A stretch of 64,000 nucleotides of DNA from Verrucomicrobiia bacterium (GTDB lineage Bacteria > Verrucomicrobiota > Verrucomicrobiia > Palsa-1439): contig JBEKFI010000001.1 in NCBI GenBank assembly GCA_050013395.1, positions 1,004 through 65,003 of the forward strand. Direction: 5' to 3'. The number at the start of each line of letters is the position of its first letter. Position 1 is the first letter of the stretch. The notes below the pieces were generated by a model. That model saw only the letters and a list, made by a program, of their open reading frames with translations, was not told the DNA's origin and did no database searches. The position numbers and the translations under genes were made by a program. Shown here in pieces: positions 1 through 64,000 of the stretch.

Positions 1-371
1 CTACGATATGCAACTCCCCGTGGAACGGTTTTCGGCAGCGTCATTCGGAGTTGGATCCGGTGCCGGCAAGAGCGGTCACTAACAGACAGAAACGATCATT
101 CGTGCTTGGGGATCCACTGCATGCCGCGGCGTTCCCAGTTGTTCAGTTTTATCTCCAAGTGGCTGCGGGCGAAATTGTGGTGCATGAAGTGGAGCGCAAC
201 CGCCGCCTCATGGTTCTCAAGCTTTTTTGAGAAGGCGTTCGTCAGACGAGTGAACCGGCGGATACTCAACCCCGGCGCCGAAGGTACCAATTCCTCGGCC
301 AAAAAGGCACGGGGAACCTGATGGACTTTGTGACACCGTAGCTGGCGGACACACGAAGCCGAAGGCACAAG

Positions 372-415
372 AGACCGCGCCCGCCCGCGCCAAACCCGGC
401 GCGGGCGGGGCGATA
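372..415 (-). terminator. GC-rich perfect hairpin downstream of bioB; possible terminator
   Basis: Stem cgcgcccgcccgcgcc, loop aaacc, stem ggcgcgggcggggcg, about 115 bp after the bioB stop. There is no clear U-tract. Confidence 0.3.
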
Positions 416-529
416 GCGAAGCCTCGTTTGGCCGGGGAGGGATTTATTGTCAGAGGTGATACTATGACCGCTCGTCAGACTGAATGGCCCGCGATGGTCG
501 CGGGGCGTAGGTCATATGGGAAATGCCGG

Positions 530-1555
530 CTAAAAAGGATTGCCGTGCAGTTCTGGGCGAGGTGGCTGAGGGGAGAACCCCAGTTCGCCGAGCAAATCCA
601 GATCAGCTTCGCACTCGGGATTCTTCGCCGTAAGGAGTTTATTGCCGTAGAAAATCGAATTGGCTCCCGCGAAGAAGCACAGCGCCTGAGCTTCCCGCGA
701 CAGCCGCGTGCGGCCTGCTGAGAGCCGCACTTTGGAGCGCGGCAGGGCAATGCGCGTCGTGGCCACCAGTCGAATCAACGGAAAAATGCCCACGAGCGGT
801 TGATCCTCCAGCGGCGTGCCTTCCATGGCCATAAGACAGTTGATCGGAACACTCTCGGGCGGCGGGTCGAAACCCACGAGCACTGCCAACATTTTCAGGC
901 GATCCAATTCGCTCTCTCCCATCCCGATGATTCCGCCGCAGCACACCGAGATGCCAGCCTTCTGGACGGCACGAATCGTTTTCAACCGATCCTCGAATGT
1001 GTGCGTGGTGACAATGTTCGGATAAAACTCAGGACTCGCGTCGAGGTTATGGTTGTACGCGGTGACACCCGCGCGCTTCAACTCGTGCGCCGCCGTTTCG
1101 CTGAGCTGCCCCAAGGTGACACAGACTTCCATGCCGAGCTTACTCACTTCGCGAACCGTCTGGAGGACTGCCTCAAACTGTGGCGTGTTTTCGCGGACGC
1201 CCTTCCACGCCGCGCCCATGCAGAAACGTGTCGCACCATTTTCCTTCGCTCGTCGCGCCACTTCCATCACTGCTTCGGTTGGCATAAGCTCCTCGGCGTT
1301 CACCCCGGTGGGGTACCGGGCGCTTTGCGCGCAGTAGGAGCAATCCTCGCTGCAGCCGCCGGTCTTGATGCTCAGCAACGTGCAGAGCTGGATTTCGTTG
1401 TTCTTCCAGTGCTTCAAATAAGTGTTGCGCGCCTCCTGGATCAGGTCAAAGAACGGTTGGAAGTAAATCCTCCGGAGGTGATCCAGAGTTGTAACCTCCA
1501 TATCACCAAGCACTTTTATTCCTGAATTTGCGGCCATCCTCAATGTACCCCCCAT
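530..1555 (-). CDS. bioB: Biotin synthase (radical SAM)
   Basis: CxxxCxxC motif (GGCSEDCSYC), an YNHNLD motif and a BioB-like C-terminus in the translation. Confidence 0.9.
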   Translation of the reverse strand: MGGTLRMAANSGIKVLGDMEVTTLDHLRRIYFQPFFDLIQEARNTYLKHWKNNEIQLCTLLSIKTGGCSEDCSYCAQSARYPTGVNAEELMPTEAVMEVARRAKENGATRFCMGAAWKGVRENTPQFEAVLQTVREVSKLGMEVCVTLGQLSETAAHELKRAGVTAYNHNLDASPEFYPNIVTTHTFEDRLKTIRAVQKAGISVCCGGIIGMGESELDRLKMLAVLVGFDPPPESVPINCLMAMEGTPLEDQPLVGIFPLIRLVATTRIALPRSKVRLSAGRTRLSREAQALCFFAGANSIFYGNKLLTAKNPECEADLDLLGELGFSPQPPRPELHGNPF

Positions 1556-1631
1556 TTCGGCTTAGATGCTACAGGAAGGCCTGTTGCATTGCAAGCCGCT
1601 GGCCGTTTTGCTAGTGTATGCGGTATATTTT

Positions 1632-3311
1632 ATGGATCGAACCGTCCAGAGAATCTGCGATCTGTTGCAGAGTCCCGATGGCATGCGACGTTGCGCGGCT
1701 GCGATGGTGCTGGCTGAACTCGCCCCAAAAGACGCGCGCATCGTCAAGGCCCTTGGCGAATCTCTCAAAGATGCCAACCAGCTTCTCACCCGCTATGTTC
1801 TCGAAGCCTTCGACGCGATCGGCACGCGCGCCGTCGTACCTTACGTGCTGCCGCTGCTCGATGCGGAGGACATGGAAACGAAGCTCCGCGCTGCTGCCAT
1901 CGTCGCGCGCGCGGGCGGCGACATCTTGCCCGAACTCAAACGGCAATTTGAAAAGTCGAGCGTTCAGCAGAAGCGCGTCCTCGTGGACATCGTGGCCCGC
2001 ATTCACACCCGCGAGGCCATGCAGATCATCCTCAACGTTTTGTTCGATCCAGATTTCGAACTCGTGAAGGAAGCCTGCCAGGCAGTTCGACGCCACATTG
2101 GCGATGCCACGCCCAAAGAGCGTGCCATGCTCCACAAACAGGTCGCGAAGTTCACGAATTCCTCGCGCGTCAAAAAGAATGACCGTGTGTTGAGCTCCTG
2201 CTTGCTGTTGGTTGGCAACATCGGCGCTCCCAACGCCCGCAACATTCTGCTCAAACACACAACGCTCAGGAACCTCGGCTACATCCGCCGCAACGCATTG
2301 ATCGGCCTCAAAGGCTTGGAACTCACAGGCGCTGCGGCCAAGGCGACCGCCCGCCAGATGCTGAAGTATCTGGCGGACTCTGACACCATGGTTGCGCAGC
2401 ATGCGTTGGACATTCTTGAGAAGCTTCCATTGTCTGGCTCGTACGACTCGCAGTGGCGCAAGCTGTTGAAGAACAAACATCCGGTCGTCCGAGGGTTCGC
2501 TGCTCGCAGGCTCGCGGTCAGCGACAACGCCGCCACCAACCGATTGATGATGACGCTGCTGAACCACGAGGACGCGCAGGTCGGTGAGATCGCCGCCGGC
2601 GCGCTCGCTCGTCACAAACGCGCCACCAAGCTGTTGCTCGCCGCACTGGCGCGGGAACGCAAAACCGAAGCGGCTTGGCGACTGGCAAAAATCCTTAAGC
2701 CTCACAGCGAGTCTGTGGACAAGAAGATGCTCAAGAAATTCGCCGCGCTCGCCGCCCGCGATCTCGAGTCGGGGAATCCGCGCTACGAAGCACTGTTTTA
2801 CTTCCTGTGCAACATCGATCCGAAGGTGGCGGATGGGGTGGTGCGCGACGTCGGCTTGAAATTCAAGAAGGTAAAGAGATGGTCGAAGGCAGTCGAATGC
2901 CTGCGGCAACTGGCGCGGTCCGAAAGTTTCGACCGGGAACTGCGCTACGAACTCAGCGTTTGCAACCTGAAACAGTCGCAAAAGGATCTCGCCCAGCATT
3001 TGCGTGCCGGAGATCAGGCTCTGCGTGGTTTTCAGGCGTTACTGCCGGACAAATCGTTCAAGCTGCTGGAGCGATTGAAGAAAGAAAAAGTCCTCGATGC
3101 AGCCGATCTTTATTATGTCGGTTTCCACTTTAGCGAAGGCACAGGCGACGAGCAAAAGTTCGGTCAGAAGCTGCTCGAGCACGTGGCGAAATGCTGGCCC
3201 AAGACCAAGGAAGGCAAAGCCGCCCGCAGCAAGCTGAAGCTGGCGACCCAGCCGCCGGTTGTGACGCGAACTGCCCTGCCGACCACGGAACCTAAGGAAT
3301 CGCAAGAGTAG
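1632..3311 (+). CDS. HEAT/armadillo-type repeat protein
   Basis: Repeated ~35-40 aa helical units rich in leucine and alanine. The start is assigned to MDRTVQ inside the longer tracked ORF. Confidence 0.6.
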   Translation: MDRTVQRICDLLQSPDGMRRCAAAMVLAELAPKDARIVKALGESLKDANQLLTRYVLEAFDAIGTRAVVPYVLPLLDAEDMETKLRAAAIVARAGGDILPELKRQFEKSSVQQKRVLVDIVARIHTREAMQIILNVLFDPDFELVKEACQAVRRHIGDATPKERAMLHKQVAKFTNSSRVKKNDRVLSSCLLLVGNIGAPNARNILLKHTTLRNLGYIRRNALIGLKGLELTGAAAKATARQMLKYLADSDTMVAQHALDILEKLPLSGSYDSQWRKLLKNKHPVVRGFAARRLAVSDNAATNRLMMTLLNHEDAQVGEIAAGALARHKRATKLLLAALARERKTEAAWRLAKILKPHSESVDKKMLKKFAALAARDLESGNPRYEALFYFLCNIDPKVADGVVRDVGLKFKKVKRWSKAVECLRQLARSESFDRELRYELSVCNLKQSQKDLAQHLRAGDQALRGFQALLPDKSFKLLERLKKEKVLDAADLYYVGFHFSEGTGDEQKFGQKLLEHVAKCWPKTKEGKAARSKLKLATQPPVVTRTALPTTEPKESQE

Positions 3312-3517
3312 TTGCCGCAATCGTGGCCGGCGTGCGGGTGGAACTTCGTCCTCCAGAGAGATGCGGTGTTCCCACAAAACATGGAGGGCTTGGCTCCAGC
3401 CAAGCCGTGCTGTCAGGTTTTTTTCAACGCCCTGCGGTGGGGTCAAGGGAGAGCACCCAGGCATTGGCGCGGCCGCCTCCTGCGACAGACGGACGGCCTC
3501 GTCGTACCGCCCGGCCT

Positions 3518-3772
3518 TCATGAGTCCGGCCAGCCAGTGTCCCAGTCGGGCCAACCCTGCACGGCGACCTTCCGGTCGTCGGCACTCGGGCCACGAAGTT
3601 TTTCCCAGATGTTGGCGACCGCCTGCTGAATCTGCGTCGCGTCTTTAGTGTCGATCTGCTGGCCAATCGGGTTCGCTGGAGTTGACCCCGACACAAGTGT
3701 CGGGGCCGCCCAGCCAACCGTCCCCGCGCCCAAGAGTGCCACCGCCACAAGGTTCAAGCTCCATTTTCTCAT
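3518..3772 (-). CDS. Small secreted protein with signal peptide; a partial paralogue lies at 6608-7076
   Basis: MRKWSLNLVAVALLGAGTVGWA signal peptide. The coding continuation shifts frame at ~3518-3554 (GHWLAGLMKAGRYDEA). Confidence 0.5.
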   Translation of the reverse strand: MRKWSLNLVAVALLGAGTVGWAAPTLVSGSTPANPIGQQIDTKDATQIQQAVANIWEKLRGPSADDRKVAVQGWPDWDTGWPDS

Positions 3773-3904
3773 CGTTGTAACCTCCTGTCCCGTCGGCCGT
3801 CTGTCGCGCAAAACTGACGGCTGAGAGCCGACAGATGAAGGCAATCCCCTCTTAATCGTAACGGCCTCCGTTTTCGCAACTGCTTACTCAACCCATTTAC
3901 AGAA

Positions 3905-6607
3905 TCAAGAGATGTGACCCCGACTGCCTTTTGTCTTGATCGGAACCTTTACCGGCTGCGTAGTGCCTGCGGGCCAGTAAGTCCAAAATGATGAATAGTT
4001 AGATGTGACCCCTAGAGCTAACGGTGGTTCGATGTGTCTCGGTCGCCCTTCCTTCTCGAGAGCCTGTTTCAACGCCTGGACGCGCTCGTCGGAGCCGACA
4101 AAGACATTCTCGGGGAACCGGTAATAGCGGAGCATCCCGGCCAGAATCTCCGTGCCCAAATAGGAGTTCAACCACATGCCGGCCAGGTATTGCAGACGCA
4201 GGTTCGAGTCCGTGTTGATTTGCGCGTGTTTGCTCCACTCCTGTAGATCGGCTGCCTGCCCGGCGTAGGTGGCGAGCAAATCAACCGCGACTCCCGGCCC
4301 GTCCACTTCCTTTCCGCCGCGCCACTTTTTCCCGCCGAACCCCGCCTCTTCGAGCGAGGCTTTCACGCGCTGGTAGTCGTCGCGGTCGAGCCGCTGCTGC
4401 AATTCGTCCACGTCGATCCTCGTCGGCCCGACCTGACCGAACAAAACCGCGTCGTAACCTTCCCCCTTGGCATCGTTGCTCCAGAGAATCCCGTTCGGGA
4501 ACACCTTGAAGAAGGTCGCAATCATGCTCTTCGCCGTGTCCGAATTGCTCTCGTAGAGCGGAATCCACAAGCTCATCACGCCGCCCGGATTCAAATGTTC
4601 CTTGCACCACGTGTAATACTCCACCGTGTTCAGCGCGGCGCAGCCTTTGACCCACGGATCAATCGGGTCGGACGTGATGATGTCGAAGTTCTCGCGCGTC
4701 GTGCGGACGAAATGCCGCCCGTCGTCGAGAATCACCTGCGTCCGCGGATCGTTCACCACCCCGTAGTTCTCTTTCGCAAACATCGGTGCCACGAATTTCG
4801 GGACCAACGGTTCGATGTCGCAGATGACGATGCGTTTCACGCTCGGGTACAAGGTAAACGTGCCCGCTGTCACCCCCGCGCCGCAGGCCACCACCAGCAC
4901 CGACTTCGGGTTCTTGTGCGCCAGCGCCGAGATGTGTCCCAGCATCCGCTGCAACCGCATATCGCGCGGGTCGTTCGACGCCTGCACCTTGCCCGCGCCG
5001 TGGAAACTGCGAACGCCCGCCGTGGACATCGTCACGGCAACCGACACGTTCATTCCCTCGCCCACATAGGTGCAATACACATCCGTGGGACCGGCTTCAA
5101 ACGGAACGTCATCCTCCTGGACAATCCCCGGCATGATTTGACCCGCCCAGGTCGCCATGTGACGTCCATAAGCGACCAGACCCCAGGGAATCGGGAACAG
5201 ACTCCATGCGAGCCAGGCGGCAACGCCCACCGCACCCACCAACGCAACGGCAACTCCCGCAGCAAACTTCCTCGTCTCACCACCGGAGGTTTCGGCAACA
5301 CGCGACCAAAGGAATGGCGACAATGCCACCAGCATCGCGACGGTTGACAACCCGATTAACACCCGCTGCGACCATTGCGTCCCCACCGCAGGAATCAGCA
5401 CCATGCTGAAAGCGAGCGCGCCAATGATCGCACCCACGGTGTTCGCGGCATACACTCCGCCGACCAACCGCCCTGGATCCTGCCCGCGAACCGCAACCGC
5501 CGCCAGCGCCAGCGGAAAACTTGCCCCCCAGAGAACCGTCGCCGGCAGAATCGCCCACAGGCAACGCGCCAGATCGAGTTGGAACGTGTACCACGGGCTG
5601 CGCGAGATAGACAGATCGATCGGCCAATAAGGAATCGAGTCGGAGATCATGTGCGCCGTCCAGGCAATTGCCGCGGCGAGCAACATTTGGCAGATTCCCA
5701 AAGCAATCCGGCGCGACATCGTTCCCCGCGCCAGAAACGATCCAACGCTGCTGCCGATCCCCAGTCCCACCAGGAACACAGCCAGGATGATCGAAAACGT
5801 GTACACCGTCCCGCCGAGCATTAGCGAAACCAGCCGGGTCCAAACCACCTCGGCGCCCAGTGCCGACATGCCCGACAACGCGATCGTGACGTACACGCCC
5901 CGTGCTCCCGACGCGCGAGCCGTGCGGCTCTGTGCTGGTTCATCGGCAGGCGCCCGATGCGGCGATTCACTCGCCAAACTCAAAGCGATCAACGTCACCG
6001 TCGCGTTAATTGCCGCGGCGACATACGTGGCCGTCGGCATGTCGTGAACCTGCAACAAATAAAACCCCGCCAGCAAACAGCCGAACACGGCCCCGGCAAT
6101 GTTGCCTCCGTAAAAGAACCCCAACCACGACACTCCCTGCGGCGTCGTTTCCACCCAGCGCGCAATGGCCGGCAACGTCGCCCCCATCAACATCGTCGGC
6201 GCCAGCAAGCACACGGCACTGACCAAGCCGCGCAGCAGAATGTTCTGGAATCCGTGCCCGACATGCGCCGTGTAAATCTGGCCGACAAACGGCATAACGA
6301 ACAGTTCCACGATCCCGATCACGCCGATCCCCAACTCCAGCAGCGCGTAAACTCTCATTGGATGTCGCCGCGCTGGAATTACCCGCGCCAGCAACCAACT
6401 CCCCAGGCACATTCCTCCCATGTAGGTTCCCAGCAACACGCCGAGGGAGACCGCCGTTGACCCGATGACGAGTTGCAGCAACTGGAGCCAGACGATTTCA
6501 TAAATCAACGCCGCACACCCGCTGCCGAAGAACAGCACCACCAACACAGGAAGAAACCGAGGGGATGCAGGAAGATTCGTCGTCTGGTTTAAGTCTTGAC
6601 CGGTCAT
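3905..6607 (-). CDS. Fused polytopic membrane domain plus spermidine-synthase-like aminopropyltransferase
   Basis: N-terminal multi-TM region, then the VLVVACGAG...DIITSDPIDP...GGVMSLW class-I methyltransferase/spermidine synthase fold and a C-terminal soluble domain. The true start is taken at MTGQDL. Confidence 0.75.
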   Translation of the reverse strand: MTGQDLNQTTNLPASPRFLPVLVVLFFGSGCAALIYEIVWLQLLQLVIGSTAVSLGVLLGTYMGGMCLGSWLLARVIPARRHPMRVYALLELGIGVIGIVELFVMPFVGQIYTAHVGHGFQNILLRGLVSAVCLLAPTMLMGATLPAIARWVETTPQGVSWLGFFYGGNIAGAVFGCLLAGFYLLQVHDMPTATYVAAAINATVTLIALSLASESPHRAPADEPAQSRTARASGARGVYVTIALSGMSALGAEVVWTRLVSLMLGGTVYTFSIILAVFLVGLGIGSSVGSFLARGTMSRRIALGICQMLLAAAIAWTAHMISDSIPYWPIDLSISRSPWYTFQLDLARCLWAILPATVLWGASFPLALAAVAVRGQDPGRLVGGVYAANTVGAIIGALAFSMVLIPAVGTQWSQRVLIGLSTVAMLVALSPFLWSRVAETSGGETRKFAAGVAVALVGAVGVAAWLAWSLFPIPWGLVAYGRHMATWAGQIMPGIVQEDDVPFEAGPTDVYCTYVGEGMNVSVAVTMSTAGVRSFHGAGKVQASNDPRDMRLQRMLGHISALAHKNPKSVLVVACGAGVTAGTFTLYPSVKRIVICDIEPLVPKFVAPMFAKENYGVVNDPRTQVILDDGRHFVRTTRENFDIITSDPIDPWVKGCAALNTVEYYTWCKEHLNPGGVMSLWIPLYESNSDTAKSMIATFFKVFPNGILWSNDAKGEGYDAVLFGQVGPTRIDVDELQQRLDRDDYQRVKASLEEAGFGGKKWRGGKEVDGPGVAVDLLATYAGQAADLQEWSKHAQINTDSNLRLQYLAGMWLNSYLGTEILAGMLRYYRFPENVFVGSDERVQALKQALEKEGRPRHIEPPLALGVTSNYSSFWTYWPAGTTQPVKVPIKTKGSRGHIS

Positions 6608-7076
6608 GGCGTGATTACGACTACCGGAACCGGAGCCAACGCGCCAGCGCAAAGCGTCGCGCCGAAACCGACGGTCTCGCGGGGGCACCGCCAACCTGTA
6701 CCTCAACCCAAATCGATTGCCGCTTTCAGATTCCGAGGCAGGGGTCAAGGCAGGGGTCAGGCAGGGGTCAGCTCGATTTTCATAATGCCGCGCAGGTTGA
6801 ACTAAGAACAATCGAACTGACCCCTTCTCGGCCTCGTCATACTGCTGCGCCTCCATGAGTTTGGCCAGCCAATGCCCCTCCCGGGTTGGTCCCAGCACCG
6901 CGACTCTCCGGTCCCGGTGATTCACCGCCTGCAATTGCTGCCGGACGTTTGCGATCGCCTGCTGAATCTGCGTTGGATCTTTGCTGTTGAGCTGCTGGGC
7001 AATTAGGTCCGTCGAACACTGGCTTTTGCCACGGCGGTCGCGCCGCGTGATTTCGCGCAGTGACTCCGGATAGAGA
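6608..7076 (-). pseudogene. Partial duplicate of the small secreted protein gene, fused in-frame upstream of the aminopropyltransferase gene
   Basis: cgcctgctgaatctgcg is shared with 3621. The translation ...DPTQIQQAIANVRQQ...RDRRVAVLGPTREGHWLAKLMEAQQYDEA parallels ...DATQIQQAVANIWEKL...DDRKVAVQGWPD/GHWLAGLMKAGRYDEA. It lacks a signal peptide and begins directly after a stop. Confidence 0.45.
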
Positions 7077-7128
7077 TCAGAAACTCAACTGACAATTTGG
7101 CGGTGAAGCGGCGGCATCTGACAGTTTG

Positions 7129-8274
7129 TCATCGTTCACCGCCTGTTTGTTGCGGATGCGGCACGCCATAGATGTCGATATGATACGGGCGGCCGCCGAA
7201 CGTGGTGTTGCGCTCGGAGAAATAGCCCAGCAGGCCGAAGACGAGCGCCAGCACCAAAGCGGCCACACCGATGCTCACGGCAACGGGGCGCTTTTTCGGA
7301 TGACGCTCGGGACTTCGGTCGAGGAATGGCCAAACCAGCAACAGCAACGGCGGAATCAGGGACACAAACAGGCCGAGCGTCTTTGGAAAATACTTCAGCA
7401 ACTGATACGTGGACAGGAAGTACCACTCCGGCTTGATGCCTTCGGGCGTCACGAACGGATCGGCTTTCTCTCCCAATTCGACCGGCCAGAGCACGATCAA
7501 CGTTACCAGCGCGCCGACGAGCAGGCTGAAGACCACGCCCTCCTTCAAGACGTGGTGGGGGAAAAACGGGACGCCGTTCTTCTTATCGATCGGTTTTTCT
7601 TCACCGACCCGCTCCAACGTGGCCAACCCCTGCACGCGCATCAGGAACAGATGCGCGACAATCAACATCGTCAGCACCCACGGCAGGATCACGACGTGCA
7701 ACACGTAGAACCGGGCCAGCGTCTCGCCCGTGACGCCTTCGCCACCGCGCAGCAGCAGCTTCATATACTGGCCTGCCAGCGGAATCGCGCCGGTGATTTC
7801 GGTGCCGACGGTAGTGGCCCAATACGAAAGCTGGTTCCACGGCAGCAGGTAGCCGGTAAAACCGAACGTGATGGTGCAACCAAAGATAAACACGCCCAGC
7901 ACCCAGGTCAGCTCCCGTGGTTTCTTGTACGCGCCCATGAAATAGGTGCGCATCATGTGCACCAGCACGCACAGAATCATCAACGTCGCCCCCCAGGCAT
8001 GCAGCCCGCGGATCAGCCAGCCGAAATGCGCCTTGGTCATGATGAAACGCACGCTCTCGAACGCGGTGTTCGTCGTCGGCCGGTAGTAAATCATCAGCAG
8101 AATGCCGGTGACGACCTGGTTGACGAACAGAAACAGCGACAGGCTGCCGAACGTATGCCAGAAGCCCGTTTCCTTGGGCAGCGGTTTGTGCACCTGCTCA
8201 TCGACGAACTTCTCCACCACGCCGATGTCAACGCGTTGGCCCAACCAGGCGCGGAGCTTTGGGTAGAGACTCAT
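7129..8274 (-). CDS. Cytochrome b (bc/b6f-type, fused b6 plus subunit IV)
   Basis: Multi-TM protein with conserved haem-ligand His helices and the PEWY-like motif IKPEWYFL. Confidence 0.85.
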   Translation of the reverse strand: MSLYPKLRAWLGQRVDIGVVEKFVDEQVHKPLPKETGFWHTFGSLSLFLFVNQVVTGILLMIYYRPTTNTAFESVRFIMTKAHFGWLIRGLHAWGATLMILCVLVHMMRTYFMGAYKKPRELTWVLGVFIFGCTITFGFTGYLLPWNQLSYWATTVGTEITGAIPLAGQYMKLLLRGGEGVTGETLARFYVLHVVILPWVLTMLIVAHLFLMRVQGLATLERVGEEKPIDKKNGVPFFPHHVLKEGVVFSLLVGALVTLIVLWPVELGEKADPFVTPEGIKPEWYFLSTYQLLKYFPKTLGLFVSLIPPLLLLVWPFLDRSPERHPKKRPVAVSIGVAALVLALVFGLLGYFSERNTTFGGRPYHIDIYGVPHPQQTGGER

Positions 8275-8295
8275 CGCGGTGTCGTTGTAGCCGCG

Positions 8296-8330
8296 CTTCC
8301 CTGCCCCGAAAGCTTTCGGGGTGAATGAAG
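8296..8330. repeat. Hairpin repeat module CCCCGAAAGCTTTCGGGG (inverted copy of 12015-12048)
   Basis: cttccctgccccgaaagctttcggggtgaatgaag is the reverse complement of cattcaccccgaaagccttcggggcagggagatg. Confidence 0.7.
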
Positions 8331-8413
8331 CGCGGGCCGTTCGGTTGCGGCGGGCGTTCGGCGCTTCGCAGAAGCGCCGCTACACGAGCAATGATTGCGT
8401 TCGCGCGTGCGGC

Positions 8414-8851
8414 TCATGCGGATTTCACCATCACTTCCCCGTTGACGACCATCACGCCCTGCTTGGCCAGCGGTCGCGGCGGCGGACCGGAAACGGGGCG
8501 GCCGTTGGTGTCGAAGAATCCCGCGTGACACGGACAAGCAATTTGCCGCCGCTGCGCATCCCAGCCAACGATGCAACCGAGGTGCGTACAGATGGCCGAG
8601 AACGCACCAAAACCCTGTGGCGTACGGATCACAATGACCGGATGCCCGTTGACGGCAACGATTTTCGTCTGCCATTCAGCGAAGTCCGCTGCCTTGCCCG
8701 CCGAAACCGTCTGCACACCGGGTCCTCGGCGCTGCGCCGGCCAGACGTAGCTGAGCACCGGCGCGGCGAACGCAATCGCCCATGCGATCAGGCCGCCGGT
8801 TAACAGCCAGTCCAGAAACGTGCGACGCGAAATCTTTTGATTCTCGTTCAC
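8414..8851 (-). CDS. Rieske [2Fe-2S] protein with Tat signal
   Basis: SRRTFL twin-arginine motif; CTHLGC...CPCHAG cluster-binding boxes. Confidence 0.85.
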   Translation of the reverse strand: MNENQKISRRTFLDWLLTGGLIAWAIAFAAPVLSYVWPAQRRGPGVQTVSAGKAADFAEWQTKIVAVNGHPVIVIRTPQGFGAFSAICTHLGCIVGWDAQRRQIACPCHAGFFDTNGRPVSGPPPRPLAKQGVMVVNGEVMVKSA

Positions 8852-8861
8852 GACATCAGTG

Positions 8862-8942
8862 TTCGCATTGTAGCCGCGAAACTTTTTCGCGGCATCCTCC
8901 CGCGACCCACGCCTCGGCCGCGAAAAAGTTTCGCGGCTACAG
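8862..8942. repeat. REP-like palindrome TGTAGCCGCGAAAC...GTTTCGCGGCTACA
   Basis: Long inverted repeat between the Rieske and cytochrome c genes. The same arm sequence occurs at 43740-43768 and inside hypF at 63874-63935. Confidence 0.7.
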
Positions 8943-10172
8943 TCATTTCTTCTCCTCTATTTGCCGCCGTTTCGCCCAGAACAGCACCGCCATCACTATG
9001 GGGAACCCCCAAATCGGGCCGAGTGCGAGTCGTTTCCAGCGCTCGAACCGCTCCAAGCCCGAGATGTCCGTGAGCGCTTGGTTGAGAATCTCTCCGGAAT
9101 GCGCGGCCACAGGCTTCAGTTGTTGGAGAGAGAGCGTGTGCTGGAGCGCTTCCAGTTGCGTGACCTGCGTCTTGGCTTCCTGCAATGACAGTTGGTCATC
9201 GTCCGTCGCCAGACCACGCACAGTGGCGCCGTGGACTGTGGCGACCGCGTGTTCGTAGGCGCTTTGCTCTTTGCGGATCAGACCGGCCACCGCATCGCGC
9301 ACGCCTAGTTGTTTGGGGTTATTGGCGTGACACTGCACGCAACTCTCATCGAACAACGCGAGCGACGCTTTCTGGATTCCGTGATTGCCGTGGCAACTGA
9401 CGCATTCGCTGAACAACCCGGCTGTGGCCGCCTCTGCGTGAGGGCTTTTCTCGAACAACTCGCGCTGGCGGATGTGGCACTTGCCGCAGACTTGGCCGAC
9501 TTCCTTGGTGCCCGGCGGCGTCGCGCCGTGGTTGCCGTGGCAGGTGACGCAGGTCGGCGCGCTCAGGTCGACCTTCTCGAAGAGTAATTGGGCGTGATAA
9601 CTGGTCTTGTACTGCGTCACGACGTCAGCGGGCAGTTGATACTGCGCCATGAGCTTCGCGTCGCTGTGGCAGCGGCTGCAAGTCTGCGGAACGTTGGTTG
9701 GGTAGGTGCGGCTGGCCGGTGCCTTCGAGGAGAGAATATCGTGTACGCCGTGGCAATCGGTGCAAACGGCCGCGTTCTGGTCGTTGTGCTCGAACAGTTG
9801 CTCGCCGTGCTTGCTGGTCTTGTAACGGTCGAGTTGGTCGGTAGGCAGGCCGTACGGATTCATCCGGCGCACATCGCTGTGACAACTGGCACAGAGTTCA
9901 GCGATGCCGCGTTTGTTATCTGGCCGCTTAAAGTTGTCGGTAGCGTGCGCGGTCTCGTCGTTCACCTTGGGATCGCCGCCGTGGCAATCCACACACGTCA
10001 GCCCGGCCTGCGCGTGCCCGCTTTGCGCATAGAGCCCCTGCTCCTTGCCGTGGCATTTGAGACAAGAGATCTCTGCCGCTGGCGCGGCCATGACGGCAGC
10101 CAGCAACACCAGCGCCACGCCGATCACATCGAGCCGCCGTTGTGGCAGTCGCTGCATTTTTGACCTTTCCAT
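8943..10172 (-). CDS. Multihaem c-type cytochrome (about 9 CxxCH) with C-terminal membrane anchor
   Basis: Nine CxxCH motifs counted in the translation, an N-terminal signal and a C-terminal hydrophobic helix. Confidence 0.8.
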   Translation of the reverse strand: MERSKMQRLPQRRLDVIGVALVLLAAVMAAPAAEISCLKCHGKEQGLYAQSGHAQAGLTCVDCHGGDPKVNDETAHATDNFKRPDNKRGIAELCASCHSDVRRMNPYGLPTDQLDRYKTSKHGEQLFEHNDQNAAVCTDCHGVHDILSSKAPASRTYPTNVPQTCSRCHSDAKLMAQYQLPADVVTQYKTSYHAQLLFEKVDLSAPTCVTCHGNHGATPPGTKEVGQVCGKCHIRQRELFEKSPHAEAATAGLFSECVSCHGNHGIQKASLALFDESCVQCHANNPKQLGVRDAVAGLIRKEQSAYEHAVATVHGATVRGLATDDDQLSLQEAKTQVTQLEALQHTLSLQQLKPVAAHSGEILNQALTDISGLERFERWKRLALGPIWGFPIVMAVLFWAKRRQIEEKK

Positions 10173-11635
10173 GCGTCGGCTAGATCCTCCGACGGATGTT
10201 GAAATTCAAATCCCTGGGCGCTGAGCGTTTTCAAGTCCGTCCCCGCTCCCTGGGCGATAATCGTATGGCAACTGTTGCAGTCAACAGAAATCGTCTTGCC
10301 CTCGGCACTGGCGTGCTGGCCGTCGTGGCACCGGAAACAGCCGGACCATTCAAGGTGGCCAATGTTGTTGGGATAGACCTTCCAGCGCGATTTCATTTCG
10401 GGGAAGAAGTTCGCCTGGTAGATCTTCTGGAGTTCGGCGATGGCGCGCTGGACGGTCGCGGGGTTGGCCGACGCGTACTTCTTCGTCAGCAGGTCGGTGA
10501 TTTTCTGCAGGGCCTCGGTGGTGGTCTGGTACTCGGCGGCCAGCGCGTCGACGGCGTTTTTCTTGATCGAGGGCAACGCCGGATCAATCCGCCCCAACGC
10601 CATCGCGGAGTCCACCGCCTCGTCGGGCGAGCGGAAGATGTGCGTGGGCCGGTTGTGGCAGTCAATGCAGTCCATCCGCCGCACGGATGCGCCGGCCAAC
10701 TGTGCAGGCTTCAGTTTGTTCTCTTTCGCCTCGTACACGGTGGCGTTGCCCTTGGAATCCGTGAAGCGAATCCAAGCGATCTTCTGCCGCGCTTCGTCTG
10801 TCGCGATGTACTCAACCTTGTTGGCGACGTTCATGTGCCAGTGGATGCCGCCGACCGGCCCATGCGTCGGATCGCCGCCGCCCACCTTGAGCAACAGTTC
10901 CACCGTCCACGGGCTGTTCTTCTCGTCGTACTTGAAATGCGTGCTGACCTTTTCGACGGCGCCGTAGAATTTCTGCGGCCAGTGGCATTGTTCGCAGGTC
11001 TCCTGAGCCGGGCGGAGGTTTTTCACAGGGATCGGAATCGGCCGCGGATACTTGTCAAACAGAGTCGCATAGACCTGGTAACTGCCGGACAATTTGGAGC
11101 GCACGAACCACGTCGCACCGGAACCGATATGACATTCCGTGCAGGTGACGCGTGTGTGTGGCGAGTTCTGGTAGGCGGTGAACTCGGGCCGCATCACCGC
11201 GTGACAGGTCCGTCCGCAGAACTGCGTCGATTCGGTGAAATGATAACTGCGATAGCTGCCAATGGCTGTCAGCAGGAAAAATACGACCGCGAATCCGCCC
11301 AAGCTGCCGAGCAGTTTGCGGTGCCGGGGCCGGTTCAGATCGATGATGGGAAACAGTGTCAGTGCGACGCGGCCACGCTGCACCAACCGATGGCGTTCCA
11401 TGATGATGCCGACAACAACCAGAATGAGTCCGGTAATCAAAAAGAAGGGGGCGACGAAGTAGGTCAGGATGCCCATGTACGGATTGCTGAACTGGGCAAA
11501 GAAATCCATCGCCAACAGACAAAGAACAGCGAAAAAACTGCCGGCCGCCACAATCAACCCCAGCAGACTCAGCCAATTGTGAATCAGCGATGGTGCCTTG
11601 GGCGGCCACGGGCTCGTATTTGCGCTGTCATCCAT
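10124..11635 (-). CDS. Membrane-anchored multihaem cytochrome c (NapC/NirT/NrfH-like, about 7 CxxCH)
   Basis: Two N-terminal TM helices followed by seven CxxCH motifs. Confidence 0.75.
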   Translation of the reverse strand: MDDSANTSPWPPKAPSLIHNWLSLLGLIVAAGSFFAVLCLLAMDFFAQFSNPYMGILTYFVAPFFLITGLILVVVGIIMERHRLVQRGRVALTLFPIIDLNRPRHRKLLGSLGGFAVVFFLLTAIGSYRSYHFTESTQFCGRTCHAVMRPEFTAYQNSPHTRVTCTECHIGSGATWFVRSKLSGSYQVYATLFDKYPRPIPIPVKNLRPAQETCEQCHWPQKFYGAVEKVSTHFKYDEKNSPWTVELLLKVGGGDPTHGPVGGIHWHMNVANKVEYIATDEARQKIAWIRFTDSKGNATVYEAKENKLKPAQLAGASVRRMDCIDCHNRPTHIFRSPDEAVDSAMALGRIDPALPSIKKNAVDALAAEYQTTTEALQKITDLLTKKYASANPATVQRAIAELQKIYQANFFPEMKSRWKVYPNNIGHLEWSGCFRCHDGQHASAEGKTISVDCNSCHTIIAQGAGTDLKTLSAQGFEFQHPSEDLADAWKGQKCSDCHNGGSM

Positions 11636-12014
11636 TGTCTATGGTTTGAATTGGCCACTCCTGTTCCGTCACGCTTCAACCGGAAGCGCGCGTTGCGCCA
11701 CGCCGCCCTGGCCACGCCAATGCCACCGAGAGTCGCTGGCTCGGCAAACGACTACCGCAAAAAGATTTGGGATGCAATCCCCGAAACTCTCGCCTCCGGC
11801 CAACGCCTGACACTAACCTACCGCGCCAGTCAAATCCGCATCCTCAACCGCGCTCGCCTACAGAGAATCGCCGCAGGCGACGAGAGAATCTGAGTAGCGC
11901 GGGCGTCTCGCCCGTTCCTTGGCGTATCTGGACATCATCACCGTCGTCGCGACTCTGACCGGTGTAGCGGTGGCTCTGCGAGCCGCCGAAACCCTTTGAT
12001 CAACGCCTCGGCGT

Positions 12015-12048
12015 TTCATTCACCCCGAAAGCCTTCGGGGCAGGGAGA
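12015..12048. repeat. Hairpin repeat module, inverted partner of 8296-8330
   Basis: cattcaccccgaaagccttcggggcagggagatg. Confidence 0.7.
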
Positions 12049-12171
12049 TGCCGCTACATCGGATATCGCAGTTTATTGGTGGCAGTGCCCAGATGCCGCC
12101 CCCGTTCACCGCGGCGCTTGTTCTCGCTTGTTCCCATCACCGCCACCCGGTAAACTTCTCTCATAGGCAAA

Positions 12172-12500
12172 TGACCACGCGACGGCAGATCAAGGCGTAC
12201 GCAACCGAGGTGGCGCGGCGGTTCCGGCCCCAGCGCATCATCCTGTTCGGCTCGTACGCCTACGGCAACCCAACCAGGGACTCCGACGTCGATTTGCTCG
12301 TCGTCCTGCGGCACAAAGGGCGCAACGTCGAGAAGGCCATCGAAATCCAGCTCACGGTGCAGCCCGCCTTTCCGCTCGATCTCCTCGTGCGGACTCCCGA
12401 GAAGATCACGCAACGGCTGGCGTGGGGCGGTTGCTTCCTCAAAGAGATCGTTACCAAGGGTCAGGTGCTCTATGAATCCACTGACCGGCGGAGGAAGTAA
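12172..12500 (+). CDS. Minimal nucleotidyltransferase (MNT/Pol-beta fold)
   Basis: GSYAYGNPTRDSDVDLLV matches the GS...DxD nucleotidyltransferase motif. The start is set at MTTRRQ. Confidence 0.7.
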
Positions 12501-12624
12501 CGGTCGTGGCACAAACTTCGTCTGCAAGTCAGGCGACGCGAAAACCTCAATGACATTGATGTTGACCCGCGTCAATTTGCGACCGACAAGAGCGATATAA
12601 CGTCATCTTGAAAGGAGCGCCATT

Positions 12625-13236
12625 ATGAAAACAGTCTTCAGATTGATCTGCCTGATCGCGGCCACTTTGCTGTTGACCTTCAACTCAGCCCGCGCCCATT
12701 GCGACACCATGGACGGGCCGGTCGTCACAACGGCGAAGGCCGCGCTCGAAAAGGGCGACGTCAGCCCCGTGCTCAAGTGGGTGAAGCCCGAAGGCGAAGC
12801 TGAAATTCGCGACGCGTTCAAGAAAACGATTGCCGTTCGCAAGCAAAGTACCGAAGCGAAAGAACTCGCCGACCGTTACTTCTTCGAAACGCTCGTCCGC
12901 GTCCACCGCGCCGGCGAAGGCGAACCGTTCACCGGTCTGAAACCGAGCGGGACACCTCTCGAACCGGGCATCGCTGGCACCGACAAGGCGCTGGAGAAAG
13001 GTTCTGTGGACGACCTGGTGAAAGAGCTGACCGGGGCCGTTTCCGACGGCGTCAAGAAACGGTTCACTCGCGCCGCCGAGGCGAAGAAGCATGCCGACCA
13101 GAACGTTGAATCCGGCCGCGAGTACGTCGAAGCGTACGTGGAATTCGTCCACTACGTCGAGAACCTCCACGCCGCTGCCGCGATTTCATCCGTCCACAGC
13201 GGCGCGGCACAGCCCGAAATCGCACACCATCACTAA
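12625..13236 (+). CDS. Secreted protein of unknown function (signal peptide; mature N-terminus HCDTMDGP; C-terminal HHH)
   Basis: Signal peptide followed by a charged helical domain. Confidence 0.5.
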   Translation: MKTVFRLICLIAATLLLTFNSARAHCDTMDGPVVTTAKAALEKGDVSPVLKWVKPEGEAEIRDAFKKTIAVRKQSTEAKELADRYFFETLVRVHRAGEGEPFTGLKPSGTPLEPGIAGTDKALEKGSVDDLVKELTGAVSDGVKKRFTRAAEAKKHADQNVESGREYVEAYVEFVHYVENLHAAAAISSVHSGAAQPEIAHHH

Positions 13237-13250
13237 TCAGAGAAGCGGAT

Positions 13251-13598
13251 ATGAAAGACAGCAAGAAACCCAAAACCACGACCGCGCTCGCCGCGCAAGC
13301 CGCTTGGGCAGCCGACCTGGTGGATTACCAGTCCGACGCGATCGTCAGCCGCGAGGTGCTGAAGAAGAAAACTGGTTCAGTCACGCTGTTTGCCTTCGAC
13401 GCCGGGCAGGGATTGAGCGAACACACCGCGCCGTTCGACGCCCTGATCCAGGTGCTCGACGGCGAGGCTGAGATCACCATCGCCGGCAAGCGCCACCGTG
13501 TCCGGGCGGGTGAGTTGATCCTGATGCCCGCAAACCGGCCACACGCCCTGAAAGCCGTCCAACGCTTCAAAATGATGCTGATCATGATCCGGTCGTGA
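13251..13598 (+). CDS. Cupin-domain protein
   Basis: GxxxxHxH-like cupin core (GQGLSEHTAP...GELILMPANRPHAL). Confidence 0.6.
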   Translation: MKDSKKPKTTTALAAQAAWAADLVDYQSDAIVSREVLKKKTGSVTLFAFDAGQGLSEHTAPFDALIQVLDGEAEITIAGKRHRVRAGELILMPANRPHALKAVQRFKMMLIMIRS

Positions 13599-14040
13599 AG
13601 AATGACCAGCTTGCCCACTAACAAAGGCTCGTGACGAATGCGAGTTTGGGCGGAGCGCTGACGTGAAGAATGAAGACGGAAGGATGAGGGATGAAGACCG
13701 AGGACGGAAAACTGACGACCGAAACACTTCGTGGGAGCGGCCACGTGAAACGTGCTAAACATTCCTGCCGCGACCGGACAACAATTCTCTCCGAGCAATC
13801 GATATCCCAACCGTCATGCTCGTCAGATACCTAGTAGTACGAGGTATCGCACGCACACAAGCGGTAGATGAACGGAGAGGCATCGGAAGACGCGACGCAG
13901 CCCGATAACGATTTCACGTTTCAAGTTGCCCTCGCTACCTCTAATCATGCTCTCTCAGTCTTCAGAATCGAAGTGCAGCGTTATCGCTGGCGGTGGAGGC
14001 GGGCAACGTGGTACAACATGGGCACGACGGGAAAAAACCG

Positions 14041-15597
14041 ATGAGCGGCAAACGAAGAGTGTTCGCCATGACTGGTGTCACCGCAATCGCGGCATTGATG
14101 ATCCTCGCTGCGGCTTGCGACGGACAACGTGCGCCGGAGAAACAGGCAGCCGCACCGGCTGCCTCAAAACGGATCCGTGAGCCTGCTGTCGCCGGGCTGT
14201 TCTATCCGAAAGATCAAGCTACGCTGTCGCAAACCCTCGACGCGTTGCTGGCCCAGGCGAAGACGCACACGATCGACGGTGAACTGCGCGCTTTGATCTG
14301 TCCGCACGCCGGGTATCCGTATTCGGGGCCGGTCGCGGCGACGGCGTACCGGTTATTGTCGGGTCACGATTTCCAAACGGTTGTGCTTTTGGCGGTGAGC
14401 CACTACGCGGGATTTGCCAGCGCGTCGGTGGCCAATGCGGATGTGTACCGCACGCCGCTAGGCGACGTGCCGGTCTCGCCGAAGGCCCGGGAACTGGCGA
14501 AATCCAATCCGTTCGTGCTCGAACCGCGCTGCTTGGTACAGCGACCGCCATGGTCGTCGCAGGCGTCGCACCCCGTACCGCCCCCGGGCGAGGACACACC
14601 GGAGACGTGGGAGCATTCCGGTGAGGTGCAGGTGCCGTTCCTCCAAAAGACGCTGAAGAATTTCGCGCTCGTGCCCGTCGTTACCGGTGAAGCCGACCCG
14701 GAGAAAATGGCGCGCGTCTTGGCTGGTCAAGTGGACGACAAGACGCTGGTATTGGCGAGCACCGACCTGAGCCACTATCACCCGTACGACGAAGCGCGCG
14801 CGAAGGACAAGGTCACCACCGATGCCATCGTCAATCTCGACATCGACCGCATGAAGTCGTCCGGCGACGCCTGCGGCAAGACGCCGGTGCTGGCGTTGAT
14901 GTATCTCGCCAAACAAAAAGGCTGGAAAGCCACTCTGCTCGATTACCGCAACAGCGGCGATACCGCCGGCAACAAGGACGCCGTTGTCGGTTACGCCGCG
15001 ATCGCCTTCTACTCGCCGCGACAACAGAGTTTCATAAAACCGGAACGCAAACTTCTGTTGGATCTGGCGCGGCGGTCTCTCCGCGAAGTTGTGAAAACCG
15101 GCAAGCTGCCCGAGGTCGCCACCGACGCGTATCCCGCCAAGTTCACCGAGAAGAAAGGTTGTTTCGTCACATTGACCGAGCGCGGCCAGTTGCGCGGTTG
15201 CATCGGTCATATCCTGCCGCAGGAACCGCTGTACAAAGCGATCATGGACAACGCGCAAAGCGCGGCGCTGCACGACTACCGGTTCAGCCCCGTCCGGCCC
15301 AACGAACTCGACAAGATCGAGATCGAAATCAGCGTGCTGACCGTGCCCGAGCCGCTGACGTTCAGTTCACCCGACGACCTGCTGAACAAGCTCCAACCGC
15401 ACAAGGATGGCGTCGTCCTGCAAATCGGTAGACGCGGTGCAACGTATCTGCCACAGGTCTGGGAACAGATCCCCGACAAGGTACAGTTTATGAATTCCCT
15501 TGCCGAAAAAGCCGGTTGCCCGCCCGACGCCTGGCGCGGCCCCGGCACCAAAGTCCTCATCTACCACGTCGAATCCTTCAAAGAATCGGAGATGTAA
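14041..15597 (+). CDS. AmmeMemoRadiSam system fusion: Memo-like protein B plus AMMECR1 protein A, with lipoprotein-type signal peptide
   Basis: LICPHAGYPYSGPVAATAY (Memo family) then KGCFVTLTERGQLRGCIGHILP (AMMECR1). The N-terminus MSGKRRVFAMTGVTAIAALMILAAAC ends in a lipobox-like LAAAC. Confidence 0.8.
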   Translation: MSGKRRVFAMTGVTAIAALMILAAACDGQRAPEKQAAAPAASKRIREPAVAGLFYPKDQATLSQTLDALLAQAKTHTIDGELRALICPHAGYPYSGPVAATAYRLLSGHDFQTVVLLAVSHYAGFASASVANADVYRTPLGDVPVSPKARELAKSNPFVLEPRCLVQRPPWSSQASHPVPPPGEDTPETWEHSGEVQVPFLQKTLKNFALVPVVTGEADPEKMARVLAGQVDDKTLVLASTDLSHYHPYDEARAKDKVTTDAIVNLDIDRMKSSGDACGKTPVLALMYLAKQKGWKATLLDYRNSGDTAGNKDAVVGYAAIAFYSPRQQSFIKPERKLLLDLARRSLREVVKTGKLPEVATDAYPAKFTEKKGCFVTLTERGQLRGCIGHILPQEPLYKAIMDNAQSAALHDYRFSPVRPNELDKIEIEISVLTVPEPLTFSSPDDLLNKLQPHKDGVVLQIGRRGATYLPQVWEQIPDKVQFMNSLAEKAGCPPDAWRGPGTKVLIYHVESFKESEM

Positions 15598-15650
15598 CAG
15601 ATAGGAAATTGCCTTTGGTGCGCAGGGGAGACGGGGTTCGACCAGCAGCG

Positions 15651-16439
15651 TTAAAGACCGTTTTGGGGCAATTGTTTCTTTCGATACTCGTCAATGTAGA
15701 TCGTCATCGGCTCGGGCGTCACGTCACGATACAGTCCCATCTTGAAATAAAAACGGCTGGGGTTGGCATATCCGGTCCGGTCATTCTCGGGATAGGCGTT
15801 GAGGCCTTTATAATCAACAATCTGTTTGTCGCCAAGCCACGCTCTGATTCGCCCGTTTTCGGTGGTCGAAAAACGAATCTGAAACTTGAAATCGAGCCAT
15901 CTGCCCCGCAGGTCTTCTTTGGTTTCAAAAAGAGTCGTTCGATGGGGGCCGATCTGATGGGTGATTCTGAGCACGCCGGAAACGTATCGGATGGCAACCA
16001 CCGGACTGTCGTCCGAACAATTGCCGCCGGGACAGTATTGCTTCCATTGCGCGATGACCAGCCGCGTCGGCACGATTGGAAAATTCGTCGGGATGAACAT
16101 GCTGAAGGAAAACTCGTAAGCTTCGTTTTCCTTCGAGGTCAGCTTTCTCGCCTCCAACAATTCCGCCCGCTCGCTATCCCGGCTGCCGTTAATTCCCGCT
16201 TCAAATTTATCATGGGTGTGAACAGTTATTCTTGCCGCGCCGCGGCCTGTGCGGAAAATGTTCGTCTGCATCTGCACCGCGCCGGGAACGAATCTGTCGG
16301 TGTCCCAAACCTTGCTCAAGTAGGACGTTTCAAAACCGTCTTAAACATCAAGGGCCGGCACGGACGCAATGGTGTCCTGGGCGCGGGAAATGCCGCCTGA
16401 TAGAAGCGAAAGGCCGGCGACCAACCAGAAAATGAAATT
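15651..16439 (-). pseudogene. PL7-like (beta-jelly-roll) polysaccharide lyase gene with in-frame TAA between signal peptide and mature domain
   Basis: RAEL, QWKQ and YFKMGLYRD motifs. The signal-peptide ORF MLKLNFIFWLVAGLSLLSGGISRAQDTIASVPALDV is in the same frame as the catalytic domain and separated from it by TAA at 16341-16343. Confidence 0.5.
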
Positions 16440-17053
16440 CAACTTCAACATAATTCGGTTTTGATTTTTTCGATTGTAACTTCGCCATGCGTATCATGCA
16501 ATGGACGATGACTAATAGGAAACTGTTTTTGGAGCGCAGGGGAGCGAGACGGGGTCCGAACAGGGGGGTTATCAAAACGAAAAAGAGAGGCCGGTAACTG
16601 TGATCCTAGAATGTCCTCCGACTCCTGGCCCACGAGGTAACTGTCTCTGCCATGTAGGCGTCGGTGACTAACCGCGTCCATTTCCTCTCCCTGGTCGTGG
16701 TGTATAAACCCCGTGAGGTCGGGACAGCAAGCAGAAAAAGACCAAGAAGACCAAAGCGGGATGACCCGACCGTGCGTTTGCACTGAGGTTTTGGCGGACA
16801 ACTCAGCCGCCTTGAAGAAACCGCCGGGCTGCTTGGAGAAACTCGCGGGCAGTGCGCGGACATCTCGGCGCCATCACCAGCGGAGACACTAACCAATTTT
16901 CGTCGCAGCTTCGTCTGCAATCCGCTATTCGTTTAAGATGTTACCCTGAGTGGAGTGAAGGGTCTCGGTCGTCGGGAGGTTCGGAAACGGCAGAGATTTG
17001 CCGTCACACGACGGACGGCCCGCAGCGGTTTCGCCCGCCACTGGGGGATCAGA

Positions 17054-19645
17054 ATGACAAACAGTAGACAAGTTGCGGCCCGGTCCAATGGACGACTCAT
17101 CATCTTGGCAGTCGGCGCGCTCGGTTTCTCTTCCGTCATTACGCAGTTGGCGTTAATGCGGGAGATGCTGGGAGCGTTTGCGGGCAACGAGATGGCGTTG
17201 GGAATCATTCTCGGCAACTGGCTGCTGTTGACGGGAATCGGCGCGTGGCTCGGCCGGACCAGCAACCGTCTCCGCAATCCACGACTCTTGCTCGTACTCT
17301 TACTCTTGCTCGTCGCTCTCCTGCCGCTGGCGCAGGTGTATCTGCTTCGAACATTGCGCGATGTGGTGTTCGTCCGGGGCGCATTGGTCGGCGTGACTGA
17401 GACGATCCTGGCAAGTTTTGTCCTGTTGTTGCCTTACTGCATCGTGTCCGGATTTCTGCTGACGCTGGCGTGCGCGATTGTGGGAGCGGCGTCCCCGCCG
17501 CGATGTGTAGGGGCCGGTCGCGGCGGGGACGCCGCTCCCACGAGTACAGAGGAAATTGGGGCGTCCGGTATTGGCCGGGTGTATGTCGCGGACAGCGTCG
17601 GCAGCATTGCCGGTGGTGTGCTGTTCAGCTTCGTCCTCGTCCGATGGTTGGATCATTTCGCCATGCTGTATCTGCCGGCCCTGCTGAATCTCATGATGGC
17701 GGGAGTTCTGGCGTGGAACTACAGTGGCGACGAACGAATTGTTGGCCGCGAAGCCGAAGACGCCGCTCGTCGTGAAGCGGCAAAGGCACAAGAAGACGCA
17801 AAAGGAAGCATTGCCTCTTCCGTTTTTGCGACACTTTGCGCCTTTTTGCGGCAATTGATCTGTCGTCGATGGTTGCTCGTTTGTGTTGTGACGGTCATCA
17901 CGCTGGCGGTAGTGGCACTGATGTTCCTCACCGACATGGATGCAGTTTCGACGGCGCGGCAGTTTGCGGGACAGAAGATTGTTTTCAGGAAGAATTCGCC
18001 TTACGGCAAGCTCATCGTGACGGAATCGGCGGGACAATTCAACTTCATCGAGAACGGCCTGCCGATCATCTCGACGCACAACGTCGAGCAGGTGGAAGAA
18101 ACCGTTCACTACGCCATGGCGCAGCGGCCCGACGCGCGCAAGGTGTTGCTGGTGTCGGGCGGCGTGTCGGGAACGGCGAAAGAAATCCTGAAGTACGGTG
18201 TGAGCGAGGTGACCTACGTGGAACTCGACCCGCTCATCATCGAGGCGGGACGGAAGTACCTGCCGGACAGCCTGGCCGACCCGCGGATCAAGGTGGTCAA
18301 CACGGATGGACGGCTGTTTGTGAGAGAGGTAGGGCGCGACCGCCGGGCGCGCCGTGGTCCCGACGAAAGCGGGCGGCCCGGCGGTCCGCCCCTACCGGAA
18401 GTGGGTTGCGATGTGGTGATTGTGGACGTGCTTGCGCCGTCCACATCGCAGATCAACCGGTTCTATACCGCCGAGTTTTTCGGCGAGGTCAAACTAATAT
18501 TGACGCCGGGCGGCGTGCTTTCTCTGTCGCTGGGGCGTTACGAAAACTACGTCAGCAAAGAACTGGCACGAATGCTGGCATCGGCTCATGCGACGTTGAG
18601 GCAATCGTTCCGAAACGTGCTCGTGATTCCGGGCGGACGCGTTTTCTTTCTGGCATCGGATGGCGAACTCTTTCCTGATATTGCGGCACGAATCGAGCAA
18701 CGGCGCATCCCGACGCAGTTGGTGAATCGGCATTACCTCGATGCGATGTTGACGCCCGACCGGATAAGCGATCTGCAGCGGGCGATGGCGCAAACTGCAG
18801 CCGTGAACAGGGATTTCAGCCCGGTCTTATACTATTACCATTTGATGCACTGGATGAGCCAGTTCAAGGTCAGGTTCGGTGTTCTGGAGACGGCGTTGCT
18901 GGTCGCGCTCGCGGTTTATCTGTTCACGATTCGTCCGGTGCCGCTGGCAATCTTCGTGTCGGGATTAGCGGCGTCGGCGCTTGAGGTCGTGTTGTTGCTC
19001 GGTTTCCAGATTCTTTACGGCTCGGTCTATGGGCAATTGGGAATCATCGTCACGATGTTCATGGCAGGGTTGGCGGTCGGAGCGTGGGTGGGAAACCGGG
19101 GCCTGATGCGCAACGACACGAACCCTCACCCTGGCCCCCGGTCGCCTCTGGCGCCGCCTACGGCGGGTAAACCTCTCCCTTCGCGGAAGGGAGAGGGAAA
19201 TTTCTCTCCCACGTCATCGGGGGAGAGGATCAAGGTGAGGGGGCAAGCTGTTCATACCGGAGATTGGGAGGCGATGCGTCTTTTGGCCGTGCTCGCCTTC
19301 GCCATTGCCGGGTTGTCGGTGCTGGTGCCGCTGGTGTTGATGGCGCTGGGACGACTGGGCGGGACGACAACCGGCCTTGTGACGGTGCGGGTGGTGATTG
19401 CTTTGTTGACGTTTGTTCTGGCAATGTTGGTCGGCATGGAGTTTCCAGTCGCTTCTCAAGTGGAGTTTGTCGGTCGTGCCGCCACTGCGTCGCGGTTGTA
19501 CACGGCCGATTTCGTCGGCGCATCTCTGGGTGCGTTGCTGGCGAGCACGTTTCTGATTCCGTTGATCGGCGTGACGGCGGTGTGTCTGCTGACGGCGGGA
19601 CTGAACGTCATCGGCGGAGCGGTCGTTTTGTTGAGAAGACAATAG
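17054..19645 (+). CDS. Spermidine-synthase-like aminopropyltransferase with N- and C-terminal polytopic membrane domains, carrying three in-frame repeat insertions
   Basis: VLLVSGGVSGTAKE...VVIVDV...GGVLSLSLG methyltransferase fold flanked by many TM helices. Confidence 0.75.
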   Translation: MTNSRQVAARSNGRLIILAVGALGFSSVITQLALMREMLGAFAGNEMALGIILGNWLLLTGIGAWLGRTSNRLRNPRLLLVLLLLLVALLPLAQVYLLRTLRDVVFVRGALVGVTETILASFVLLLPYCIVSGFLLTLACAIVGAASPPRCVGAGRGGDAAPTSTEEIGASGIGRVYVADSVGSIAGGVLFSFVLVRWLDHFAMLYLPALLNLMMAGVLAWNYSGDERIVGREAEDAARREAAKAQEDAKGSIASSVFATLCAFLRQLICRRWLLVCVVTVITLAVVALMFLTDMDAVSTARQFAGQKIVFRKNSPYGKLIVTESAGQFNFIENGLPIISTHNVEQVEETVHYAMAQRPDARKVLLVSGGVSGTAKEILKYGVSEVTYVELDPLIIEAGRKYLPDSLADPRIKVVNTDGRLFVREVGRDRRARRGPDESGRPGGPPLPEVGCDVVIVDVLAPSTSQINRFYTAEFFGEVKLILTPGGVLSLSLGRYENYVSKELARMLASAHATLRQSFRNVLVIPGGRVFFLASDGELFPDIAARIEQRRIPTQLVNRHYLDAMLTPDRISDLQRAMAQTAAVNRDFSPVLYYYHLMHWMSQFKVRFGVLETALLVALAVYLFTIRPVPLAIFVSGLAASALEVVLLLGFQILYGSVYGQLGIIVTMFMAGLAVGAWVGNRGLMRNDTNPHPGPRSPLAPPTAGKPLPSRKGEGNFSPTSSGERIKVRGQAVHTGDWEAMRLLAVLAFAIAGLSVLVPLVLMALGRLGGTTTGLVTVRVVIALLTFVLAMLVGMEFPVASQVEFVGRAATASRLYTADFVGASLGALLASTFLIPLIGVTAVCLLTAGLNVIGGAVVLLRRQ
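17481..17540. repeat. Perfect 23-bp inverted repeat with 14-nt loop (60 bp) inside the CDS
   Basis: tgggagcggcgtccccgccgcga / tcgcggcggggacgccgctccca; the length is a multiple of 3. Confidence 0.7.
18328..18396. repeat. GGTAGGGCGCGACC...GGTCCGCCCCTACC palindromic element, 69 bp, in-frame in the CDS
   Basis: Same family as 60779-60848; partial copies at 49338-49376 and 54046-54060. Confidence 0.75.
19140..19244. repeat. Composite NPHP/GEG/GERIKVRG hairpin repeat, 105 bp, in-frame in the CDS
   Basis: gaaccctcaccctgg...cctctcccttcgcggaagggagaggg...ctcccacgtcatcgggggagaggatcaaggtgaggggg. The same modules flank the DUF559 genes. Confidence 0.75.
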
Positions 19646-20020
19646 AAGACGTTCTTCATCAACCACGAAGTGCACAGCGCGGCAGAGCTGCAACCACAAC
19701 AACTACAATTGCCGCAAAGAGGCGCAAGGAACGCAAGAAACGGCGGGGCGGTTGCGGTCGTTTTCGTTCTTGCTGCTCAAACCCTGCCGGGCGTATTCTC
19801 GGCACCGTGAGGAAAGGAGATTTACCTCATTTTACGAGGCGAACGAACCAGGCGAACCAATAACTCAAAACCACCCCGAGAACTTTCGGGATGAAATTCG
19901 CGTAGCTTCGGCTGCTGTCCAGAAAGAAGCTTGGAGCTTTGTGACAACAAGCAGCGATGGAAGTGCGCCCCACTTTGTTTGGGCACAGGTGAACCCCACA
20001 AGTGCCAGAGGAGAACGGAT

Positions 20021-21925
20021 ATGAAAGCGCGTTCGAGGCTGATTGCGGCCAGCACGCTCATTTGTCTCATCGGCATTCCGGGTGTTTGTCAGGCTGCGCC
20101 CATACACGACGCGGCAGCGAACGGTGATCTTGCAGAGGTCGCGGAGTTTCTCAAGGCAAACACTTCGGTGGTGAATGCCCGAGATGCCGCTGAGCGGACG
20201 CCCCTGCATTATGCGGCGCTCAAAGGGCACAAGGAAGTGGCTGATCTACTCTTGGCCAACGGTGCTGATGCCAATGCTCGGTCCAGTGACGGCAGCACAC
20301 TGCTTCACTTAGCTGCCGGCAATGGTAATAAAGAAGTCGTAGAGGTCTTGCTCAGCAAGGGCGCTGATGCGCATGCCGAAGACGAATCGGGCAAGACCCC
20401 AGCGGTTCGTGCAGAGCAAGGAGGTCACGGTGATCTGGCCGGTCTGCTACTGGATTGCTTCACATTGAAAGAACTCCCTTCGGAGCGGAAAGAAGAAATT
20501 GATCGAGAACTTAGAAAATATGTCGGGGTCGACAAGGGCGAATCCCAAATCGTCGATGCCACCAATCTGGTATACAGTGTCTTTGGGTATTCCGAACAGG
20601 GTGATGAAGTCGACACGAAGACATACCGTTCGACGGGCAAGAAGGGACAAGTTTTCTACGGATACTACGTATCTATTGAGAAGATAAGGCCCGGCGAATC
20701 GATGGGTATAGTCGACGACAAAGGCGTGTTTCATCCCGCTATGAAAGTCGTGAAACACAAAGCGGTGGTGAGGGAGGACTCCGTGCTTTTTCTGAAGGAT
20801 AGTGAAAGGTATGTGTATCACAATGGACAATGGTATGTTTGTGCTAGGAAGGAGCGCGAGAAATCGAGCGCAGCAGCGCTTGATAGTGCAACTTTACGCG
20901 ACTCTCATCCGACTGGAAATGCAGCGGCGAAACCAATAGAGAAACAGACCGTGACTCTGATTGAGGTTCCTACGGGAATGAACGTAACAGAAGCGATAGG
21001 GTCCGGGGCAGGGAAACGCGAGGTAGGGCAGGCGCAGAGCACACCCAGCCAAGGTCGAACATTGGGCGAGTCCTATCTACTGAAAGGCACTCCCGTACAA
21101 TTGGGAAACCGAGTCTGGTTCAACTGGGTGCGGATACGCAAACAAACAAGCGATCAAGGTGAGCGAGCTTACCGGTTTTCCGTACCCGAAGGGCAGTTGG
21201 CGTACAAGTACCTCCAAGAGCATGATGGGCAGATACAAATAGCTGAGGTTTACCCGGGTGGGCGCAACGTATTCGAGATGCCGGAGATAGTGATCCGGGC
21301 AAAGCAAGTTTCGATCAACATGGAGACCACAGGCTTGAAACAGCAGATGGGACAAGACCTAATGCGCATTTTGAGCGAACAAGGACTGGTCAAGAACAAT
21401 GATCTGCTCGATGATGTGATCTTTGTCGCGGCTCGTTTCGCAAAGGTCGAAACAGACTTTGATGTCACTCACTGGATTCCGAAAGTCTCCCTTTCTTTTG
21501 AGTCGGCCAAACCTACCAGTGGCCTTTGGCCGAGGGATCAGGGACCTGCGGTACAAACCGCGTTCGAAGCGTGGCAGATGAGGTACTTCGGCTGTGCCAA
21601 CTGTCCACAGGCGGCGCCGGATGCCGATCCCGACCGCGACGGGATAAGCAACAGGAACGAATTTCTGGCGGGCACTGATCCGGGCAACGAGGCATCGTCG
21701 CTGCGGATCCTTTCCGCCGTGAGAAACGGCGATGACGTTGTGATCACGTGGAGGACGGTGGGAGGGAGGACCAACGTGTTGCAGGCCACGGCTGGCGACA
21801 CGAACGCGTTTATGGACATCAGCAAAGCTATCATCATCGCTGGCACCGGTGACATCGTGACCAACTACATCGACCGTGGTGGCATAGGTCTTCACAAGTA
21901 TTACCGAATCCGCATCGAACCTTAG
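20021..21925 (+). CDS. Secreted ankyrin-repeat protein with large C-terminal domain (DPDRDG calcium-binding-like motif)
   Basis: Signal peptide, then several ankyrin repeats with the TPLHxAA/GH consensus; the segment is lower in GC. Confidence 0.7.
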   Translation: MKARSRLIAASTLICLIGIPGVCQAAPIHDAAANGDLAEVAEFLKANTSVVNARDAAERTPLHYAALKGHKEVADLLLANGADANARSSDGSTLLHLAAGNGNKEVVEVLLSKGADAHAEDESGKTPAVRAEQGGHGDLAGLLLDCFTLKELPSERKEEIDRELRKYVGVDKGESQIVDATNLVYSVFGYSEQGDEVDTKTYRSTGKKGQVFYGYYVSIEKIRPGESMGIVDDKGVFHPAMKVVKHKAVVREDSVLFLKDSERYVYHNGQWYVCARKEREKSSAAALDSATLRDSHPTGNAAAKPIEKQTVTLIEVPTGMNVTEAIGSGAGKREVGQAQSTPSQGRTLGESYLLKGTPVQLGNRVWFNWVRIRKQTSDQGERAYRFSVPEGQLAYKYLQEHDGQIQIAEVYPGGRNVFEMPEIVIRAKQVSINMETTGLKQQMGQDLMRILSEQGLVKNNDLLDDVIFVAARFAKVETDFDVTHWIPKVSLSFESAKPTSGLWPRDQGPAVQTAFEAWQMRYFGCANCPQAAPDADPDRDGISNRNEFLAGTDPGNEASSLRILSAVRNGDDVVITWRTVGGRTNVLQATAGDTNAFMDISKAIIIAGTGDIVTNYIDRGGIGLHKYYRIRIEP

Positions 21926-22104
21926 CTGACAAGTTAGTCGAATGTCGAAAGGTTATTGTGAAAGAGATCGAGTCAAGCCAACCTCTTTGCATCACAGATC
22001 GTTCTCGGATGCCAGACGGGCGTTTCCTTTTCAGTGACTTTCTCTTGAACGTCCTCATCCACCGTCGCGTCGGCCGGACAGCCGGTTGGTGCGCTCGTTT
22101 TCTC

Positions 22105-22127
22105 TGATATATCGCCTAGCGATATAT
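22105..22127. promoter_or_regulatory. AT-rich palindrome gatatatcgcctagcgatatatc (candidate operator)
   Basis: An identical 23-mer recurs at 24653-24675. Confidence 0.4.
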
Positions 22128-22243
22128 CGTCGCTCAGAAGGTCGAGACAAGGACAAACACGCCTCGTTTTCACAACAGATCGGGCCGGCTCAAGAATTGT
22201 GTTTCGAGCGGATTGGCCCTGTGGCAATCTTGTGCAGGTACAC

Positions 22244-22492
22244 ATGAAAAGATTTGGTCACTATGCGATCAAGACGTTGCGGGTCACCAGTTGGCCGCTG
22301 CTGTTTTTGATGCTACTGTATTTGGTGACCGGATTCGCCATGAGCGGCCGGTTCGGGTTTGGAGTCCTGATGAACGAGAAGACAGCGCTTGCGTTTCACA
22401 AGGCGTTGCATGTGCCGTTGCTGATGTTGTTCCCGGTGCATGCTGTCTGCGCGGTTTATCTGGCGATGCGGAGATGGCGATGGATCAAATAG
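22244..22492 (+). CDS. Small two-TM membrane protein overlapping the start of the radical SAM gene
   Basis: Two hydrophobic helices; overlaps the next CDS by 19 bp. Confidence 0.45.
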   Translation: MKRFGHYAIKTLRVTSWPLLFLMLLYLVTGFAMSGRFGFGVLMNEKTALAFHKALHVPLLMLFPVHAVCAVYLAMRRWRWIK

Positions 22493-23817
22493 GGGAGAAT
22501 CCGAAATCGGAAATCCGAAGCCGAGCCACAGGCGAGACCTGCGCAGCAAATCCGAAACGGGTTGGGATCAGCCGGCGCGAGGCGATCGGGTACGGCGTTG
22601 CTGGTTTGGTCTGCCTGGCGGGAGCGAAAGGGCTGATCGACTATTTCCGGCGGTTCTTTGAGAGTGAGAGCCCCGCCGACATTTTCAAGGGCGACGCGCC
22701 GAGCGACGAAGTATGGGCGCTCTGGCAAAAGCGCGGTTGGACAAAAGAGGGTTACCACTACCTCAAGCTCGACCGCAACGTGCAGTGCAAGATCTGCCCG
22801 AACAATTGCATCCTCGCGCCCGGCGACCGCAGCCATTGCCGCAACCGGATCAACCGCAACGGCACGCTCCACACGCTGGCTTACGGCAACCCGTGCAGTT
22901 TTCACGTTGACCCGGTCGAGAAGAAACCGCTGTTCCATTTCCTGCCGGGCACCGCGTCGTTTTCGTTGGCGACCGCTGGTTGCGTGTTCCGTTGCCTGAA
23001 TTGCCAGAACTGGGAAATTTCGCAGAAGAAACCCGAGGAGACGAAGGACCCGCGCGGCCCGGAGTTTCGTTTGCGTCCGCCGGTCCCGGCGGCGTTGAGC
23101 ATGGAACAGATGGCGCGGCTGAGCATGTTCCCGGAAGACGTGGTGGCACTGGCCGGTGAACTGCGCTGTCCTTCGATTTCCTACACTTACTCCGAGCCGG
23201 TTGCCTTTTACGAGTACACGTACGACACGTGCAAGCTCGCCCGTGAGAAGAAAATCAGGAACATCATGGTGACGTGCGGCTCGATCGAAGAGCGGCCGCT
23301 CCGCGACCTGGCTCAATACGTGGACGCCGCACATGTTGATCTGAAGGGATTCGATGAGGACGTTTACTGGAAGCTGAACACAGGACGGCTCAAACCGATT
23401 CTCAACACCTTGAAGACGCTTCAGGACATGGGCGTGTGGTTTGAGATCATCAACCTCGTTGTCCCAACCTATACCGACAAACCGGACACAATCGCGCGGA
23501 TGTGTGATTGGCTGGTGGCGAACATCGGTCCGGATCATCCGATTCACTTCTCCCGGTTCCACCCCGCGCACAAACTCGAACACCTGCCACCGACGCCGGT
23601 GGAAACGCTGTTGCAGGCGCGCGCCATCGCGCAAAAGGCCGGCCTGCGCTACGTGTACGTCGGTAACGTCCGCGGCGTGCCCGACGTCGAAACCACGTTC
23701 TGCCCCGGCTGCAAACGCGCCATCATCGAACGCGACGTGTTTGCCATCACGAGCTTCAACATCGAAGCCGGCCACTGCAAGTTCTGCCAGACCAAGATTG
23801 CCGGCGTGTGGTCGTGA
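22474..23817 (+). CDS. AmmeMemoRadiSam system radical SAM enzyme with ~88-aa N-terminal extension containing an RR/hydrophobic (Tat-like or anchor) segment
   Basis: YHYLKLDRNVQCKICPNNC...GTLHTLAYGN and ATAGCVFRCLNCQNW (CxxxCxxC). The N-terminus reads SRREAIGYGVAGLVCLAGAKG. Part of the extension is encoded by a GAAATCCGAAA-type repeat. Confidence 0.75.
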   Translation: MAMDQIGENPKSEIRSRATGETCAANPKRVGISRREAIGYGVAGLVCLAGAKGLIDYFRRFFESESPADIFKGDAPSDEVWALWQKRGWTKEGYHYLKLDRNVQCKICPNNCILAPGDRSHCRNRINRNGTLHTLAYGNPCSFHVDPVEKKPLFHFLPGTASFSLATAGCVFRCLNCQNWEISQKKPEETKDPRGPEFRLRPPVPAALSMEQMARLSMFPEDVVALAGELRCPSISYTYSEPVAFYEYTYDTCKLAREKKIRNIMVTCGSIEERPLRDLAQYVDAAHVDLKGFDEDVYWKLNTGRLKPILNTLKTLQDMGVWFEIINLVVPTYTDKPDTIARMCDWLVANIGPDHPIHFSRFHPAHKLEHLPPTPVETLLQARAIAQKAGLRYVYVGNVRGVPDVETTFCPGCKRAIIERDVFAITSFNIEAGHCKFCQTKIAGVWS

Positions 23818-24652
23818 ATGCGACTGCGGGATGGGCCGGTCGGGAGAGACCTTTGTTCTGCTGACAGCGCAATACGATCAATGCCCTTGCTTGGGTGGGA
23901 ATTTCTTGTCCCACTCCGCCGGACCACGGATTCCGGGACGGCCTGCGCCGGGAACATGGCTACCAAAACCACTCCCATTCCATTCGGGCTTGTAGTGATG
24001 AATCAGGTAATCCTCGGCGGCCTCGACCATCCAATCCTCTTTGGTGATGAGGAAGCGGCACTTTAGCCGACGCGGATGGCGGGAGGAACGGGCCGCCGGA
24101 GCCGTTGCTCATTTTCGCGGCGGCGCGTCGCGTGCCGCTGCAGCAGTTGGTGAAGGAATTGAACCGTGCGATGCGTGGCGAATGAAAGGAGGGACAGACT
24201 GGTCGCGGCAAGAATGCTGCTCCCACGGGGGAAGTGACGGCGGAGACGCTTTACAGGCGGTTTGTGGCGGCAGCACCGATCACGATTTTGCGGTTGGGCG
24301 GGTGGCAAGCCGCTCTGCTTCGCAGAAAAACAAAGCCAAGAACCACGAACCGGATAGGAGATTATCTCTTTGCCCGGCGTGTTGCCGCCGCGTTTCTCGC
24401 AATCTCCGCTCGTTGCTTCGCTGCAAGGCTGGCGGCTCTCGCTTTGCCGCCCTTGCTTGCTCCAAGCTTGCAGGCGGCGGTCGGCGGCATTGCAGGGCGC
24501 GTCTTCGCCTCCTGCAATTCCTCGCGAACTCGGTTCGTTCAGTCGATCTGGTGTTCACTGCCGTTGCCGCCCTGCGGACTCCACCACAGCCGGATTCACA
24601 GACACCTGTCACTGGCAGGTATCATGCCCAGACAGCAGGCGCTTTGGTCTTG

Positions 24653-24715
24653 ATATATCGCCTAGCGATATATCAGCGCGAGACGGGCGTTGATACATCG
24701 GTATCCGATGTATCA
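24653..24715. promoter_or_regulatory. Two adjacent palindromes: gatatatcgcctagcgatatatc and gatacatcggtatccgatgtatc
   Basis: Perfect or near-perfect inverted repeats in a noncoding stretch. Confidence 0.4.
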
Positions 24716-24867
24716 TCGGCGGGCGACAAGAGTGGACGGGGTCGCGTGAGGCGCAGCGGTTTCGGGTTTGCCGTTCTCGCTTTTAGGATCCGCGCTGATC
24801 TGCGTTTGCCCGTGGCTGATTTCTTCTTCGTGGTTTTCGTGTGCTCCGCGGTGAAATGGAGGAGCTA

Positions 24868-25050
24868 ATCCCGCTCACGTGCTTGCTGTTTCCGCATCGC
24901 CAAGTAATAGATCACCGGCACAGCCATGCGCGACAACAGAAGCGAAGCGATTTCGCCGGCCATCAACGAGACCGCCAAGCCTTGAAAAATCGGGTCGAAG
25001 AGAATGACGCTTGCACCAACGACCACGGCGGCAGCCGTAGCAATCTCGCC
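24868..25050 (-). pseudogene. C-terminal remnant of an RND efflux transporter
   Basis: The translation ...[50 protein letters not shown] resembles AcrB/CzcA C-termini. It has no start and the upstream part is absent. Confidence 0.4.
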
Positions 25051-25054
25051 TGCG

Positions 25055-25288
25055 TCACTTCGCGTTGGCCGGTGGGGCAGGTTTGTTCAGACAGCAAGCG
25101 CCATTGCCGATGCCGAATTTATACAAGAGACGTTTCATCAGGCACCAGTCCGTGATGCCTGCCACCACCAGGTTCGCGCCGACGAAGGCCGTGAACCAGA
25201 GCCAGTTCACGTTGACCCAATGGGCCAACGCGAGGCTGATGAGGATAAAACTGCCGGCGATGATGCGGATGTAGCGTTCGAGAGTCAT
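25055..25288 (-). CDS. DUF2892 (YgaP-like) small inner-membrane protein
   Basis: [19 protein letters not shown]...[21 protein letters not shown]; a paralogue lies at 32456-32644. Confidence 0.65.
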
Positions 25289-25312
25289 GGGATGCTCCTC
25301 CTGTGTTTCGTT

Positions 25313-25480
25313 AGCGAAAAGAACCGGCGAACAGGTCGCCCAGCAATATGCCGCCCAGTGTGCTGATCCACGGGTTGCTTGTCAACGGGCATGCGCCTGT
25401 CGCGCAGCCAATGAACCGGTAATTGGCAAATCCAATCAACCCACCGACGAGAATGCCTGCGATAATCTTGGTAATCATGG
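25313..25480 (-). CDS. 55-aa membrane mini-protein with CxxxxCP motif
   Basis: Hand translation gives MITKIIAGILVGGLIGFANYRFIGCATGACPLTSNPWISTLGGILLGDLFAGSFR. It is under the 60-aa ORF cutoff. A degenerate paralogue lies at 32660-32770. Confidence 0.5.
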
Positions 25481-25717
25481 TCGATGTGTGTCCTTACAGT
25501 GTTGGCGCAAGGCGGCATGCAAACGGTCGTGGAACTGCGCGGGCAACTCGTACGGCTGACCGTTCTTGTAGAGCGTGATGGTCTTGCGGATGTTGTCCAC
25601 GACGATCTGGCAGGGATTGCAGCCCGCCAGATGTTTCTCGAACTCGTCGCAGATGGCCGGGTCAGCCGTGCCGTCCACGTACTCGTTCAGCAGCGCCAAT
25701 AGTTCTTCGCATTTCAT
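25475..25717 (-). CDS. zf-HC2 (RsrA/ChrR-like) anti-sigma factor
   Basis: HLAGCNPCQ HxxxCxxC zinc motif; 80 aa. Confidence 0.65.
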   Translation of the reverse strand: MKCEELLALLNEYVDGTADPAICDEFEKHLAGCNPCQIVVDNIRKTITLYKNGQPYELPAQFHDRLHAALRQHCKDTHRP

Positions 25718-25926
25718 GGTTCACTCTGCACTGAGCCGCGAAGACGGGAAAGGTTACAGGGAAACATAGAAGATCTTTTGGCAGGGGAACGCGTTTGCCG
25801 GCAAACCAAGAGAGGAGCGCGGTTCTTGGTCAACGACTCGCGGCGAGGGACGCGCGGCCATGGTCGCGCTTGGTATGATTAGCTATCACGAAGCGGACGT
25901 GGACTTTTCCAAGCACGGATGGACAT

Positions 25927-26478
25927 GTGCAGTCCAAACTCTGTGGGAACTATGTAAGTCTGAAACTAGACGACCTCGATCCTGTGTCTCTGAAGGCCAC
26001 GGCGAATCATGCGCGCGCGTGGATCGAGGGGCGTGAGAGGCAGAAAGAGGCTGGTTTCATCTTCGTTTCGTGGTTTGCTTCTCGGCAGCTTTCGCGCGAG
26101 GAAAAGTTGGATCTACAAAGTGCTGCTGCGATCTGGGTTGAAAATAATAGTTCGCACTTTACCGGATCTGTCCTCGCCGTTGCATTGCGCCTGCCGACTG
26201 CGTCGCCGAGAGAAGAAGCCACGCTCTTGTCTCGAGCGCGTTCATGGCTTCAGGCGCACTCGGACAAAACATCCGCAGCTGAGGCTATCACCGCGTTGAT
26301 AGAAAGACCCTGTATAAGTTCGCACCTTCGAGATGAGGCGGTACAGCTCGCTTTGGGTCTCGCTTGGCGCACGAATCCTAATACTGTTCGAAATGCCTTG
26401 GAGGCGGCACGGGAGCTACTTCCGAAAACCAGCCTGATAAGAGAAGAGATTGACAAAGTGCTTGATGCAGGCACCTGA
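25927..26478 (+). CDS. Hypothetical helical protein on a lower-GC patch
   Basis: ORF with no recognisable motifs. Confidence 0.35.
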   Translation: MQSKLCGNYVSLKLDDLDPVSLKATANHARAWIEGRERQKEAGFIFVSWFASRQLSREEKLDLQSAAAIWVENNSSHFTGSVLAVALRLPTASPREEATLLSRARSWLQAHSDKTSAAEAITALIERPCISSHLRDEAVQLALGLAWRTNPNTVRNALEAARELLPKTSLIREEIDKVLDAGT

Positions 26479-26689
26479 AATGGAGTGTGTCGGTTGCTGG
26501 CGTTCTGATGGCGTCTGATCGCTGCCGCATGCTTGGCAAAGGCGATCACAAAGTACATCTCCGAAGCAACGTTGACATTGTGTGGCAGCGAGATCTCACA
26601 AAGAAACGACGGACGCGCCGCTTCACGAAGGTGGCCTACAGGCATTTATGCGGCAGTTTTCAGCAGAGCTGCGGCGGTCATCAATGCCC

Positions 26690-26860
26690 GTGTGGCGTGA
26701 TGCGCTTGTGTTCGTCGCCGAAGGCGCGGGTGAGTTGTTCGCGGAGTTGGAGCCGGGCGCGGAGGAGGCGGACTTTGACGTTGGCTTCGCTCAGGTCAAG
26801 CGCGTCGGCGGTTTCCTTCACGGACAAACCTTCGACATCGCGCAGGAGGAACAATTGGGC
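26690..26860 (-). pseudogene. Fragment duplicating the 3' end (region 4) of the ECF sigma factor gene
   Basis: About 170 bp near-identical to 28742-28890 (tcgccgaaggcgcgggtgagttg...ttgacgttggcttcgct...tccttcac), with no start. Confidence 0.5.
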
Positions 26861-26872
26861 GAGAGGCCTGCC

Positions 26873-28549
26873 CTATCGCCGCTTTGACGCGGGCGAGCGC
26901 AGCTTCTTGCGCAGTTCTTCCTTGATACGTTGGATATGGCCGCGGCCGAGCGCCTTGACTTCGCAGCCCAACTCGAAGTAGCGCCGAATCTTGTCGTCGC
27001 TCAGAATCCCGTAGCAATCGATCACCGCCAGCGGTCCGCCCGCCCACTTGACCACGTCGTCGGGCTGCAACGCCAGATACGCGGCGTGCGGCACGGCGAA
27101 GATCACCGCCTCGGCGTGGTCGAGCACGGCCTTGAGATCCTTCTGGACGCGAACGTTGACCAGCTCGTTTTGGCTGCGGAAAAATCGTTTCCACGAGTGC
27201 CCCGGTGCGGGATAGGTGTCCTGTTTCTCCAACTCGTACCAGTGGTCGACGTACGGATCGTGAACGCGCATCTCGGCGCCCATCTCGGTCAGTTTGCGCA
27301 CGACCATCTCGCTGCCGCTGTAACGCGTGTCGCCCACGTCCTGACGATAACTGGCGCCGCAGATGACTACGTCGGCGCCGGCGATGTAACGGCCCATGTT
27401 CCGCAACGCGTCGCGGGTCAACTCGGCCACGTGCAGGCCGCGCGTGTCGTTTACGTCGATCGCCGTCGGCGTGATCTTGAACACGCTGTCGCCGTCCTCG
27501 AACCCGAGGATGTGCTTGTACGCCCAGTAACCGAGCCCGCCGTCCTTCGGCAAACAGTAACCGCCGATGCCAGGGCCGGGGAAAATGATGTTGCTGTGGG
27601 TGGGGCGCATCTTGATCGCGTTGATGACCTTGATCAGGTCCACGCCGTTGCGCTCCGCGAACACACTCCACTCGTTGAGGAACGCGAGGATCGTGGCCCT
27701 GTACGAGTTTTCGACGATCTTGGTCGTCTCCGACTCGATGGGCCGATCCATAACGGTCAGCGGATAATCCCTCGTGTTCAGCACCTCGTGGAGGAACTTT
27801 CCGACGCGCTGGCGCGCCCTGGTGTTGCAGCCGGCGCAGACCCGCCAGAAATCACGAATGCTCGCGACGTATTCGCGCCCGGGCATGACCCGCTCGAAAC
27901 TGTGAGCCAGCAACGGCTCGGACTTGATGCCCCGCGCTGCAAACGCCTTCTTCAGAATGGGCCACGCCACAAATTCCGTAGTGCCCGGTGCCACAGTGGT
28001 TTCGATGAGCACGAGGCAGTTGGCCGTGATCTTTTCACCGATGGTACGCATCGTCGCTTCCAGCGCAACCATGTCGGCCTCGCCCGTGCGCATGTCGCCG
28101 AGGCTTTGCTTGGCGTAATCGCATTGCACGTCCACCACGACGCAGTCGGCGAGCTTCAGGCAATTGCTGTTGTAAGTGGCCGTCAGCGTCTTTTTCTCCA
28201 GCACGCAGCGGGAAATGATTTGGTCCACCTCGGGATCTTCGGCTTTCACGGGCGATTGTCCCCGGTTCAACAACGCGATTTTCCAGAAGCTGCGCGTGCT
28301 GGGCCGCTGGCAACCGATGACGAACTTGCTAGGCCGCCCTTTCTTGTCCACGGTATCGGCCACGATGGCCGCCATCACCGCGCCGACGAAACCGACACCC
28401 ATCACGACGACGATTTCCTTGCCTTCCTTGCGGGCCCGGCGCGCCAGTTTTTCGAGGCGCGCAAACTCGGGCGGGTAATCCTTTTCCCTGGGAAGCGGAA
28501 TCTTCTCGCCGCTGGGGCTAAGTGAATACTCGATGCTGTTCTCTGCCAT
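26873..28549 (-). CDS. Nucleotide-sugar dehydrogenase (UDP-glucose/GDP-mannose dehydrogenase family)
   Basis: GVGFVGA Rossmann motif; catalytic-Cys region GGYCLPKD. Confidence 0.8.
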   Translation of the reverse strand: MAENSIEYSLSPSGEKIPLPREKDYPPEFARLEKLARRARKEGKEIVVVMGVGFVGAVMAAIVADTVDKKGRPSKFVIGCQRPSTRSFWKIALLNRGQSPVKAEDPEVDQIISRCVLEKKTLTATYNSNCLKLADCVVVDVQCDYAKQSLGDMRTGEADMVALEATMRTIGEKITANCLVLIETTVAPGTTEFVAWPILKKAFAARGIKSEPLLAHSFERVMPGREYVASIRDFWRVCAGCNTRARQRVGKFLHEVLNTRDYPLTVMDRPIESETTKIVENSYRATILAFLNEWSVFAERNGVDLIKVINAIKMRPTHSNIIFPGPGIGGYCLPKDGGLGYWAYKHILGFEDGDSVFKITPTAIDVNDTRGLHVAELTRDALRNMGRYIAGADVVICGASYRQDVGDTRYSGSEMVVRKLTEMGAEMRVHDPYVDHWYELEKQDTYPAPGHSWKRFFRSQNELVNVRVQKDLKAVLDHAEAVIFAVPHAAYLALQPDDVVKWAGGPLAVIDCYGILSDDKIRRYFELGCEVKALGRGHIQRIKEELRKKLRSPASKRR

Positions 28550-28615
28550 GGTTTGGGTTCTCCCGTTCTGTGAGGCGGAAGCTAAGGGATTGGCGGCGGT
28601 TTGTCAGCCAGAATC

Positions 28616-29197
28616 TCATTCTCCCGGCTTCATTTCCTTGTTGCTCTTCGCCTCCTGACTCGTCTTGGCGGAGACCGGGAACTGCGCTCCTCTTGAACTG
28701 GGACCGCTCTGCAATGCTGTCTTCTCAACCTTGGAGAGACGGTGTCGAGTCTCATCGCCGAAGGCGCGGGTGAGTTGCTCGCGCAGTTGGAGCCGAGCGC
28801 GCAGCAGGCGCACCTTGACGTTGGCTTCGCTGATGTCCAAAGCTTCCGCCGTCTCCTTCACCGACAATCCTTCGATATCCCGCAGCAGGAAAACGACGCG
28901 GTGGCTTTCGTCGAGCGCGGTCAACGCGTCGTCGATCAGGCGGGCCGTTTCATTGCGTTGGGCGAGTTGTTCGGGAGATTCGCGCCAGTCGGCAATGTAT
29001 TCGGGGTGCGGAATCGCGCCGCTTTCTTCGCTTGATTCGGTTGCTTCTTCGAGGGAAACGCTCGGCAGACCTTTGCGTTTGCGGATGACCTTTAGCGCGG
29101 CGTGGGTGGCGATGCGCGAGAGCCAGGTGCCAAAACTCGCTTCTTCGCGGAAGTCGGCGAGGCGTTCCAGCGCGCTGAGGAAGGCCTCTTGCGTCAC
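28616..29197 (-). CDS. ECF-type RNA polymerase sigma-70 factor
   Basis: Region 2 and region 4 (VFLLRDIEGLSVKETAEALDISEANVKVRLLRAR). Confidence 0.85.
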   Translation of the reverse strand: MTQEAFLSALERLADFREEASFGTWLSRIATHAALKVIRKRKGLPSVSLEEATESSEESGAIPHPEYIADWRESPEQLAQRNETARLIDDALTALDESHRVVFLLRDIEGLSVKETAEALDISEANVKVRLLRARLQLREQLTRAFGDETRHRLSKVEKTALQSGPSSRGAQFPVSAKTSQEAKSNKEMKPGE

Positions 29198-29383
29198 GTC
29201 TTCGGCGTCCTGTTGGTTGGCCGGTGATGCGGCGCGCGAGCGTGTAGATCCGTCGTTCGTGGCGGTTTGACCAATTCCTCGAACGCGCCGAGGTCGCCCG
29301 CCCGGGCGCGTCCGACCAGCCCGCCATCGTCACTCGGGCGGGCAAGCTCGGCATCTGGGAGGGACTCCATCTCGGAACGCCGA

Positions 29384-30409
29384 TCAATAACTGAATTTTC
29401 CGAGTTGCACCTTGCCGCGGAAGACCCTGTAGATGACCGCGGTGTACGCCAACACGAACGGCATGCCGAGCAGCGCGATGGTCGCCATGATCACCAGCGT
29501 CTTCTCCGATGAAGCCGCGTTGTAAATCGTCAGGCTCCAGTCGGGATTCAGCGAGGAATGAATCAGGTCGGGAAACAGCGCGATCCCGAACAGGAACGTC
29601 AGCGCCGCAATCGTGGCGCACGACGACGCGAACGCGTAGCCCGGGCGGCCGAGGTAAATGGCGCGCGGAATGTTGGCAACGGCGACCACGTTGAGCACGA
29701 CCACAAGCCACATCCACGGATGCACGCGAAAGTTACGCGTTGCCAGTCCCGCCGTGGCGGGATCCACCAGCGTGAAGATGGTTGTGAGCAAGTACAGTAC
29801 GAGAAAGAAACCAAATGCTCGCCACATCCAGCCGTGGATCTTCTTCTGCAGTTCGCCCCCCGTTTTCAGATAGAGGTAGATAGAACCATGCATGGCAAAC
29901 AACGCGACTGTAAAACACCCGACCAGTAAAGCGTACGGAGGCAGCAGGTCAACGAAGCGACCGCTGAACTCGCCGTCAGCACCAATGGGCATGCCGTGCA
30001 TGGCGTTGCCGACAGCCACGCCGAATAACAGAGTCGCGACCGTGCTGGCGACGCAGAATGACACATCCCAAAACATCCGCCACGCTGGCGTATCCAGTTT
30101 GCTGCGAAACTCTATCGAGACCGCACGGAAAATCAGCGCGAACAGCAGCACCATGAACGCGGTGTAAAATCCCGAGAACACCGTGGCGTAAGCATTGGGG
30201 AACGCTGCGAACAGGGCACCACCAAATGTCACCAGCCAGACTTCGTTGCCGTCCCAAAGCGGCCCGATGGAGTCCATCAGGATGCGCCGCTCTTCGTCTT
30301 TGCGCACCGAGAGATGCAGAATGCCGACACCGAGGTCAAATCCGTCGAGGATCGCGTAACCGGTCAGCAGGACTCCCAGCAGAACGAACCAAAGGACATG
30401 GAGATCCAT
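29384..30409 (-). CDS. cydB: Cytochrome bd ubiquinol oxidase subunit II
   Basis: MDLHVLWFVLLGVLLTGYAILDGFDLGVG N-terminus, with multiple TM helices. Confidence 0.85.
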   Translation of the reverse strand: MDLHVLWFVLLGVLLTGYAILDGFDLGVGILHLSVRKDEERRILMDSIGPLWDGNEVWLVTFGGALFAAFPNAYATVFSGFYTAFMVLLFALIFRAVSIEFRSKLDTPAWRMFWDVSFCVASTVATLLFGVAVGNAMHGMPIGADGEFSGRFVDLLPPYALLVGCFTVALFAMHGSIYLYLKTGGELQKKIHGWMWRAFGFFLVLYLLTTIFTLVDPATAGLATRNFRVHPWMWLVVVLNVVAVANIPRAIYLGRPGYAFASSCATIAALTFLFGIALFPDLIHSSLNPDWSLTIYNAASSEKTLVIMATIALLGMPFVLAYTAVIYRVFRGKVQLGKFSY

Positions 30410-30411
30410 CT

Positions 30412-30921
30412 TCAACTTCCTTTCGTGTTCACGTTGGAACCTGATTGTCCCCTCTCCCTTGCGACGCAAGGGAGAGGGTCAGGGTGAGGGTTCCCCGCCG
30501 TCCGTGATTCCAATTCGATCAAGGTCGCGGCCAGCACGCCTTCTTCGTTGTCGTTAAGCTGAAAATTCCAGAAACGTAGCACACGCACCCCCCTGCTTCT
30601 CACGTACGCGTCCATGTTGGTGTCCGCTTCCTTGCGCTGCGGCGCGCCGTGTACATCGCCGTCCAGTTCCACAGCAAACTTCGCCGCGGCGCAGTAGAAA
30701 ACCCGAGACGTAAGGACCGAGCGGATGCTGGCGCCGAAACTTGAAAGCTGCAAACCGCCGATTTCGTAGGAGCCGCCAAAGCCATTGTTCGGCCAAGGTG
30801 GCGTTTCGCCGTAGAGAACGGGCACGAATCGTCGAGGAATTCGGGACATCCCCCTCACCTTGATCCCGCTCTGAGCGGGATTGATCCTCTCCCCCGTGCA
30901 TCGGGGGAGAGGAGACACCAA
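30412..30921 (-). pseudogene. Frameshifted DUF559 endonuclease-domain gene flanked by NPHP/GERIKVRG hairpin repeats, inserted between cydA and cydB
   Basis: The C-terminal half AAAKFAVELDGDVHG...VRVLRFWNFQLNDNEEGVLAATLIEL matches the 59109-59729 paralogue. The N-terminal motif WLWRLLRNRRFAAFKFRRQHPLGPYV is in another frame. Repeats at 30449-30493 and 30850-30915. Confidence 0.65.
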
Positions 30922-30960
30922 GTGCGCGCGCAGGGTGATGGAATGCCTCTAAGTTCTTCT

Positions 30961-32388
30961 TCATTTCTTGTCCTCGGTCAGCGAGGCGCCGCCCGTACCG
31001 GCGCGCAGGCCGGCGACTCCGAGCAACGCGCTCGGTGACGTTGCGGCGGGAATAGCCTCGACCGGCTCCGGGCCGTGCTTGATCCTGCCATCCAAGACAT
31101 ACACCCAAACAGCAAACAGCATGACGTAGATCAGGAGGAAGACGATGATCGAACCGACGACCTGATCCGCGACAATCGCTTTCGACACCGCGTCGCTCGT
31201 GCGCAGCATGCCGTACACGACCCACGGCTGCCGCCCGACCTCCGCCGTCACCCAACCGAGTTGATTGGCGATGTACGGCAGAGGCACGGCGAATACAAAC
31301 ACCCACATCAACCAGCGCTTGGCGAACAACGTTCCGCGCCAACGCAGGCAGGTTGCGAAGAGCGTGATGACGATGAAAAAGATTCCCAGCCACACCATGC
31401 TGTGAAACGAGTGGAACGTCACCGTCACGGGCGGCCAATCTGTGCGCGGGATTTTGTCCAGACCATTGACAGGCTCGCGGAAGTTGCCGTGCACCAGGAA
31501 GCTCAACAGACCTGGAATTGCCAAACCGTGTTCGACTCTTCGCTCGTTCTCGCCGGGCAGCCCGAAAACATACAGTGGCGACGGCCCTGTTCCCGTTTCG
31601 AAGCGCGCCTCCATCGCCGCCAATTTGGCTGGCTGCGTGACCGCAACCTTCTTCGCCTGCAAGTCGCCTTGGACAAGCGCCGCCAGCGACATCACGGTGG
31701 CCAAGGTCAACGCGGAATGGAAACTCTTCTTCGCGAACTCGACGTGTCGTTCCCTCAGAAGGTAATACGCCGAAACACTCATCACGAAGAACGCGCCGAG
31801 GATGTACGCGCCGATCCACACGTGCAGCAGCCGGGGCACACTCGACGGATTGAACACCATCGGCCAGAAGTCGGTGATCTCGGCTCGTGCGCTCGCGCCC
31901 GAGCCGACGATGTGAAAGCCCGCAGGCGTCTGCTGCCACGAGTTGGCCACCACGATCCAGACGGACGAAAAGAGCGCACCGAGCGCCACCATGCAGGTCG
32001 AGAAGAAATGCATTTGTTTTGAGACCTTGTCCCAACCGAATACGAGCACGGCCAGGAAGCCCGATTCGAGGAAGAACGCGAAGATGCCTTCCGCCGCCAA
32101 GGCCGAGCCGAAGATATCGCCCACGTACCGCGAGTAGGTCGCCCAGTTCGTTCCGAACTGAAATTCCATGACGATGCCTGTGGCGACGCCGACGGCGAAG
32201 TTGATGGCGAAAATCTTGGTCCAGAATCTTGCCGCCTCCTCGTACTGGCGATCACCGCTTCTGAGATATTTCCACTCCAACGAAACGAGCAGGCCGCCGA
32301 TGCCGATCGTCAGCGGCGGGAACAGGTAGTGGAACATGATTGTCAGCGCAAACTGGATGCGTGATAAAGTGACAACGTCGAATTGCAT
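30961..32388 (-). CDS. cydA: Cytochrome bd ubiquinol oxidase subunit I
   Basis: [29 protein letters not shown]; Q-loop region. Confidence 0.9.
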
Positions 32389-32455
32389 TGCTCAATCCCT
32401 TCGTTGCTGTGGCGGCGATACTTCGCGCCGCACGCGCCGCCTACGCCAAACTTCT

Positions 32456-32644
32456 TCAGGATGTCTCTCCCATCAGACACCAGCGGGTGATGCCCGCTTG
32501 CAGCAGATTGGCGCCGACAAAGGCGGTGAACCAAAGCCAGCCCCGCTCCGAGCGGGGCCAGTAGGGGCTCACAAAGTGCGCCAGCAAAAGGCTGATGAGG
32601 ACAAAAGACCCGGCGATGATGCGGATGTAACGTTCAAGTGTCAT
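32456..32644 (-). CDS. DUF2892 small membrane protein, C-terminally truncated paralogue
   Basis: Homology to 25055-25288 ends right after ...GITRWCLM. Confidence 0.5.
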   Translation of the reverse strand: MTLERYIRIIAGSFVLISLLLAHFVSPYWPRSERGWLWFTAFVGANLLQAGITRWCLMGETS

Positions 32645-32659
32645 GGCCTCTCCTCCCAA

Positions 32660-32770
32660 CTTGTTTTCAGTGGAACGGACTCGCGATCATCCCGCCGATG
32701 ACCATGCCGTACAATGTGCTCGTCCAAGGATTACTTGTCAATGGACACGCGCCCGTCGGGCGGACAATTC
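32660..32770 (-). pseudogene. Degenerate copy of the 55-aa CxxxxCP mini-protein (no ATG)
   Basis: Translation ...TGACPLTSNPWTSTLYGMVIGGMIASPFH, preceded by a stop and no ATG. Confidence 0.3.
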
Positions 32771-32774
32771 GCCT

Positions 32775-34508
32775 TCAGCGGAAGTAGGCCTTCAGGACGT
32801 ACTGCAGCACCATGCGCTGGGTGTTGAAGAATGAGCCGTTCAGTGCGATGGCGTGGCGCATGACGTCGATGAAACGAGCGCGGTCGCGGTAGAACAACGG
32901 GATGACGATCTGCTCCAACTTGTCGTACAGCGACGCCGCATCGTGCGGGGTGCGATCACCTTCGGCCGGCGCAGTGCTGTCGATCGCCCAGCCGGTCGTG
33001 CCTTCGATGCATCCTTCAATCCACCAGCCGTCGAGGATGCTGAGGCTCGGCACACCGTTGACGGCGGCTTTCATGCCGCTTGTGCCCGATGCCTCCAGCG
33101 GCGGCTGCGGCGTGTTGAGCCACACGTCCACGCCGGCGGTCATCAATTGTCCGAGTTCCCAATCGTAGTTGGCGAGATAGGCGACCTTGACGCGACCCTT
33201 GAGCGCTTCGCTCGCCTGGAAAATCCGTTTGATGAGTTCCTTCCCGCCCTGATCCTGTGGATGCGCTTTGCCGGCGTAGATCACTTGGAGCTTGCCGGTT
33301 TTGGCAGCGATGTTTTTCAACCGTTCCATGTCATGGAACAGCAGGTCGGCGCGTTTGTATGCCGCCGCGCGTCGGGCGAAGCCGAGCGTCAGATCGTGGA
33401 GATCCATGCCCGCATTGGTTTCGCGGTTCACCCAATCAATGAGTTGGCGCTTGGCCTCCATGTGTGCGTTCCAGATTTCCTGCGGCGCGATGCTCAACGC
33501 ATACCGTAAACTGAAACTGTCGCTTCTCCAGCCGGGGATGTGCTGGTCGAACAACGTCTGGAGCGCGGGCGCCATCCACGTTGCCACATGGACGCCGTTG
33601 GTGATAGCGTCGATGCGGTACTGGGCGAACATGTGCTGCGAGACCTCGGCATGCTTCTTCGCCACGCCGTTGACGTAGTGGCTGAGGTTCAGCGCGAGGT
33701 ACGTCATGTTCAACTCACCGTCACAGCAGAACACGTCTTTCATCGCCGCCATCTCGTCGCGGCCGAGGACGCGCGTCACCATGTCCAACGGAAACCTGTC
33801 GTGCCCCGCTGGCACCGGCGTGTGGGTGGTAAACACGCATTTGCGGCGCACTTCCTCCACGTCGTCGCGGTTGAAGACCTTGTGCCCCACCTTCTGCGCC
33901 TGTTCATCGAGCAGGGCGACCGTCAACAGGCTCGCGTGACCTTCGTTCATGTGGAAACGGCCGATGTCGCTGTAGCCCAGCGCTCGCAACATCCGCACGC
34001 CACCGATGCCGAGAATGACTTCCTGACACAAACGATAGTACGAATCGCCGCCGTAAAGGTAATGCGTCAGCGTGCGATCCCATTCGGCGTTCTCCGGCAG
34101 GTCAGTGTCGAGCAGATAGACCGGCACGTAGAAATCCTCCGAGCCGGGCACCTTGTGTTTCCAGGCGCGGACCAGCACGCGCCGTCCTTCCAACGTCACC
34201 GCCACGCGTGGCGACATCTCTTGGAGATGATCTTCCACGACCCACTCGACCGGCTGTTCCGTCTGCCAGCCGCTGGCGTCGAGCCGCTGATAGAAATAGC
34301 CTTTGCGGTGCAGCAACGTTACCCCCACCATCGGCACGCGCAGATCAGCAGCGGACCGGATCGTGTCGCCCGCTAACATGCCGAGGCCGCCGCTGTACGT
34401 GGGAATTGAGGGTTCGAGCGCGATCTCCATCGAGAAGTACGCGACCAGCGGCTGCCGATGAATCGGCGGACTGGACGGCGCCTGAGATTCGGTTTGCGCC
34501 GGGTTCAT
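32775..34508 (-). CDS. glgP: Alpha-glucan (glycogen/maltodextrin) phosphorylase
   Basis: GGLGMLAGD...[12 protein letters not shown] motifs; PLP-binding region. Confidence 0.85.
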
Positions 34509-34556
34509 AATCTTCTGCGCGCCAGCATAAAGCCGGGGCCAGCGGTGGGCAAGCTT

Positions 34557-35705
34557 TCAGCAATCCACCCGCAACCCGTGCAGCGGAAACACATTCTGAC
34601 GAATCTCCTGCACCGCCTCGCGCACCGCCGGCTCGACGGCGGCGCGTTGTTCGGCGCTCACAGGCAACTCGCGGTCGCGCAGTCCACCGAGCCATTCCGC
34701 GCTCTGCAACATCACGCCGCCCATGCCGAGGCTCAAATCGTGTTCGTCTTCTTCGCCGCAGAACGTTTGCCACACCAGCGCCCAGCCGCGCACGGTGTTC
34801 TCGACATTGTAACCGCCGCCACCCGTGGCAATGATCGGTTTGTTGAAACTCAGAAGACGGTTGATGATTTCGGGATAGACGTTGTTGGTCAGGGCGAGAT
34901 GCGTCAGCGGATCGCCGGCCAACGTGTCCATGCCCAACTCCACCATGATGACGTGCGGATCGTACGCTCGCACCAGCGGCAGCACGATCTTCCGAAACAC
35001 CATCAGGTAGGCGTCGTCGTAAATGCCCGGCGGCAGCGGGACATTGACCGTGAACCCGCAGCCCGTTCCCTCGCCGATTTCGTTTTCAAAACCGGTACCG
35101 GGAAACAGCGTGTGGCCGCTCTCGTGTAGGGAAATGACCAGCACATCTCGGCGGTCATAGAACGCGGCCTGCACGCCGTCGCCGTGATGTGCGTCGAGGT
35201 CGAGCGCCAGCACTCGTGGCCAACGCTCGGCTAGTTTCAGGCAGGCGAGCACGACGTCGTTGAGGTAGCAGAAGCCGGAAGCTTTCTCGGCCATCGCGTG
35301 GTGAAAGCCGCCCGACGGATTGAACGCAACACTCGCGCTGCCGTTCATGATCAGTTCTGCGGCAGTCAACGTCGCGCCGCAAGCCCAGCGACCGTATTCA
35401 TACAAGTCGCGAAACACCGGCGTGTCCGGTCCGCCCAGCCCCATGTGCAGCCCCGCGACCGTCAACTCACCCGCCGCCGCGCGCTGCAGCTCATCGAGGT
35501 AACAAGGCGTGTGAAACTTCTCCAACTCGGCGCGGGAGGCCGGTTTAGGCACAACTTCGCATCGGCCTTCGCCGTCGAGCAAACCGAGCGCGGTCAACCG
35601 TTCGCGAAGACGACCGGCGCGTTCGGGCCGAAACGGGCAGTCGGGCGGATAAGTGAACGCCTCGATGTCCGGCGAATGGATGAACGCCAGTCTGCGATTG
35701 TTCAT
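34557..35705 (-). CDS. Histone-deacetylase-family (AcuC/HDAC-like) protein deacetylase
   Basis: GGFHHA...YLNDVVLA...LDLDAHHGDG motifs. Confidence 0.85.
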   Translation of the reverse strand: MNNRRLAFIHSPDIEAFTYPPDCPFRPERAGRLRERLTALGLLDGEGRCEVVPKPASRAELEKFHTPCYLDELQRAAAGELTVAGLHMGLGGPDTPVFRDLYEYGRWACGATLTAAELIMNGSASVAFNPSGGFHHAMAEKASGFCYLNDVVLACLKLAERWPRVLALDLDAHHGDGVQAAFYDRRDVLVISLHESGHTLFPGTGFENEIGEGTGCGFTVNVPLPPGIYDDAYLMVFRKIVLPLVRAYDPHVIMVELGMDTLAGDPLTHLALTNNVYPEIINRLLSFNKPIIATGGGGYNVENTVRGWALVWQTFCGEEDEHDLSLGMGGVMLQSAEWLGGLRDRELPVSAEQRAAVEPAVREAVQEIRQNVFPLHGLRVDC

Positions 35706-35767
35706 TTTTTACAGGTCCCTCGCTGCTGTTGCGGGGCCGGGTTGGAATCGGCTCCCACCGCGCGCCA

Positions 35768-35852
35768 CGAACCCTCACCCTGACCCTCTCCCTTGCACTG
35801 CAAGGGAGAGGGGATTCACTCCTCCGAAAAACAGCTTTCGGAGGAGGATCAA
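35768..35852. repeat. Composite hairpin repeat (NPHPDPLP / CCCTCTCCCTTGCACTGCAAGGGAGAGGG / CGAAAAACAGCTTTCGG)
   Basis: Same modules as at 30449, 51483, 54085 and 59512. Confidence 0.7.
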
Positions 35853-35921
35853 GAGCCTGTCCTGAGCTTGTCGAAGGATGAGGGGCCGCATCAACAAATC
35901 TTCGTTCACGAATGGCTCAGG

Positions 35922-37817
35922 TTACGCGAAATCCATGTCGTAGTGATACACGTCGCCGCTGAGCGCGCTACGGACCTTGCAATTGCTCTTGCTGATGACC
36001 GCCTGCATGGCCCGGTTGTCGCGCAGAACCTCGGCGGTGAACCCGCTGATGCCGTTGCGTCGCGCGATCCGCGCGAGATAATTGAGCAGGAACGTGCCGA
36101 TACCGCGCTTCTGCCATTTGTCGTCCACGACGAAGGCGACTTCCGCGCGGTTGGTTTTCGGGTCGAGATAATAACTGCCCATGGCGATGATGTCTTCGCC
36201 GTGCGCGGCGGGCAACGTGCCGACGATCGCCACTTCATTGCGGTGGTCGATATAGACGAAGTCTTCGATCTGCCGCCGGGGAACGCGCGTCATGTTGCTC
36301 ATGAAGCGGTAGTAAATGGTCTGCTGCGACAGGTTGTAGAACAGGTCCCGCATCAGCGGCTCGTCGGTCGGATGGATCGGGCGGAAGTTGATTTGCGTGC
36401 CGTCGTTCAACAGATAGCTGGTGCGCAGTTCCTTGGGGCCGATGATGATCTTGCCTTCCTTGGCGGCCATCTCGGCGGAGAGGTACTTGGTCTCGATGGC
36501 TTCGCGCAGCAGTTGGGCGCGGAACTTCGGATGGGCGATACTGATCAACGCCATGGCCCGCTCCTTGACGCTCTTGCCATGGAGGTACGCCACGCCGTAC
36601 TCGGTGGCCACGTAATGCACGCCCGCCCGTGTCGTCACGACGCCGGCACCGGGGCTGAGGCGTGTCACGATGCGCGAGACGGTGCCACCGCGCGCGGTGG
36701 AGGGCAACGCGATGATGGCTTTGCCGCCGTGCGCCTTCGCAGCGCCACGGTTGAAGTCCACCTGGCCGCCAACGCCGGAGAAAAACTTCGTGCCGAGCGA
36801 GTCGGCGCAGACCTGGCCGGTGAGATCGATCTCCAAGGCAGTGTTGATCGCCACCATCTTGTGCTGTTGGCTGATGATCGACGGATCGTTGACGTACTCG
36901 GTCGGCCGAAATGAAAACACAGGGTTGTTGTCGATGTAGTCGTAGAGTTTGCGCGTCCCGAGGCAGAAGCTTGCCACGACCTTGCCCCGGTCCAGCGTCT
37001 TGCGGGCGCCGGTGATGACGCCGGCCTTAACCAGGTCCACGATACCGTCGGTGAGCATCTCGGTGTGAATGCCGAGGTCTTTTTTGCACTTCAGAAACTG
37101 CAACAACGAATGCGGGATGCGTCCGATTCCAAGCTCGATCGTGGAACCGTCCTCGATCAGCGCCGCCACGAATTCGGCGATCCGTTCCGCCTCCTCAGTG
37201 TCCTCCACGTAGGGAACCTCGAGGATCGGTTCCTCCGACGGCACCAGCGCGTCCAGGTCGTAGACGTGGATGAACGTGTCGCCCAGCGTGCGCGGCATGT
37301 TGGGGTTGACCTCGGCGATGACGAGCGAGGCGTTTTCCGCTGCGCTCTTGACGATGTCCACCGACACGCCGAGGCTGCACATTCCATCTTCGTCCGGCGG
37401 CGACACTTGGATCAACGCGGCGTCGAGCGGCAACTGCCCGGAGTTGAACAGCCGCGGAATGTCCGACAGGTGAATCGGCGTGTAGTCGCCCAACCCTTCC
37501 TGGATGATGTTCCGCACGTTCTCCGCGATGAAGAAACTGTTCACGCGAAAGTACTGGCTCATCTCCTTGTGCGCGTACGGCGCTTCGCCGAAGGTCAGCA
37601 GGTGCAAAATCTCGGTGTCGGGCAGCTCGGTGGCGCGGTTGGTCAGCGCGCGCACCAGTTCCAGCGGCTCGGCGCAGCCCGTCCCGATGAACACGCGATG
37701 GCCGGGCCGCAGCTTCGCGACCGCTTCCGCCGCCGTCGCGATGGACACCTTGTATTTCTCTTTCCAGTTCGGGTCGTAGCTGGGTCGCTTCTCAGTCATG
37801 GTGATGTCCGTCCACAT
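35922..37817 (-). CDS. Acetyl-CoA hydrolase/transferase-family protein fused to a C-terminal GNAT acetyltransferase domain
   Basis: N-terminal CoA-transferase fold, then a C-terminal GNAT core (VAFVVDDKWQKRGIGTFLL). Confidence 0.75.
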   Translation of the reverse strand: MWTDITMTEKRPSYDPNWKEKYKVSIATAAEAVAKLRPGHRVFIGTGCAEPLELVRALTNRATELPDTEILHLLTFGEAPYAHKEMSQYFRVNSFFIAENVRNIIQEGLGDYTPIHLSDIPRLFNSGQLPLDAALIQVSPPDEDGMCSLGVSVDIVKSAAENASLVIAEVNPNMPRTLGDTFIHVYDLDALVPSEEPILEVPYVEDTEEAERIAEFVAALIEDGSTIELGIGRIPHSLLQFLKCKKDLGIHTEMLTDGIVDLVKAGVITGARKTLDRGKVVASFCLGTRKLYDYIDNNPVFSFRPTEYVNDPSIISQQHKMVAINTALEIDLTGQVCADSLGTKFFSGVGGQVDFNRGAAKAHGGKAIIALPSTARGGTVSRIVTRLSPGAGVVTTRAGVHYVATEYGVAYLHGKSVKERAMALISIAHPKFRAQLLREAIETKYLSAEMAAKEGKIIIGPKELRTSYLLNDGTQINFRPIHPTDEPLMRDLFYNLSQQTIYYRFMSNMTRVPRRQIEDFVYIDHRNEVAIVGTLPAAHGEDIIAMGSYYLDPKTNRAEVAFVVDDKWQKRGIGTFLLNYLARIARRNGISGFTAEVLRDNRAMQAVISKSNCKVRSALSGDVYHYDMDFA

Positions 37818-39903
37818 TGGCCAAGGTCATGCGCGCGTCGGCCAGGTAAGCCCCGGTGCCCACCTCGCCGACAATGAAGGGATTGATGTCCAGCTCCGTA
37901 ATCTGCGGATAGTCGGTTGCCAGTTGGCTGATGCGTTGCAGCCCGCTGGCCACCGCCTCCAAGTCCACCGCTGCCTGACCGCGCGCGCCTTTGAGCAGCG
38001 CGTAGGAGCGCGTGCCCTTCAACATCTGCATCGCCTCCTCGGCGGTGATCGGCGCCAGGTAAAACGTCACGTCCTTCATCACCTCGACGAAGATGCCGCC
38101 CAAGCCGAACATCAGCATCGGCCCGAACTGCGGATCGCGGGTCATGCCGAGAATAACTTCGCGGCCCTGCGACCCCATCTTCTCGACGTACGCGCCGCGG
38201 ATGTGGGCGTCGGGAGCGAGGCGTCGGATGCGCAGCATCATCAGGTCGAACGCGTCGCGCACCTGCTCGGCGTTGGCGAGACTGATCCGCACACCGCCGA
38301 CGTCGGACTTGTGGATGATGTGCGGCGACACGATCTTCATCACCACCGGATAGCCGATCCGGTCGGCGGCGTCCACTGCCTCGTTGGCATTGCGGGCCAG
38401 ATGGCCGGGCAACACGTTGAAATCGTAAGCTCGCAGGATTTCCTTCGCCTCCACTTCGCCGACCTGACGGATGCCCATCTTCACGTGCCAGTTGATCACC
38501 CGGTCCACGCGGTGGCGGTTGACGGGGAAACGCGTGACCACCCGCGGCGGCCGGCGCCGCCACGCCGCGTAATCCTGCATCGCCTGCAGCGCGCCGACCG
38601 CTCGTTCGGCGGACGGATAGCTCGGGATGTTCAGCGCCATCAGCCGCTCCCGCGCCGGAATCACTTCGCTGCCGCCGAGAAACGCGGCCAGCAGCGGCTT
38701 TTGGCCGCGGTGCGCCTTCGCCAGTTTCTCCGCCAGCTCCAGCGGCCGCGTCATGTTCTGCGGCGTCACCACCACGATGATGCTGTCAATCGTGTCGTCC
38801 TCCTGCACGATCTCGAACGCCTTGACGTAGCGGTCGGGATCGGCGTCGCCGATGACATCGATCGGATTGCCGACCGCCGCTGCTGCCGGCAGACATTCGC
38901 GGAGTTTTTTGCGCGTCGGCTCGGCCGGTGTGACCATTTTCAGCCCGGCGGTCTCCGCCGCGTCGGCGGCCATGATGCCCGGGCCGCCGGCGTTGGTGAT
39001 CACCGCCACGCGGTTGCCGCGCGGCAACGGTTGCATCGCCAGCGCGATTGCGTAATCGAACAGCGCCTCGAAGTTCTCGGCACGGATCACGCCCGACCGT
39101 TTGAAGGCGGCACCGTAAGCCATGTCGGCCCCGGCGAGGCTACCGGTGTGCGACGAAGCCGCCTTCGCGCCCGCCTGCGTGACGCCGACCTTCAGGACTA
39201 CGACCGGTTTGCGCGACGCGGCTTGTTCGGCGACCTGCAGAAACTTGTTCCCTTCGGTGATGTTCTCCAGGTAACCGACGATGACACGCGTGTCGTCATC
39301 CTCGGCCAGCGCCTGCAGGAAATCCACCTCATTGAGGTCGGCCTTGTTGCCGAAGCTGATGACTTTGCCGAGGCCCATCTTCAAATTCATCGCCAGGTCC
39401 AGGATCGCCACGCACAGCGCCCCCGACTGCGAGATCACCGAAATCCGGCCGCTGGGCGGCATCATCGGCGCGAACGTGGCGTTCATCTTGTGGCTCGTGT
39501 TGATGATGCCGATGCAGTTCGGCCCCATCAACCGCACGCTGTTCGCCTGGCACAGTTCCGCGATCTCCCGCTCCAGCGCCGCGCCTTCCGGGCCGACCTC
39601 CTTGAAGCCGGCTGTGATGACGACCACCGCCTTCGCCTTGGCGTCAATGGCGCTCTGGATCGCGTCCTTCACCGCCTTCAGCGGCACGACGACGATGCCG
39701 AGATCAACGCGGCCGGGAAAATCCTTCAAATCGTGGTAGCACTTGCGGCCGAGAACCTGGTCGGCATTGGGATTGACCGGCACGATCGTGCCTTGGTAGC
39801 CGCCGTTGATCAGATTGGCAACCACCTCGTGACCGACTTTGCCCGGCGTTCGCGACGCCCCCAGCACCGCGATGGTCTGAGGACTCAAGAGTGATTCAAG
39901 CAT
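37792..39903 (-). CDS. ADP-forming acetyl-CoA synthetase (fused alpha/beta; NDP-forming acyl-CoA synthetase)
   Basis: CoA-binding domain IAVLGAS, succinyl-CoA-synthetase-like and ATP-grasp regions; 703 aa. Confidence 0.8.
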   Translation of the reverse strand: MLESLLSPQTIAVLGASRTPGKVGHEVVANLINGGYQGTIVPVNPNADQVLGRKCYHDLKDFPGRVDLGIVVVPLKAVKDAIQSAIDAKAKAVVVITAGFKEVGPEGAALEREIAELCQANSVRLMGPNCIGIINTSHKMNATFAPMMPPSGRISVISQSGALCVAILDLAMNLKMGLGKVISFGNKADLNEVDFLQALAEDDDTRVIVGYLENITEGNKFLQVAEQAASRKPVVVLKVGVTQAGAKAASSHTGSLAGADMAYGAAFKRSGVIRAENFEALFDYAIALAMQPLPRGNRVAVITNAGGPGIMAADAAETAGLKMVTPAEPTRKKLRECLPAAAAVGNPIDVIGDADPDRYVKAFEIVQEDDTIDSIIVVVTPQNMTRPLELAEKLAKAHRGQKPLLAAFLGGSEVIPARERLMALNIPSYPSAERAVGALQAMQDYAAWRRRPPRVVTRFPVNRHRVDRVINWHVKMGIRQVGEVEAKEILRAYDFNVLPGHLARNANEAVDAADRIGYPVVMKIVSPHIIHKSDVGGVRISLANAEQVRDAFDLMMLRIRRLAPDAHIRGAYVEKMGSQGREVILGMTRDPQFGPMLMFGLGGIFVEVMKDVTFYLAPITAEEAMQMLKGTRSYALLKGARGQAAVDLEAVASGLQRISQLATDYPQITELDINPFIVGEVGTGAYLADARMTLANVDGHHHD

Positions 39904-40032
39904 GGTGTTCGTTCTCCAACATACGGGGAAATGCTATTTAGTGAGAAAAGTCACTTGCTGTCAAGGCGCGCCCGACACTGAACAAAATGTTGGATGCTGA
40001 GTCAGACTCGAATGCTCCTTCTGGCGAGGGCA

Positions 40033-41286
40033 TCACTTGGTGGCGCACTCGGCAACACTGATGGCCAGCACATCTCCACCAACCTCTGGAAGTGCGCCGA
40101 GAGTCGAGCTAGGCAGATAGTTTTGCTTCACCAACAGCGCCGCATACTTCGACCCCATGTGGGTGCGGCTCGTCCACATTCCGCGGCCATTTATTCTTGT
40201 GTAGGGCGGGAAGGTCAGCGGCTGGATGTACCACGCATTCGTGTAGGCGTAAATGATCACGCGATACTTTGATCGCTCTTTGACAGGCAACCTGTAAATG
40301 TTGCCACTGATCTTGGTGGGAGAAAACGCGATCGCTCCGCAGCGTGCGGCCTGCTGAATTTCAATCAGCGGGGGCGGAGAATCGAAGAACGCCCGAACAC
40401 ACGGTTTCATAACCCTGTTCGTGGTCAGGAGGCCCCAGTGGGCTTCCACCTCAACGCCAGAGAACTCCTGTTTCCACTGCTCGTCGTAGGCCTCGAAAAG
40501 AAAGTACGGGACATTGCTGGCCGTAGCAAGGGCCACGAAATCATGGAGAAACCTGCACAGGTTTTCTTCGCTGGGCACAGCGTCCTCTTTGGTATCGCCG
40601 GCGGTAGGCCAGCCGGTTTCACCAATGACCACCGTCTTGTTGGTGTACGTATTTTTCACTTCCTGCCAGCGCCTGTAAACATGCTGCGCCGCATTTTTGA
40701 CCGAGACGCCATCGTGATAGGGGTGGATGTGAACGAGAAGAACATCGACAACGTCGGCGACCTCAGGATGTTCCAGCCACTCGTCCCATGTATCGGCACT
40801 GCCAACAGGCAACGTTGTGGCAGCTTTCACCTGCTTGATAAGGTTGGTGAGTTCCTCGACAGAAGGGTTCCCGCTATACAACACTTCATTGCCGACGATG
40901 AGCGCCGCCGGCTTGCTCCTGTGTGCCACACGGAGCAGCCGCTGAATCTCAACTTGATTCGCATTGGTGTCCGTGCCGACCCAGGCTCCTGCATAACATT
41001 GTAGTCCGCGCTTGCCGGCCAAGCCGGGTATGTCTACGAGCGTGCTAAAGACCGAGTAGGTGCGAACGCGCTGCGTCGGTGGCTTTAGCTGACCGAGATC
41101 TGCGCTGATTTCACTACTCGTTGGATAGACCCCGGTTGGATTTTGCCCGTTTCGGAAAGGGCCGTAGCACAAACCTTGAACACGAAGCACAAGGTTTGTC
41201 AGCTTCTGTTGACCGTCCGCTCGCGGCATCGTGACCAACAAAGTGGCAAGTGCAATCAAAAAGGTCGCGTTGTTCTTCATTGTCAT
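40033..41286 (-). CDS. Secreted glycoside hydrolase family 17 (endo-1,3-beta-glucanase-like) with extra C-terminal domain
   Basis: Signal peptide; VVIGETGWP GH17 catalytic signature; lower-GC DNA. Confidence 0.7.
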   Translation of the reverse strand: MTMKNNATFLIALATLLVTMPRADGQQKLTNLVLRVQGLCYGPFRNGQNPTGVYPTSSEISADLGQLKPPTQRVRTYSVFSTLVDIPGLAGKRGLQCYAGAWVGTDTNANQVEIQRLLRVAHRSKPAALIVGNEVLYSGNPSVEELTNLIKQVKAATTLPVGSADTWDEWLEHPEVADVVDVLLVHIHPYHDGVSVKNAAQHVYRRWQEVKNTYTNKTVVIGETGWPTAGDTKEDAVPSEENLCRFLHDFVALATASNVPYFLFEAYDEQWKQEFSGVEVEAHWGLLTTNRVMKPCVRAFFDSPPPLIEIQQAARCGAIAFSPTKISGNIYRLPVKERSKYRVIIYAYTNAWYIQPLTFPPYTRINGRGMWTSRTHMGSKYAALLVKQNYLPSSTLGALPEVGGDVLAISVAECATK

Positions 41287-41434
41287 TCCTCCATGCTCTT
41301 TGATAGGGAGCGTGAATTTGGGGCCATCTTGTCATCCAACGATTGCTCCGCTTGGGCAACGGCCTTGGCTACACTGCGCTCACGCTGCGCACGGCGCTCG
41401 AACCGTTCGACGGTGGCGCTGACGCTCTTGCCGT

Positions 41435-42192
41435 TCAAGCCTCCGTTTCTTGAATCAGCCGGTAGCGACGAATGTCGAGAACCGACACCTTGGCAAGATC
41501 CGTGGCAGGCTCGAACTCCACGCAAGCGAACAGATCAGGCGCTTGGCGAATGACAGCAATGGGGCGACAGATTAGCTTTGGGTACTTGGCTTTGGCAAAG
41601 AGAGTAAGCGCCACCGCTTTGTCAACGCCGAGCGCCTCGCGGGTATCCTTTGCTTCCATCGGCAACACATAAGCCTGACCGTTCTTGTCGACGCCGACAT
41701 ACAGGTCATCCACTTCGATTTGTCCATGGCCTCGAACTTGGGTACGGACGTGCGACTGGAGGTGAAAGCAGGCCAAGCCGGTGAATACGTCCAGAAGTCG
41801 ATTGTAGCGAACGATTGTGAGAAGCCCTTGTTCATCCTGCGCCAGATTTGCGGCCACAATCTCAGGCACTGCGTAGGGAATCGGATAGATTTTTATGTGA
41901 TCAGGGATTTCGACCGTCGGTGCGCCCTTTACCGCAACGAATGCGTACTTTCCTGGACCCCTCGATGCAATCACCCAATTGCCTTTGGCACGCAACGCTT
42001 CAGGAAGTGCGCTCCGAGATCGGTAGGTGTAAAGAATGTCTGCGATATTCTTGATTCGCAATCCGATCGCCGAGGCCGCGTCGATCAAATCATCCTTTGT
42101 GAACGGGACTTCTTTGCTACCCGCCCGCCAGCGTTTCCCGAATACCGATGTCAGGACTTTATCGTAGGCATTTGAAGGCTGCGATTTGCGCA
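41435..42192 (-). CDS. Candidate Type II restriction endonuclease (PD-(D/E)xK-like)
   Basis: IEVDDLYVGVD...PMEAKD fits the D...(D/E)xK pattern. The ATG overlaps the TGA of the upstream methyltransferase (ATGA). Confidence 0.5.
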
Positions 42193-42194
42193 TC

Positions 42195-43554
42195 AGCGTT
42201 TCTCCAAGATTAGAACCTCTTCGCGTACACGAGTGCCGCTCTTCGTCCCAAAGCGTGTCCTCCACGGGTCACAGGCCATCGTTTTGAATCCGTGCGCCTC
42301 CGCGATCTCGGCCAAGAGCGAGGCTGTGGGAACTGGTACGAGTAGAAACGAAAGTTGGTCGCCGACCACATATGCACAGCGCGACCTTGCCTTCAATTTC
42401 GCCCGAAGCGCCTCGAAGTGGCGAGCCATTCCACCGAAGTAGTGGGCAACGACGCGATGGTACAATCGCTCAAATCCAGAAGTCTTGCCCAACTCCTCCC
42501 GTCTCTTCTCGATGGCATGACAGATTCCCTGAATCCTCGTGTTGCCCTTCACCCATTCGCCATCTTGGTCATCGACAAAAACGTTGCGCGTGTTGCTGCG
42601 CAGCAGCGATTGTTTTACGCTCCGCAGTTGCTTTCGGTCGCGGATCAGGCCTAGCAGCACAGACTCAACGCGCGTCAGTCGAGTGTAATCCTTCTCGTTG
42701 GGGTAAGGAGGAGAGCAGATTACGGCGTCACAACTGTTAGCTTCCAGACCATCAAGAATCCGGGCGTCGCCGTCCAACACACTACACGGGCAAAAACGCC
42801 GGTGAGCGGCTTGGATCTGGCGCAAATCGCGTATCATCGTATCAACCTGCAAGGCGAAATGGCCCAGCACGTCATAATCGTCCTTGGCTTTAGTGCGATA
42901 TATCTCAGGCCCAAAAGCAAAGTTGCCAGCACCATTAACAACGACATGGCAAAGCGCCAGCCGAAAGAAATCCAAAATAGAGTGATCGTGTTCCGCAGTC
43001 TCGTCTTCGATCCCGGCTCGAAGAAATAACAATCGACGCAGGGGTTTCTGACTCAGGAACCCCTCCGGGATTAGCTTTATTTCGTCTTCGGTCAGAATCG
43101 GCTGGTTCGCCACCATTCTCCCGAGAAGGCTTGGAGCGTCGAAGCCTGCCCTCGCCATTTCCCGCCCCGCCCGCCTGTGAATCTTCTGCGCCAATTCGCC
43201 GAGCAAGTCCACTGGCAAATCCCAGCACGTTTTCACCTTTGAGGCCAACACCGCGATCGGGTGAGCGTCAATGCCAATCGCAGAGATGCCGTTCTTGCGG
43301 CACTCCACCAAGGTTGTGCCTGCTCCACAAAACGGATCGAGCATGACATCGTGTTTTCCAACGGAAAACGCTTCGAGGTATTTCCTTACTAGGTGCGGCG
43401 GGTACGAGAGCACAAGCCGATACCAGTCATGGATTGGCCGATCCTCCTTGAGAACAACGTTCGGATTCTCGGTGTCTCCGTTAACTAAGTACTGGGCAGA
43501 AATCTGCACTGCGGTCGCGGGCATTCTCGCTCCTTTGCGAATCGTTGGCAGCAT
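42195..43554 (-). CDS. DNA methyltransferase (FxGxG motif I, SPPY motif IV; N4-cytosine or N6-adenine)
   Basis: DPFCGAGTT and CSPPYPNEKDY motifs. Confidence 0.8.
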
Positions 43555-43916
43555 AGCAAAGCGAAGCGGTCAGAGCAAAAGGAAAAGCCCACACACATTT
43601 CTGCCTGCAGGCTTTTGGAAATTAACCCAGCAGTGACCTGCTCTCGCGCAAGCTGGACAGGCACTACCATCGGCACCGCACGCGCCGTGTGCGATCGTCA
43701 CCGTACTCCTTCTGGTGCCGTTGTGTAGCGGGAGGGACGCACCGCGAAATCGTTTCGCGGCTACAAGCCCGACGCCCGGCCATGGATTCGAGCGTGTTGC
43801 GGCGGATGGGATTGGGAATTGACAGGGCGGGCGGAATTTGCTGGAATGCCGCGCGTAGTTGTCACCCCGGCCCGAAGAATAATCGCAAAATACTAATAGC
43901 AGGAGAATATAAAACA

Positions 43917-45899
43917 ATGACGGAGCAGAAGACCCCAATCTCAACCGCCTCGTTGATGACGGAGAAGCGCACGTTCCCGCCTTCACCCGAAGTCGTGAAG
44001 CGCGCGCACATCAACGCTGCCCAGTACCAGAAGATGTACGAGCGTTCGATCAAAGATCCCGACGGATTCTGGCTCGAACAGGCGCAGACCTTGGACTGGT
44101 TCAAGAAGCCGACGGTCAGCCGCAAGTACATTTGGAACGTCGACGCGCGCAAGGTCGAGCACACCTGGTTTGAAGACGGCACGTTGAATGTCACCGTCAA
44201 CTGCCTTGATCGTCACCTCAAAACGAAGAACCGCAAGAAGGTGGCCATCCTGTGGCAGGGCGAGCCGGAGCAGGACGTGCGCAAGATCACCTACGAGCAA
44301 CTGCACGCCGAAGTCTGCAAGTTCGCCAACGTGCTGAAGGCGCACGGCGTCAAGAAGGGTGATCGCGTGGCGATTTATCTGCCCATGATTCCGGAGTTGC
44401 CGGTGGCGATGCTGGCCTGTGCGCGGATCGGGGCGATTCACTCGGTCGTGTTCGGCGGGTTCAGCGCGGAATCGCTGGCGGGCCGGATCAACGATTCGGA
44501 ATGCAAACTGCTGGTTACCTCGAACGTGTCGCTGCGCGCCGGCAAACATATCAAGCTGAAGGACATCGCCGACCAAGCGGCGGCGAAATCGCCCTCGATT
44601 CAGAAGATCATCGTCGTCCAACGCAACCCGGAGCCGTGCAACATGGTGGCGGGGCGCGACGTGTGGTATCACGATGAAATGGCCAAGGCGAAGACCGAGT
44701 GCCCACCCGAAGTGATGAAGGCCGAAGACATGCTGTTCATTCTCTACACGTCCGGCTCGACCGGCAAACCCAAGGGCGTGGTGCACACGACCGCGGGTTA
44801 CCTGCTGCACTGCGCGGTCAGCCACAAGTACATTTTCGATATCCACGACGATGACACGTTCTGGTGCACCGCCGACATCGGCTGGGTGACGGGCCACAGC
44901 TACATCGTTTATGGCCCGCTGTGCAACGGCGCGACCAGCGTGATGTTTGAAGGCGTGCCGACCTGGCCCGATGCGGGCCGGTTCTGGCAGATCGTGGAGA
45001 AGTTCAAGTGCACGGTATTCTACACGGCGCCGACGGCGATCCGCGCGTTGATCCGCCAGGGCGATGAATGGCCAAAGAAGCACGACCTTAGTTCGTTGCG
45101 CGTGCTCGGTTCGGTCGGCGAACCGATCAATCCCGAAGCGTGGATCTGGTACTACAAGATGATCGGCAAGGAGCGGTGCCCGATTGTCGATACCTGGTGG
45201 CAGACCGAAAACGGCGGCATCCTCATCACACCGCTGCCCGGCGCTCACGTGACCAAGCCGGGCAGCGCCTCGCAGCCGTTCTTCGGCGTGGAGCCGGTGA
45301 TTTTGCGCGACGACGGCACTGAATGCAGTCCGAACGAGGGCGGCAAACTCTGCATCAAGAAGCCGTGGCCCGGCATGTTCCGCACGATGTGGGGCGATCA
45401 CGACCGGTTCATTGACACGTACTTCACGCTGTACAAGAATCTGTACTTCACCGGCGACGGCTGCCGTCTCGACGAAGATGGCGATTACTGGCTGATGGGC
45501 CGCGTTGATGACGTCGTCAACGTCTCCGGCCATCGCATCGGCACGGCGGAAGTCGAAAGCGCGCTGGTCAGCCACCCGAAGGTCGCCGAGGCCGCCGTGG
45601 CGCCGACGCCTCACGACATCAAAGGGCAGGGGTTGTATGCGTTCGTCACGCTGAAAGACGGTGTCAAGGAGAGCGATGATCTCCGGAAGGAACTGGCGAA
45701 CCACGTTCGCAAGGAGATCGGTCCCATCGCCGTGCCCGACAAGATCCAGTTTGCGCCGGCCTTGCCGAAGACGCGATCGGGCAAGATCATGCGCCGCATT
45801 CTGCGCAAGATCGCCGAGAACCAGGTGGACCAGATTGGCGATACCACGACGCTGGCCGACCCGCACGTCGTCGAATTGCTCGTCAAGAACCGCCTGTAA
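43917..45899 (+). CDS. acs: Acetyl-CoA synthetase (AMP-forming)
   Basis: [12 protein letters not shown]-loop; start set at MTEQKTP within the longer ORF. Confidence 0.9.
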
Positions 45900-45926
45900 G
45901 CCGGTCGTCAACAACGAACAACCTGA

Positions 45927-45970
45927 ATGAGCCGGACCGATCCACAAGATGCGCGTCCGGCTCATTCACT
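45927..45970 (+). terminator. Perfect 14-bp stem hairpin after acs
   Basis: tgaatgagccggac ... gtccggctcattca. Confidence 0.35.
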
Positions 45971-45985
45971 TCTGGAGGCATATCG

Positions 45986-47257
45986 ATGTCTGAGCAGAAT
46001 GTGATCGCAGTGGACAAGACCAGCAGTATCCAGCCGGCGGTGAAGAACCTTGGCTGGACCGTGACCTTTGCCGGCATGGGCATCAACCTTGCCCTCGGGG
46101 TTCTTTACACCTGGAGCATGTTCAAGGGGGCAATCGAGAAAGAGTACGGCTGGAAAGGTTCCCAGCTTAACGACCCATATGCCCTCTGTTGCCTGGCCTT
46201 CGCCTTTGCAATGATCCTGGCGGGACGATGCCAGGACAAGCTCGGGCCGCGTCTCACCGCGTCCATCGGCGGCCTGCTCGTGGGCGCGGGGATGGTGCTC
46301 ATTTCGCGCACGACGAGCTACGGCGTCTGGCTGCTGGGCTTCGGAGTGTTGGTGGGTATGGGCATTGGTTTCGGCTACTCGTCCGCCACGCCGCCCGCGT
46401 TGAAGTGGTTTCCGCCGTCGAAGACCGGCCTGATCGCCGGGCTTGTGGTGGCGGGTTTCGGTCTGGCGCCGGTGTACCTTGCGCCGACCTCGCAGTATTT
46501 GCTGAATCATTACCAACTCGGAGGCTCAATGTTGATCTTCGGCATCGCGTTCGTGGTGATTGTATGCGGCCTGGCGCAGTTGCTGGTGAATCCGCCGCCG
46601 GGCCACGGCGCGGGACCGAAGCCGTCGCCCGGAGCGGCCGCAAAACCGGCCGCCGTCAATTCGACGCCGGGCGAAATGCTGCGGATGCCGACATTCTGGC
46701 TGCTCTGGATCATCTACTTCATCGGCGCGGGCGCAGGGCTGATGGTGATCAGCAGCGTCAGCGGCATGGCCAAGAAGAGCATGAAGGACATGGCGTTCGT
46801 GGCCGTGGCCGTGATGGCCATCGGCAACGCTGCCGGGCGTGTCGCGGCGGGCATATTGTCCGACAAGATCGGCCGCCGCTGGACGTTGATGATCGTGCTG
46901 TTGTTCCAGGCCGTGCTGATGTTCATCGCCATTCCGGTGACCGCCTCGATGGACACGGTGCCGGTGGTCATCGTGCTCGTGGCGACGTTGATCGGCTTCA
47001 ACTACGGCGCGAACCTATCGCTGTTCCCATCGTACGCGAAGGATCTGTGGGGCTTGAAGAGTTTCGGGATGAACTACGGCATCCTGTTCACCGCGTGGGG
47101 CGTGGGTGGCCTCGTCCTGAGCCGGCTGCAACAGACGCTCACGGCGGCGAGCAAGGGCAGCTATCATTCATCGTTCGTGGCTGCGGGCGTGTTGCTCATC
47201 ATCGGCGCCGCGTTGACGTTCCTCATCAAGCCGCCGCACCGCGCGGCAGTGGTATAG
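45986..47257 (+). CDS. MFS transporter, OFA (oxalate/formate antiporter) family; candidate organic-acid or acetate carrier
   Basis: 12-TM MFS architecture with an OFA-like N-terminus; lies directly downstream of acs. Confidence 0.7.
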   Translation: MSEQNVIAVDKTSSIQPAVKNLGWTVTFAGMGINLALGVLYTWSMFKGAIEKEYGWKGSQLNDPYALCCLAFAFAMILAGRCQDKLGPRLTASIGGLLVGAGMVLISRTTSYGVWLLGFGVLVGMGIGFGYSSATPPALKWFPPSKTGLIAGLVVAGFGLAPVYLAPTSQYLLNHYQLGGSMLIFGIAFVVIVCGLAQLLVNPPPGHGAGPKPSPGAAAKPAAVNSTPGEMLRMPTFWLLWIIYFIGAGAGLMVISSVSGMAKKSMKDMAFVAVAVMAIGNAAGRVAAGILSDKIGRRWTLMIVLLFQAVLMFIAIPVTASMDTVPVVIVLVATLIGFNYGANLSLFPSYAKDLWGLKSFGMNYGILFTAWGVGGLVLSRLQQTLTAASKGSYHSSFVAAGVLLIIGAALTFLIKPPHRAAVV

Positions 47258-47387
47258 CTCGAAGGTTGTAGCGGCGGTTTGTCGCCCTGACCCCTCGACC
47301 TCTCCCAGAGCCGAGTATGACCCGCCGACGCACATGATTCCGACGCTCACAGAGCGCCGCTACAGCAAGCTACGTCGTGTAAACGCG

Positions 47388-47421
47388 ACGCGGGCTGGTC
47401 GTTCACGACCAGCCCGCGTCT
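47388..47421. terminator. Bidirectional hairpin between the convergent MFS and porin genes
   Basis: acgcgggctggtcg ttcac cgaccagcccgcgt. Confidence 0.4.
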
Positions 47422-47443
47422 GCATTTCGGCCCGAAACCCGTC

Positions 47444-48802
47444 TCAGAACTTGTAGATCAAGCTCAGTTGCTCGCGCACGGAGTCGCCGTCGTCTTCGCC
47501 CTTGCATTCGGTGCGCAGCGTCGAGACTTCGAGTCCGAGGGTGAAGTTCGCCGTGAACGCATACTGTGCGTTGCCGAAGATCACACTATTGAAGGTGCGC
47601 GCCGTACCCAACGACACGTCGGCCTTGGGCACTTTGTCAAATCCACCGCCCACGTTGAACTGCCATTTCGGCGTCGGTTTCAACGTCAGCGCCGCCCAGC
47701 CGCCATCGCTGCGGATCCCTTTCTTGAGAGTTGTATCGTAGCCCTGCCCAATCCCGCCGAGATACGCATCCAGGTCCCGACCAGAGAACGCCTCGCCGGT
47801 CAGGGACAACCACGACGTGATCGGGACGGTCAGGTCGAGGTTGATCGACCACGAATCGACAGTCTGAGGATTAGCGAAGGTGTTCGTATAGTTGATCTCC
47901 TCTTCGGCCCAGTGGCCCGAAACTCCGATCGTCGTCGGCTTGTTGTTGAAGCCGGGCAACGTCAGGCTGGCCCGTCCTTGCAGGCCCGGGATGGACGAAT
48001 CCTGACCGGTATCGCTGTACGCGAAACCGATGACTCGACCGATGTCGCGGGTGGCGGCGGCCTCCAGTTTGAACTCCACATCCTTGGCCAATTCGAAGCC
48101 CTTGGTCAGGCGCAGTTGCGGCCGGCGGTAGCCGATGTTGCCCTGCCACCAACCGACGGTGTAATTGAGGGTCGGCATCCAAAGCGGTGAGATCACGTCG
48201 AACGTCTGACCGGCCAGAATGCTGAACCGCTCCTCCGGCCAATCGAGATTCATGTAGGCGTGACGCATCATCGGGAGGTTTTTGTTCTCGTCGCCACCGC
48301 CATAGAGATCCACCTCGATGAGGCCGCCGCTGTGCATTCCGCCGACCGTGGGGCCGGTGGCTTTCAGATCAAGACGCGTCTGCCGCGCGGTCAGGCTGAA
48401 CTCCCCGTGATCCTTGATCAATTGCTCGGACTCGACCCAGCGCGCGTAGTTACCCACGGAGGTGCGATCCGAGTCGTGGGCGAGGTCGAGTTTCACGTAA
48501 CCGTACAGTTCGATGTCGAAGGCGGACAGAACCGGTTTCTTCTTCGAGTCGGCCAGCTTCTTCAACTGCGCCACTTCGGCCTCGGTGAACCCGACCGGCA
48601 CCGCCACCTTCGGCTCGGCGGGTTTGCCGAGCATCCTCTTGATCTCAGACAACTCGCTTTCGAGAGTGTCAACGCGGTTGCGCAACTTCGCGTTCTCTTC
48701 CTCCAGCGCCTTCAGGCCCTTGTTGTCTTGGGCTGGCGCGCCGCAGACCATGCTGAGGGACAAGACAACGGCGCAAACTACTTGATTGATCCTGAGTGTC
48801 AT
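47444..48802 (-). CDS. Outer-membrane beta-barrel porin with N-terminal coiled coil
   Basis: Signal peptide, a heptad coiled coil, alternating beta-strand pattern, C-terminal ...YKF. Confidence 0.6.
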   Translation of the reverse strand: MTLRINQVVCAVVLSLSMVCGAPAQDNKGLKALEEENAKLRNRVDTLESELSEIKRMLGKPAEPKVAVPVGFTEAEVAQLKKLADSKKKPVLSAFDIELYGYVKLDLAHDSDRTSVGNYARWVESEQLIKDHGEFSLTARQTRLDLKATGPTVGGMHSGGLIEVDLYGGGDENKNLPMMRHAYMNLDWPEERFSILAGQTFDVISPLWMPTLNYTVGWWQGNIGYRRPQLRLTKGFELAKDVEFKLEAAATRDIGRVIGFAYSDTGQDSSIPGLQGRASLTLPGFNNKPTTIGVSGHWAEEEINYTNTFANPQTVDSWSINLDLTVPITSWLSLTGEAFSGRDLDAYLGGIGQGYDTTLKKGIRSDGGWAALTLKPTPKWQFNVGGGFDKVPKADVSLGTARTFNSVIFGNAQYAFTANFTLGLEVSTLRTECKGEDDGDSVREQLSLIYKF

Positions 48803-49337
48803 CTGTTCTTCTCCTCTTTCTGCGTTGGTGGCTGACCTCGGGCAGAGCGATTAACCTCGACCCGAAGGCTCACCGGTCACAGCCGGTTGTTACGGGCGGG
48901 TATTAGCAGCGGCAGTACCGCTTGTCCAGCAAATGTCGCAATTGCGTCTCTGGACACCACCGCCGACACCGAGCCGGCAGCGCAGGAAAGGTTACAGTCA
49001 AACCAGATCGCCTCGAGAATTGTAGGGTACGACCGTTTCCATCCCGCTGTGTTTGAAGAAAGGTTCCGCTCGAAAATCGCGGAGGTGCTCGATGGCTATC
49101 AAGAGGTTGTCGTCGACATTTCCGTGATGTCGATCCGCTTGATTCTTGACACTTTTCCCGGTCGATCAATTCGCGCTCTGCGTTCCCTCCAAACGGCGCG
49201 GCGGGCAAGCATTCGCGGCAAACCTTCTGCGGTGCTTTGCGCCTTTGCCGCCAAACATCGGGCGGCGTCTCGTCCGACTCGGCTTTGCGGCAATTCGATC
49301 CGAGAACATCCGCCACGTGAAGCGCGGCAAGCCGCTG

Positions 49338-49376
49338 GGTGCGCCGAAGCGGACGGCCCGGCGGTCCGTCCCTACC
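49338..49376. repeat. Partial copy (right arm) of the GGTAGGG palindromic element
   Basis: gcgccgaagcggacggcccggcggtccgtccctacc. Confidence 0.6.
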
Positions 49377-49690
49377 GGTGCTGGTGCGGAGTGAGGCGTT
49401 TGCGTTCGTCGCCGAAGGCGCGGTCGAGCGGTTCGACGTTCCGGCTTGTTCTCAAATGCGCGCTGGATGTCGTCCGAAATTGACGTTGCAGAGCAGCGGG
49501 ATTTACTGTAAGTTTTGCCTCCTTCGGCTGGACTGCCTGCAGTACACAGCGAGCAACGACCAACAAGATGATGGAAGGTGTGTATCGTAAAGGCGGAAGG
49601 GTGAAGGATGAAGGCGGAATCCGCCTTCGCTCGATGAGCTATGGCGGACAGGGGCGAAGGGCGGTTGCAGGCCGCCGCAACTAGACGCAT

Positions 49691-50152
49691 ATGAAGATTT
49701 TGGTTATCGGATATGGCAACCAGAGCCGTCGCGACGACGGAGCCGGTTGGCTTGTCATCGAGCGGCTGGCGGCGCTCGGTCTGCCAGATGTTGAACTCCA
49801 GACTGCACACCAGCTCGAGGTAGATGTTGCCGAGACGATTAGTCGGTTCGATGTGGTGATATTCGTGGATGCCGCCGTGACGGATAGCCCGCACGCGGTC
49901 ACCCGGACGTTGGTGCATCCCAATCCGGAGTCCCGCGTTGTGTCGCACTGCCTCGCGCCATCGGATGTGCTGGCGTTGTGTCGCACGCTGTATGGGAAGG
50001 AACCGCAGGGGATGCTGTTCAGCATCCGCGGCCACGATTTCAATTTCGGCATGACGCTGTCGCCCGCGGTCGAAGATGCGGCGAACGCCGTGGTGCAAGA
50101 GATTCGGCAGTTGGTGCCGTTGTTGCAGAGGAGTCAGGCCGTTTATGCATGA
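49691..50152 (+). CDS. [NiFe]-hydrogenase maturation endopeptidase (HyaD/HybD/HycI family)
   Basis: MKILVIGYGNQSRRDDGAG...FVDA motifs. Confidence 0.8.
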   Translation: MKILVIGYGNQSRRDDGAGWLVIERLAALGLPDVELQTAHQLEVDVAETISRFDVVIFVDAAVTDSPHAVTRTLVHPNPESRVVSHCLAPSDVLALCRTLYGKEPQGMLFSIRGHDFNFGMTLSPAVEDAANAVVQEIRQLVPLLQRSQAVYA

Positions 50153-50540
50153 GATGTCCATCGTCGAGGCGCTGCTGGAAGCCGTGCAGCGCGAGTTGCG
50201 CGTCCATTCCGACGCGCGTGTGTTGGCGGTGCATGTTCGCGTCGGTCGGTTGCGTCAAGTCATCCCCGAGACGCTACAGTTTTGCTACCAAGCCGCCACG
50301 CGCGACACACCGCTGGCCGGCTCGCAATTGGAAATCGCGGAAGTACCGGCCACGGCGCGTTGCCGGGAGTGCCGGGCGGAGTTTGCGGTGGAAGAAAATT
50401 GGTTCGAGTGCCCGCGCTGCCAGTCTGTCGGCGGACAGTTGTTGGCGGGCGACGAACTGCAATTGACTGACATTGAGATCGAAAATGTTCCGCCATCTGG
50501 AACGGCGACCCCCAATTCACATGTCCACTGCAACTCATAA
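50145..50540 (+). CDS. hypA: Hydrogenase nickel-insertion protein HypA (copy 1)
   Basis: MHEMSIVEALLE N-terminus; CxxC...CxxC zinc site. Confidence 0.85.
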   Translation: MHEMSIVEALLEAVQRELRVHSDARVLAVHVRVGRLRQVIPETLQFCYQAATRDTPLAGSQLEIAEVPATARCRECRAEFAVEENWFECPRCQSVGGQLLAGDELQLTDIEIENVPPSGTATPNSHVHCNS

Positions 50541-51450
50541 CTCAGAGAGATTTCAAATCATCGAGGCGCGGCTTCTGGCGACTGACGTCAAATTGTTTCG
50601 GGTCGTCGCGCCGCGGATCGCGCGAAAACGCAAAGCTGGCCAGTTCGTCATTGTTCGGGTCCATGCCCAAGGCGAACGTGTGCCGTTGACCATCGCCGAC
50701 TCCGATCCGAAAGACGGCACAATCACGATCATCGTGCAGGGCGTCGGCAAAACGACCCGGCAACTCAACGGCTTGGAGGCCGGCGATCATTTGCCCGACG
50801 TGGTTGGGCCGCTGGGCAAGCCTTCCGAGATCGAGCGCTACGGCACGGTAACGGTCATCGGAGGCGGCGTGGGCACGGCCATCGCCTACCCGACCGCCAA
50901 GGCGCTGAAGTCGGCGGGCAACCACGTCATTTCCATCATCGGCGCACGCAACCGGGAACTGTTGATCCTCGAACCGGAAATGCGCGCCATCAGTGATGAA
51001 CTCTACGTCACCACCGATGACGGCTCCTACGCCGAGAAAGGCTTCGTCACCGATAAGCTGAAGGCGCTGATGGCCGCGGGCCGAAAGATCGACTACGTGT
51101 TGGCCATCGGTCCGATCCCCATGATGCGCGCCGTGGCCGAAGCGACCCGTCCGCACGGGATCAAGACCATCGTCAGTCTAAACCCGATCATGGTGGATGG
51201 CACCGGCATGTGCGGCGGCTGCCGCGTGCTGGTGGGCGGTCGCAGCCAGTTCGCCTGCGTGGACGGCCCCGAATTTGACGCCCACCGCGTTGATTTCGAC
51301 ATACTGATGAAACGCAACGCCATGTACCGCGACGCCGAGCGCGTGGCGCTGGAAAAATTCCTGCAGGACTCCCGGCGCGACGAGAAACCGGCGAACCACG
51401 AGTGCCGATTGGAGCAAAAGCATCCTGAACTGAGCCGGAGACCGGCCTGA
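50521..51450 (+). CDS. nfnA: NfnA/SudB-like FAD/[2Fe-2S] electron-transfer subunit (PyrK family)
   Basis: FNR-like fold; C-terminal CGGCRV cluster motif. Confidence 0.7.
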   Translation: MSTATHNSERFQIIEARLLATDVKLFRVVAPRIARKRKAGQFVIVRVHAQGERVPLTIADSDPKDGTITIIVQGVGKTTRQLNGLEAGDHLPDVVGPLGKPSEIERYGTVTVIGGGVGTAIAYPTAKALKSAGNHVISIIGARNRELLILEPEMRAISDELYVTTDDGSYAEKGFVTDKLKALMAAGRKIDYVLAIGPIPMMRAVAEATRPHGIKTIVSLNPIMVDGTGMCGGCRVLVGGRSQFACVDGPEFDAHRVDFDILMKRNAMYRDAERVALEKFLQDSRRDEKPANHECRLEQKHPELSRRPA

Positions 51451-51482
51451 TTTATTCATGAATTCTCTCCTGTTACGCTGGC

Positions 51483-51590
51483 CCCTCACCTTGATCCTCT
51501 CCCCGTCAACCCCGAAAGCTTTCGGGGCAAGGCCGGGGAGAGGAGGTTTCCCCTCTCCCTTTCAAAGGGAGAGGGTCAGGGTGAGGGTTG
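51483..51590. repeat. Composite hairpin repeat (GERIKVRG-type, CCCCGAAAGCTTTCGGGG, CCCTCTCCCTTTCAAAGGGAGAGGG, GGTGAGGGTTG)
   Basis: Three repeat modules in tandem between nfnA and nfnB. Confidence 0.7.
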
Positions 51591-51646
51591 AGCCGTCTGC
51601 GCGGTGCTGGCGATTGAGCGCTTTATGAATAATCCGGGTTAGCATC

Positions 51647-53077
51647 ATGCCCAACACCCTGAATCCAAAAGAGCGAACCAAGATCCCGCGGCAGAAAATG
51701 CCCGAACAGGAACCGCACGACCGCCGCCGCAATTTCACGGAGGTGAACCTCGGCTTGGATTTCGAACTGGCCAAGCAGGAGGCGATGCGCTGTTTGGAGT
51801 GCGCCAGCCCGAAGTGTGTGGATGGTTGCCCGGTCGGTGTGAAGGTGAAGGATTTTGTCGGGCTGATTCTGGCCGGCAAATATCTGGAGGCGGCGGCCAA
51901 GGTGCGCGAGGACGACGTGTTGCCGGCCGTTACCGGACGCGTTTGCCCGCAGGAGGACCAGTGCGAAGGCGCGTGCGTGCTGAGCAAGAAATTCTCGCCC
52001 CTGGCGATCGGCTACTTGGAACGTTTCGTTGCCGACTACGAACTGCAGGCAGGCCAGGTCGGTTTGCCGCAGAATGCGCCGCCCACCGGCAAACGGGTGG
52101 CCATCGTCGGCAGCGGCCCGGCCGGGTTGAGTTGCGCGGGCGACCTGGTGCAGAAGGGTCATCAGGTCACGGTCCTCGATGCGCTACACGAGATTGGCGG
52201 CGTGCTGATCTATGGCATTCCGGAATTCCGGTTGCCCAAGGAGATTGTGCGGCGGGAAGTTGACAACCTGCACCGCATGGGCGTGGAGTTCGAGACCGAT
52301 GTGGTGGTCGGCCAGACCGTCACGGTGGACGAGCTGTTGAACGAGGAGAGGTACGACGCGGTGCTGGTCGCCACGGGCGCGGGCTTGCCGCACTTTCTGA
52401 ACATCCAGGGCGAACACCTCTGCGGCGTGTACTCCGCCAACGAGTTCCTCACGCGCGTGAACCTGATGAAAGCCTACCGGTTCCCCGAGTACGACCAGCC
52501 CGTGTTCGATTGCCGGGGCAGGGACGTTGCGGTCGTCGGCGGAGGCAACACCGCCATGGACGCCATCCGCAGCGCGTTGCGGCTCGGCGCCAAGAACGCT
52601 TATCTTATCTACCGGCGATCCGAGAAGGAGATGCCCGCCCGCATCGAAGAAGTCAAACATGCTCGGGAAGAAGGCGTGCAGTTCCTGACCTTGACCAACC
52701 CGGTCGAATTCCTCGGCGATGACAAGGGCTGGCTCCGCGCCGCGCGCTGCATCAAAATGGAACTGGGACCGCCCGACGAGTCCGGTCGGCGCCGCCCGGT
52801 ACCCATTAAAGGTTCGGAATTCGAATTGCCTTTGCAGATGGTGGTCATTGCGGTCGGCACCAGTGGCAATCCGTTGGTGCAGTCAACGACGCCGGATTTG
52901 AAGACTAACAAGCACGGATATATCGTGGCCGACTCGGAGACGATGAAGACTTCCAAACGCGGCGTGTTTGGCGCCGGCGACATTGTGACCGGCGCGGCGA
53001 CCGTGATCCTGGCGATGGGCGCTGGCCGCAAGGCCGCCAAGGCGATTGATGAGTATTTGAAGACTGGCAACTGGTAG
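51647..53077 (+). CDS. nfnB: NfnB/SudA/GltD-like NADPH-dependent FAD/[4Fe-4S] oxidoreductase large subunit
   Basis: Two Cys clusters followed by two GxGxxG dinucleotide folds (VAIVGSGPAG, VAVVGGGNTAMD). Confidence 0.75.
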   Translation: MPNTLNPKERTKIPRQKMPEQEPHDRRRNFTEVNLGLDFELAKQEAMRCLECASPKCVDGCPVGVKVKDFVGLILAGKYLEAAAKVREDDVLPAVTGRVCPQEDQCEGACVLSKKFSPLAIGYLERFVADYELQAGQVGLPQNAPPTGKRVAIVGSGPAGLSCAGDLVQKGHQVTVLDALHEIGGVLIYGIPEFRLPKEIVRREVDNLHRMGVEFETDVVVGQTVTVDELLNEERYDAVLVATGAGLPHFLNIQGEHLCGVYSANEFLTRVNLMKAYRFPEYDQPVFDCRGRDVAVVGGGNTAMDAIRSALRLGAKNAYLIYRRSEKEMPARIEEVKHAREEGVQFLTLTNPVEFLGDDKGWLRAARCIKMELGPPDESGRRRPVPIKGSEFELPLQMVVIAVGTSGNPLVQSTTPDLKTNKHGYIVADSETMKTSKRGVFGAGDIVTGAATVILAMGAGRKAAKAIDEYLKTGNW

Positions 53078-53090
53078 CGAGAAGGACATC

Positions 53091-53459
53091 ATGCACGAAA
53101 TGTCCATCGTGGAAGCGTTGCTCGAAGCTGTCGAACGCGAGGTCCGCGCGTACGGCGACGCCCGGGTGGTGTCGATCCGTGTACGCATCGGCGCGCTGCG
53201 TCTGGTCGTGCCGGAGACATTGCGGTTCTGCTACGAGGCGAGTGTCCGGGATACGCCCCTGGCCGGCGCGCAGTTGGAGATCGAGAAATTGCCGGCGACA
53301 GCACGGTGCCGTGAATGCCGTTGGGAATTTGCGGTGGAAGAGAACTGGTTCGAGTGCCCGCGCTGCCAGTCGGCCGGCGCGGAGTTGCTCACCGGTCAGG
53401 AACTGGATCTGATAAGCATTGAACTGGAAGAACTGCAGGAAGTGGAGGCTGCGAAATGA
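53091..53459 (+). CDS. hypA: HypA (copy 2)
   Basis: MHEMSIVEALLEAVEREV...; paralogue of 50145-50540. Confidence 0.85.
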   Translation: MHEMSIVEALLEAVEREVRAYGDARVVSIRVRIGALRLVVPETLRFCYEASVRDTPLAGAQLEIEKLPATARCRECRWEFAVEENWFECPRCQSAGAELLTGQELDLISIELEELQEVEAAK

Positions 53460-54028
53460 CAACCATCCGGGAAACAATCAAATACGACGCCGAACGCGAC
53501 CGCAATTTCCCCAAGGAGATCATGGCGCGTCATGGCTGCGAAAAACTCTATGGGTGCATCCAGTGCGGAACGTGCTCGGCGACCTGTCCGGTCAGTAGTT
53601 ACATGGATCACACGCCACGACAATTGATGGCGTTGACGCGGGCGGGGTTCAAGAAGGAAGTCCTCAGCAGCCTGACAATCTGGCTCTGCGCCTCCTGCTA
53701 CGCTTGCACGGTGGATTGCCCCAAGGAAATCAAGATCACCGATATCATGTACGCACTAAAGCGCCGGGCGATTGAGGAGGGCGTCTATCCGAAACGGTTC
53801 CCGATCCCGATACTGGCGCGCGAGTTCTTCAAGATGGTGAAGAACCGAGGCCGCATCACCGAGAACGAGCTCGCCATGCGCATGTTTCTGCAATCGAACT
53901 GGTTCGCCATGATGAAGACGTGGCGGCTCGGCCTGAACCTGATGCGCACCGGCCGATTCCCCATAAAACCTGAATCGATGGCAAAGCCTGAGAAGCTCGC
54001 GTCGCTCTTCCAAGGAGGCCCGCGATGA
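53456..54028 (+). CDS. hdrC: Heterodisulfide reductase subunit C
   Basis: Two CxxCxxCxxxCP ferredoxin-like motifs. Confidence 0.8.
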   Translation: MTTIRETIKYDAERDRNFPKEIMARHGCEKLYGCIQCGTCSATCPVSSYMDHTPRQLMALTRAGFKKEVLSSLTIWLCASCYACTVDCPKEIKITDIMYALKRRAIEEGVYPKRFPIPILAREFFKMVKNRGRITENELAMRMFLQSNWFAMMKTWRLGLNLMRTGRFPIKPESMAKPEKLASLFQGGPR

Positions 54029-54045
54029 ATTCCGTGACGTCGTTG

Positions 54046-54200
54046 GTAGGGCGCGACAGCGTGAAGCGCAGTTGCGATCCCCTCTCCCTCGTGAGGGAGA
54101 GGGTCAGGGTGAGGGTGCCGGCTGCGTTGCGAGAACACCCCCTCACCTCAGTCCTCTCCCCGAGCGCGTCAGCGCCTCGGGGCGATGAGGAGGTTTCTGA
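54046..54200. repeat. Hairpin repeats (partial GGTAGGGCGCGAC, CCCTCTCCCTCGTGAGGGAGAGGG, GTGAGGG, PLTSVLSPS module)
   Basis: Several repeat modules between hdrC and hdrB. Confidence 0.65.
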
Positions 54201-54203
54201 ACC

Positions 54204-55076
54204 ATGAAATTCACCTATTTCCCCGGCTGTTCACTGAAAGGCTCCGGCCGCGCCTACGAGGAATCGCTGTTGGCGGTCTGCAAACAGCTCGGCGTCGAAC
54301 TGGAGGAATTGGACGACTGGAACTGCTGCGGCGCGACCGCTTACATGGCGGTCAGCGAACGCCAGGCCTTCGGGCTGGCCGCGCGCAATCTCGCGCTGGC
54401 GGAACAACAGCCGCACGAACTGCTCGCGCCGTGCAGCGCCTGTTATATGGTGCTGAAGAAAACCCAGAAGTACGTCGCCGAGTATCCGCTGATTGGGCAA
54501 GAGGTGCACGACGCGCTCAACAGGTGCGGACTCAAGTACGCCGGCACGGCCGGAGTCCGTCATCCGCTCGATGTATTGGTCAACGACATCGGCCTCGATG
54601 CGATCAAGAAGCAGGTCAAGATGCCGCTCAAAGGCTTCAAGGTCGCACCGTACTACGGCTGCCAGATCGTGCGGCCATACGCGGACTTCGACGACCAGCA
54701 CAACCCGGTGCTCATGGACAAGCTATTCAAAGCGCTCGGCGCTGAAGTGGTGAAATACCCGCTGAAGACGCGGTGCTGCGGCGGCAGTCTGACCGGTACG
54801 TTGCCGGAAGCCGGTCTGGGACTGAGTTTCCATCTCTTGCGGGAAGCGCAACGCCGTGGCGCGAACGTGCTGGCGACGGTCTGCCCGCTCTGCCAGTTCA
54901 ACCTCGACGCCTACCAGAGGGACATGTCCAGCAAGTACGAGCCGGTGCACATGCCCATCGTTTATTTCACACAGTTGATGGGTTTGGCGTTCGGGTTGGA
55001 CGCGAAAACGCTGGGTCTGCATCGCGGCATTATTTCCATTGAACCGCTATTGAATAAACAAGAGGTAGCAGCATGA
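54204..55076 (+). CDS. hdrB: Heterodisulfide reductase subunit B (two CCG domains)
   Basis: MKFTYFPGCS...CCG motifs. Confidence 0.85.
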   Translation: MKFTYFPGCSLKGSGRAYEESLLAVCKQLGVELEELDDWNCCGATAYMAVSERQAFGLAARNLALAEQQPHELLAPCSACYMVLKKTQKYVAEYPLIGQEVHDALNRCGLKYAGTAGVRHPLDVLVNDIGLDAIKKQVKMPLKGFKVAPYYGCQIVRPYADFDDQHNPVLMDKLFKALGAEVVKYPLKTRCCGGSLTGTLPEAGLGLSFHLLREAQRRGANVLATVCPLCQFNLDAYQRDMSSKYEPVHMPIVYFTQLMGLAFGLDAKTLGLHRGIISIEPLLNKQEVAA

Positions 55077-57061
55077 AAGAGCAATCCGACGGCGACATTC
55101 GCATCGGGTGTTACGTCTGCCATTGCGGCACGAACATAGCCGGGGTGATCAACGTTAAGGCGGTGACAGAGTACGCCGCCAAACTGCCGTGCGTGGTTGT
55201 GTCACGCGACTACAAGTACATGTGCTCCGATCCGGGCCAGGCGCTGATCCAGCAGGACATCAAGGACCATAAGTTGAACCGCGTCGTCGTCGCGTCGTGC
55301 TCACCACTGTTGCACGAGCGCACCTTCCGCAATGCCTTGGAAGGCGGCGGGCTGAATCCGTTCTGTCTCCAGATGGTCAACATCCGCGAGCATGACTCGT
55401 GGGTGCACGAACCGGGCAAACCAGCGACCGAAAAGGCGCGGGCGTTGGTGCGCGCCGCGATCAAGCGCGTTGCGTTGCACAAACCGCTGGAGAAGAAGGA
55501 GACCAAGATTCATCGCGATGTGCTGGTGGTCGGCGGCGGCATTGCCGGGATTCACGCGTCTCTGACTCTGGCCAACGGCGGCATGACCGTTTACCTCGTC
55601 GAACGCGAGGCGACGATCGGCGGGCACATGGCGAAGTTCGACAAGACGTTCCCGACGCTCGACTGCGCAGCGTGCATTCTTACGCCGAAGATGTCGGCCG
55701 TCGGCGAGAACCCGAACATCAAGCTGTGGACCTACTCAGAAGTCGTGAAGGTCGAGGGCTACGTCGGCAACTACAAGGTGACGGTGAAACGCAAGCCGCG
55801 ATATATTATCGAGGATTTGTGCGTCGGCTGCATGAAATGCGTCGAGGCGTGCGTGTACAAGGAGGGAAAGACCGAGGACGACTTCAACGAAGGTCTCTCC
55901 AAGCGCAAACCCGTGTACATGCCGTTCCCGCAGGCGACGCCGTTTTTGGTGCTGTTTGATCCGGAAGCCTGCATCCAGCTCAAGACGGGCAAATGCAAGA
56001 AGACCTGCGTCGAGGTGTGCGATCGCAAGGCGATCAAGTTCGACCAAAAGGAAGAACTTGTCGAGATCAACGTCGGCACGATCATTCTCGCCACTGGTTT
56101 CCAGACGTTCGACGGGAAACGTTTGCCGCAATACGGCTACGGCGTGCATCCAAACGTGTTCTCCGCGATGCAAGTCGAACGCATGGTCAATGCCAGCGGC
56201 CCGACCGAAGGCCACATCACATTGAAGGACGGCGGCAAACCGAAGGCGGTCGGTATCATCCACTGCGTCGGCTCGCGCGACAACCGCACCAACCGCTGGT
56301 GTTCGCGCGTCTGCTGCATGTACTCGATGAAGCTCGCCCACCTTATCAAGCAGCACACTGATGCCGAGGTGTTCAACTTCTACATCGATATCCGCGCGCC
56401 CGGCAAAGGATACGAGGAGTTTTACGAGCGGTTGCAGGAGGAAGGTGTCCATTTCATCCGCGGCCGCGTCGCCGAAGTCACCGACTGGGCGGCGAGGAAA
56501 GAGGAGGAAGGCAGACTCGTGATCCGCGTCGAGGACACGCTTGCCGGTTTCGTTCGGCGTATCCCGGTTGACATGGTTGTTCTGGCGAACGGTCTCGAAC
56601 CGCAAGCCGACTCCCAGGATGTGCGGCGGATGTTCAACATCAGTTGCTCGACCGAAGGCTGGTTCCTGGAGCGCCACCCGAAACTCGCGCCCGTGAACAC
56701 CTTCACCGACGGCATTTTCCTGGCCGGTTGCTGTCAAGGCCCGAAAGACATCCCCGACACGGTCGCCCAAGCGGGTGCGGCCGCGGCGGAGGCGTATGCG
56801 TTGATCAACGCCGGCGTAATCGAGCTTGAACCGAATACGAGCTACGTCGTGGCTGACGATTGCAGCGGATGCAAGACCTGCATCCCGCTTTGCCCGTACA
56901 CGGCGATCAGCCGCGACGAGGTGAAAAAGAAGGCCGTCATCAACGAGGCGTTGTGCAAAGGTTGCGGCGTATGCGTCGCGGCCTGCCCGAGCGGGTCGAT
57001 TTACCAGAACCTGTTCAGCGACGAAGAAATCTTCAGCGAAATCGAAGCGGTCATCGGATGA
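55073..57061 (+). CDS. hdrA: Heterodisulfide reductase subunit A (FAD, multiple [4Fe-4S])
   Basis: VLVVGGGIAGIHAS FAD fold; several Cys clusters. Confidence 0.9.
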   Translation: MKEQSDGDIRIGCYVCHCGTNIAGVINVKAVTEYAAKLPCVVVSRDYKYMCSDPGQALIQQDIKDHKLNRVVVASCSPLLHERTFRNALEGGGLNPFCLQMVNIREHDSWVHEPGKPATEKARALVRAAIKRVALHKPLEKKETKIHRDVLVVGGGIAGIHASLTLANGGMTVYLVEREATIGGHMAKFDKTFPTLDCAACILTPKMSAVGENPNIKLWTYSEVVKVEGYVGNYKVTVKRKPRYIIEDLCVGCMKCVEACVYKEGKTEDDFNEGLSKRKPVYMPFPQATPFLVLFDPEACIQLKTGKCKKTCVEVCDRKAIKFDQKEELVEINVGTIILATGFQTFDGKRLPQYGYGVHPNVFSAMQVERMVNASGPTEGHITLKDGGKPKAVGIIHCVGSRDNRTNRWCSRVCCMYSMKLAHLIKQHTDAEVFNFYIDIRAPGKGYEEFYERLQEEGVHFIRGRVAEVTDWAARKEEEGRLVIRVEDTLAGFVRRIPVDMVVLANGLEPQADSQDVRRMFNISCSTEGWFLERHPKLAPVNTFTDGIFLAGCCQGPKDIPDTVAQAGAAAAEAYALINAGVIELEPNTSYVVADDCSGCKTCIPLCPYTAISRDEVKKKAVINEALCKGCGVCVAACPSGSIYQNLFSDEEIFSEIEAVIG

Positions 57062-58560
57062 GGAAAATCCGAAATCCGAATATCGAAATCCGAAATGAGC
57101 ACGAAGCCCAAATGACAAAACGCGGCAAACAACGGCAGATGAAACCGCAGATGAACACAGATGGACGCGGATTCACAACCTCAGGTTGTCATTCTGAGCG
57201 AAGCAAAGAATCTCAGTCGTCAGGGCATGGTGGCGCGGGCGTCTCGCCTGCGGTTGTTCCAAGCCGGAAAGGAGACTCGAGATGAATGCGTCCGAGTCAG
57301 GCAACCGTAAGAGTCAAGAGTTGCCCCGAGCAACGACGAGGGGGACATGCTAGACGCGGTCAAATGCCGGATTCTTGGTCACGTGCGAGGGGCTGAATAT
57401 GACCGCACTTCCAAATGCGACAGATGTCATACGATGTTGCCAGACCCGGACAAACTTCGAGAAGTCATCAGGAAACCGCCGAATGACGAGGTTCGTAACC
57501 AAGCCATTGCACTATATAAACAGATTGTTTGTGAAGCACCGTATTCCGCGGGTTGCCCTCAGTGTTCGAAGGCGATCAGTGTTTTACGCTTCTTGGTGAC
57601 GGAGGTGACTCGTTGTAAGCACTGTGGCGCAACAATGGTGTTCCTTGAATGCGGATTCCATGATTACGTAGATGCCCTTCCAATTGAAGAAAAGCTCTCG
57701 GATTTCTATCGGGGATTGATTTCTGCAATCCAAGAAATGAGGCGAGAGGAAGATGTAGAGCACGATGGGACTCGCCTCCGTATCGTACCGGCTGATGTCG
57801 TTCAAGCGGTTCAGACGAGAAATGAGGAAGCGCTACTTCGATATCTCGATGTCCATACCGAACTTGAATGGGATCGAAGTCCATTTGGAGAACTCCAAGA
57901 CTTCACACCATTTGACAAAGGCGCGATGATCCGAGCTGTGGCGGCAAGAGAACTCGGGAGATTAAGGTCGCACAGAGGCGTTGATCAATTGAACGCGATA
58001 TTGTTCAACGATCCCAATGCGGAGGTCAAGCGAAGCGCGGCGATTGCTCTAGGCGAAATAAACTACTACCCCGCCGCCTCCGCTCTCATCGCGGCTCTGC
58101 GAAACTGCTCGGAGGATGTTGGTGTCCGAATAATGGCTGCATTAGCGCTTGGTCAGTACTGCGATGAGGAGAGCGAGGCAGCGTTGAAGGCATGTCTTCC
58201 TGCAACTGGCGTCAAAGAAAACGGCGCTCGGGCCAAACTACGCGCTGCAATAGTAGCTGCTCTGAAGTCGCGCGGTGTCGCAAGTGCCGGCATACTCAAG
58301 ATTTGACTAAATGAATGGGTTAACTTCTGACACATGACAATGATACACACAGCCGCAAGCCGGGACGCTTGCACTGCCATGACAACGACGAAACGACAGA
58401 GATGCTTCGACAAGCTCAGCATGACAGTGGTGAGGAATCCGCGTCCATCCGCGTTCATCTGCGGCTTCACCGGCCGTTGTTTCGGTCATTTGAGTTTTCG
58501 TCATTCGGGTTTGTTTCGGATTTCGAATTTCGTGCTTCGGATTTCGCGGCGGCTCGCCGC
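57062..58560. mobile_element. About 1.5-kb non-autonomous element with ~140-bp imperfect inverted terminal repeats carrying one low-GC passenger gene
   Basis: The left terminal repeat (57062-57200) and the reverse complement of the right one (58395-58560) share cgaaatccgaa...gcacgaa...caaatgac...gcagatgaac.cagatggacgcggattc...gtcat.ctgagc...gaagca. The 57200-58300 interior is visibly more AT-rich. Confidence 0.6.
57347..58306 (+). CDS. Passenger gene: N-terminal Cys-rich zinc-ribbon-like region plus C-terminal HEAT (PBS-lyase-type) repeats
   Basis: CxxC...CxxC...CxxC pattern; repeats AEVKRSAAIALGEI and EDVGVRIMAALALGQY. Confidence 0.55.
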   Translation: MLDAVKCRILGHVRGAEYDRTSKCDRCHTMLPDPDKLREVIRKPPNDEVRNQAIALYKQIVCEAPYSAGCPQCSKAISVLRFLVTEVTRCKHCGATMVFLECGFHDYVDALPIEEKLSDFYRGLISAIQEMRREEDVEHDGTRLRIVPADVVQAVQTRNEEALLRYLDVHTELEWDRSPFGELQDFTPFDKGAMIRAVAARELGRLRSHRGVDQLNAILFNDPNAEVKRSAAIALGEINYYPAASALIAALRNCSEDVGVRIMAALALGQYCDEESEAALKACLPATGVKENGARAKLRAAIVAALKSRGVASAGILKI

Positions 58561-58572
58561 TGAGGAGAATAA

Positions 58573-59112
58573 ATGATAAATCAAACCACCGTACAACCCC
58601 AACCTGCCACCAGCACCGCCGCGTTTGAGCCGCGCATCGTCGCGTTCTTCTGCAACTGGTGCACCTACACCGCCGCGGACCTGGCCGGCGTGTCGCGCAT
58701 GAAATACGCGCCCAACGTTCGCATCATCCGCCTGATGTGCTCAGGCCGGCTGGATCCGCAATTCATCATGGCCGCGTTCGCGAAGGGCGCGGACGGCGTG
58801 CTCATCGGCGGCTGCCACCCCGGCGACTGCCACTACGTCGAGGGCAATTATAAGACGCTCCGCCGGATGGATCTCCTGAAGCGGATGTTGAAAGACCTCG
58901 GCATCGAGGAAGACCGCGTCCGCCTCGAATGGATCAGCGCCAGTGAAGGCGACAAGGTCAAGTGGGCCGTCAACGATATTGTCGAGAAAGTCCGTGCGCT
59001 TGGCCCGTTGAACATGCCCGGGAAATTCAAGGATTGGGACAAGGAGATTGAGGAGCTGGCCGGGGAAGTTCAGGCCCAGGATAAAGAGCAAGCACCGGCA
59101 CACGTCGCATGA
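58573..59112 (+). CDS. mvhD: Methyl-viologen-reducing hydrogenase delta subunit
   Basis: FCNWCTY...LMCSGR...GGCHPGDCHY motifs. Confidence 0.85.
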   Translation: MINQTTVQPQPATSTAAFEPRIVAFFCNWCTYTAADLAGVSRMKYAPNVRIIRLMCSGRLDPQFIMAAFAKGADGVLIGGCHPGDCHYVEGNYKTLRRMDLLKRMLKDLGIEEDRVRLEWISASEGDKVKWAVNDIVEKVRALGPLNMPGKFKDWDKEIEELAGEVQAQDKEQAPAHVA

Positions 59113-59729
59113 ACCACGGAATTCACAGGGATCTGTCTCCTCTCCCCCGTCGTACGGGGGAGAGGATCAAGGTGAGGGGGATGGCCAGAGCGCTCCGCCG
59201 CGAGCCGACTTGGGCCGAACGGACACTGTGGCGTCATCTGCGAAATCACCGTTTCTGCGCGTACAAGTTCCGCCGTCAGCATCCCAACGGTCCATACGTA
59301 TTGGACTTCTACTGTGTGTCGGCGAAGCTGGCCATCGAGTTAGATGGTGATCCTCATGGGTATCCAAACCAGAAGAATCACGATGAGTCAAAGGATCGTT
59401 ACCTCGCTCAGCAGGGCATTCGCGTTCTGCGGTTCTGGAACGATGACCTGAGAGAAAACAAAGACGGCGTGCTGGTGACAATTCTGCAAGAACTCGAACA
59501 GCGAACGGAGGAGAACCCTCACCCTGACCCTCTCCCTTACGCTACAAGGGAGAGGGGAGACAATTTGAAGGAGAACCCTCACCCTGACCCCTGGTCGCCC
59601 CTGGCCGCCTCCGGCGCCGCCAAAGGCGGGCAAGCTTTGGCGCCCCGCTGCTGCGGGGGTAACCCTCTCCCTTCCACTGCAAGGGAAAGGGGAAACAATT
59701 TGAAGGAGATCGCGAACTATGTCCACTAA
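59109..59729 (+). CDS. DUF559 endonuclease-domain protein (Vsr-like fold), flanked by NPHP/GERIKVRG hairpin repeats
   Basis: WRHLRNHRFCAYKFRRQHPNGPYVLDFYC...ELDGDPH...VLRFWN. The repeat-derived N-terminus (SPLPRRTGERIKVRG) and C-terminus (NPHPDPLP x3) suggest the native start is near 59184. Confidence 0.7.
   Translation: MNHGIHRDLSPLPRRTGERIKVRGMARALRREPTWAERTLWRHLRNHRFCAYKFRRQHPNGPYVLDFYCVSAKLAIELDGDPHGYPNQKNHDESKDRYLAQQGIRVLRFWNDDLRENKDGVLVTILQELEQRTEENPHPDPLPYATRERGDNLKENPHPDPWSPLAASGAAKGGQALAPRCCGGNPLPSTARERGNNLKEIANYVH
59512..59700. repeat. Three tandem NPHPDPLP/GEG hairpin repeat units at the 3' end of the DUF559 gene
   Basis: gagaaccctcaccctgaccc occurs twice, with ctctcccttacgctacaagggagagggg and ctctcccttccactgcaagggaaagggg hairpins. 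Confidence 0.7.
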
Positions 59730-60720
59730 ACCGAAAATCGCTTTTTATTGGTGTGCGTCTTGCGGCGGTTGCGAAGAATCCGTCGTCGACCTCGCTGAGG
59801 ACATTCTCATGGTGCTCGATGCCGTGGACATCGTGTTGTGGCCCGTCGCGATGGATTTCAAGAAGAAGGACGTCGAGGCGATGCCTGACAAATCCATCGT
59901 GGCGACCTTGCTCAACGGTGCGATCCGTACTTCCGAACAAGAAGAGATGGTGCGCTTGTTGCGCCGCAAAAGCCAGTATCTCATCGCTTACGGTTCCTGC
60001 GCCCACACCGGTGGCATTCCTAGCCTCGCCAATCAGTTCAGCCGCGAGCAAATTATGAAGTACGTCTACGAGGAAGCGCCCACGGTGGTGAACCCCGACA
60101 ACGCAAGCGCTGTCGGGGCAGGCGCTTTGAAGACGCGGCCGGTAACGGAGTTCCGGGACAACGGCCACACTGCCACACTGCCCGTGTTTCGCAACGTGGT
60201 TCGCGCGCTCGACCAGGTGGTGGAGGTGGACTACTACATCCCCGGCTGTCCGCCCACGCCGAAACTGTTGAAAGAGGCAGTGCTGGCGTTGCTCGCGGGC
60301 AAACTGCCGCCGAAAGGCAGCGTGCTCGCCCCCGACATGGCTCTGTGCGAGCAATGCCCGCGCATTGACAGCAAACCGCAGGACCTGAGCCTCACCGAGT
60401 TCAAGCGTCCGCACCAAGTCATCATTGACCCCGACAAATGCCTGCTGGCTCAGGGCCTCGTCTGTATGGGCCCGGCCACGCGGGGCGGCTGCGAAGCGCG
60501 CTGCATCACGGGCAATATGCCGTGCACCGGCTGTTTCGGTCCAACCAGCCGCGTCCAGGACCACGGCGCAAAAATCCTGAGCTATTTGGCCTCAACCGCA
60601 GCCGGCAAAGAAGACAAGGAGATCGAAAAGATATTGGCCGGGATCCCTGATCCTGTCGGCACATTTTATCGTTACGGTTTGGCGAAGTGCCTCCTACGCG
60701 GCCGCGTGGGCGGCCCGTAG
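59719..60720 (+). CDS. mvhG: [NiFe]-hydrogenase small subunit (F420-non-reducing, Mvh-type)
   Basis: FYWCASCGGCEES...GCPP motifs. Confidence 0.85.
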   Translation: MSTKPKIAFYWCASCGGCEESVVDLAEDILMVLDAVDIVLWPVAMDFKKKDVEAMPDKSIVATLLNGAIRTSEQEEMVRLLRRKSQYLIAYGSCAHTGGIPSLANQFSREQIMKYVYEEAPTVVNPDNASAVGAGALKTRPVTEFRDNGHTATLPVFRNVVRALDQVVEVDYYIPGCPPTPKLLKEAVLALLAGKLPPKGSVLAPDMALCEQCPRIDSKPQDLSLTEFKRPHQVIIDPDKCLLAQGLVCMGPATRGGCEARCITGNMPCTGCFGPTSRVQDHGAKILSYLASTAAGKEDKEIEKILAGIPDPVGTFYRYGLAKCLLRGRVGGP

Positions 60721-60935
60721 GAAATCCGAAACCCGAAACAAGCACGAATGACCAAAGTAGCAACGACCAAGACGCGTGGTAGGGCGCGACCGCCGGGCGC
60801 GCCGCTCTTCACAACGGCTTCGGACGGCCCGGCGGTCCGTCCCTATCGTCTCGCGCCTTGTTTGGAGCATTTCCGTCATTCGAATTTCGGATTTGTTTCG
60901 TGCTTCGAATTTCGGATTTCGAGTTTTCCTCTCAT
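60721..60935. mobile_element. MITE-like element: short inverted repeats of the GAAATCCGAAA family flanking a GGTAGGGCGCGACC palindrome
   Basis: Left arm gaaatccgaaacccgaaacaagcacgaatgac; right arm is the reverse complement of cgaaatccgaaattcgaagcacgaaacaaatccgaaattcgaatgac; palindrome core 60779-60848. Confidence 0.6.
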
Positions 60936-60944
60936 GGAGGTTTT

Positions 60945-62471
60945 ATGAACGAATCAGTCAAGCGCATCTTCAACGAAGCCCACAATAATGCCGGCCAGTC
61001 CTACATGACACGGCGGCACGTCGCCATTGACCCGATCACCCGCCTCGAAGGCCATGGCAAGATCGACATCTTCCTGGACCAGAAAGGCGAGGTCGAGCGG
61101 GCATACTTCCAAGTGCCCGAGATGCGCGGGTTCGAGGTGTTTTCCATCGGACGACCGGCCGAAGACATGCCGCAGATCACATCGCGCATTTGCGGCGTCT
61201 GCCCGACAGCGCATCACATGGCGGGAACAAAAGCGCTGGACGATTTGTACAAAGTCGAGCCGACTTCGGCGGCGAAAAAGATCCGCGAGTTGGTGTACAC
61301 CACGTTTATGCTCGAAGACCACGCGTTGCACGTCTACATCCTCGGCGGCCCGGACTTCATCGTGGGTCCGGATGCGCCTCCCGAACTGCGCAACATCGTC
61401 GGCGTGATCCAAAAGGTGGGCCTTGAGATTGGCAAGCGAGTCATCAGCACGCGCCGCCGCTTGCGCGAGTTGATCACGTACCTCGGCGGCAAGGTGATTC
61501 ATCCCGTGCTCGGTCTGCCCGGCGGCGTCGCGAAGGGGATGTCGCCGGCGGACCTGCCGCAGTTCCAGCAACTGGCCAAGGACGGCCTGGATTTTGCGCA
61601 GTTCACGCTGCAGGTCTTCAAGGACATCGTCCTGAAGAATGAAGCTTACGTGAAGCTTATCACGTCGGACACCTACACCCATCGCACCTACTACATGGGC
61701 ATGGTGGACGCGAACAACAAGGTCAACTTCTACGACGGCAAGATTCGCGTCGTCACGCCGGACGGCAAGGAGTTCGCGAAATTCGCCCCGCAACAGTACC
61801 GCGACTTCGTGGCCGAACACGTCGAGCCGTGGAGTTACATGAAGTTCTGCTACTTGAAACCCGTCGGGTGGAACGGTTTCACCGAGGGCGAGAAGAGCGG
61901 CATTTACTCGGTGGCCCCGCTGGCGCGATTGAACGTGTCCGACGGTCTGGCGACGCCGCTGGCCCAGAAGGCGTACGAGGAATTCTACGCGACGCTGGGC
62001 GGTAAACCCGTCCACCACACGCTGGCCAACCACTGGGCGCGCGTCGTCGAGATGCTGTACGCCGCCGAGCGGATGAACGAACTCATCAACGATCCAGAGA
62101 TCACCAGCAAAGACCTGCGGGTCATCCCGACCGCGAAACCCACGGTCGGCATCGGCGTGGTCGAAGCGCCGCGTGGCACGTTGATCCACCAGTACGAGAC
62201 CGACGACAACGGAATCATTCGCAAAGCCAATCTTATCGTCGCGACACAGGGCAATTCTGCCCGCATGGCGATGAGCGTCGAGAAAGCTGCCAAGGGACTG
62301 ATCCACGGTGGTGAGGTGAGCGAGGGATTGCTTAACAAGGTCGAGATGGCCTTCCGTGCGTACGATCCCTGCTTGGGCTGCGCCACGCATGCCATCGGCC
62401 AGACACCGATGATTGTCACGATCCGCGACGGGTCTTCGGGCCGCGTTTTGCGCACGTTGCGGCGCGATTGA
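60945..62471 (+). CDS. mvhA: [NiFe]-hydrogenase large subunit (group 3c-like)
   Basis: RICGVCPTAHH N-terminal and DPCLGCATHA C-terminal Ni-binding motifs. Confidence 0.9.
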   Translation: MNESVKRIFNEAHNNAGQSYMTRRHVAIDPITRLEGHGKIDIFLDQKGEVERAYFQVPEMRGFEVFSIGRPAEDMPQITSRICGVCPTAHHMAGTKALDDLYKVEPTSAAKKIRELVYTTFMLEDHALHVYILGGPDFIVGPDAPPELRNIVGVIQKVGLEIGKRVISTRRRLRELITYLGGKVIHPVLGLPGGVAKGMSPADLPQFQQLAKDGLDFAQFTLQVFKDIVLKNEAYVKLITSDTYTHRTYYMGMVDANNKVNFYDGKIRVVTPDGKEFAKFAPQQYRDFVAEHVEPWSYMKFCYLKPVGWNGFTEGEKSGIYSVAPLARLNVSDGLATPLAQKAYEEFYATLGGKPVHHTLANHWARVVEMLYAAERMNELINDPEITSKDLRVIPTAKPTVGIGVVEAPRGTLIHQYETDDNGIIRKANLIVATQGNSARMAMSVEKAAKGLIHGGEVSEGLLNKVEMAFRAYDPCLGCATHAIGQTPMIVTIRDGSSGRVLRTLRRD

Positions 62472-62510
62472 CAAGGCGCCGCGTCGCTCCGATGATGTTG
62501 GGTCTTCTTC

Positions 62511-63296
62511 ATGAACGTGAAAGTGCTACGCAACGTTTTGGAAGCCAACGACCAGTTGGCGACGCGCATTCGTAACCAGCTCGCAGCCAAGAAGATCGCA
62601 GCCATCAATCTGATCAGTGGACCGGGCGCTGGCAAGACGTCGTTGCTGGAAAAGACGATTCCCGCCCTCAAACATCATTATCGCATCGGCGTCCTGGAAG
62701 GTGACATCGCCACGACGCGCGACGCCGACCGGATCGCAAAGCTGGGCGTGCCGGTCGTTCAACTCCTTACGGGCGGCGCCTGCCATCTCGAGGCGCCATT
62801 GGTGCAACGTGGGTTGGGCGAACTCGATCTGGATGCGCTCGACTTGCTGTTCATCGAGAACGTCGGCAACATCGCCTGCCCTGCCGAGTTTGACCTCGGC
62901 GAGAAGGCCAAGGTGGGCATCCTCAGCGTCACCGAAGGTCACGACAAACCCGCCAAATATCCGTTGCTGTTTCACGAAATCAGCGCGCTGGTGCTTAACA
63001 AGATGGATCTGTTGCCGCACACCGATTTCGATTTCGACCAGTTTCTCCGCGATTTCCGCAAACTCAACGCTGACGCGCCGGTCTTCCGGGTTTCTTGCCG
63101 GACAGGGCAGGGGATTGAAGAATGGACACACTGGCTGGAGCACGTGGCGGACGGTGAGATCCGCGTCGAGCCGCACACGCACACGCCTTCGCCCGACGGG
63201 CTTCGGCGGGCAAGCGACCATCACGATCTCGATGCTGTCGTCCAGCCGCACCAGCATCCGCACCGGCAACATCATACCGAGGTAACGCGCGGATGA
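62511..63296 (+). CDS. hypB: Hydrogenase nickel-incorporation GTPase HypB with His-rich C-terminal tail
   Basis: GPGAGKTS P-loop...ENVGNIACPAEFD...NKMDL motifs; the tail carries many His. Confidence 0.85.
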   Translation: MNVKVLRNVLEANDQLATRIRNQLAAKKIAAINLISGPGAGKTSLLEKTIPALKHHYRIGVLEGDIATTRDADRIAKLGVPVVQLLTGGACHLEAPLVQRGLGELDLDALDLLFIENVGNIACPAEFDLGEKAKVGILSVTEGHDKPAKYPLLFHEISALVLNKMDLLPHTDFDFDQFLRDFRKLNADAPVFRVSCRTGQGIEEWTHWLEHVADGEIRVEPHTHTPSPDGLRRASDHHDLDAVVQPHQHPHRQHHTEVTRG

Positions 63297-64000
63297 AGAC
63301 GTGCATGCGCGCCAGGATCGTTGGCCGCGTCCAAGGCGTTGGGTTTCGTCCGACCGTTTATCGCTACGCCACGCAACTCGGCCTTGGCGGTTTTGTCTGC
63401 AACGGCCCGCACGGCGTCACGGTCGAAGTCGAAGGCGACGATCTGAAAGTCCGCGCATTCTTTCATCACCTGATCCACGACCCGCCCAAACAGGCAGTGA
63501 TCGCAGACATTCAAAAACAAGTCTTCGCCGAAAAGGGTTACAAGCAATTCGAGGTCATCGAGTCCGAGCCTGAGGGCGACGCGGCCGTGCATATCTCGCC
63601 CGACTTGGCGACGTGCGACGATTGCCTGCGGGAGTTGTTTGATCCTCAGGATCGCCGTCACGGCTATCCGTTCATCAATTGCACGAACTGCGGCCCGCGT
63701 TTCACGATCATCCGCGACTTGCCCTATGATCGTGACAAGACTTCGATGGCCGGTTTCACGATGTGTGCGCCGTGCGAGTATGAGTACCACGATCCGCGCG
63801 ATCGCCGATTCCACGCGCAACCGGACGCTTGCGAGAAGTGCGGGCCGCAACTCGACCTGATTACGCCGGAGGATTGTAGCCGCGAATCCTATTCGCGGCG
63901 GGAGAATGCCCGCGAAGACGCTTCGCGGCTACAATTGATGAGAGTTGTCGATCTTCTTCGACGCGGCGCCATTGTCGCCGTCAAGAGCCTTGGCGGTTAC
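63292..64000 (+). CDS. hypF: Carbamoyltransferase HypF (N-terminal part; runs off the window)
   Basis: Acylphosphatase domain (RVQGVGFRP) and two CxxC...CxxC zinc fingers. The ATG overlaps the hypB stop. Confidence 0.8.
63874..63935. repeat. TGTAGCCGCGAA...TTCGCGGCTACA palindrome embedded in-frame in hypF
   Basis: tgtagccgcgaatcctattcgcggcgggagaatgcccgcgaagacgcttcgcggctacaa lengthens the linker between the second zinc finger and the YrdC-like domain. Confidence 0.55.

Follow-up and report, generated by a model that had tools for sequence, protein, structure and literature searches.

Free-standing homing endonuclease genes of phages lie between or within conserved genes, are patchy in their presence at an identical site and occur in coexisting intact, decaying and lost states. 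Homing endonucleases of the EDxHD type, such as I-Bth0305I (3R3P), have a Vsr-like catalytic fold and an E..D..H..D motif. In inteins with homing endonucleases, the nuclease is inserted in frame in conserved housekeeping genes together with a Hint/splicing domain. A different arrangement is represented by REP/REPIN sequences, where a single gene, encoding the HUH/Y1 transposase RAYT, stands between inverted copies of a short, lineage-specific palindromic unit, which also occurs in scattered doublets that can fold into long hairpins. In Rickettsia palindromic elements, which carry no gene, and in other in-frame MITEs, the palindromic units are translated in frame.

The feature analysed here was found in a 64,000-nt stretch of DNA of a Verrucomicrobiia bacterium (the window) and is, on balance, judged to be a selfish cassette of about 0.45-0.6 kb, in which one DUF559 nuclease gene lies between inverted units of ~40 nt, each composed of a C-rich box CCCTCACC and a GC-rich hairpin. 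It shares the location, the patchiness and the three coexisting states with the phage genes, and its protein has the motif and the catalytic fold of the EDxHD enzymes, I-Bth0305I being the second-best structural match. Unlike homing endonucleases, the cassette comes without an intron, an intein or a NUMOD/HTH DNA-binding domain, its protein has only ~111-130 aa, and its gene is enclosed by conserved inverted hairpin repeats, a feature foreign to homing endonuclease genes; it resides in the chromosomes of diverse bacteria, whereas the genes named above are phage-borne. Like the nucleases of inteins, it can be inserted in frame in housekeeping genes (MetH, HrpA), but no Hint/splicing domain was found in it by Pfam. 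The likeness to REP/REPIN concerns the single gene between inverted copies of a palindrome and the dispersed hairpin-forming doublets; in contrast to that system, the enzyme is a PD-(D/E)XK nuclease, the doublets appear to be sparse in most genomes, the gene itself appears to be mobile and can sit inside ORFs, and the arm core is conserved across phyla. As in the Rickettsia elements, repeat units are translated in frame (ORF 16955..19645 of the window and a methylase gene of locus L060), but the arms of the cassette bracket a nuclease gene and the whole of it, ~170-240 aa, can be in frame. No description of such a gene-plus-palindrome cassette was found in the searchable literature, most subscription journals being outside its reach.

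Among the uncharacterised nuclease families, DUF559 is one of the large ones: a single query gave over 4,000 homologues at E < 1e-10, and we know of no cleavage activity or target on record for any member of this family of small proteins. The sole solved structure of a close relative is a structural-genomics product without an assigned function. The DUF559 protein VsrA of Caulobacter is induced by the SOS response, has a functional link to a cytosine methylase and acts as a Vsr-like factor of the host (PMC12907096). In E. coli, the DUF559 gene ycjD is polymorphic for presence and absence, alternating with the eefRABCD operon between sapF and fabI (PMC12817139). The ycjD gene was rejected as a population test, the polymorphism (ycjD vs the eefRABCD operon) being a larger, structural one; its flanks scored 16 for inverted repeats and had no upstream arm.

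The intact cassette between mvhD and mvhG

The cassette and its host genes comprise the following features:

58573..59112, + strand: mvhD-like gene (FlpD), upstream host (Pfam PF02662, E 1.6e-55); its TGA overlaps the cassette ATG
59109..59729, + strand: full cassette ORF, 206 aa (Pfam DUF559, PF04480)
59138..59180, + strand: left arm, hairpin CTCCTCTCCCCCG-TCGTA-CGGGGGAGAGGA (59138-59166) followed by the R box TCAAGGTGAGGGGG (repeat search; fold z = -3.73)
59181..59513, + strand: DUF559 nuclease core, 111 aa from MARALRR..., with invariant E53, D55, H59 and D68
59509..59568, + strand: first right-arm unit, L box AACCCTCACCCTGACC and hairpin CTCTCCCTT..AAGGGAGAG (repeat search, fold)
59574..59705, + strand: second right-arm unit, L box, nested GC-rich hairpins, terminal hairpin and GAAGGAG ahead of mvhG
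59719..60720, + strand: mvhG-like small hydrogenase subunit gene, downstream host (Pfam PF01058, Oxidored_q6)

Beginning at the mvhD stop, the cassette ORF takes in the left arm, the DUF559 core and the two right-arm units, the second of which closes with the Shine-Dalgarno-like GAAGGAG, and its final 11 nt overlap the mvhG-like gene. In the sequence, the cassette ATG (59109-59111) and the mvhD TGA form a common ATGA; the Pfam match and the sequence agree with the initial annotation of an intact DUF559 gene overlapping mvhD. The terminal stop of this ORF is the mvhD stop codon of relatives with an empty site (...YVH* vs ...AHVH* in L088). The left arm was identical in loci L004 and L005. The 60-bp stretch 59509..59568 was absent from two otherwise identical assemblies (L001 and L002), and since the unit was present in L004, the difference probably reflects a deletion or assembly collapse in the former two. 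An exact look-up of the 206-aa ORF gave no record because other assemblies are without one 60-bp repeat unit.

The ORF matched Pfam DUF559 over aa 23-130 with an E-value of 4.7e-36 (123 bits, cut-off 20.6), and no other Pfam domain was detected in it. Residues E53, D55, H59 and D68 were invariant in 34 homologues and, by analogy with PMC3239194, are predicted to be catalytic. The AF2 model of the core (pLDDT 87.7) was matched by Foldseek to 3HRL (E 2e-7), 3R3P (E 2e-4) and also 1VSR, with a profile match to 3HRL at E 1e-30. The modelled structure points to a restriction-endonuclease-like fold, closest to NGO0050 of Neisseria gonorrhoeae (3HRL) and to I-Bth0305I (TM 0.66-0.73); NGO0050 and E. 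coli YcjD are true members of the DUF559 family, neither with an assigned function. The cassette protein is a member of the DUF559/Vsr-EDxHD branch of PD-(D/E)XK nucleases.

The mvh site in relatives

Orthologous operons in relatives, proposed for comparison in the initial annotation, carried no gene at the mvhD-mvhG position in 80 of 80 related loci. In these empty loci, the two genes overlap, adjoin or, in some cases, are parted by unrelated repeats, and the ancestral junction was an 11-nt overlap. Empty-site sequence is at hand for L088 and L089, the L088 type reading ...GCGCATGTCCACTAAACC... at the junction. The cassette was present at this same junction in three lineages (3 carriers vs 80 empty loci). 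The carriers were placed in two clades of the mvhG tree, the derived left junction ATGAACC was common to both, and L087 retained junction remnants of a secondary loss. Such occupancy could be explained by one old gain and several precise losses instead of repeated site-specific gains. A pattern by which homing endonuclease genes are recognised was found here: close relatives differ in carrying the cassette at one precise site, and empty alleles exist. The intact mvh copy is under purifying selection, with a dN/dS of 0.19 between the window and L004 and a dS the same as that of the flanks.

The second cassette between cydA and cydB

A second copy was located on the opposite strand:

30412..30964, - strand: second cassette, between cydA (30961..32388) and cydB (true ATG 30409) (DUF559 HMM, repeats, fold)

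Its start forms an ATGA with the cydA stop and its own stop precedes the cydB ATG by 2 nt. The left arm (30913-30850) contains a nested 21-nt mini-hairpin and the right arm spans 30492-30446. The DUF559 HMM matched in two frames, at profile positions 4-48 and 47-131, the frameshift being an additional nucleotide (+1) in a GGGTTTT run. One frameshift is enough, because the ATG at 30964 shares its frame with the N-terminal half; the frameshifted copy reported in the initial annotation was recovered, and the double frameshift given there applies only when the start is put in the GERIKVRG frame. The same sequence recurred unchanged in a second assembly. The two DUF559 copies of the window were ~44% identical over the full ORF, and therefore there was no sign of recent copying inside this genome, which was counted against the selfish-cassette reading.

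Repeat arms and gene-less forms in the window

The arms of both copies represent one repeat unit in inverted orientation, with a hairpin and GGTGAGGG upstream and CCCTCACC and a hairpin downstream. The upstream and downstream modules are mutual reverse complements (TCAAGGTGAGGG / CCCTCACCCTGA), so the nuclease gene is enclosed by one unit in two inverted copies. The reading frame through the hairpin differs between the mvh and cyd copies, so the conservation of the arms is at the DNA level, not at the peptide level. As claimed initially, the same hairpin modules bound both copies: AACCCTCACCCTGACCCTCTCCC occurred five times and GGGGGAGAGGATCAAGGTGAGGGGG three times in the window, with none expected for either, and the window hairpins folded with z-scores from -3.7 to -7.4, except for the long downstream unit with nested hairpins (59570-59705; z = -1.96). 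Four further elements were built from the same repeats:

54025..54207, + strand: gene-less cassette form, [hairpin-R]-20 nt-[L-hairpin], at hdrC|hdrB (repeat search, fold)
19118..19245, + strand: solo doublet [L-hairpin][hairpin-R] without a nuclease gene, in frame within the 896-aa ORF 16955..19645 (repeat search, fold)
35770..35890, + strand: intergenic solo doublet of this repeat family (repeat search)
51481..51590, - strand: solo doublet of this repeat family, its two hairpins closed by an L:R stem (repeat search; fold z = -7.36)

The gene-less form at 54025..54207 reads as a 60-aa bridge ORF and overlaps both the hdrC-like and the hdrB-like genes through an ATGA. Beside the solo doublets of the window, no decayed DUF559 remnants were found, the HMM picking up only the repeat-encoded tail. 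A known RNA family was rejected as an explanation, since no Rfam match reached the gathering thresholds in the window and only chance-level matches were obtained across 58900-59900. Pairing of the arms at the RNA level, as a fold-back control of the nuclease mRNA, was also rejected: the arm mismatches showed no G.U strand bias (90 sense-compatible vs 75 antisense-compatible) and 141 were transversions.

The architecture across DUF559 loci of many phyla

To compare the architecture, 80 DUF559 loci from many phyla were set against 708 control ORFs. The flanking inverted-repeat score had a median of 38.5 in the DUF559 loci and of 16 in the controls (Mann-Whitney p = 4e-32), and 61 of 74 loci (82%) exceeded the control 95th percentile, so common flanking repeats accompany DUF559 genes elsewhere too. 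Exact GGTGAGGG was present upstream in 40/76 loci and exact CCCTCACC downstream in 36/76, against 0.004 expected per flank in each case; the exact 8-mer arm cores were ~100-fold enriched beside DUF559 genes. R..L motif pairs 251-2000 nt apart enclosed DUF559 in 38 cases and nothing recognisable in 8, and the orientation of DUF559 relative to the arms was always the same. The loci also held 33 L..R doublets. Within ~14 kb, 45 of 56 loci had no further arm copy, and the overall density was 0.3 per 10 kb.

Among 215 pairs of proteins with at least 70% aa identity, just 10 were syntenic, and in the non-syntenic loci the similarity was limited to the repeat-gene-repeat block, near-identical DUF559 proteins retaining their arms though their neighbours differed. 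Arm similarity followed protein identity (rho 0.34, p = 8e-43). L083 contained two cassettes behind paralogous genes, with 5' halves ~100% identical and flanks ~80% identical, the similarity extending no further than the right arm; this mosaic identity was the sole hint of nuclease-dependent copying into an empty site. Comparison of loci indicates that the cassette is mobile as a block, with gene and arms gained, retained and lost together; intact copies under purifying selection coexist with at least one decaying copy. The idea that DUF559 and its repeats move as one unit was in this way borne out by their joint presence or absence at the mvh site, by arms kept across differing neighbours and by the arm-gene-arm insertions in MetH and HrpA.

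A target-site duplication, suggested earlier as a check, was not general: in 56 cassettes the direct-repeat scores outside the arms equalled those of shuffled controls, and the mvh site was the sole one to show a duplication (degenerate, ~20 bp). This absence fits homing and proves nothing; it also speaks against an insertion sequence or MITE with a DDE transposase. Stop-free arms were not supported (0.68 of frames open vs 0.71 in shuffles), which was counted against the selfish-cassette reading. DUF559 genes were chromosomal and of low copy number; the cassette was nearly absent from plasmids (39 of 72,556 records) and from phages (2 of 50,697 records), so no transfer vehicle was evident. An integron cassette (ORF and attC) was rejected as well, the cassettes being single and at scattered sites, with no integrase in the gene-called or annotated loci examined and with arm boxes CCCTCACC / GGTGAGGG vs the attC GTTRRRY core.

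Insertion sites in operons and host genes

In this lineage, the cassette with its gene was found at four distinct tight intra-operon sites (mvhD|G, cydA|B, potA|permease and DUF362|Fer4), and the gene-less element occupied a fifth junction, hdrC|hdrB. The four sites agree with the proposed tolerance of insertion between co-transcribed genes. The stronger expectation, that insertion sites are always intergenic within operons, failed: both neighbours were co-directional for 43% of modules vs 42% of the background, and some cassettes were inside genes. In-frame insertions in host genes were detected at no fewer than 9 of 80 loci, in MetH, HrpA, Eco57I/MmeI methylases and an HMGL enzyme, and HsdM (L054), running off the contig end, is a likely further case. 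Those in MetH and HrpA had the order arm-gene-arm, and one L060 methylase gene held many extra repeat units in frame. In the MetH, HrpA and methylase hosts, Pfam gave only DUF559 and host domains, without a Hint/splicing domain, so that an intein was rejected; the insertion presumably stays in the mature MetH or HrpA protein.

Discussion

An arrangement resembling REP and RAYT, in which a domesticated DUF559 protein would maintain or spread repeat doublets in trans from a gene lying between inverted copies of its own substrate, is considered unlikely. The dispersal of the gene-flanking unit without the gene (33 doublets in the loci, four doublets or gene-less forms in the window), the 60-bp repeat unit by which near-identical assemblies differ, the many extra units in the L060 methylase gene and the purifying selection on the mvh-site copy all speak for it. 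However, a lone PD-(D/E)XK nuclease is not known for strand transfer, further arm copies are as sparse as given above, the DUF559 gene is patchy and found inserted in host ORFs, and the two diverged copies of the window have the same arms. RAYTs are typically single-copy and inherited vertically. A REP/RAYT or IS200/605-type element proper was rejected, as no HUH/Y1 (IS200-like) transposase was present and DUF559 was the sole gene and the sole Pfam domain. Equally improbable, in our judgement, is a host repair or defence function, with DUF559 as a Vsr-like mismatch or modification-dependent endonuclease and the palindromes as regulatory, terminator-like or independent REP-like sequences. This would leave unexplained the in-frame insertion in MetH, HrpA and the HMGL enzyme, the absence at 80/80 related mvh loci, the non-synteny of near-identical genes and the precise arm-gene-arm geometry; the lack of a G.U bias in the arm mismatches and of an Rfam match also argues against it, even though VsrA of Caulobacter is SOS-induced and tied to a cytosine methylase (PMC12907096), the genes are chromosomal and of low copy number, the dN/dS is 0.19 and several in-frame hosts are DNA methylases.

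The least probable of the explanations weighed is a MITE-like passenger, in which a transposase from another locus would mobilise whatever lies between two arms, DUF559 being mere cargo. The terminal inverted repeats of ~40 nt with gene-less derivatives fit it, as do repeat units in frame in genes, known from Rickettsia palindromic elements and other bacterial MITEs (PMC10969869), but DUF559 is the sole recurrent cargo across phyla, in constant orientation (38 vs 8), no target-site duplication was found and no linked transposase gene was present in the gene-called or annotated loci examined.

Under the selfish-cassette reading, the nuclease would break or nick a cognate empty site or gene-less repeat, and recombinational repair would then copy the cassette in, in a homing-like manner, with the conserved arms acting in cis as recognition sites for the protein that the element itself encodes. 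Within the present lineage, the cassette would settle at tightly coupled gene junctions. Its reading frame would open at the stop of the upstream gene (ATGA), continue across the arms and reach the start of the downstream gene, and therefore ribosomes would unwind the hairpins and the operon would keep its translational coupling; of the insertions inside genes, only those in frame and between domains would survive. The homing model alone leaves the conservation of the arms across phyla unexplained, a point counted against the selfish-cassette reading, as were the near-absence of the cassette from plasmids and phages, the possible single old gain at the mvh site and the host-factor behaviour of Caulobacter VsrA.

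A broader proposal is put forward tentatively, and we are inclined to doubt it somewhat: DUF559 cassettes may constitute a hitherto unrecognised, phylum-spanning class of minimal mobile element of ~0.5 kb, with palindromic ends and, as the only product, a Vsr/EDxHD-fold nuclease recognising the element's arms, spreading by break-induced copying and persisting through read-through, as a bridge ORF joining coupled genes or an unspliced in-frame domain of essential proteins such as MetH and HrpA. If true, this would be a homing element without an intein and without an intron, and a new way for selfish DNA to inhabit operons and genes. For annotation, repeat-encoded extensions and bridge ORFs called as proteins would be flagged as a systematic artefact. 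If DUF559 cassettes are self-propagating, the patchy, multi-copy distribution of the family, the odd Pro/Gly-rich tails in DUF559 annotations and the apparent DUF559 "fusions" to methylases, helicases and metabolic enzymes would be accounted for, and the family would offer small nucleases whose DNA partner, the arm sequence, can be predicted and whose specificity is thereby open to direct testing.

Structure of the DUF559 cassette

Two DUF559 nuclease genes, referred to as the mvh copy and the cyd copy, and gene-less forms of the repeats flanking them were located in the window.

DUF559 genes and gene-less repeat forms in the window
59109..59729, +, mvh-copy ORF of 206 aa, with residues 23-130 matching Pfam DUF559 (E 4.7e-36)
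between cydA (30961..32388) and cydB (ATG 30409), -, cyd copy, with DUF559 profile matches in two frames
19118-19245, solo doublet (L-hairpin, hairpin-R), in-frame inside an 896-aa ORF
35770-35890, solo doublet (L-hairpin, hairpin-R) without nuclease gene
51481-51590, solo doublet (L-hairpin, hairpin-R) without nuclease gene
54025-54207, gene-less hairpin-R, 20 nt, L-hairpin; 60-aa bridge ORF with ATGA overlaps with the hdrC-like and hdrB-like genes

The stop codon of the FlpD/mvhD gene (58573..59112) shares ATGA with the ATG of the mvh-copy ORF, the final 11 nt of which overlap the Oxidored_q6/mvhG gene (59719..60720). A NiFe large-subunit gene lies downstream of mvhG and HdrA/B/C-like genes lie upstream of the cassette. 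As proposed in the initial annotation, both copies are bounded by common hairpin modules: a hairpin (CTCCTCTCCCCCG..CGGGGGAGAGGA) and then TCAAGGTGAGGGGG upstream, and AACCCTCACCCTGACC and then a hairpin (CTCTCCCTT..AAGGGAGAG) downstream. The boxes TCAAGGTGAGGGGG and AACCCTCACCCTGACC are mutual reverse complements, the flanks being one unit in inverted orientation, and a 23-mer and a 25-mer of this unit occur five and three times in the window, respectively (expected 0). The hairpins had folding z-scores of -3.7 to -7.4, with the exception of the long nested-hairpin downstream unit at 59570-59705 (z = -1.96). Since the translated hairpin frame differs between the mvh and cyd copies and the homologues end in NPHPDPLP, NPSP-stop or PHPLPDY, the conservation is at the DNA level. 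The gene and its arms form a discrete arm-gene-arm cassette.

The cyd-copy ATG (30964) overlaps the cydA stop codon (ATGA) and is already in frame with the N-terminal half, so that a single additional nucleotide (+1) in a GGGTTTT run explains the disruption, where the initial annotation had counted two frameshifts. Its sequence was identical in an independent assembly and would fit either a pseudogene or programmed +1 frameshifting. The shift occurs at UUU-CUA (about 30700, -, GGGTTTTCTA), where tRNA-Phe could re-pair at +1 (UUC), and the CUA that follows is possibly a rare codon.

Several further repeats were noted. In the cyd-copy left arm (30885-30850, -), a nested 21-nt mini-hairpin (TCCCGCTCAGAGCGGGA) has duplicated GATCAA on either side, which suggests that arms gain small palindromes by insertion or internal growth; similar nested hairpins lie at 59590-59660 and 19135-19170. 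The purine-rich arm strand, GGGAGAGGG-NN-GGGGTGAGGG, contains four G-runs in many loci (e.g., L012, L029, L053 and L060), which could in principle form a G-quadruplex competing with the hairpin. The 896-aa ORF (16955-19645, +) encodes a membrane protein and apparently contains, besides the doublet, an in-frame repeat belonging to a different family (...GRDRRARRGPDESGRPGGPP...). The hdr-mvh operon spacers (57060-57340, 58330-58560 and 60720-60930) contain at least three further families ('aatccgcgtccatccgcgttcatctgcggc', 'ttcggatttcgaatttcg' and 'gaccgccgggcgcgccgctc'), and in relatives L087, L131, L148 and L149 the mvhD|mvhG junction holds these types, not the DUF559 arms. A HEAT-repeat gene (57347-58306, +) with repeats on both sides separates the hdrA-like gene from mvhD; in the relative carrying P0002, mvhD directly follows hdrA (122-nt gap). 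The HEAT-repeat gene thus resembles a further insertion into this operon.

Presence and absence at the mvhD|mvhG junction

Both a JGI contig and a near-identical contig of 62 kb carry the cassette and differ from the window only by one 60-bp repeat unit. The cassette was also found at mvhD|mvhG, with overlaps and arms alike, in two more lineages, one represented by locus L004 together with four other contigs (93% protein identity) and the other by locus L005 (70%). The unit at 59509-59568 is the sole indel relative to the assemblies L001 and L002 (otherwise 99.9-100% identical); it may have been truly deleted between 22-nt direct repeats or have collapsed during short-read assembly.

Scanning metagenomes with mvhG gave 80 relatives (68-92% identity), and neither DUF559 nor the cassette arms occurred at the mvhD|mvhG junction in any of them, providing the empty sites sought. 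Most show an mvhD-mvhG overlap or only a short distance between the two genes (an 11-nt overlap, ATGTCCACTAA, in L088), and some empty loci carry unrelated repeats at the junction. The end of the cassette ORF corresponds to the mvhD stop codon of empty alleles, and at the left junction about 20 bp of the target recur in degenerate form. The comparison shows the cassette to be polymorphic, present or absent at one precise junction.

In the mvhG tree, carriers fall in two clades amid empty relatives. This pattern requires either recurrent gain at one and the same nucleotide position or a single old gain followed by several precise losses; the derived ATGAACC left junction common to carriers slightly favours the latter, and the retention of both junction remnants in L087 indicates secondary loss. 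Between the window and L004, the DUF559 gene had a dN/dS of 0.19 and a dS of 0.21, close to the flank values (mvhD 0.21, mvhG 0.29), which argues that the protein was kept by selection and co-diverged with its flanks. Purifying selection on intact copies is thus evident, with another copy apparently decaying.

Close homologues with alike arms were found between potA-like ATPase and permease genes in two genomes (L006 and L172), and, in three samples, between DUF362 and Fer4_5 genes, where the overlap is 4 nt at each end. Together with cydA|cydB, the lineage has four distinct gene-carrying sites, plus the gene-less hdrC|hdrB element. The expectation that insertions are always intergenic within operons held here, all sites being co-directional, tightly coupled junctions, and failed generally, as both neighbours were co-directional for 43% of cassettes versus 42% in the background.

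Distribution and probable mobility of the cassette

Eighty DUF559 loci were obtained in a genome scan, spread over Verrucomicrobiota, Alpha-, Beta- and Gammaproteobacteria, Chloroflexota, Acidobacteriota, Planctomycetota and other phyla. Exact GGTGAGGG was present within 150 nt upstream in 40/76 loci and exact CCCTCACC within 170 nt downstream in 36/76 (about 0.004 expected per flank). The upstream flank compared with the reverse complement of the downstream flank gave a median score of 38.5, versus 16 for 708 control ORFs, and 82% and 74% of DUF559 loci exceeded the control 95th and 99th percentiles, respectively (p = 4e-32); common flanking repeats are therefore not confined to the window. 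The arm is about 40 nt and the cassette about 510 bp long, the minimal arm-gene-arm form being seen in 20 of 35 scorable cassettes. R..L motif pairs at a spacing of 251-2000 nt enclosed DUF559 in 38 cases and nothing recognisable in 8, and 33 L..R pairs 61-250 nt apart are gene-less doublets. Neither a G.U strand bias in arm mismatches nor an unusual lack of stop codons in the arms was observed.

Only 10 of 215 DUF559 protein pairs from different species (at least 70% identity) had any flanking similarity within 3 kb. Eight Verrucomicrobiae loci that lack synteny (85-92% aa identity) aligned nowhere outside the repeat-gene-repeat block, and arm similarity climbed with protein identity (rho 0.34, p = 8e-43), in agreement with the suggestion that gene and repeats move as a block. 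Locus L083 has two cassettes (10001-10315 and 13614-13949) 3.3 kb apart, each behind a paralogous gene; their 5' halves are ~100% and their flanks ~80% identical, with similarity reaching no further than the outer end of the right arm. This is compatible with a recent gene conversion or copying event involving the two paralogous sites.

In at least 9/80 loci the cassette lies in-frame inside a long host ORF (hosts named by Pfam).

In-frame hosts
MetH, between the B12-binding and activation domains (isolate Stagnimonas aquatica)
HrpA, between its two helicase domains
Eco57I/MmeI-type methylases
HMGL-like enzyme

HsdM (L054) is a likely additional host, left out of the count because the contig ends before the downstream part of the ORF is complete. 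No Pfam Hint domain was found in any in-frame host. In L060 (9074-13519), a 1481-aa Eco57I/MmeI-type methylase ORF contains the cassette and at least eight further in-frame repeat units, with a 39-nt tandem triplet at 10374-10490. Taken at the level of sequence comparison, the cassette recurs at unrelated sites and within genes across phyla.

Nature of the element

The cassette is best read as a probable selfish gene that resembles homing endonuclease genes and has ends like those of MITEs. Break repair driven by the DUF559 nuclease would copy the cassette, with the arms as putative cis sites of the enzyme. Translation running on from the stop codon of the upstream gene as far as the start of the downstream one would keep translational coupling, so that operon insertions would be tolerated. 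E53, D55, H59 and D68 are invariant among DUF559 homologues. In the literature, DUF559, Vsr and I-Bth0305I are assigned to one PD-(D/E)XK clade (PMC3424549; PMC3239194).

Alternatively, DUF559 may be a host Vsr-like gene with regulatory palindromes. A Caulobacter DUF559 protein, the subject of the only functional study found in the searchable literature, causes damage that induces the SOS response in cells lacking a cytosine methylase (PMC12907096). Very few plasmids and phages carry the gene. DUF559 may instead be a RAYT-like enzyme that maintains the repeats; extra arm copies away from cassettes are sparse (0.3 per 10 kb; none in 45/56 loci). Across 1.18 Mb of loci, no more than two additional DUF559 copies were found. 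DUF559 may also be a passenger in a MITE moved by a transposase encoded elsewhere; target-site duplications, a proposed check, gave no signal around the cassettes.

In E. coli, ycjD (DUF559; L073) fills the sapF-fabI interval exactly where the eefRABCD efflux operon is absent, the remaining genomes having the operon in its place (PMC12817139). The ycjD query interval reached at least 80% coverage in 3374/5426 complete E. coli genomes, with a median of 4 match places per genome, and one of the listed genomes also had a match, located outside the sapF-fabI interval, to a 41-nt segment from downstream of ycjD.

No description of a gene-plus-palindrome cassette was found in the searchable literature. 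The DUF559 cassette pattern is strong, general and apparently undescribed, and is therefore of high interest.

Follow-up and report, generated by a model that had tools for sequence, protein, structure and literature searches.

A REP doublet nested in a heptad-repeat hairpin occupies the mvhG|mvhA junction of a Verrucomicrobiia hdr-mvh operon

A stretch of 64,000 nucleotides from a Verrucomicrobiia contig (JBEKFI010000001.1, positions 1,004 to 65,003; called the window for simplicity) was analyzed around its hdr-mvh operon. Pfam assignments give the gene order hdrC, hdrB, hdrA, an ORF for a HEAT-repeat protein, mvhD, a DUF559 ORF, mvhG, mvhA and hypB. The gene for the hydrogenase small subunit, mvhG (59719..60720, plus strand; Pfam Oxidored_q6, 2.5e-24), terminates with a TAG codon at 60718-60720, and mvhA, which encodes the [NiFe] hydrogenase large subunit (60945..62471, plus strand; Pfam NiFeSe_Hases), starts at 60945, leaving a gap of 224 nt. 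This gap contains a 200-nt nested hairpin (60721-60920), whose stem begins 0 nt after the mvhG stop codon, and a linker of 24 nt (60921..60944, plus strand) with the mvhA Shine-Dalgarno sequence GGAGG (60936-60940), which lies outside the hairpin and 4 nt upstream of the ATG. As a side observation, a weak CCTC..GAGG hairpin within the linker could occlude this GGAGG. Exact-sequence look-up returned no record for MvhA or for the HEAT protein.

Folding of the 231-nt region yielded a single nested hairpin of -101.2 kcal/mol (z -5.55) on the plus strand and -107 kcal/mol (z -6.86) on the minus strand, and 0 of 200 shuffled sequences folded equally well. An earlier note on this DNA had described a MITE-like composite between mvhG and mvhA at 60721-60935 and had suggested that the region be folded. 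The composite is real: the sequence is as described, the neighboring genes are confirmed by Pfam, fold and word counts go beyond chance, and one nested hairpin of about -100 kcal/mol forms on either strand. Its start was placed correctly; its end is at 60920, and what follows is the linker with the ribosome-binding site.

The hairpin is built from an A-rich arm beginning with GAAATCCGAAACCCGAAACAAGCACGAATGACC (60721-60777), which base-pairs with a T-rich arm ending in GTCATTCGAATTTCGGATTTGTTTCGTGCTTCGAATTTCGGATTTC (60848-60920), and from a 70-nt palindrome (60778-60847) enclosed by the two. The left outer arm (60721..60752, plus strand), defined by its sequence, by inverted repeats I2-I4 and by colinearity with six other elements, is a series of A-rich heptads (GAAATCC, GAAACCC, GAAACAA, GCACGAA, then TGAC). 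Its counterpart, the right outer arm with T-rich heptads up to TTTGGAGCATTTCCGTCATTCGAATTTCGGATTTGTTTCGTGCTTCGAATTTCGGATTTC (60861..60920, plus strand), was delimited by alignment with six other right arms and by its identity with the corresponding arm of a related genome, L002. Inside the outer arms lies a middle module defined by the MFE structure, the left half of which (CAAAGTAGCAACGACCAAGACGCGT, 60753..60777, plus strand) pairs with the right half (GTCTCGCGCCTTG, 60848..60860, plus strand) and prolongs the stem to the palindrome. The palindrome consists of a REP unit of the CGC type (GGTAGGGCGCGACCGCCGGGCGCGCCG, 60778..60804, plus strand; exact pattern match, hairpin covariation), a 16-nt spacer that forms the apex of the whole hairpin and has no strand assigned (CTCTTCACAACGGCTT, 60805..60820), and an inverted REP unit of the ACG type (GATAGGGACGGACCGCCGGGCCGTCCG, 60821..60847, minus strand), which matches the pattern with one mismatch that turns its head from GTAG into ATAG. 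It had been given as a 70-bp GGTAGGG...CCCTACC palindrome between short inverted repeats; the size and the flanking arms are right, and the right end reads CCCTATC.

The core of the gap is a pair of GTAG-tagged REP units in REPIN/BIME organization, namely a tail-to-tail CGC/ACG heterodimer. The repeat unit is the 27-nt hairpin GGTAGGG-xyz-GACCGCCGGGC-z'y'x'-CCG with an 8-bp stem (pattern also written GGTAGGGNNNGACCGCCGGGC), and not the 70-nt palindrome; in the GTDB matches listed, its boundaries are sharp and the flanks are random on both sides. The pattern occurs in the window as five units at three sites, compared with 0.02 expected. Self-BLAST and pattern matching place a second full doublet at 18328-18396 (plus strand), where it encodes VGRDRRARRGPDESGRPGGPPLP in frame within a spermidine-synthase-like ORF whose Spermine_synth domain match (aa 382-526) runs across the insert (aa 458-480), and a single unit of the ACG type at 49351-49376 (minus strand) in a long intergenic region. 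Together with the GTDB matches, these copies substantiate the proposal that the inner palindrome represents an independent family nested in the arms. The 30 nt preceding the mvhG stop codon (GGCCGCGTGGGCGGCC) were also considered as a REP and rejected, because a REP would have its GTAG/CTAC head on the opposite side of the palindrome.

Scanning one genome per GTDB species with the string GGTAGGGNSSGACCGCCGGGC retrieved at least 119 stretches with the REP, and among the matches listed almost all come from Verrucomicrobiota or other PVC bacteria, including Opitutaceae, Udaeobacter, Luteolibacter, Pelagicoccus and Nibricoccus as well as Lentisphaerae and Kiritimatiellae. In 118 of 130 sampled units, which comprise nine triplet types, the three unconstrained bases 3' of the core are perfectly Watson-Crick complementary to xyz. 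By stem pair count, 93% of the cells are paired and all three variable pairs have changed on both sides, a score matched by 0 of 500 shuffles, and controls slid along the sequence were 29-52% paired. The 27-mer of REP unit 1 is the commonest unit of the sample (53/130). When partner arms were found by the core alone, 35 of 51 carried the head GGTAGGG, and other heads were GGTGGGG (4/51) and GATAGGG (3/51), each one base off. An inverted partner lies 13-93 nt away for 46 of the 130 sampled units, with spacers that are not conserved; the arms of these 46 doublets are nearly always heterotypic, and CGC/ACG, the type seen in the gap, is the commonest. GTAG is present in four of the five units of the window, the exception being the right unit of the gap doublet, and its loss there indicates that the gap copy may be decaying.

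REP copies flank RAYT genes at three fetched loci of other genomes, two of which are orthologous. In a Verrucomicrobia MAG (L024), an ORF with both HUH and Tyr motifs, enclosed by two inverted REP copies, scores 84.3 bits (cut-off 80) against the NCBIfam model of REP-associated tyrosine transposases (NF047646) and matches Pfam Y1_Tnp weakly; the protein has numerous homologues, several of them named RayT by their sources. L208 shows the same REP-RAYT layout, and in Nibricoccus (L210) a RAYT is located between BIME-like arrays in which the REP (TCG type) alternates with another type of REP. At a further locus (L209), a RAYT of 59% identity is flanked by a related but distinct GTAGGG REP. RAYTs, also named TnpA(REP), are single-copy Y1/HUH transposases that recognize REP hairpins in single-stranded DNA and copy the non-autonomous REPINs to other places in the genome (Nunvar 2010, PMC2817692; Bertels and Rainey 2011, PMC3116915; Ton-Hoang 2012, PMC3333891). 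No RAYT gene was detected in the 64-kb window by tblastn, so that an active cognate transposase in the source organism is an assumption.

GTAG REPs have been described in the PVC superphylum, with Opitutus terrae highly enriched (families GTAG-17 to -20), with sub-families that have alternative complementary stems and form heterodimers, with heads whose TAG acts as a stop codon, and with in-frame intragenic REPs that encode 20-30 residues (Di Nocera 2013, PMC3733652). The locus therefore belongs to a known kind. Neither the unit GGTAGGG-xyz-GACCGCCGGGC nor its peptides are found among the intragenic REP peptides of O. terrae in the supplement of that study (PMC3733652), and the REP of the gap appears to be a further GTAG family, spread over many Verrucomicrobiota and PVC lineages. 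With the known GTAG REP, REPIN and BIME systems it shares the 27-nt imperfect palindrome, the GTAG head, alternative stems, heterodimers with variable spacers, RAYT genes flanked by REPs, and probably also dispersed copies that are mostly intergenic and sometimes in frame; unlike in these systems, a different repeat carries the gap doublet at its apex.

This other repeat, the outer shell, is made up of arrays of degenerate CGAAnnn heptads (such as CGAAATC, CGAAGCA, CGAAACA and CGAATGA), and its arms at 60721-60752 and 60861-60920 are 79-85% complementary and thus form terminal inverted repeats. Across 1.7 Mb of fetched sequence, 17 heptad arrays were counted versus 0 in shuffles. With up to one mismatch allowed, the window contains 15 occurrences of GAAATCCGAAA where 1.5 are expected, and 11 of these fall in the gap or at the two ends of the element at 57062-58560, which contains the HEAT ORF between a left (57062..57125, plus strand) and a right heptad arm (58484..58546, plus strand), both defined by arm alignment. 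Within the window, the similarity between the arms of the gap and those of this element is modest (32 nt at 87.5%, with the order of heptads partly different). Their assignment to one family, as the earlier note had it, is borne out by seven elements, distributed over five junctions: their left arms are colinear and share a consensus of about 45 nt, reaching well past GAAATCCGAAA, and their right arms are related. The elements are located at hdrA|mvhD in the window and in L002 (with HEAT cargo), at mvhG|mvhA in the same two genomes (with the REP doublet in the window and a different core in L002), at hdrC|hdrB and at mvhD|mvhG in L004 (the latter with a 23S_rRNA_IVP cargo), and at mvhD|mvhG in L135, where the copy is free of cargo and its site is not orthologous to the gap. 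Given this colinearity and the cargo-free copy, the similarity of the arms is not confined to low-complexity runs, and copies of both repeats exist outside the locus: REP units elsewhere in the window and in the GTDB scan, and arms at other junctions including that of L135.

All heptad copies start 0-6 nt past a stop codon; from their end to the next ATG there are 10-25 nt, which include a strong Shine-Dalgarno sequence. No direct repeat that could be a target-site duplication brackets 60721-60920. The cargo ORFs scanned encode a HEAT-repeat protein and a 23S_rRNA_IVP protein and no transposases, and no transposase was among the genes called beside the elements in the fetched operon loci. The HEAT ORF was tried as a marker for a mobile cassette and discarded; besides itself it has just seven weak homologues, and the cargo is therefore idiosyncratic. 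No Rfam family matches the heptad arms, and literature searches for the arms, the REP core and the encoded peptide brought up irrelevant papers alone; the outer heptad family is the sole undescribed component of the locus.

The mvhG|mvhA junction was compared in about 70 relatives, most of which have a spacing of -8 to +25 nt. The nearest relatives by DNA are L128 and L129 (91-96% identity), followed by L130, L131 and L125, and in all five mvhG and mvhA overlap by 8 nt (..CAT GAA TGA / ATG AAT GA..), so that the content of the gap is a lineage-specific insertion. The alignment of the window with L128 is broken exactly at 54029-54204, 57057-58623, 59574-59662 and 60701-61011. As the earlier note had proposed, the junctions hdrA|mvhD, mvhD|mvhG and mvhG|mvhA each hold an insert, and each of these is missing in some close relatives; a fourth junction of the window, hdrC|hdrB, also holds a repeat insert of 175 nt. 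The break at mvhG|mvhA takes in the last mvhG codons and the first approximately 22 codons of mvhA. Over about the last four codons, mvhG of the window ends in ..V GGP* versus ..V TSHE* or ..V AAHE* at the empty sites, and the DNA of the junction is remodeled accordingly (..GTG GGC GGC CCG TAG in the window, ..GTG GCG GCT CAT GAA TGA at empty sites). The last 30 nt of mvhG are identical to those of L002 at 29 of 30 positions, and the first approximately 22 codons of mvhA, judged by N-termini and by identity in 60-nt windows, represent an allele (type I) shared with L002, L004 and L126 and unlike that of L128. Since both ends of the break are of the L002/L004/L126 allele type, a recombination patch is suggested, and it is probably in this form that the insertion arrived; L126 combines the type I allele with an empty, overlapping junction.

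L002 carries the same shell at the orthologous site, with a different core and with extra modules, one of them 40 nt long; the left half of the middle module (60753-60777) is absent from it. In this comparison, for which the left side was read by eye, about 47 nt of the right outer arm are identical between the two genomes except for one indel, whereas the flanking genes are about 80% identical. Such identity might result from gene conversion between copies or from selective pressure on the arm. At the same junction, L004 contains an unrelated mosaic of repeats (96 nt), and in the L127 group the space is taken by a small Cys-rich ORF. A junction that is filled differently in each lineage points to a permissive landing site and speaks against a conserved function of its content.

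We consider it probable, at roughly four in five, that the gap is a lineage-specific insertion in which two unrelated repeat families are nested as one hairpin, a selfish or near-neutral REPIN within a heptad shell. Starting from the ancestral 8-nt overlap of mvhG and mvhA, which would couple their translation, the junction was probably exchanged, through homologous recombination, for that of an allele in which the shell was already present. Either before or after this transfer, the REP doublet would have been put at the apex of the shell by single-strand transposition of the RAYT type. That one family was transposed into the other is inferred from the modularity of the composite rather than from a before-and-after pair; a search of the relatives for the shell at mvhG|mvhA with the same middle module and lacking the REP doublet found none. 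The operon would be transcribed through the element, and the RNA is predicted to form a stem-loop of about 200 nt. Coupling by overlap would then be lost, and mvhA would be translated from its own GGAGG outside the hairpin. Because mvhA retains this ribosome-binding site, the element can be tolerated, and most likely it is a selfish or near-neutral passenger, with neutrality taken as the default. A barrier to 3'-exonucleases or a site for RNase III are possible side effects.

REP units of E. coli reportedly stabilize upstream mRNA and reduce translation near the stop codon, and the 23S_rRNA_IVP ORFs of rRNA genes are located within intervening sequences excised by RNase III. A selected intercistronic RNA element, which would set the expression of hdrABC-mvhDG relative to that of mvhA by blocking 3'-exonucleases, by offering RNase III a processing site or through ribosome stalling at the mvhG stop codon, would account for a very stable fold placed immediately behind that codon, for a right arm better conserved with L002 than the flanking genes, for the recurrence of the arm family at stop|Shine-Dalgarno junctions of several lineages, always next to a strong Shine-Dalgarno sequence, and for the same arms around a 23S_rRNA_IVP ORF in L004. 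We nevertheless regard it as unlikely, given that the closest relatives have the 8-nt overlap instead of the element, that the contents of the junction are non-homologous among L002, L004, the L127 group and the window, and that the REP doublet is found in the lineage of the window alone and has one mutated head. The folds also argue against selection at the RNA level, since two of the four operon elements favor the antisense strand and neither stability nor G.U wobble pairs show a consistent sense-strand bias over six elements. Rfam 15 gave no hits at gathering thresholds in the whole window and none at E<=1 in 56900-61100. A different functional role, that of an intrinsic terminator or attenuator separating mvhG from mvhA transcriptionally, is hardly credible. 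The hairpin does have a large GC-rich core and, past its right arm, a short run of T (GAGTTTTCC), but the stem is AU-rich at its base, with only four T after it. A terminator scan of 4.2 kb returned 4 sites against 4.9 expected from shuffled sequence, none of which is the main hairpin, and the gap itself contributes a single site, a 5-bp hairpin that covers the Shine-Dalgarno sequence. Promoter scanning gave nothing above the shuffled expectation and no promoter-like site before mvhA, and mvhG and mvhA encode two subunits of one enzyme that are translationally coupled in the relatives.

The terminal inverted arms and the size of the composite recall a MITE, and REP units elsewhere often adjoin other short repeat modules, as would be expected if the whole 200 nt moved as one unit with the REP doublet as an integral part. 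The two components are, however, found apart: the shell encloses other cores in L002 and L004 and none in L135, the doublet at 18328 has no shell, no second copy of the composite was found in the window or in the 1.7 Mb of fetched loci, and no target-site duplication is evident. Movement as a single MITE is therefore highly improbable, and the description as MITE-like is right in the loose sense of non-autonomous mobile DNA and inaccurate as to mechanism, since REPINs are moved by Y1/HUH transposases acting on hairpins and not by way of terminal inverted repeats and target duplications. Palindromic repeats can also mislead assemblers, and a public ENA contig of another length differs from the window in a 60-nt repeat module at 59531-59590. 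The same contig is 100% identical across the gap, although it may not be an independent assembly, the shell recurs at this site in a different genome, L002, and the reading frames are intact on both sides, which makes a chimeric join at the repeats scarcely conceivable.

The composite of REPIN and heptad shell resembles several known systems in part. MITEs such as the Correia elements, Nezha and Chunjie are likewise small and non-coding, with inverted arms and the potential to fold as RNA; in contrast to these, the outer heptad element is not bracketed by a target-site duplication, no parent insertion sequence or transposase turned up among the genes called beside it in the fetched loci, and its arms are arrays of degenerate heptads. 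Mycobacterial MIRUs are reportedly direct tandem units with small ORFs in intercistronic operon gaps. Like the gap element, they fill such gaps with the upstream stop and the downstream translation start preserved, but they are not long hairpins and have no sequence kinship with it. Rickettsia palindromic elements insert in frame into genes and add 20-30 residues, as does the copy at 18328-18396; they are unrelated in sequence and belong to another phylum, and the copy in the gap is intergenic. The intervening sequences of rRNA with 23S_rRNA_IVP ORFs are cassettes between long inverted repeats with a stem of the RNase III type, and heptad arms bracket a 23S_rRNA_IVP ORF in L004; unlike these, the heptad element resides at a junction of an mRNA operon and not in rRNA, and RNase III processing is hypothetical there.

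As a tentative and rather doubtful extension, the CGAA-heptad hairpin may stand for a kind of cassette, so far undescribed, that occupies operon junctions in Verrucomicrobiia. It would land exactly in the space that separates a stop codon from the following ribosome-binding site, carry cargo such as REP doublets or small ORFs (for HEAT-repeat or 23S-IVP proteins, for instance), spread between lineages by recombination and perhaps, as RNA, undergo processing of the sort seen in rRNA intervening sequences. If so, neighboring cistrons could be uncoupled without polar effects. On the preferred reading of a tolerated REPIN in a heptad shell, the locus is a clear but ordinary case of repeats colonizing the junctions of a tightly packed, coupled energy-metabolism operon that remains unbroken, and it adds to the RAYT-REP system a REP family common to Verrucomicrobiota and PVC genomes. 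For the annotation of metagenome-assembled PVC genomes, it is of practical relevance that these repeats may add to contig breaks and that they yield spurious ORFs and in-frame inserts, recognizable by peptides such as VGRDRRARR.. and GRPGGPxLP.

When window positions 60691-61190 were compared with the corresponding loci fetched from other sequences (L128, L002, L004 and L126), the region around the mvhG-mvhA gap proved to be of mosaic ancestry. The final codons of mvhG and the initial ~22 codons of mvhA (MNESVKRIFNEAHNN..) match the allele type seen in L002, L004 and L126, and the remaining operon of the window is nearest to L128 (MNDPVKQLWNQGQQ..). The mosaic suggests a short recombination tract that would have brought in the gap element. 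In a sister lineage (L127 8754-9000, also L132, L133, L136 and L137) the mvhG-mvhA gap measures 247-265 nt and is filled not by repeats but by a conserved Cys-rich ORF of ~61 aa (..CWEHK..C..DCQHCIVY..), which may be a genuine gene for a small metal-binding protein.

The mvhD-mvhG junction of the window carries a DUF559 ORF (Vsr-like endonuclease fold, 59109-59729), which overlaps both neighboring genes. Its distribution among the relatives is patchy: it is present in the window, in its nearest DNA-level relatives L128 and L129 and in the P0002 contigs, and absent from L130, L131, L002, L126 and L127. In L004 (5832-6339) its place is taken by a 23S_rRNA_IVP ORF (four-helix bundle) framed by CGAA-heptad inverted arms; in the window the same arm family frames both the HEAT ORF and the mvhG-mvhA REP doublet. 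Over 11.5 kb the window and the ENA contig L001 of the same organism are identical save for one 60-nt indel (window 59531-59590, L001 9851-9872), i.e. one additional copy of the hairpin module GGAGAACCCTCACCCTGACCC..AAGGGAGAGGG in the 3' portion of the DUF559 ORF, which is 206 aa versus 186 aa long. Either the indel is a population polymorphism, or the repeat was collapsed in the window or in the contig. At the hdrC-hdrB junction, a 175-nt insert (54029-54204) that L128 does not have includes a truncated REP head (GGTAGGGCGCGAC) and the hairpin module CCCCTCTCCCT..AGGGAGAGGGTCAGGGTGAGGG; the 60-aa ORF called over it is probably spurious.

Repeats of these kinds were also found elsewhere in the window. 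Another heptad-arm fragment with a small embedded palindrome (GAAGCCGAGCCACAGGCGAGACCTGCGCAGC) lies at 22498-22560, just before a gene that carries a twin-arginine-like signal, and this module also flanks the HEAT element and the mvhG-mvhA gap in L002. In an ORF for a spermidine-synthase-like membrane protein (896 aa, 16955-19645), two or more REP doublets are inserted in frame, among them one GTGG-headed (GTGGGAGCGGCGTCCCCGCCGC.., 17480-17541) and one of the GGTAGGG type within the Spermine_synth domain (18328-18396); further low-complexity stretches of this ORF look repeat-derived as well. A second GTAG REP family, GTAGCCGCGAA-N5-TTCGCGGC, gave 9 overlapping matches in a pattern scan of the window (0.05 expected), forming two tail-to-tail doublets and one singlet at 8870-8940, 43741-43764 and 63876-63932.

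In other genomes, REPs were found next to genes for REP-associated tyrosine transposases (RAYTs). REP-RAYT-REP units are present in L024 (6839-7963), with in-frame read-through into a downstream cytochrome-c-like ORF, and in L208 (1001-1594), immediately 3' of an ActD gene. Because they share this arrangement and their RAYT proteins are 75% identical, the two loci look orthologous; if so, the RAYT locus has probably been inherited vertically. A RAYT gene of a Nibricoccus sp. (GCA_047602425.1, L210 650-1980) has BIME-like arrays on either side, in which two REP types, GTAGGGACGGCCAGCCTTGGCCGTCC and GGTAGGGTCGGACCGCCGGGCCGACCG, alternate in opposite orientation with a spacing of ~160-190 nt.
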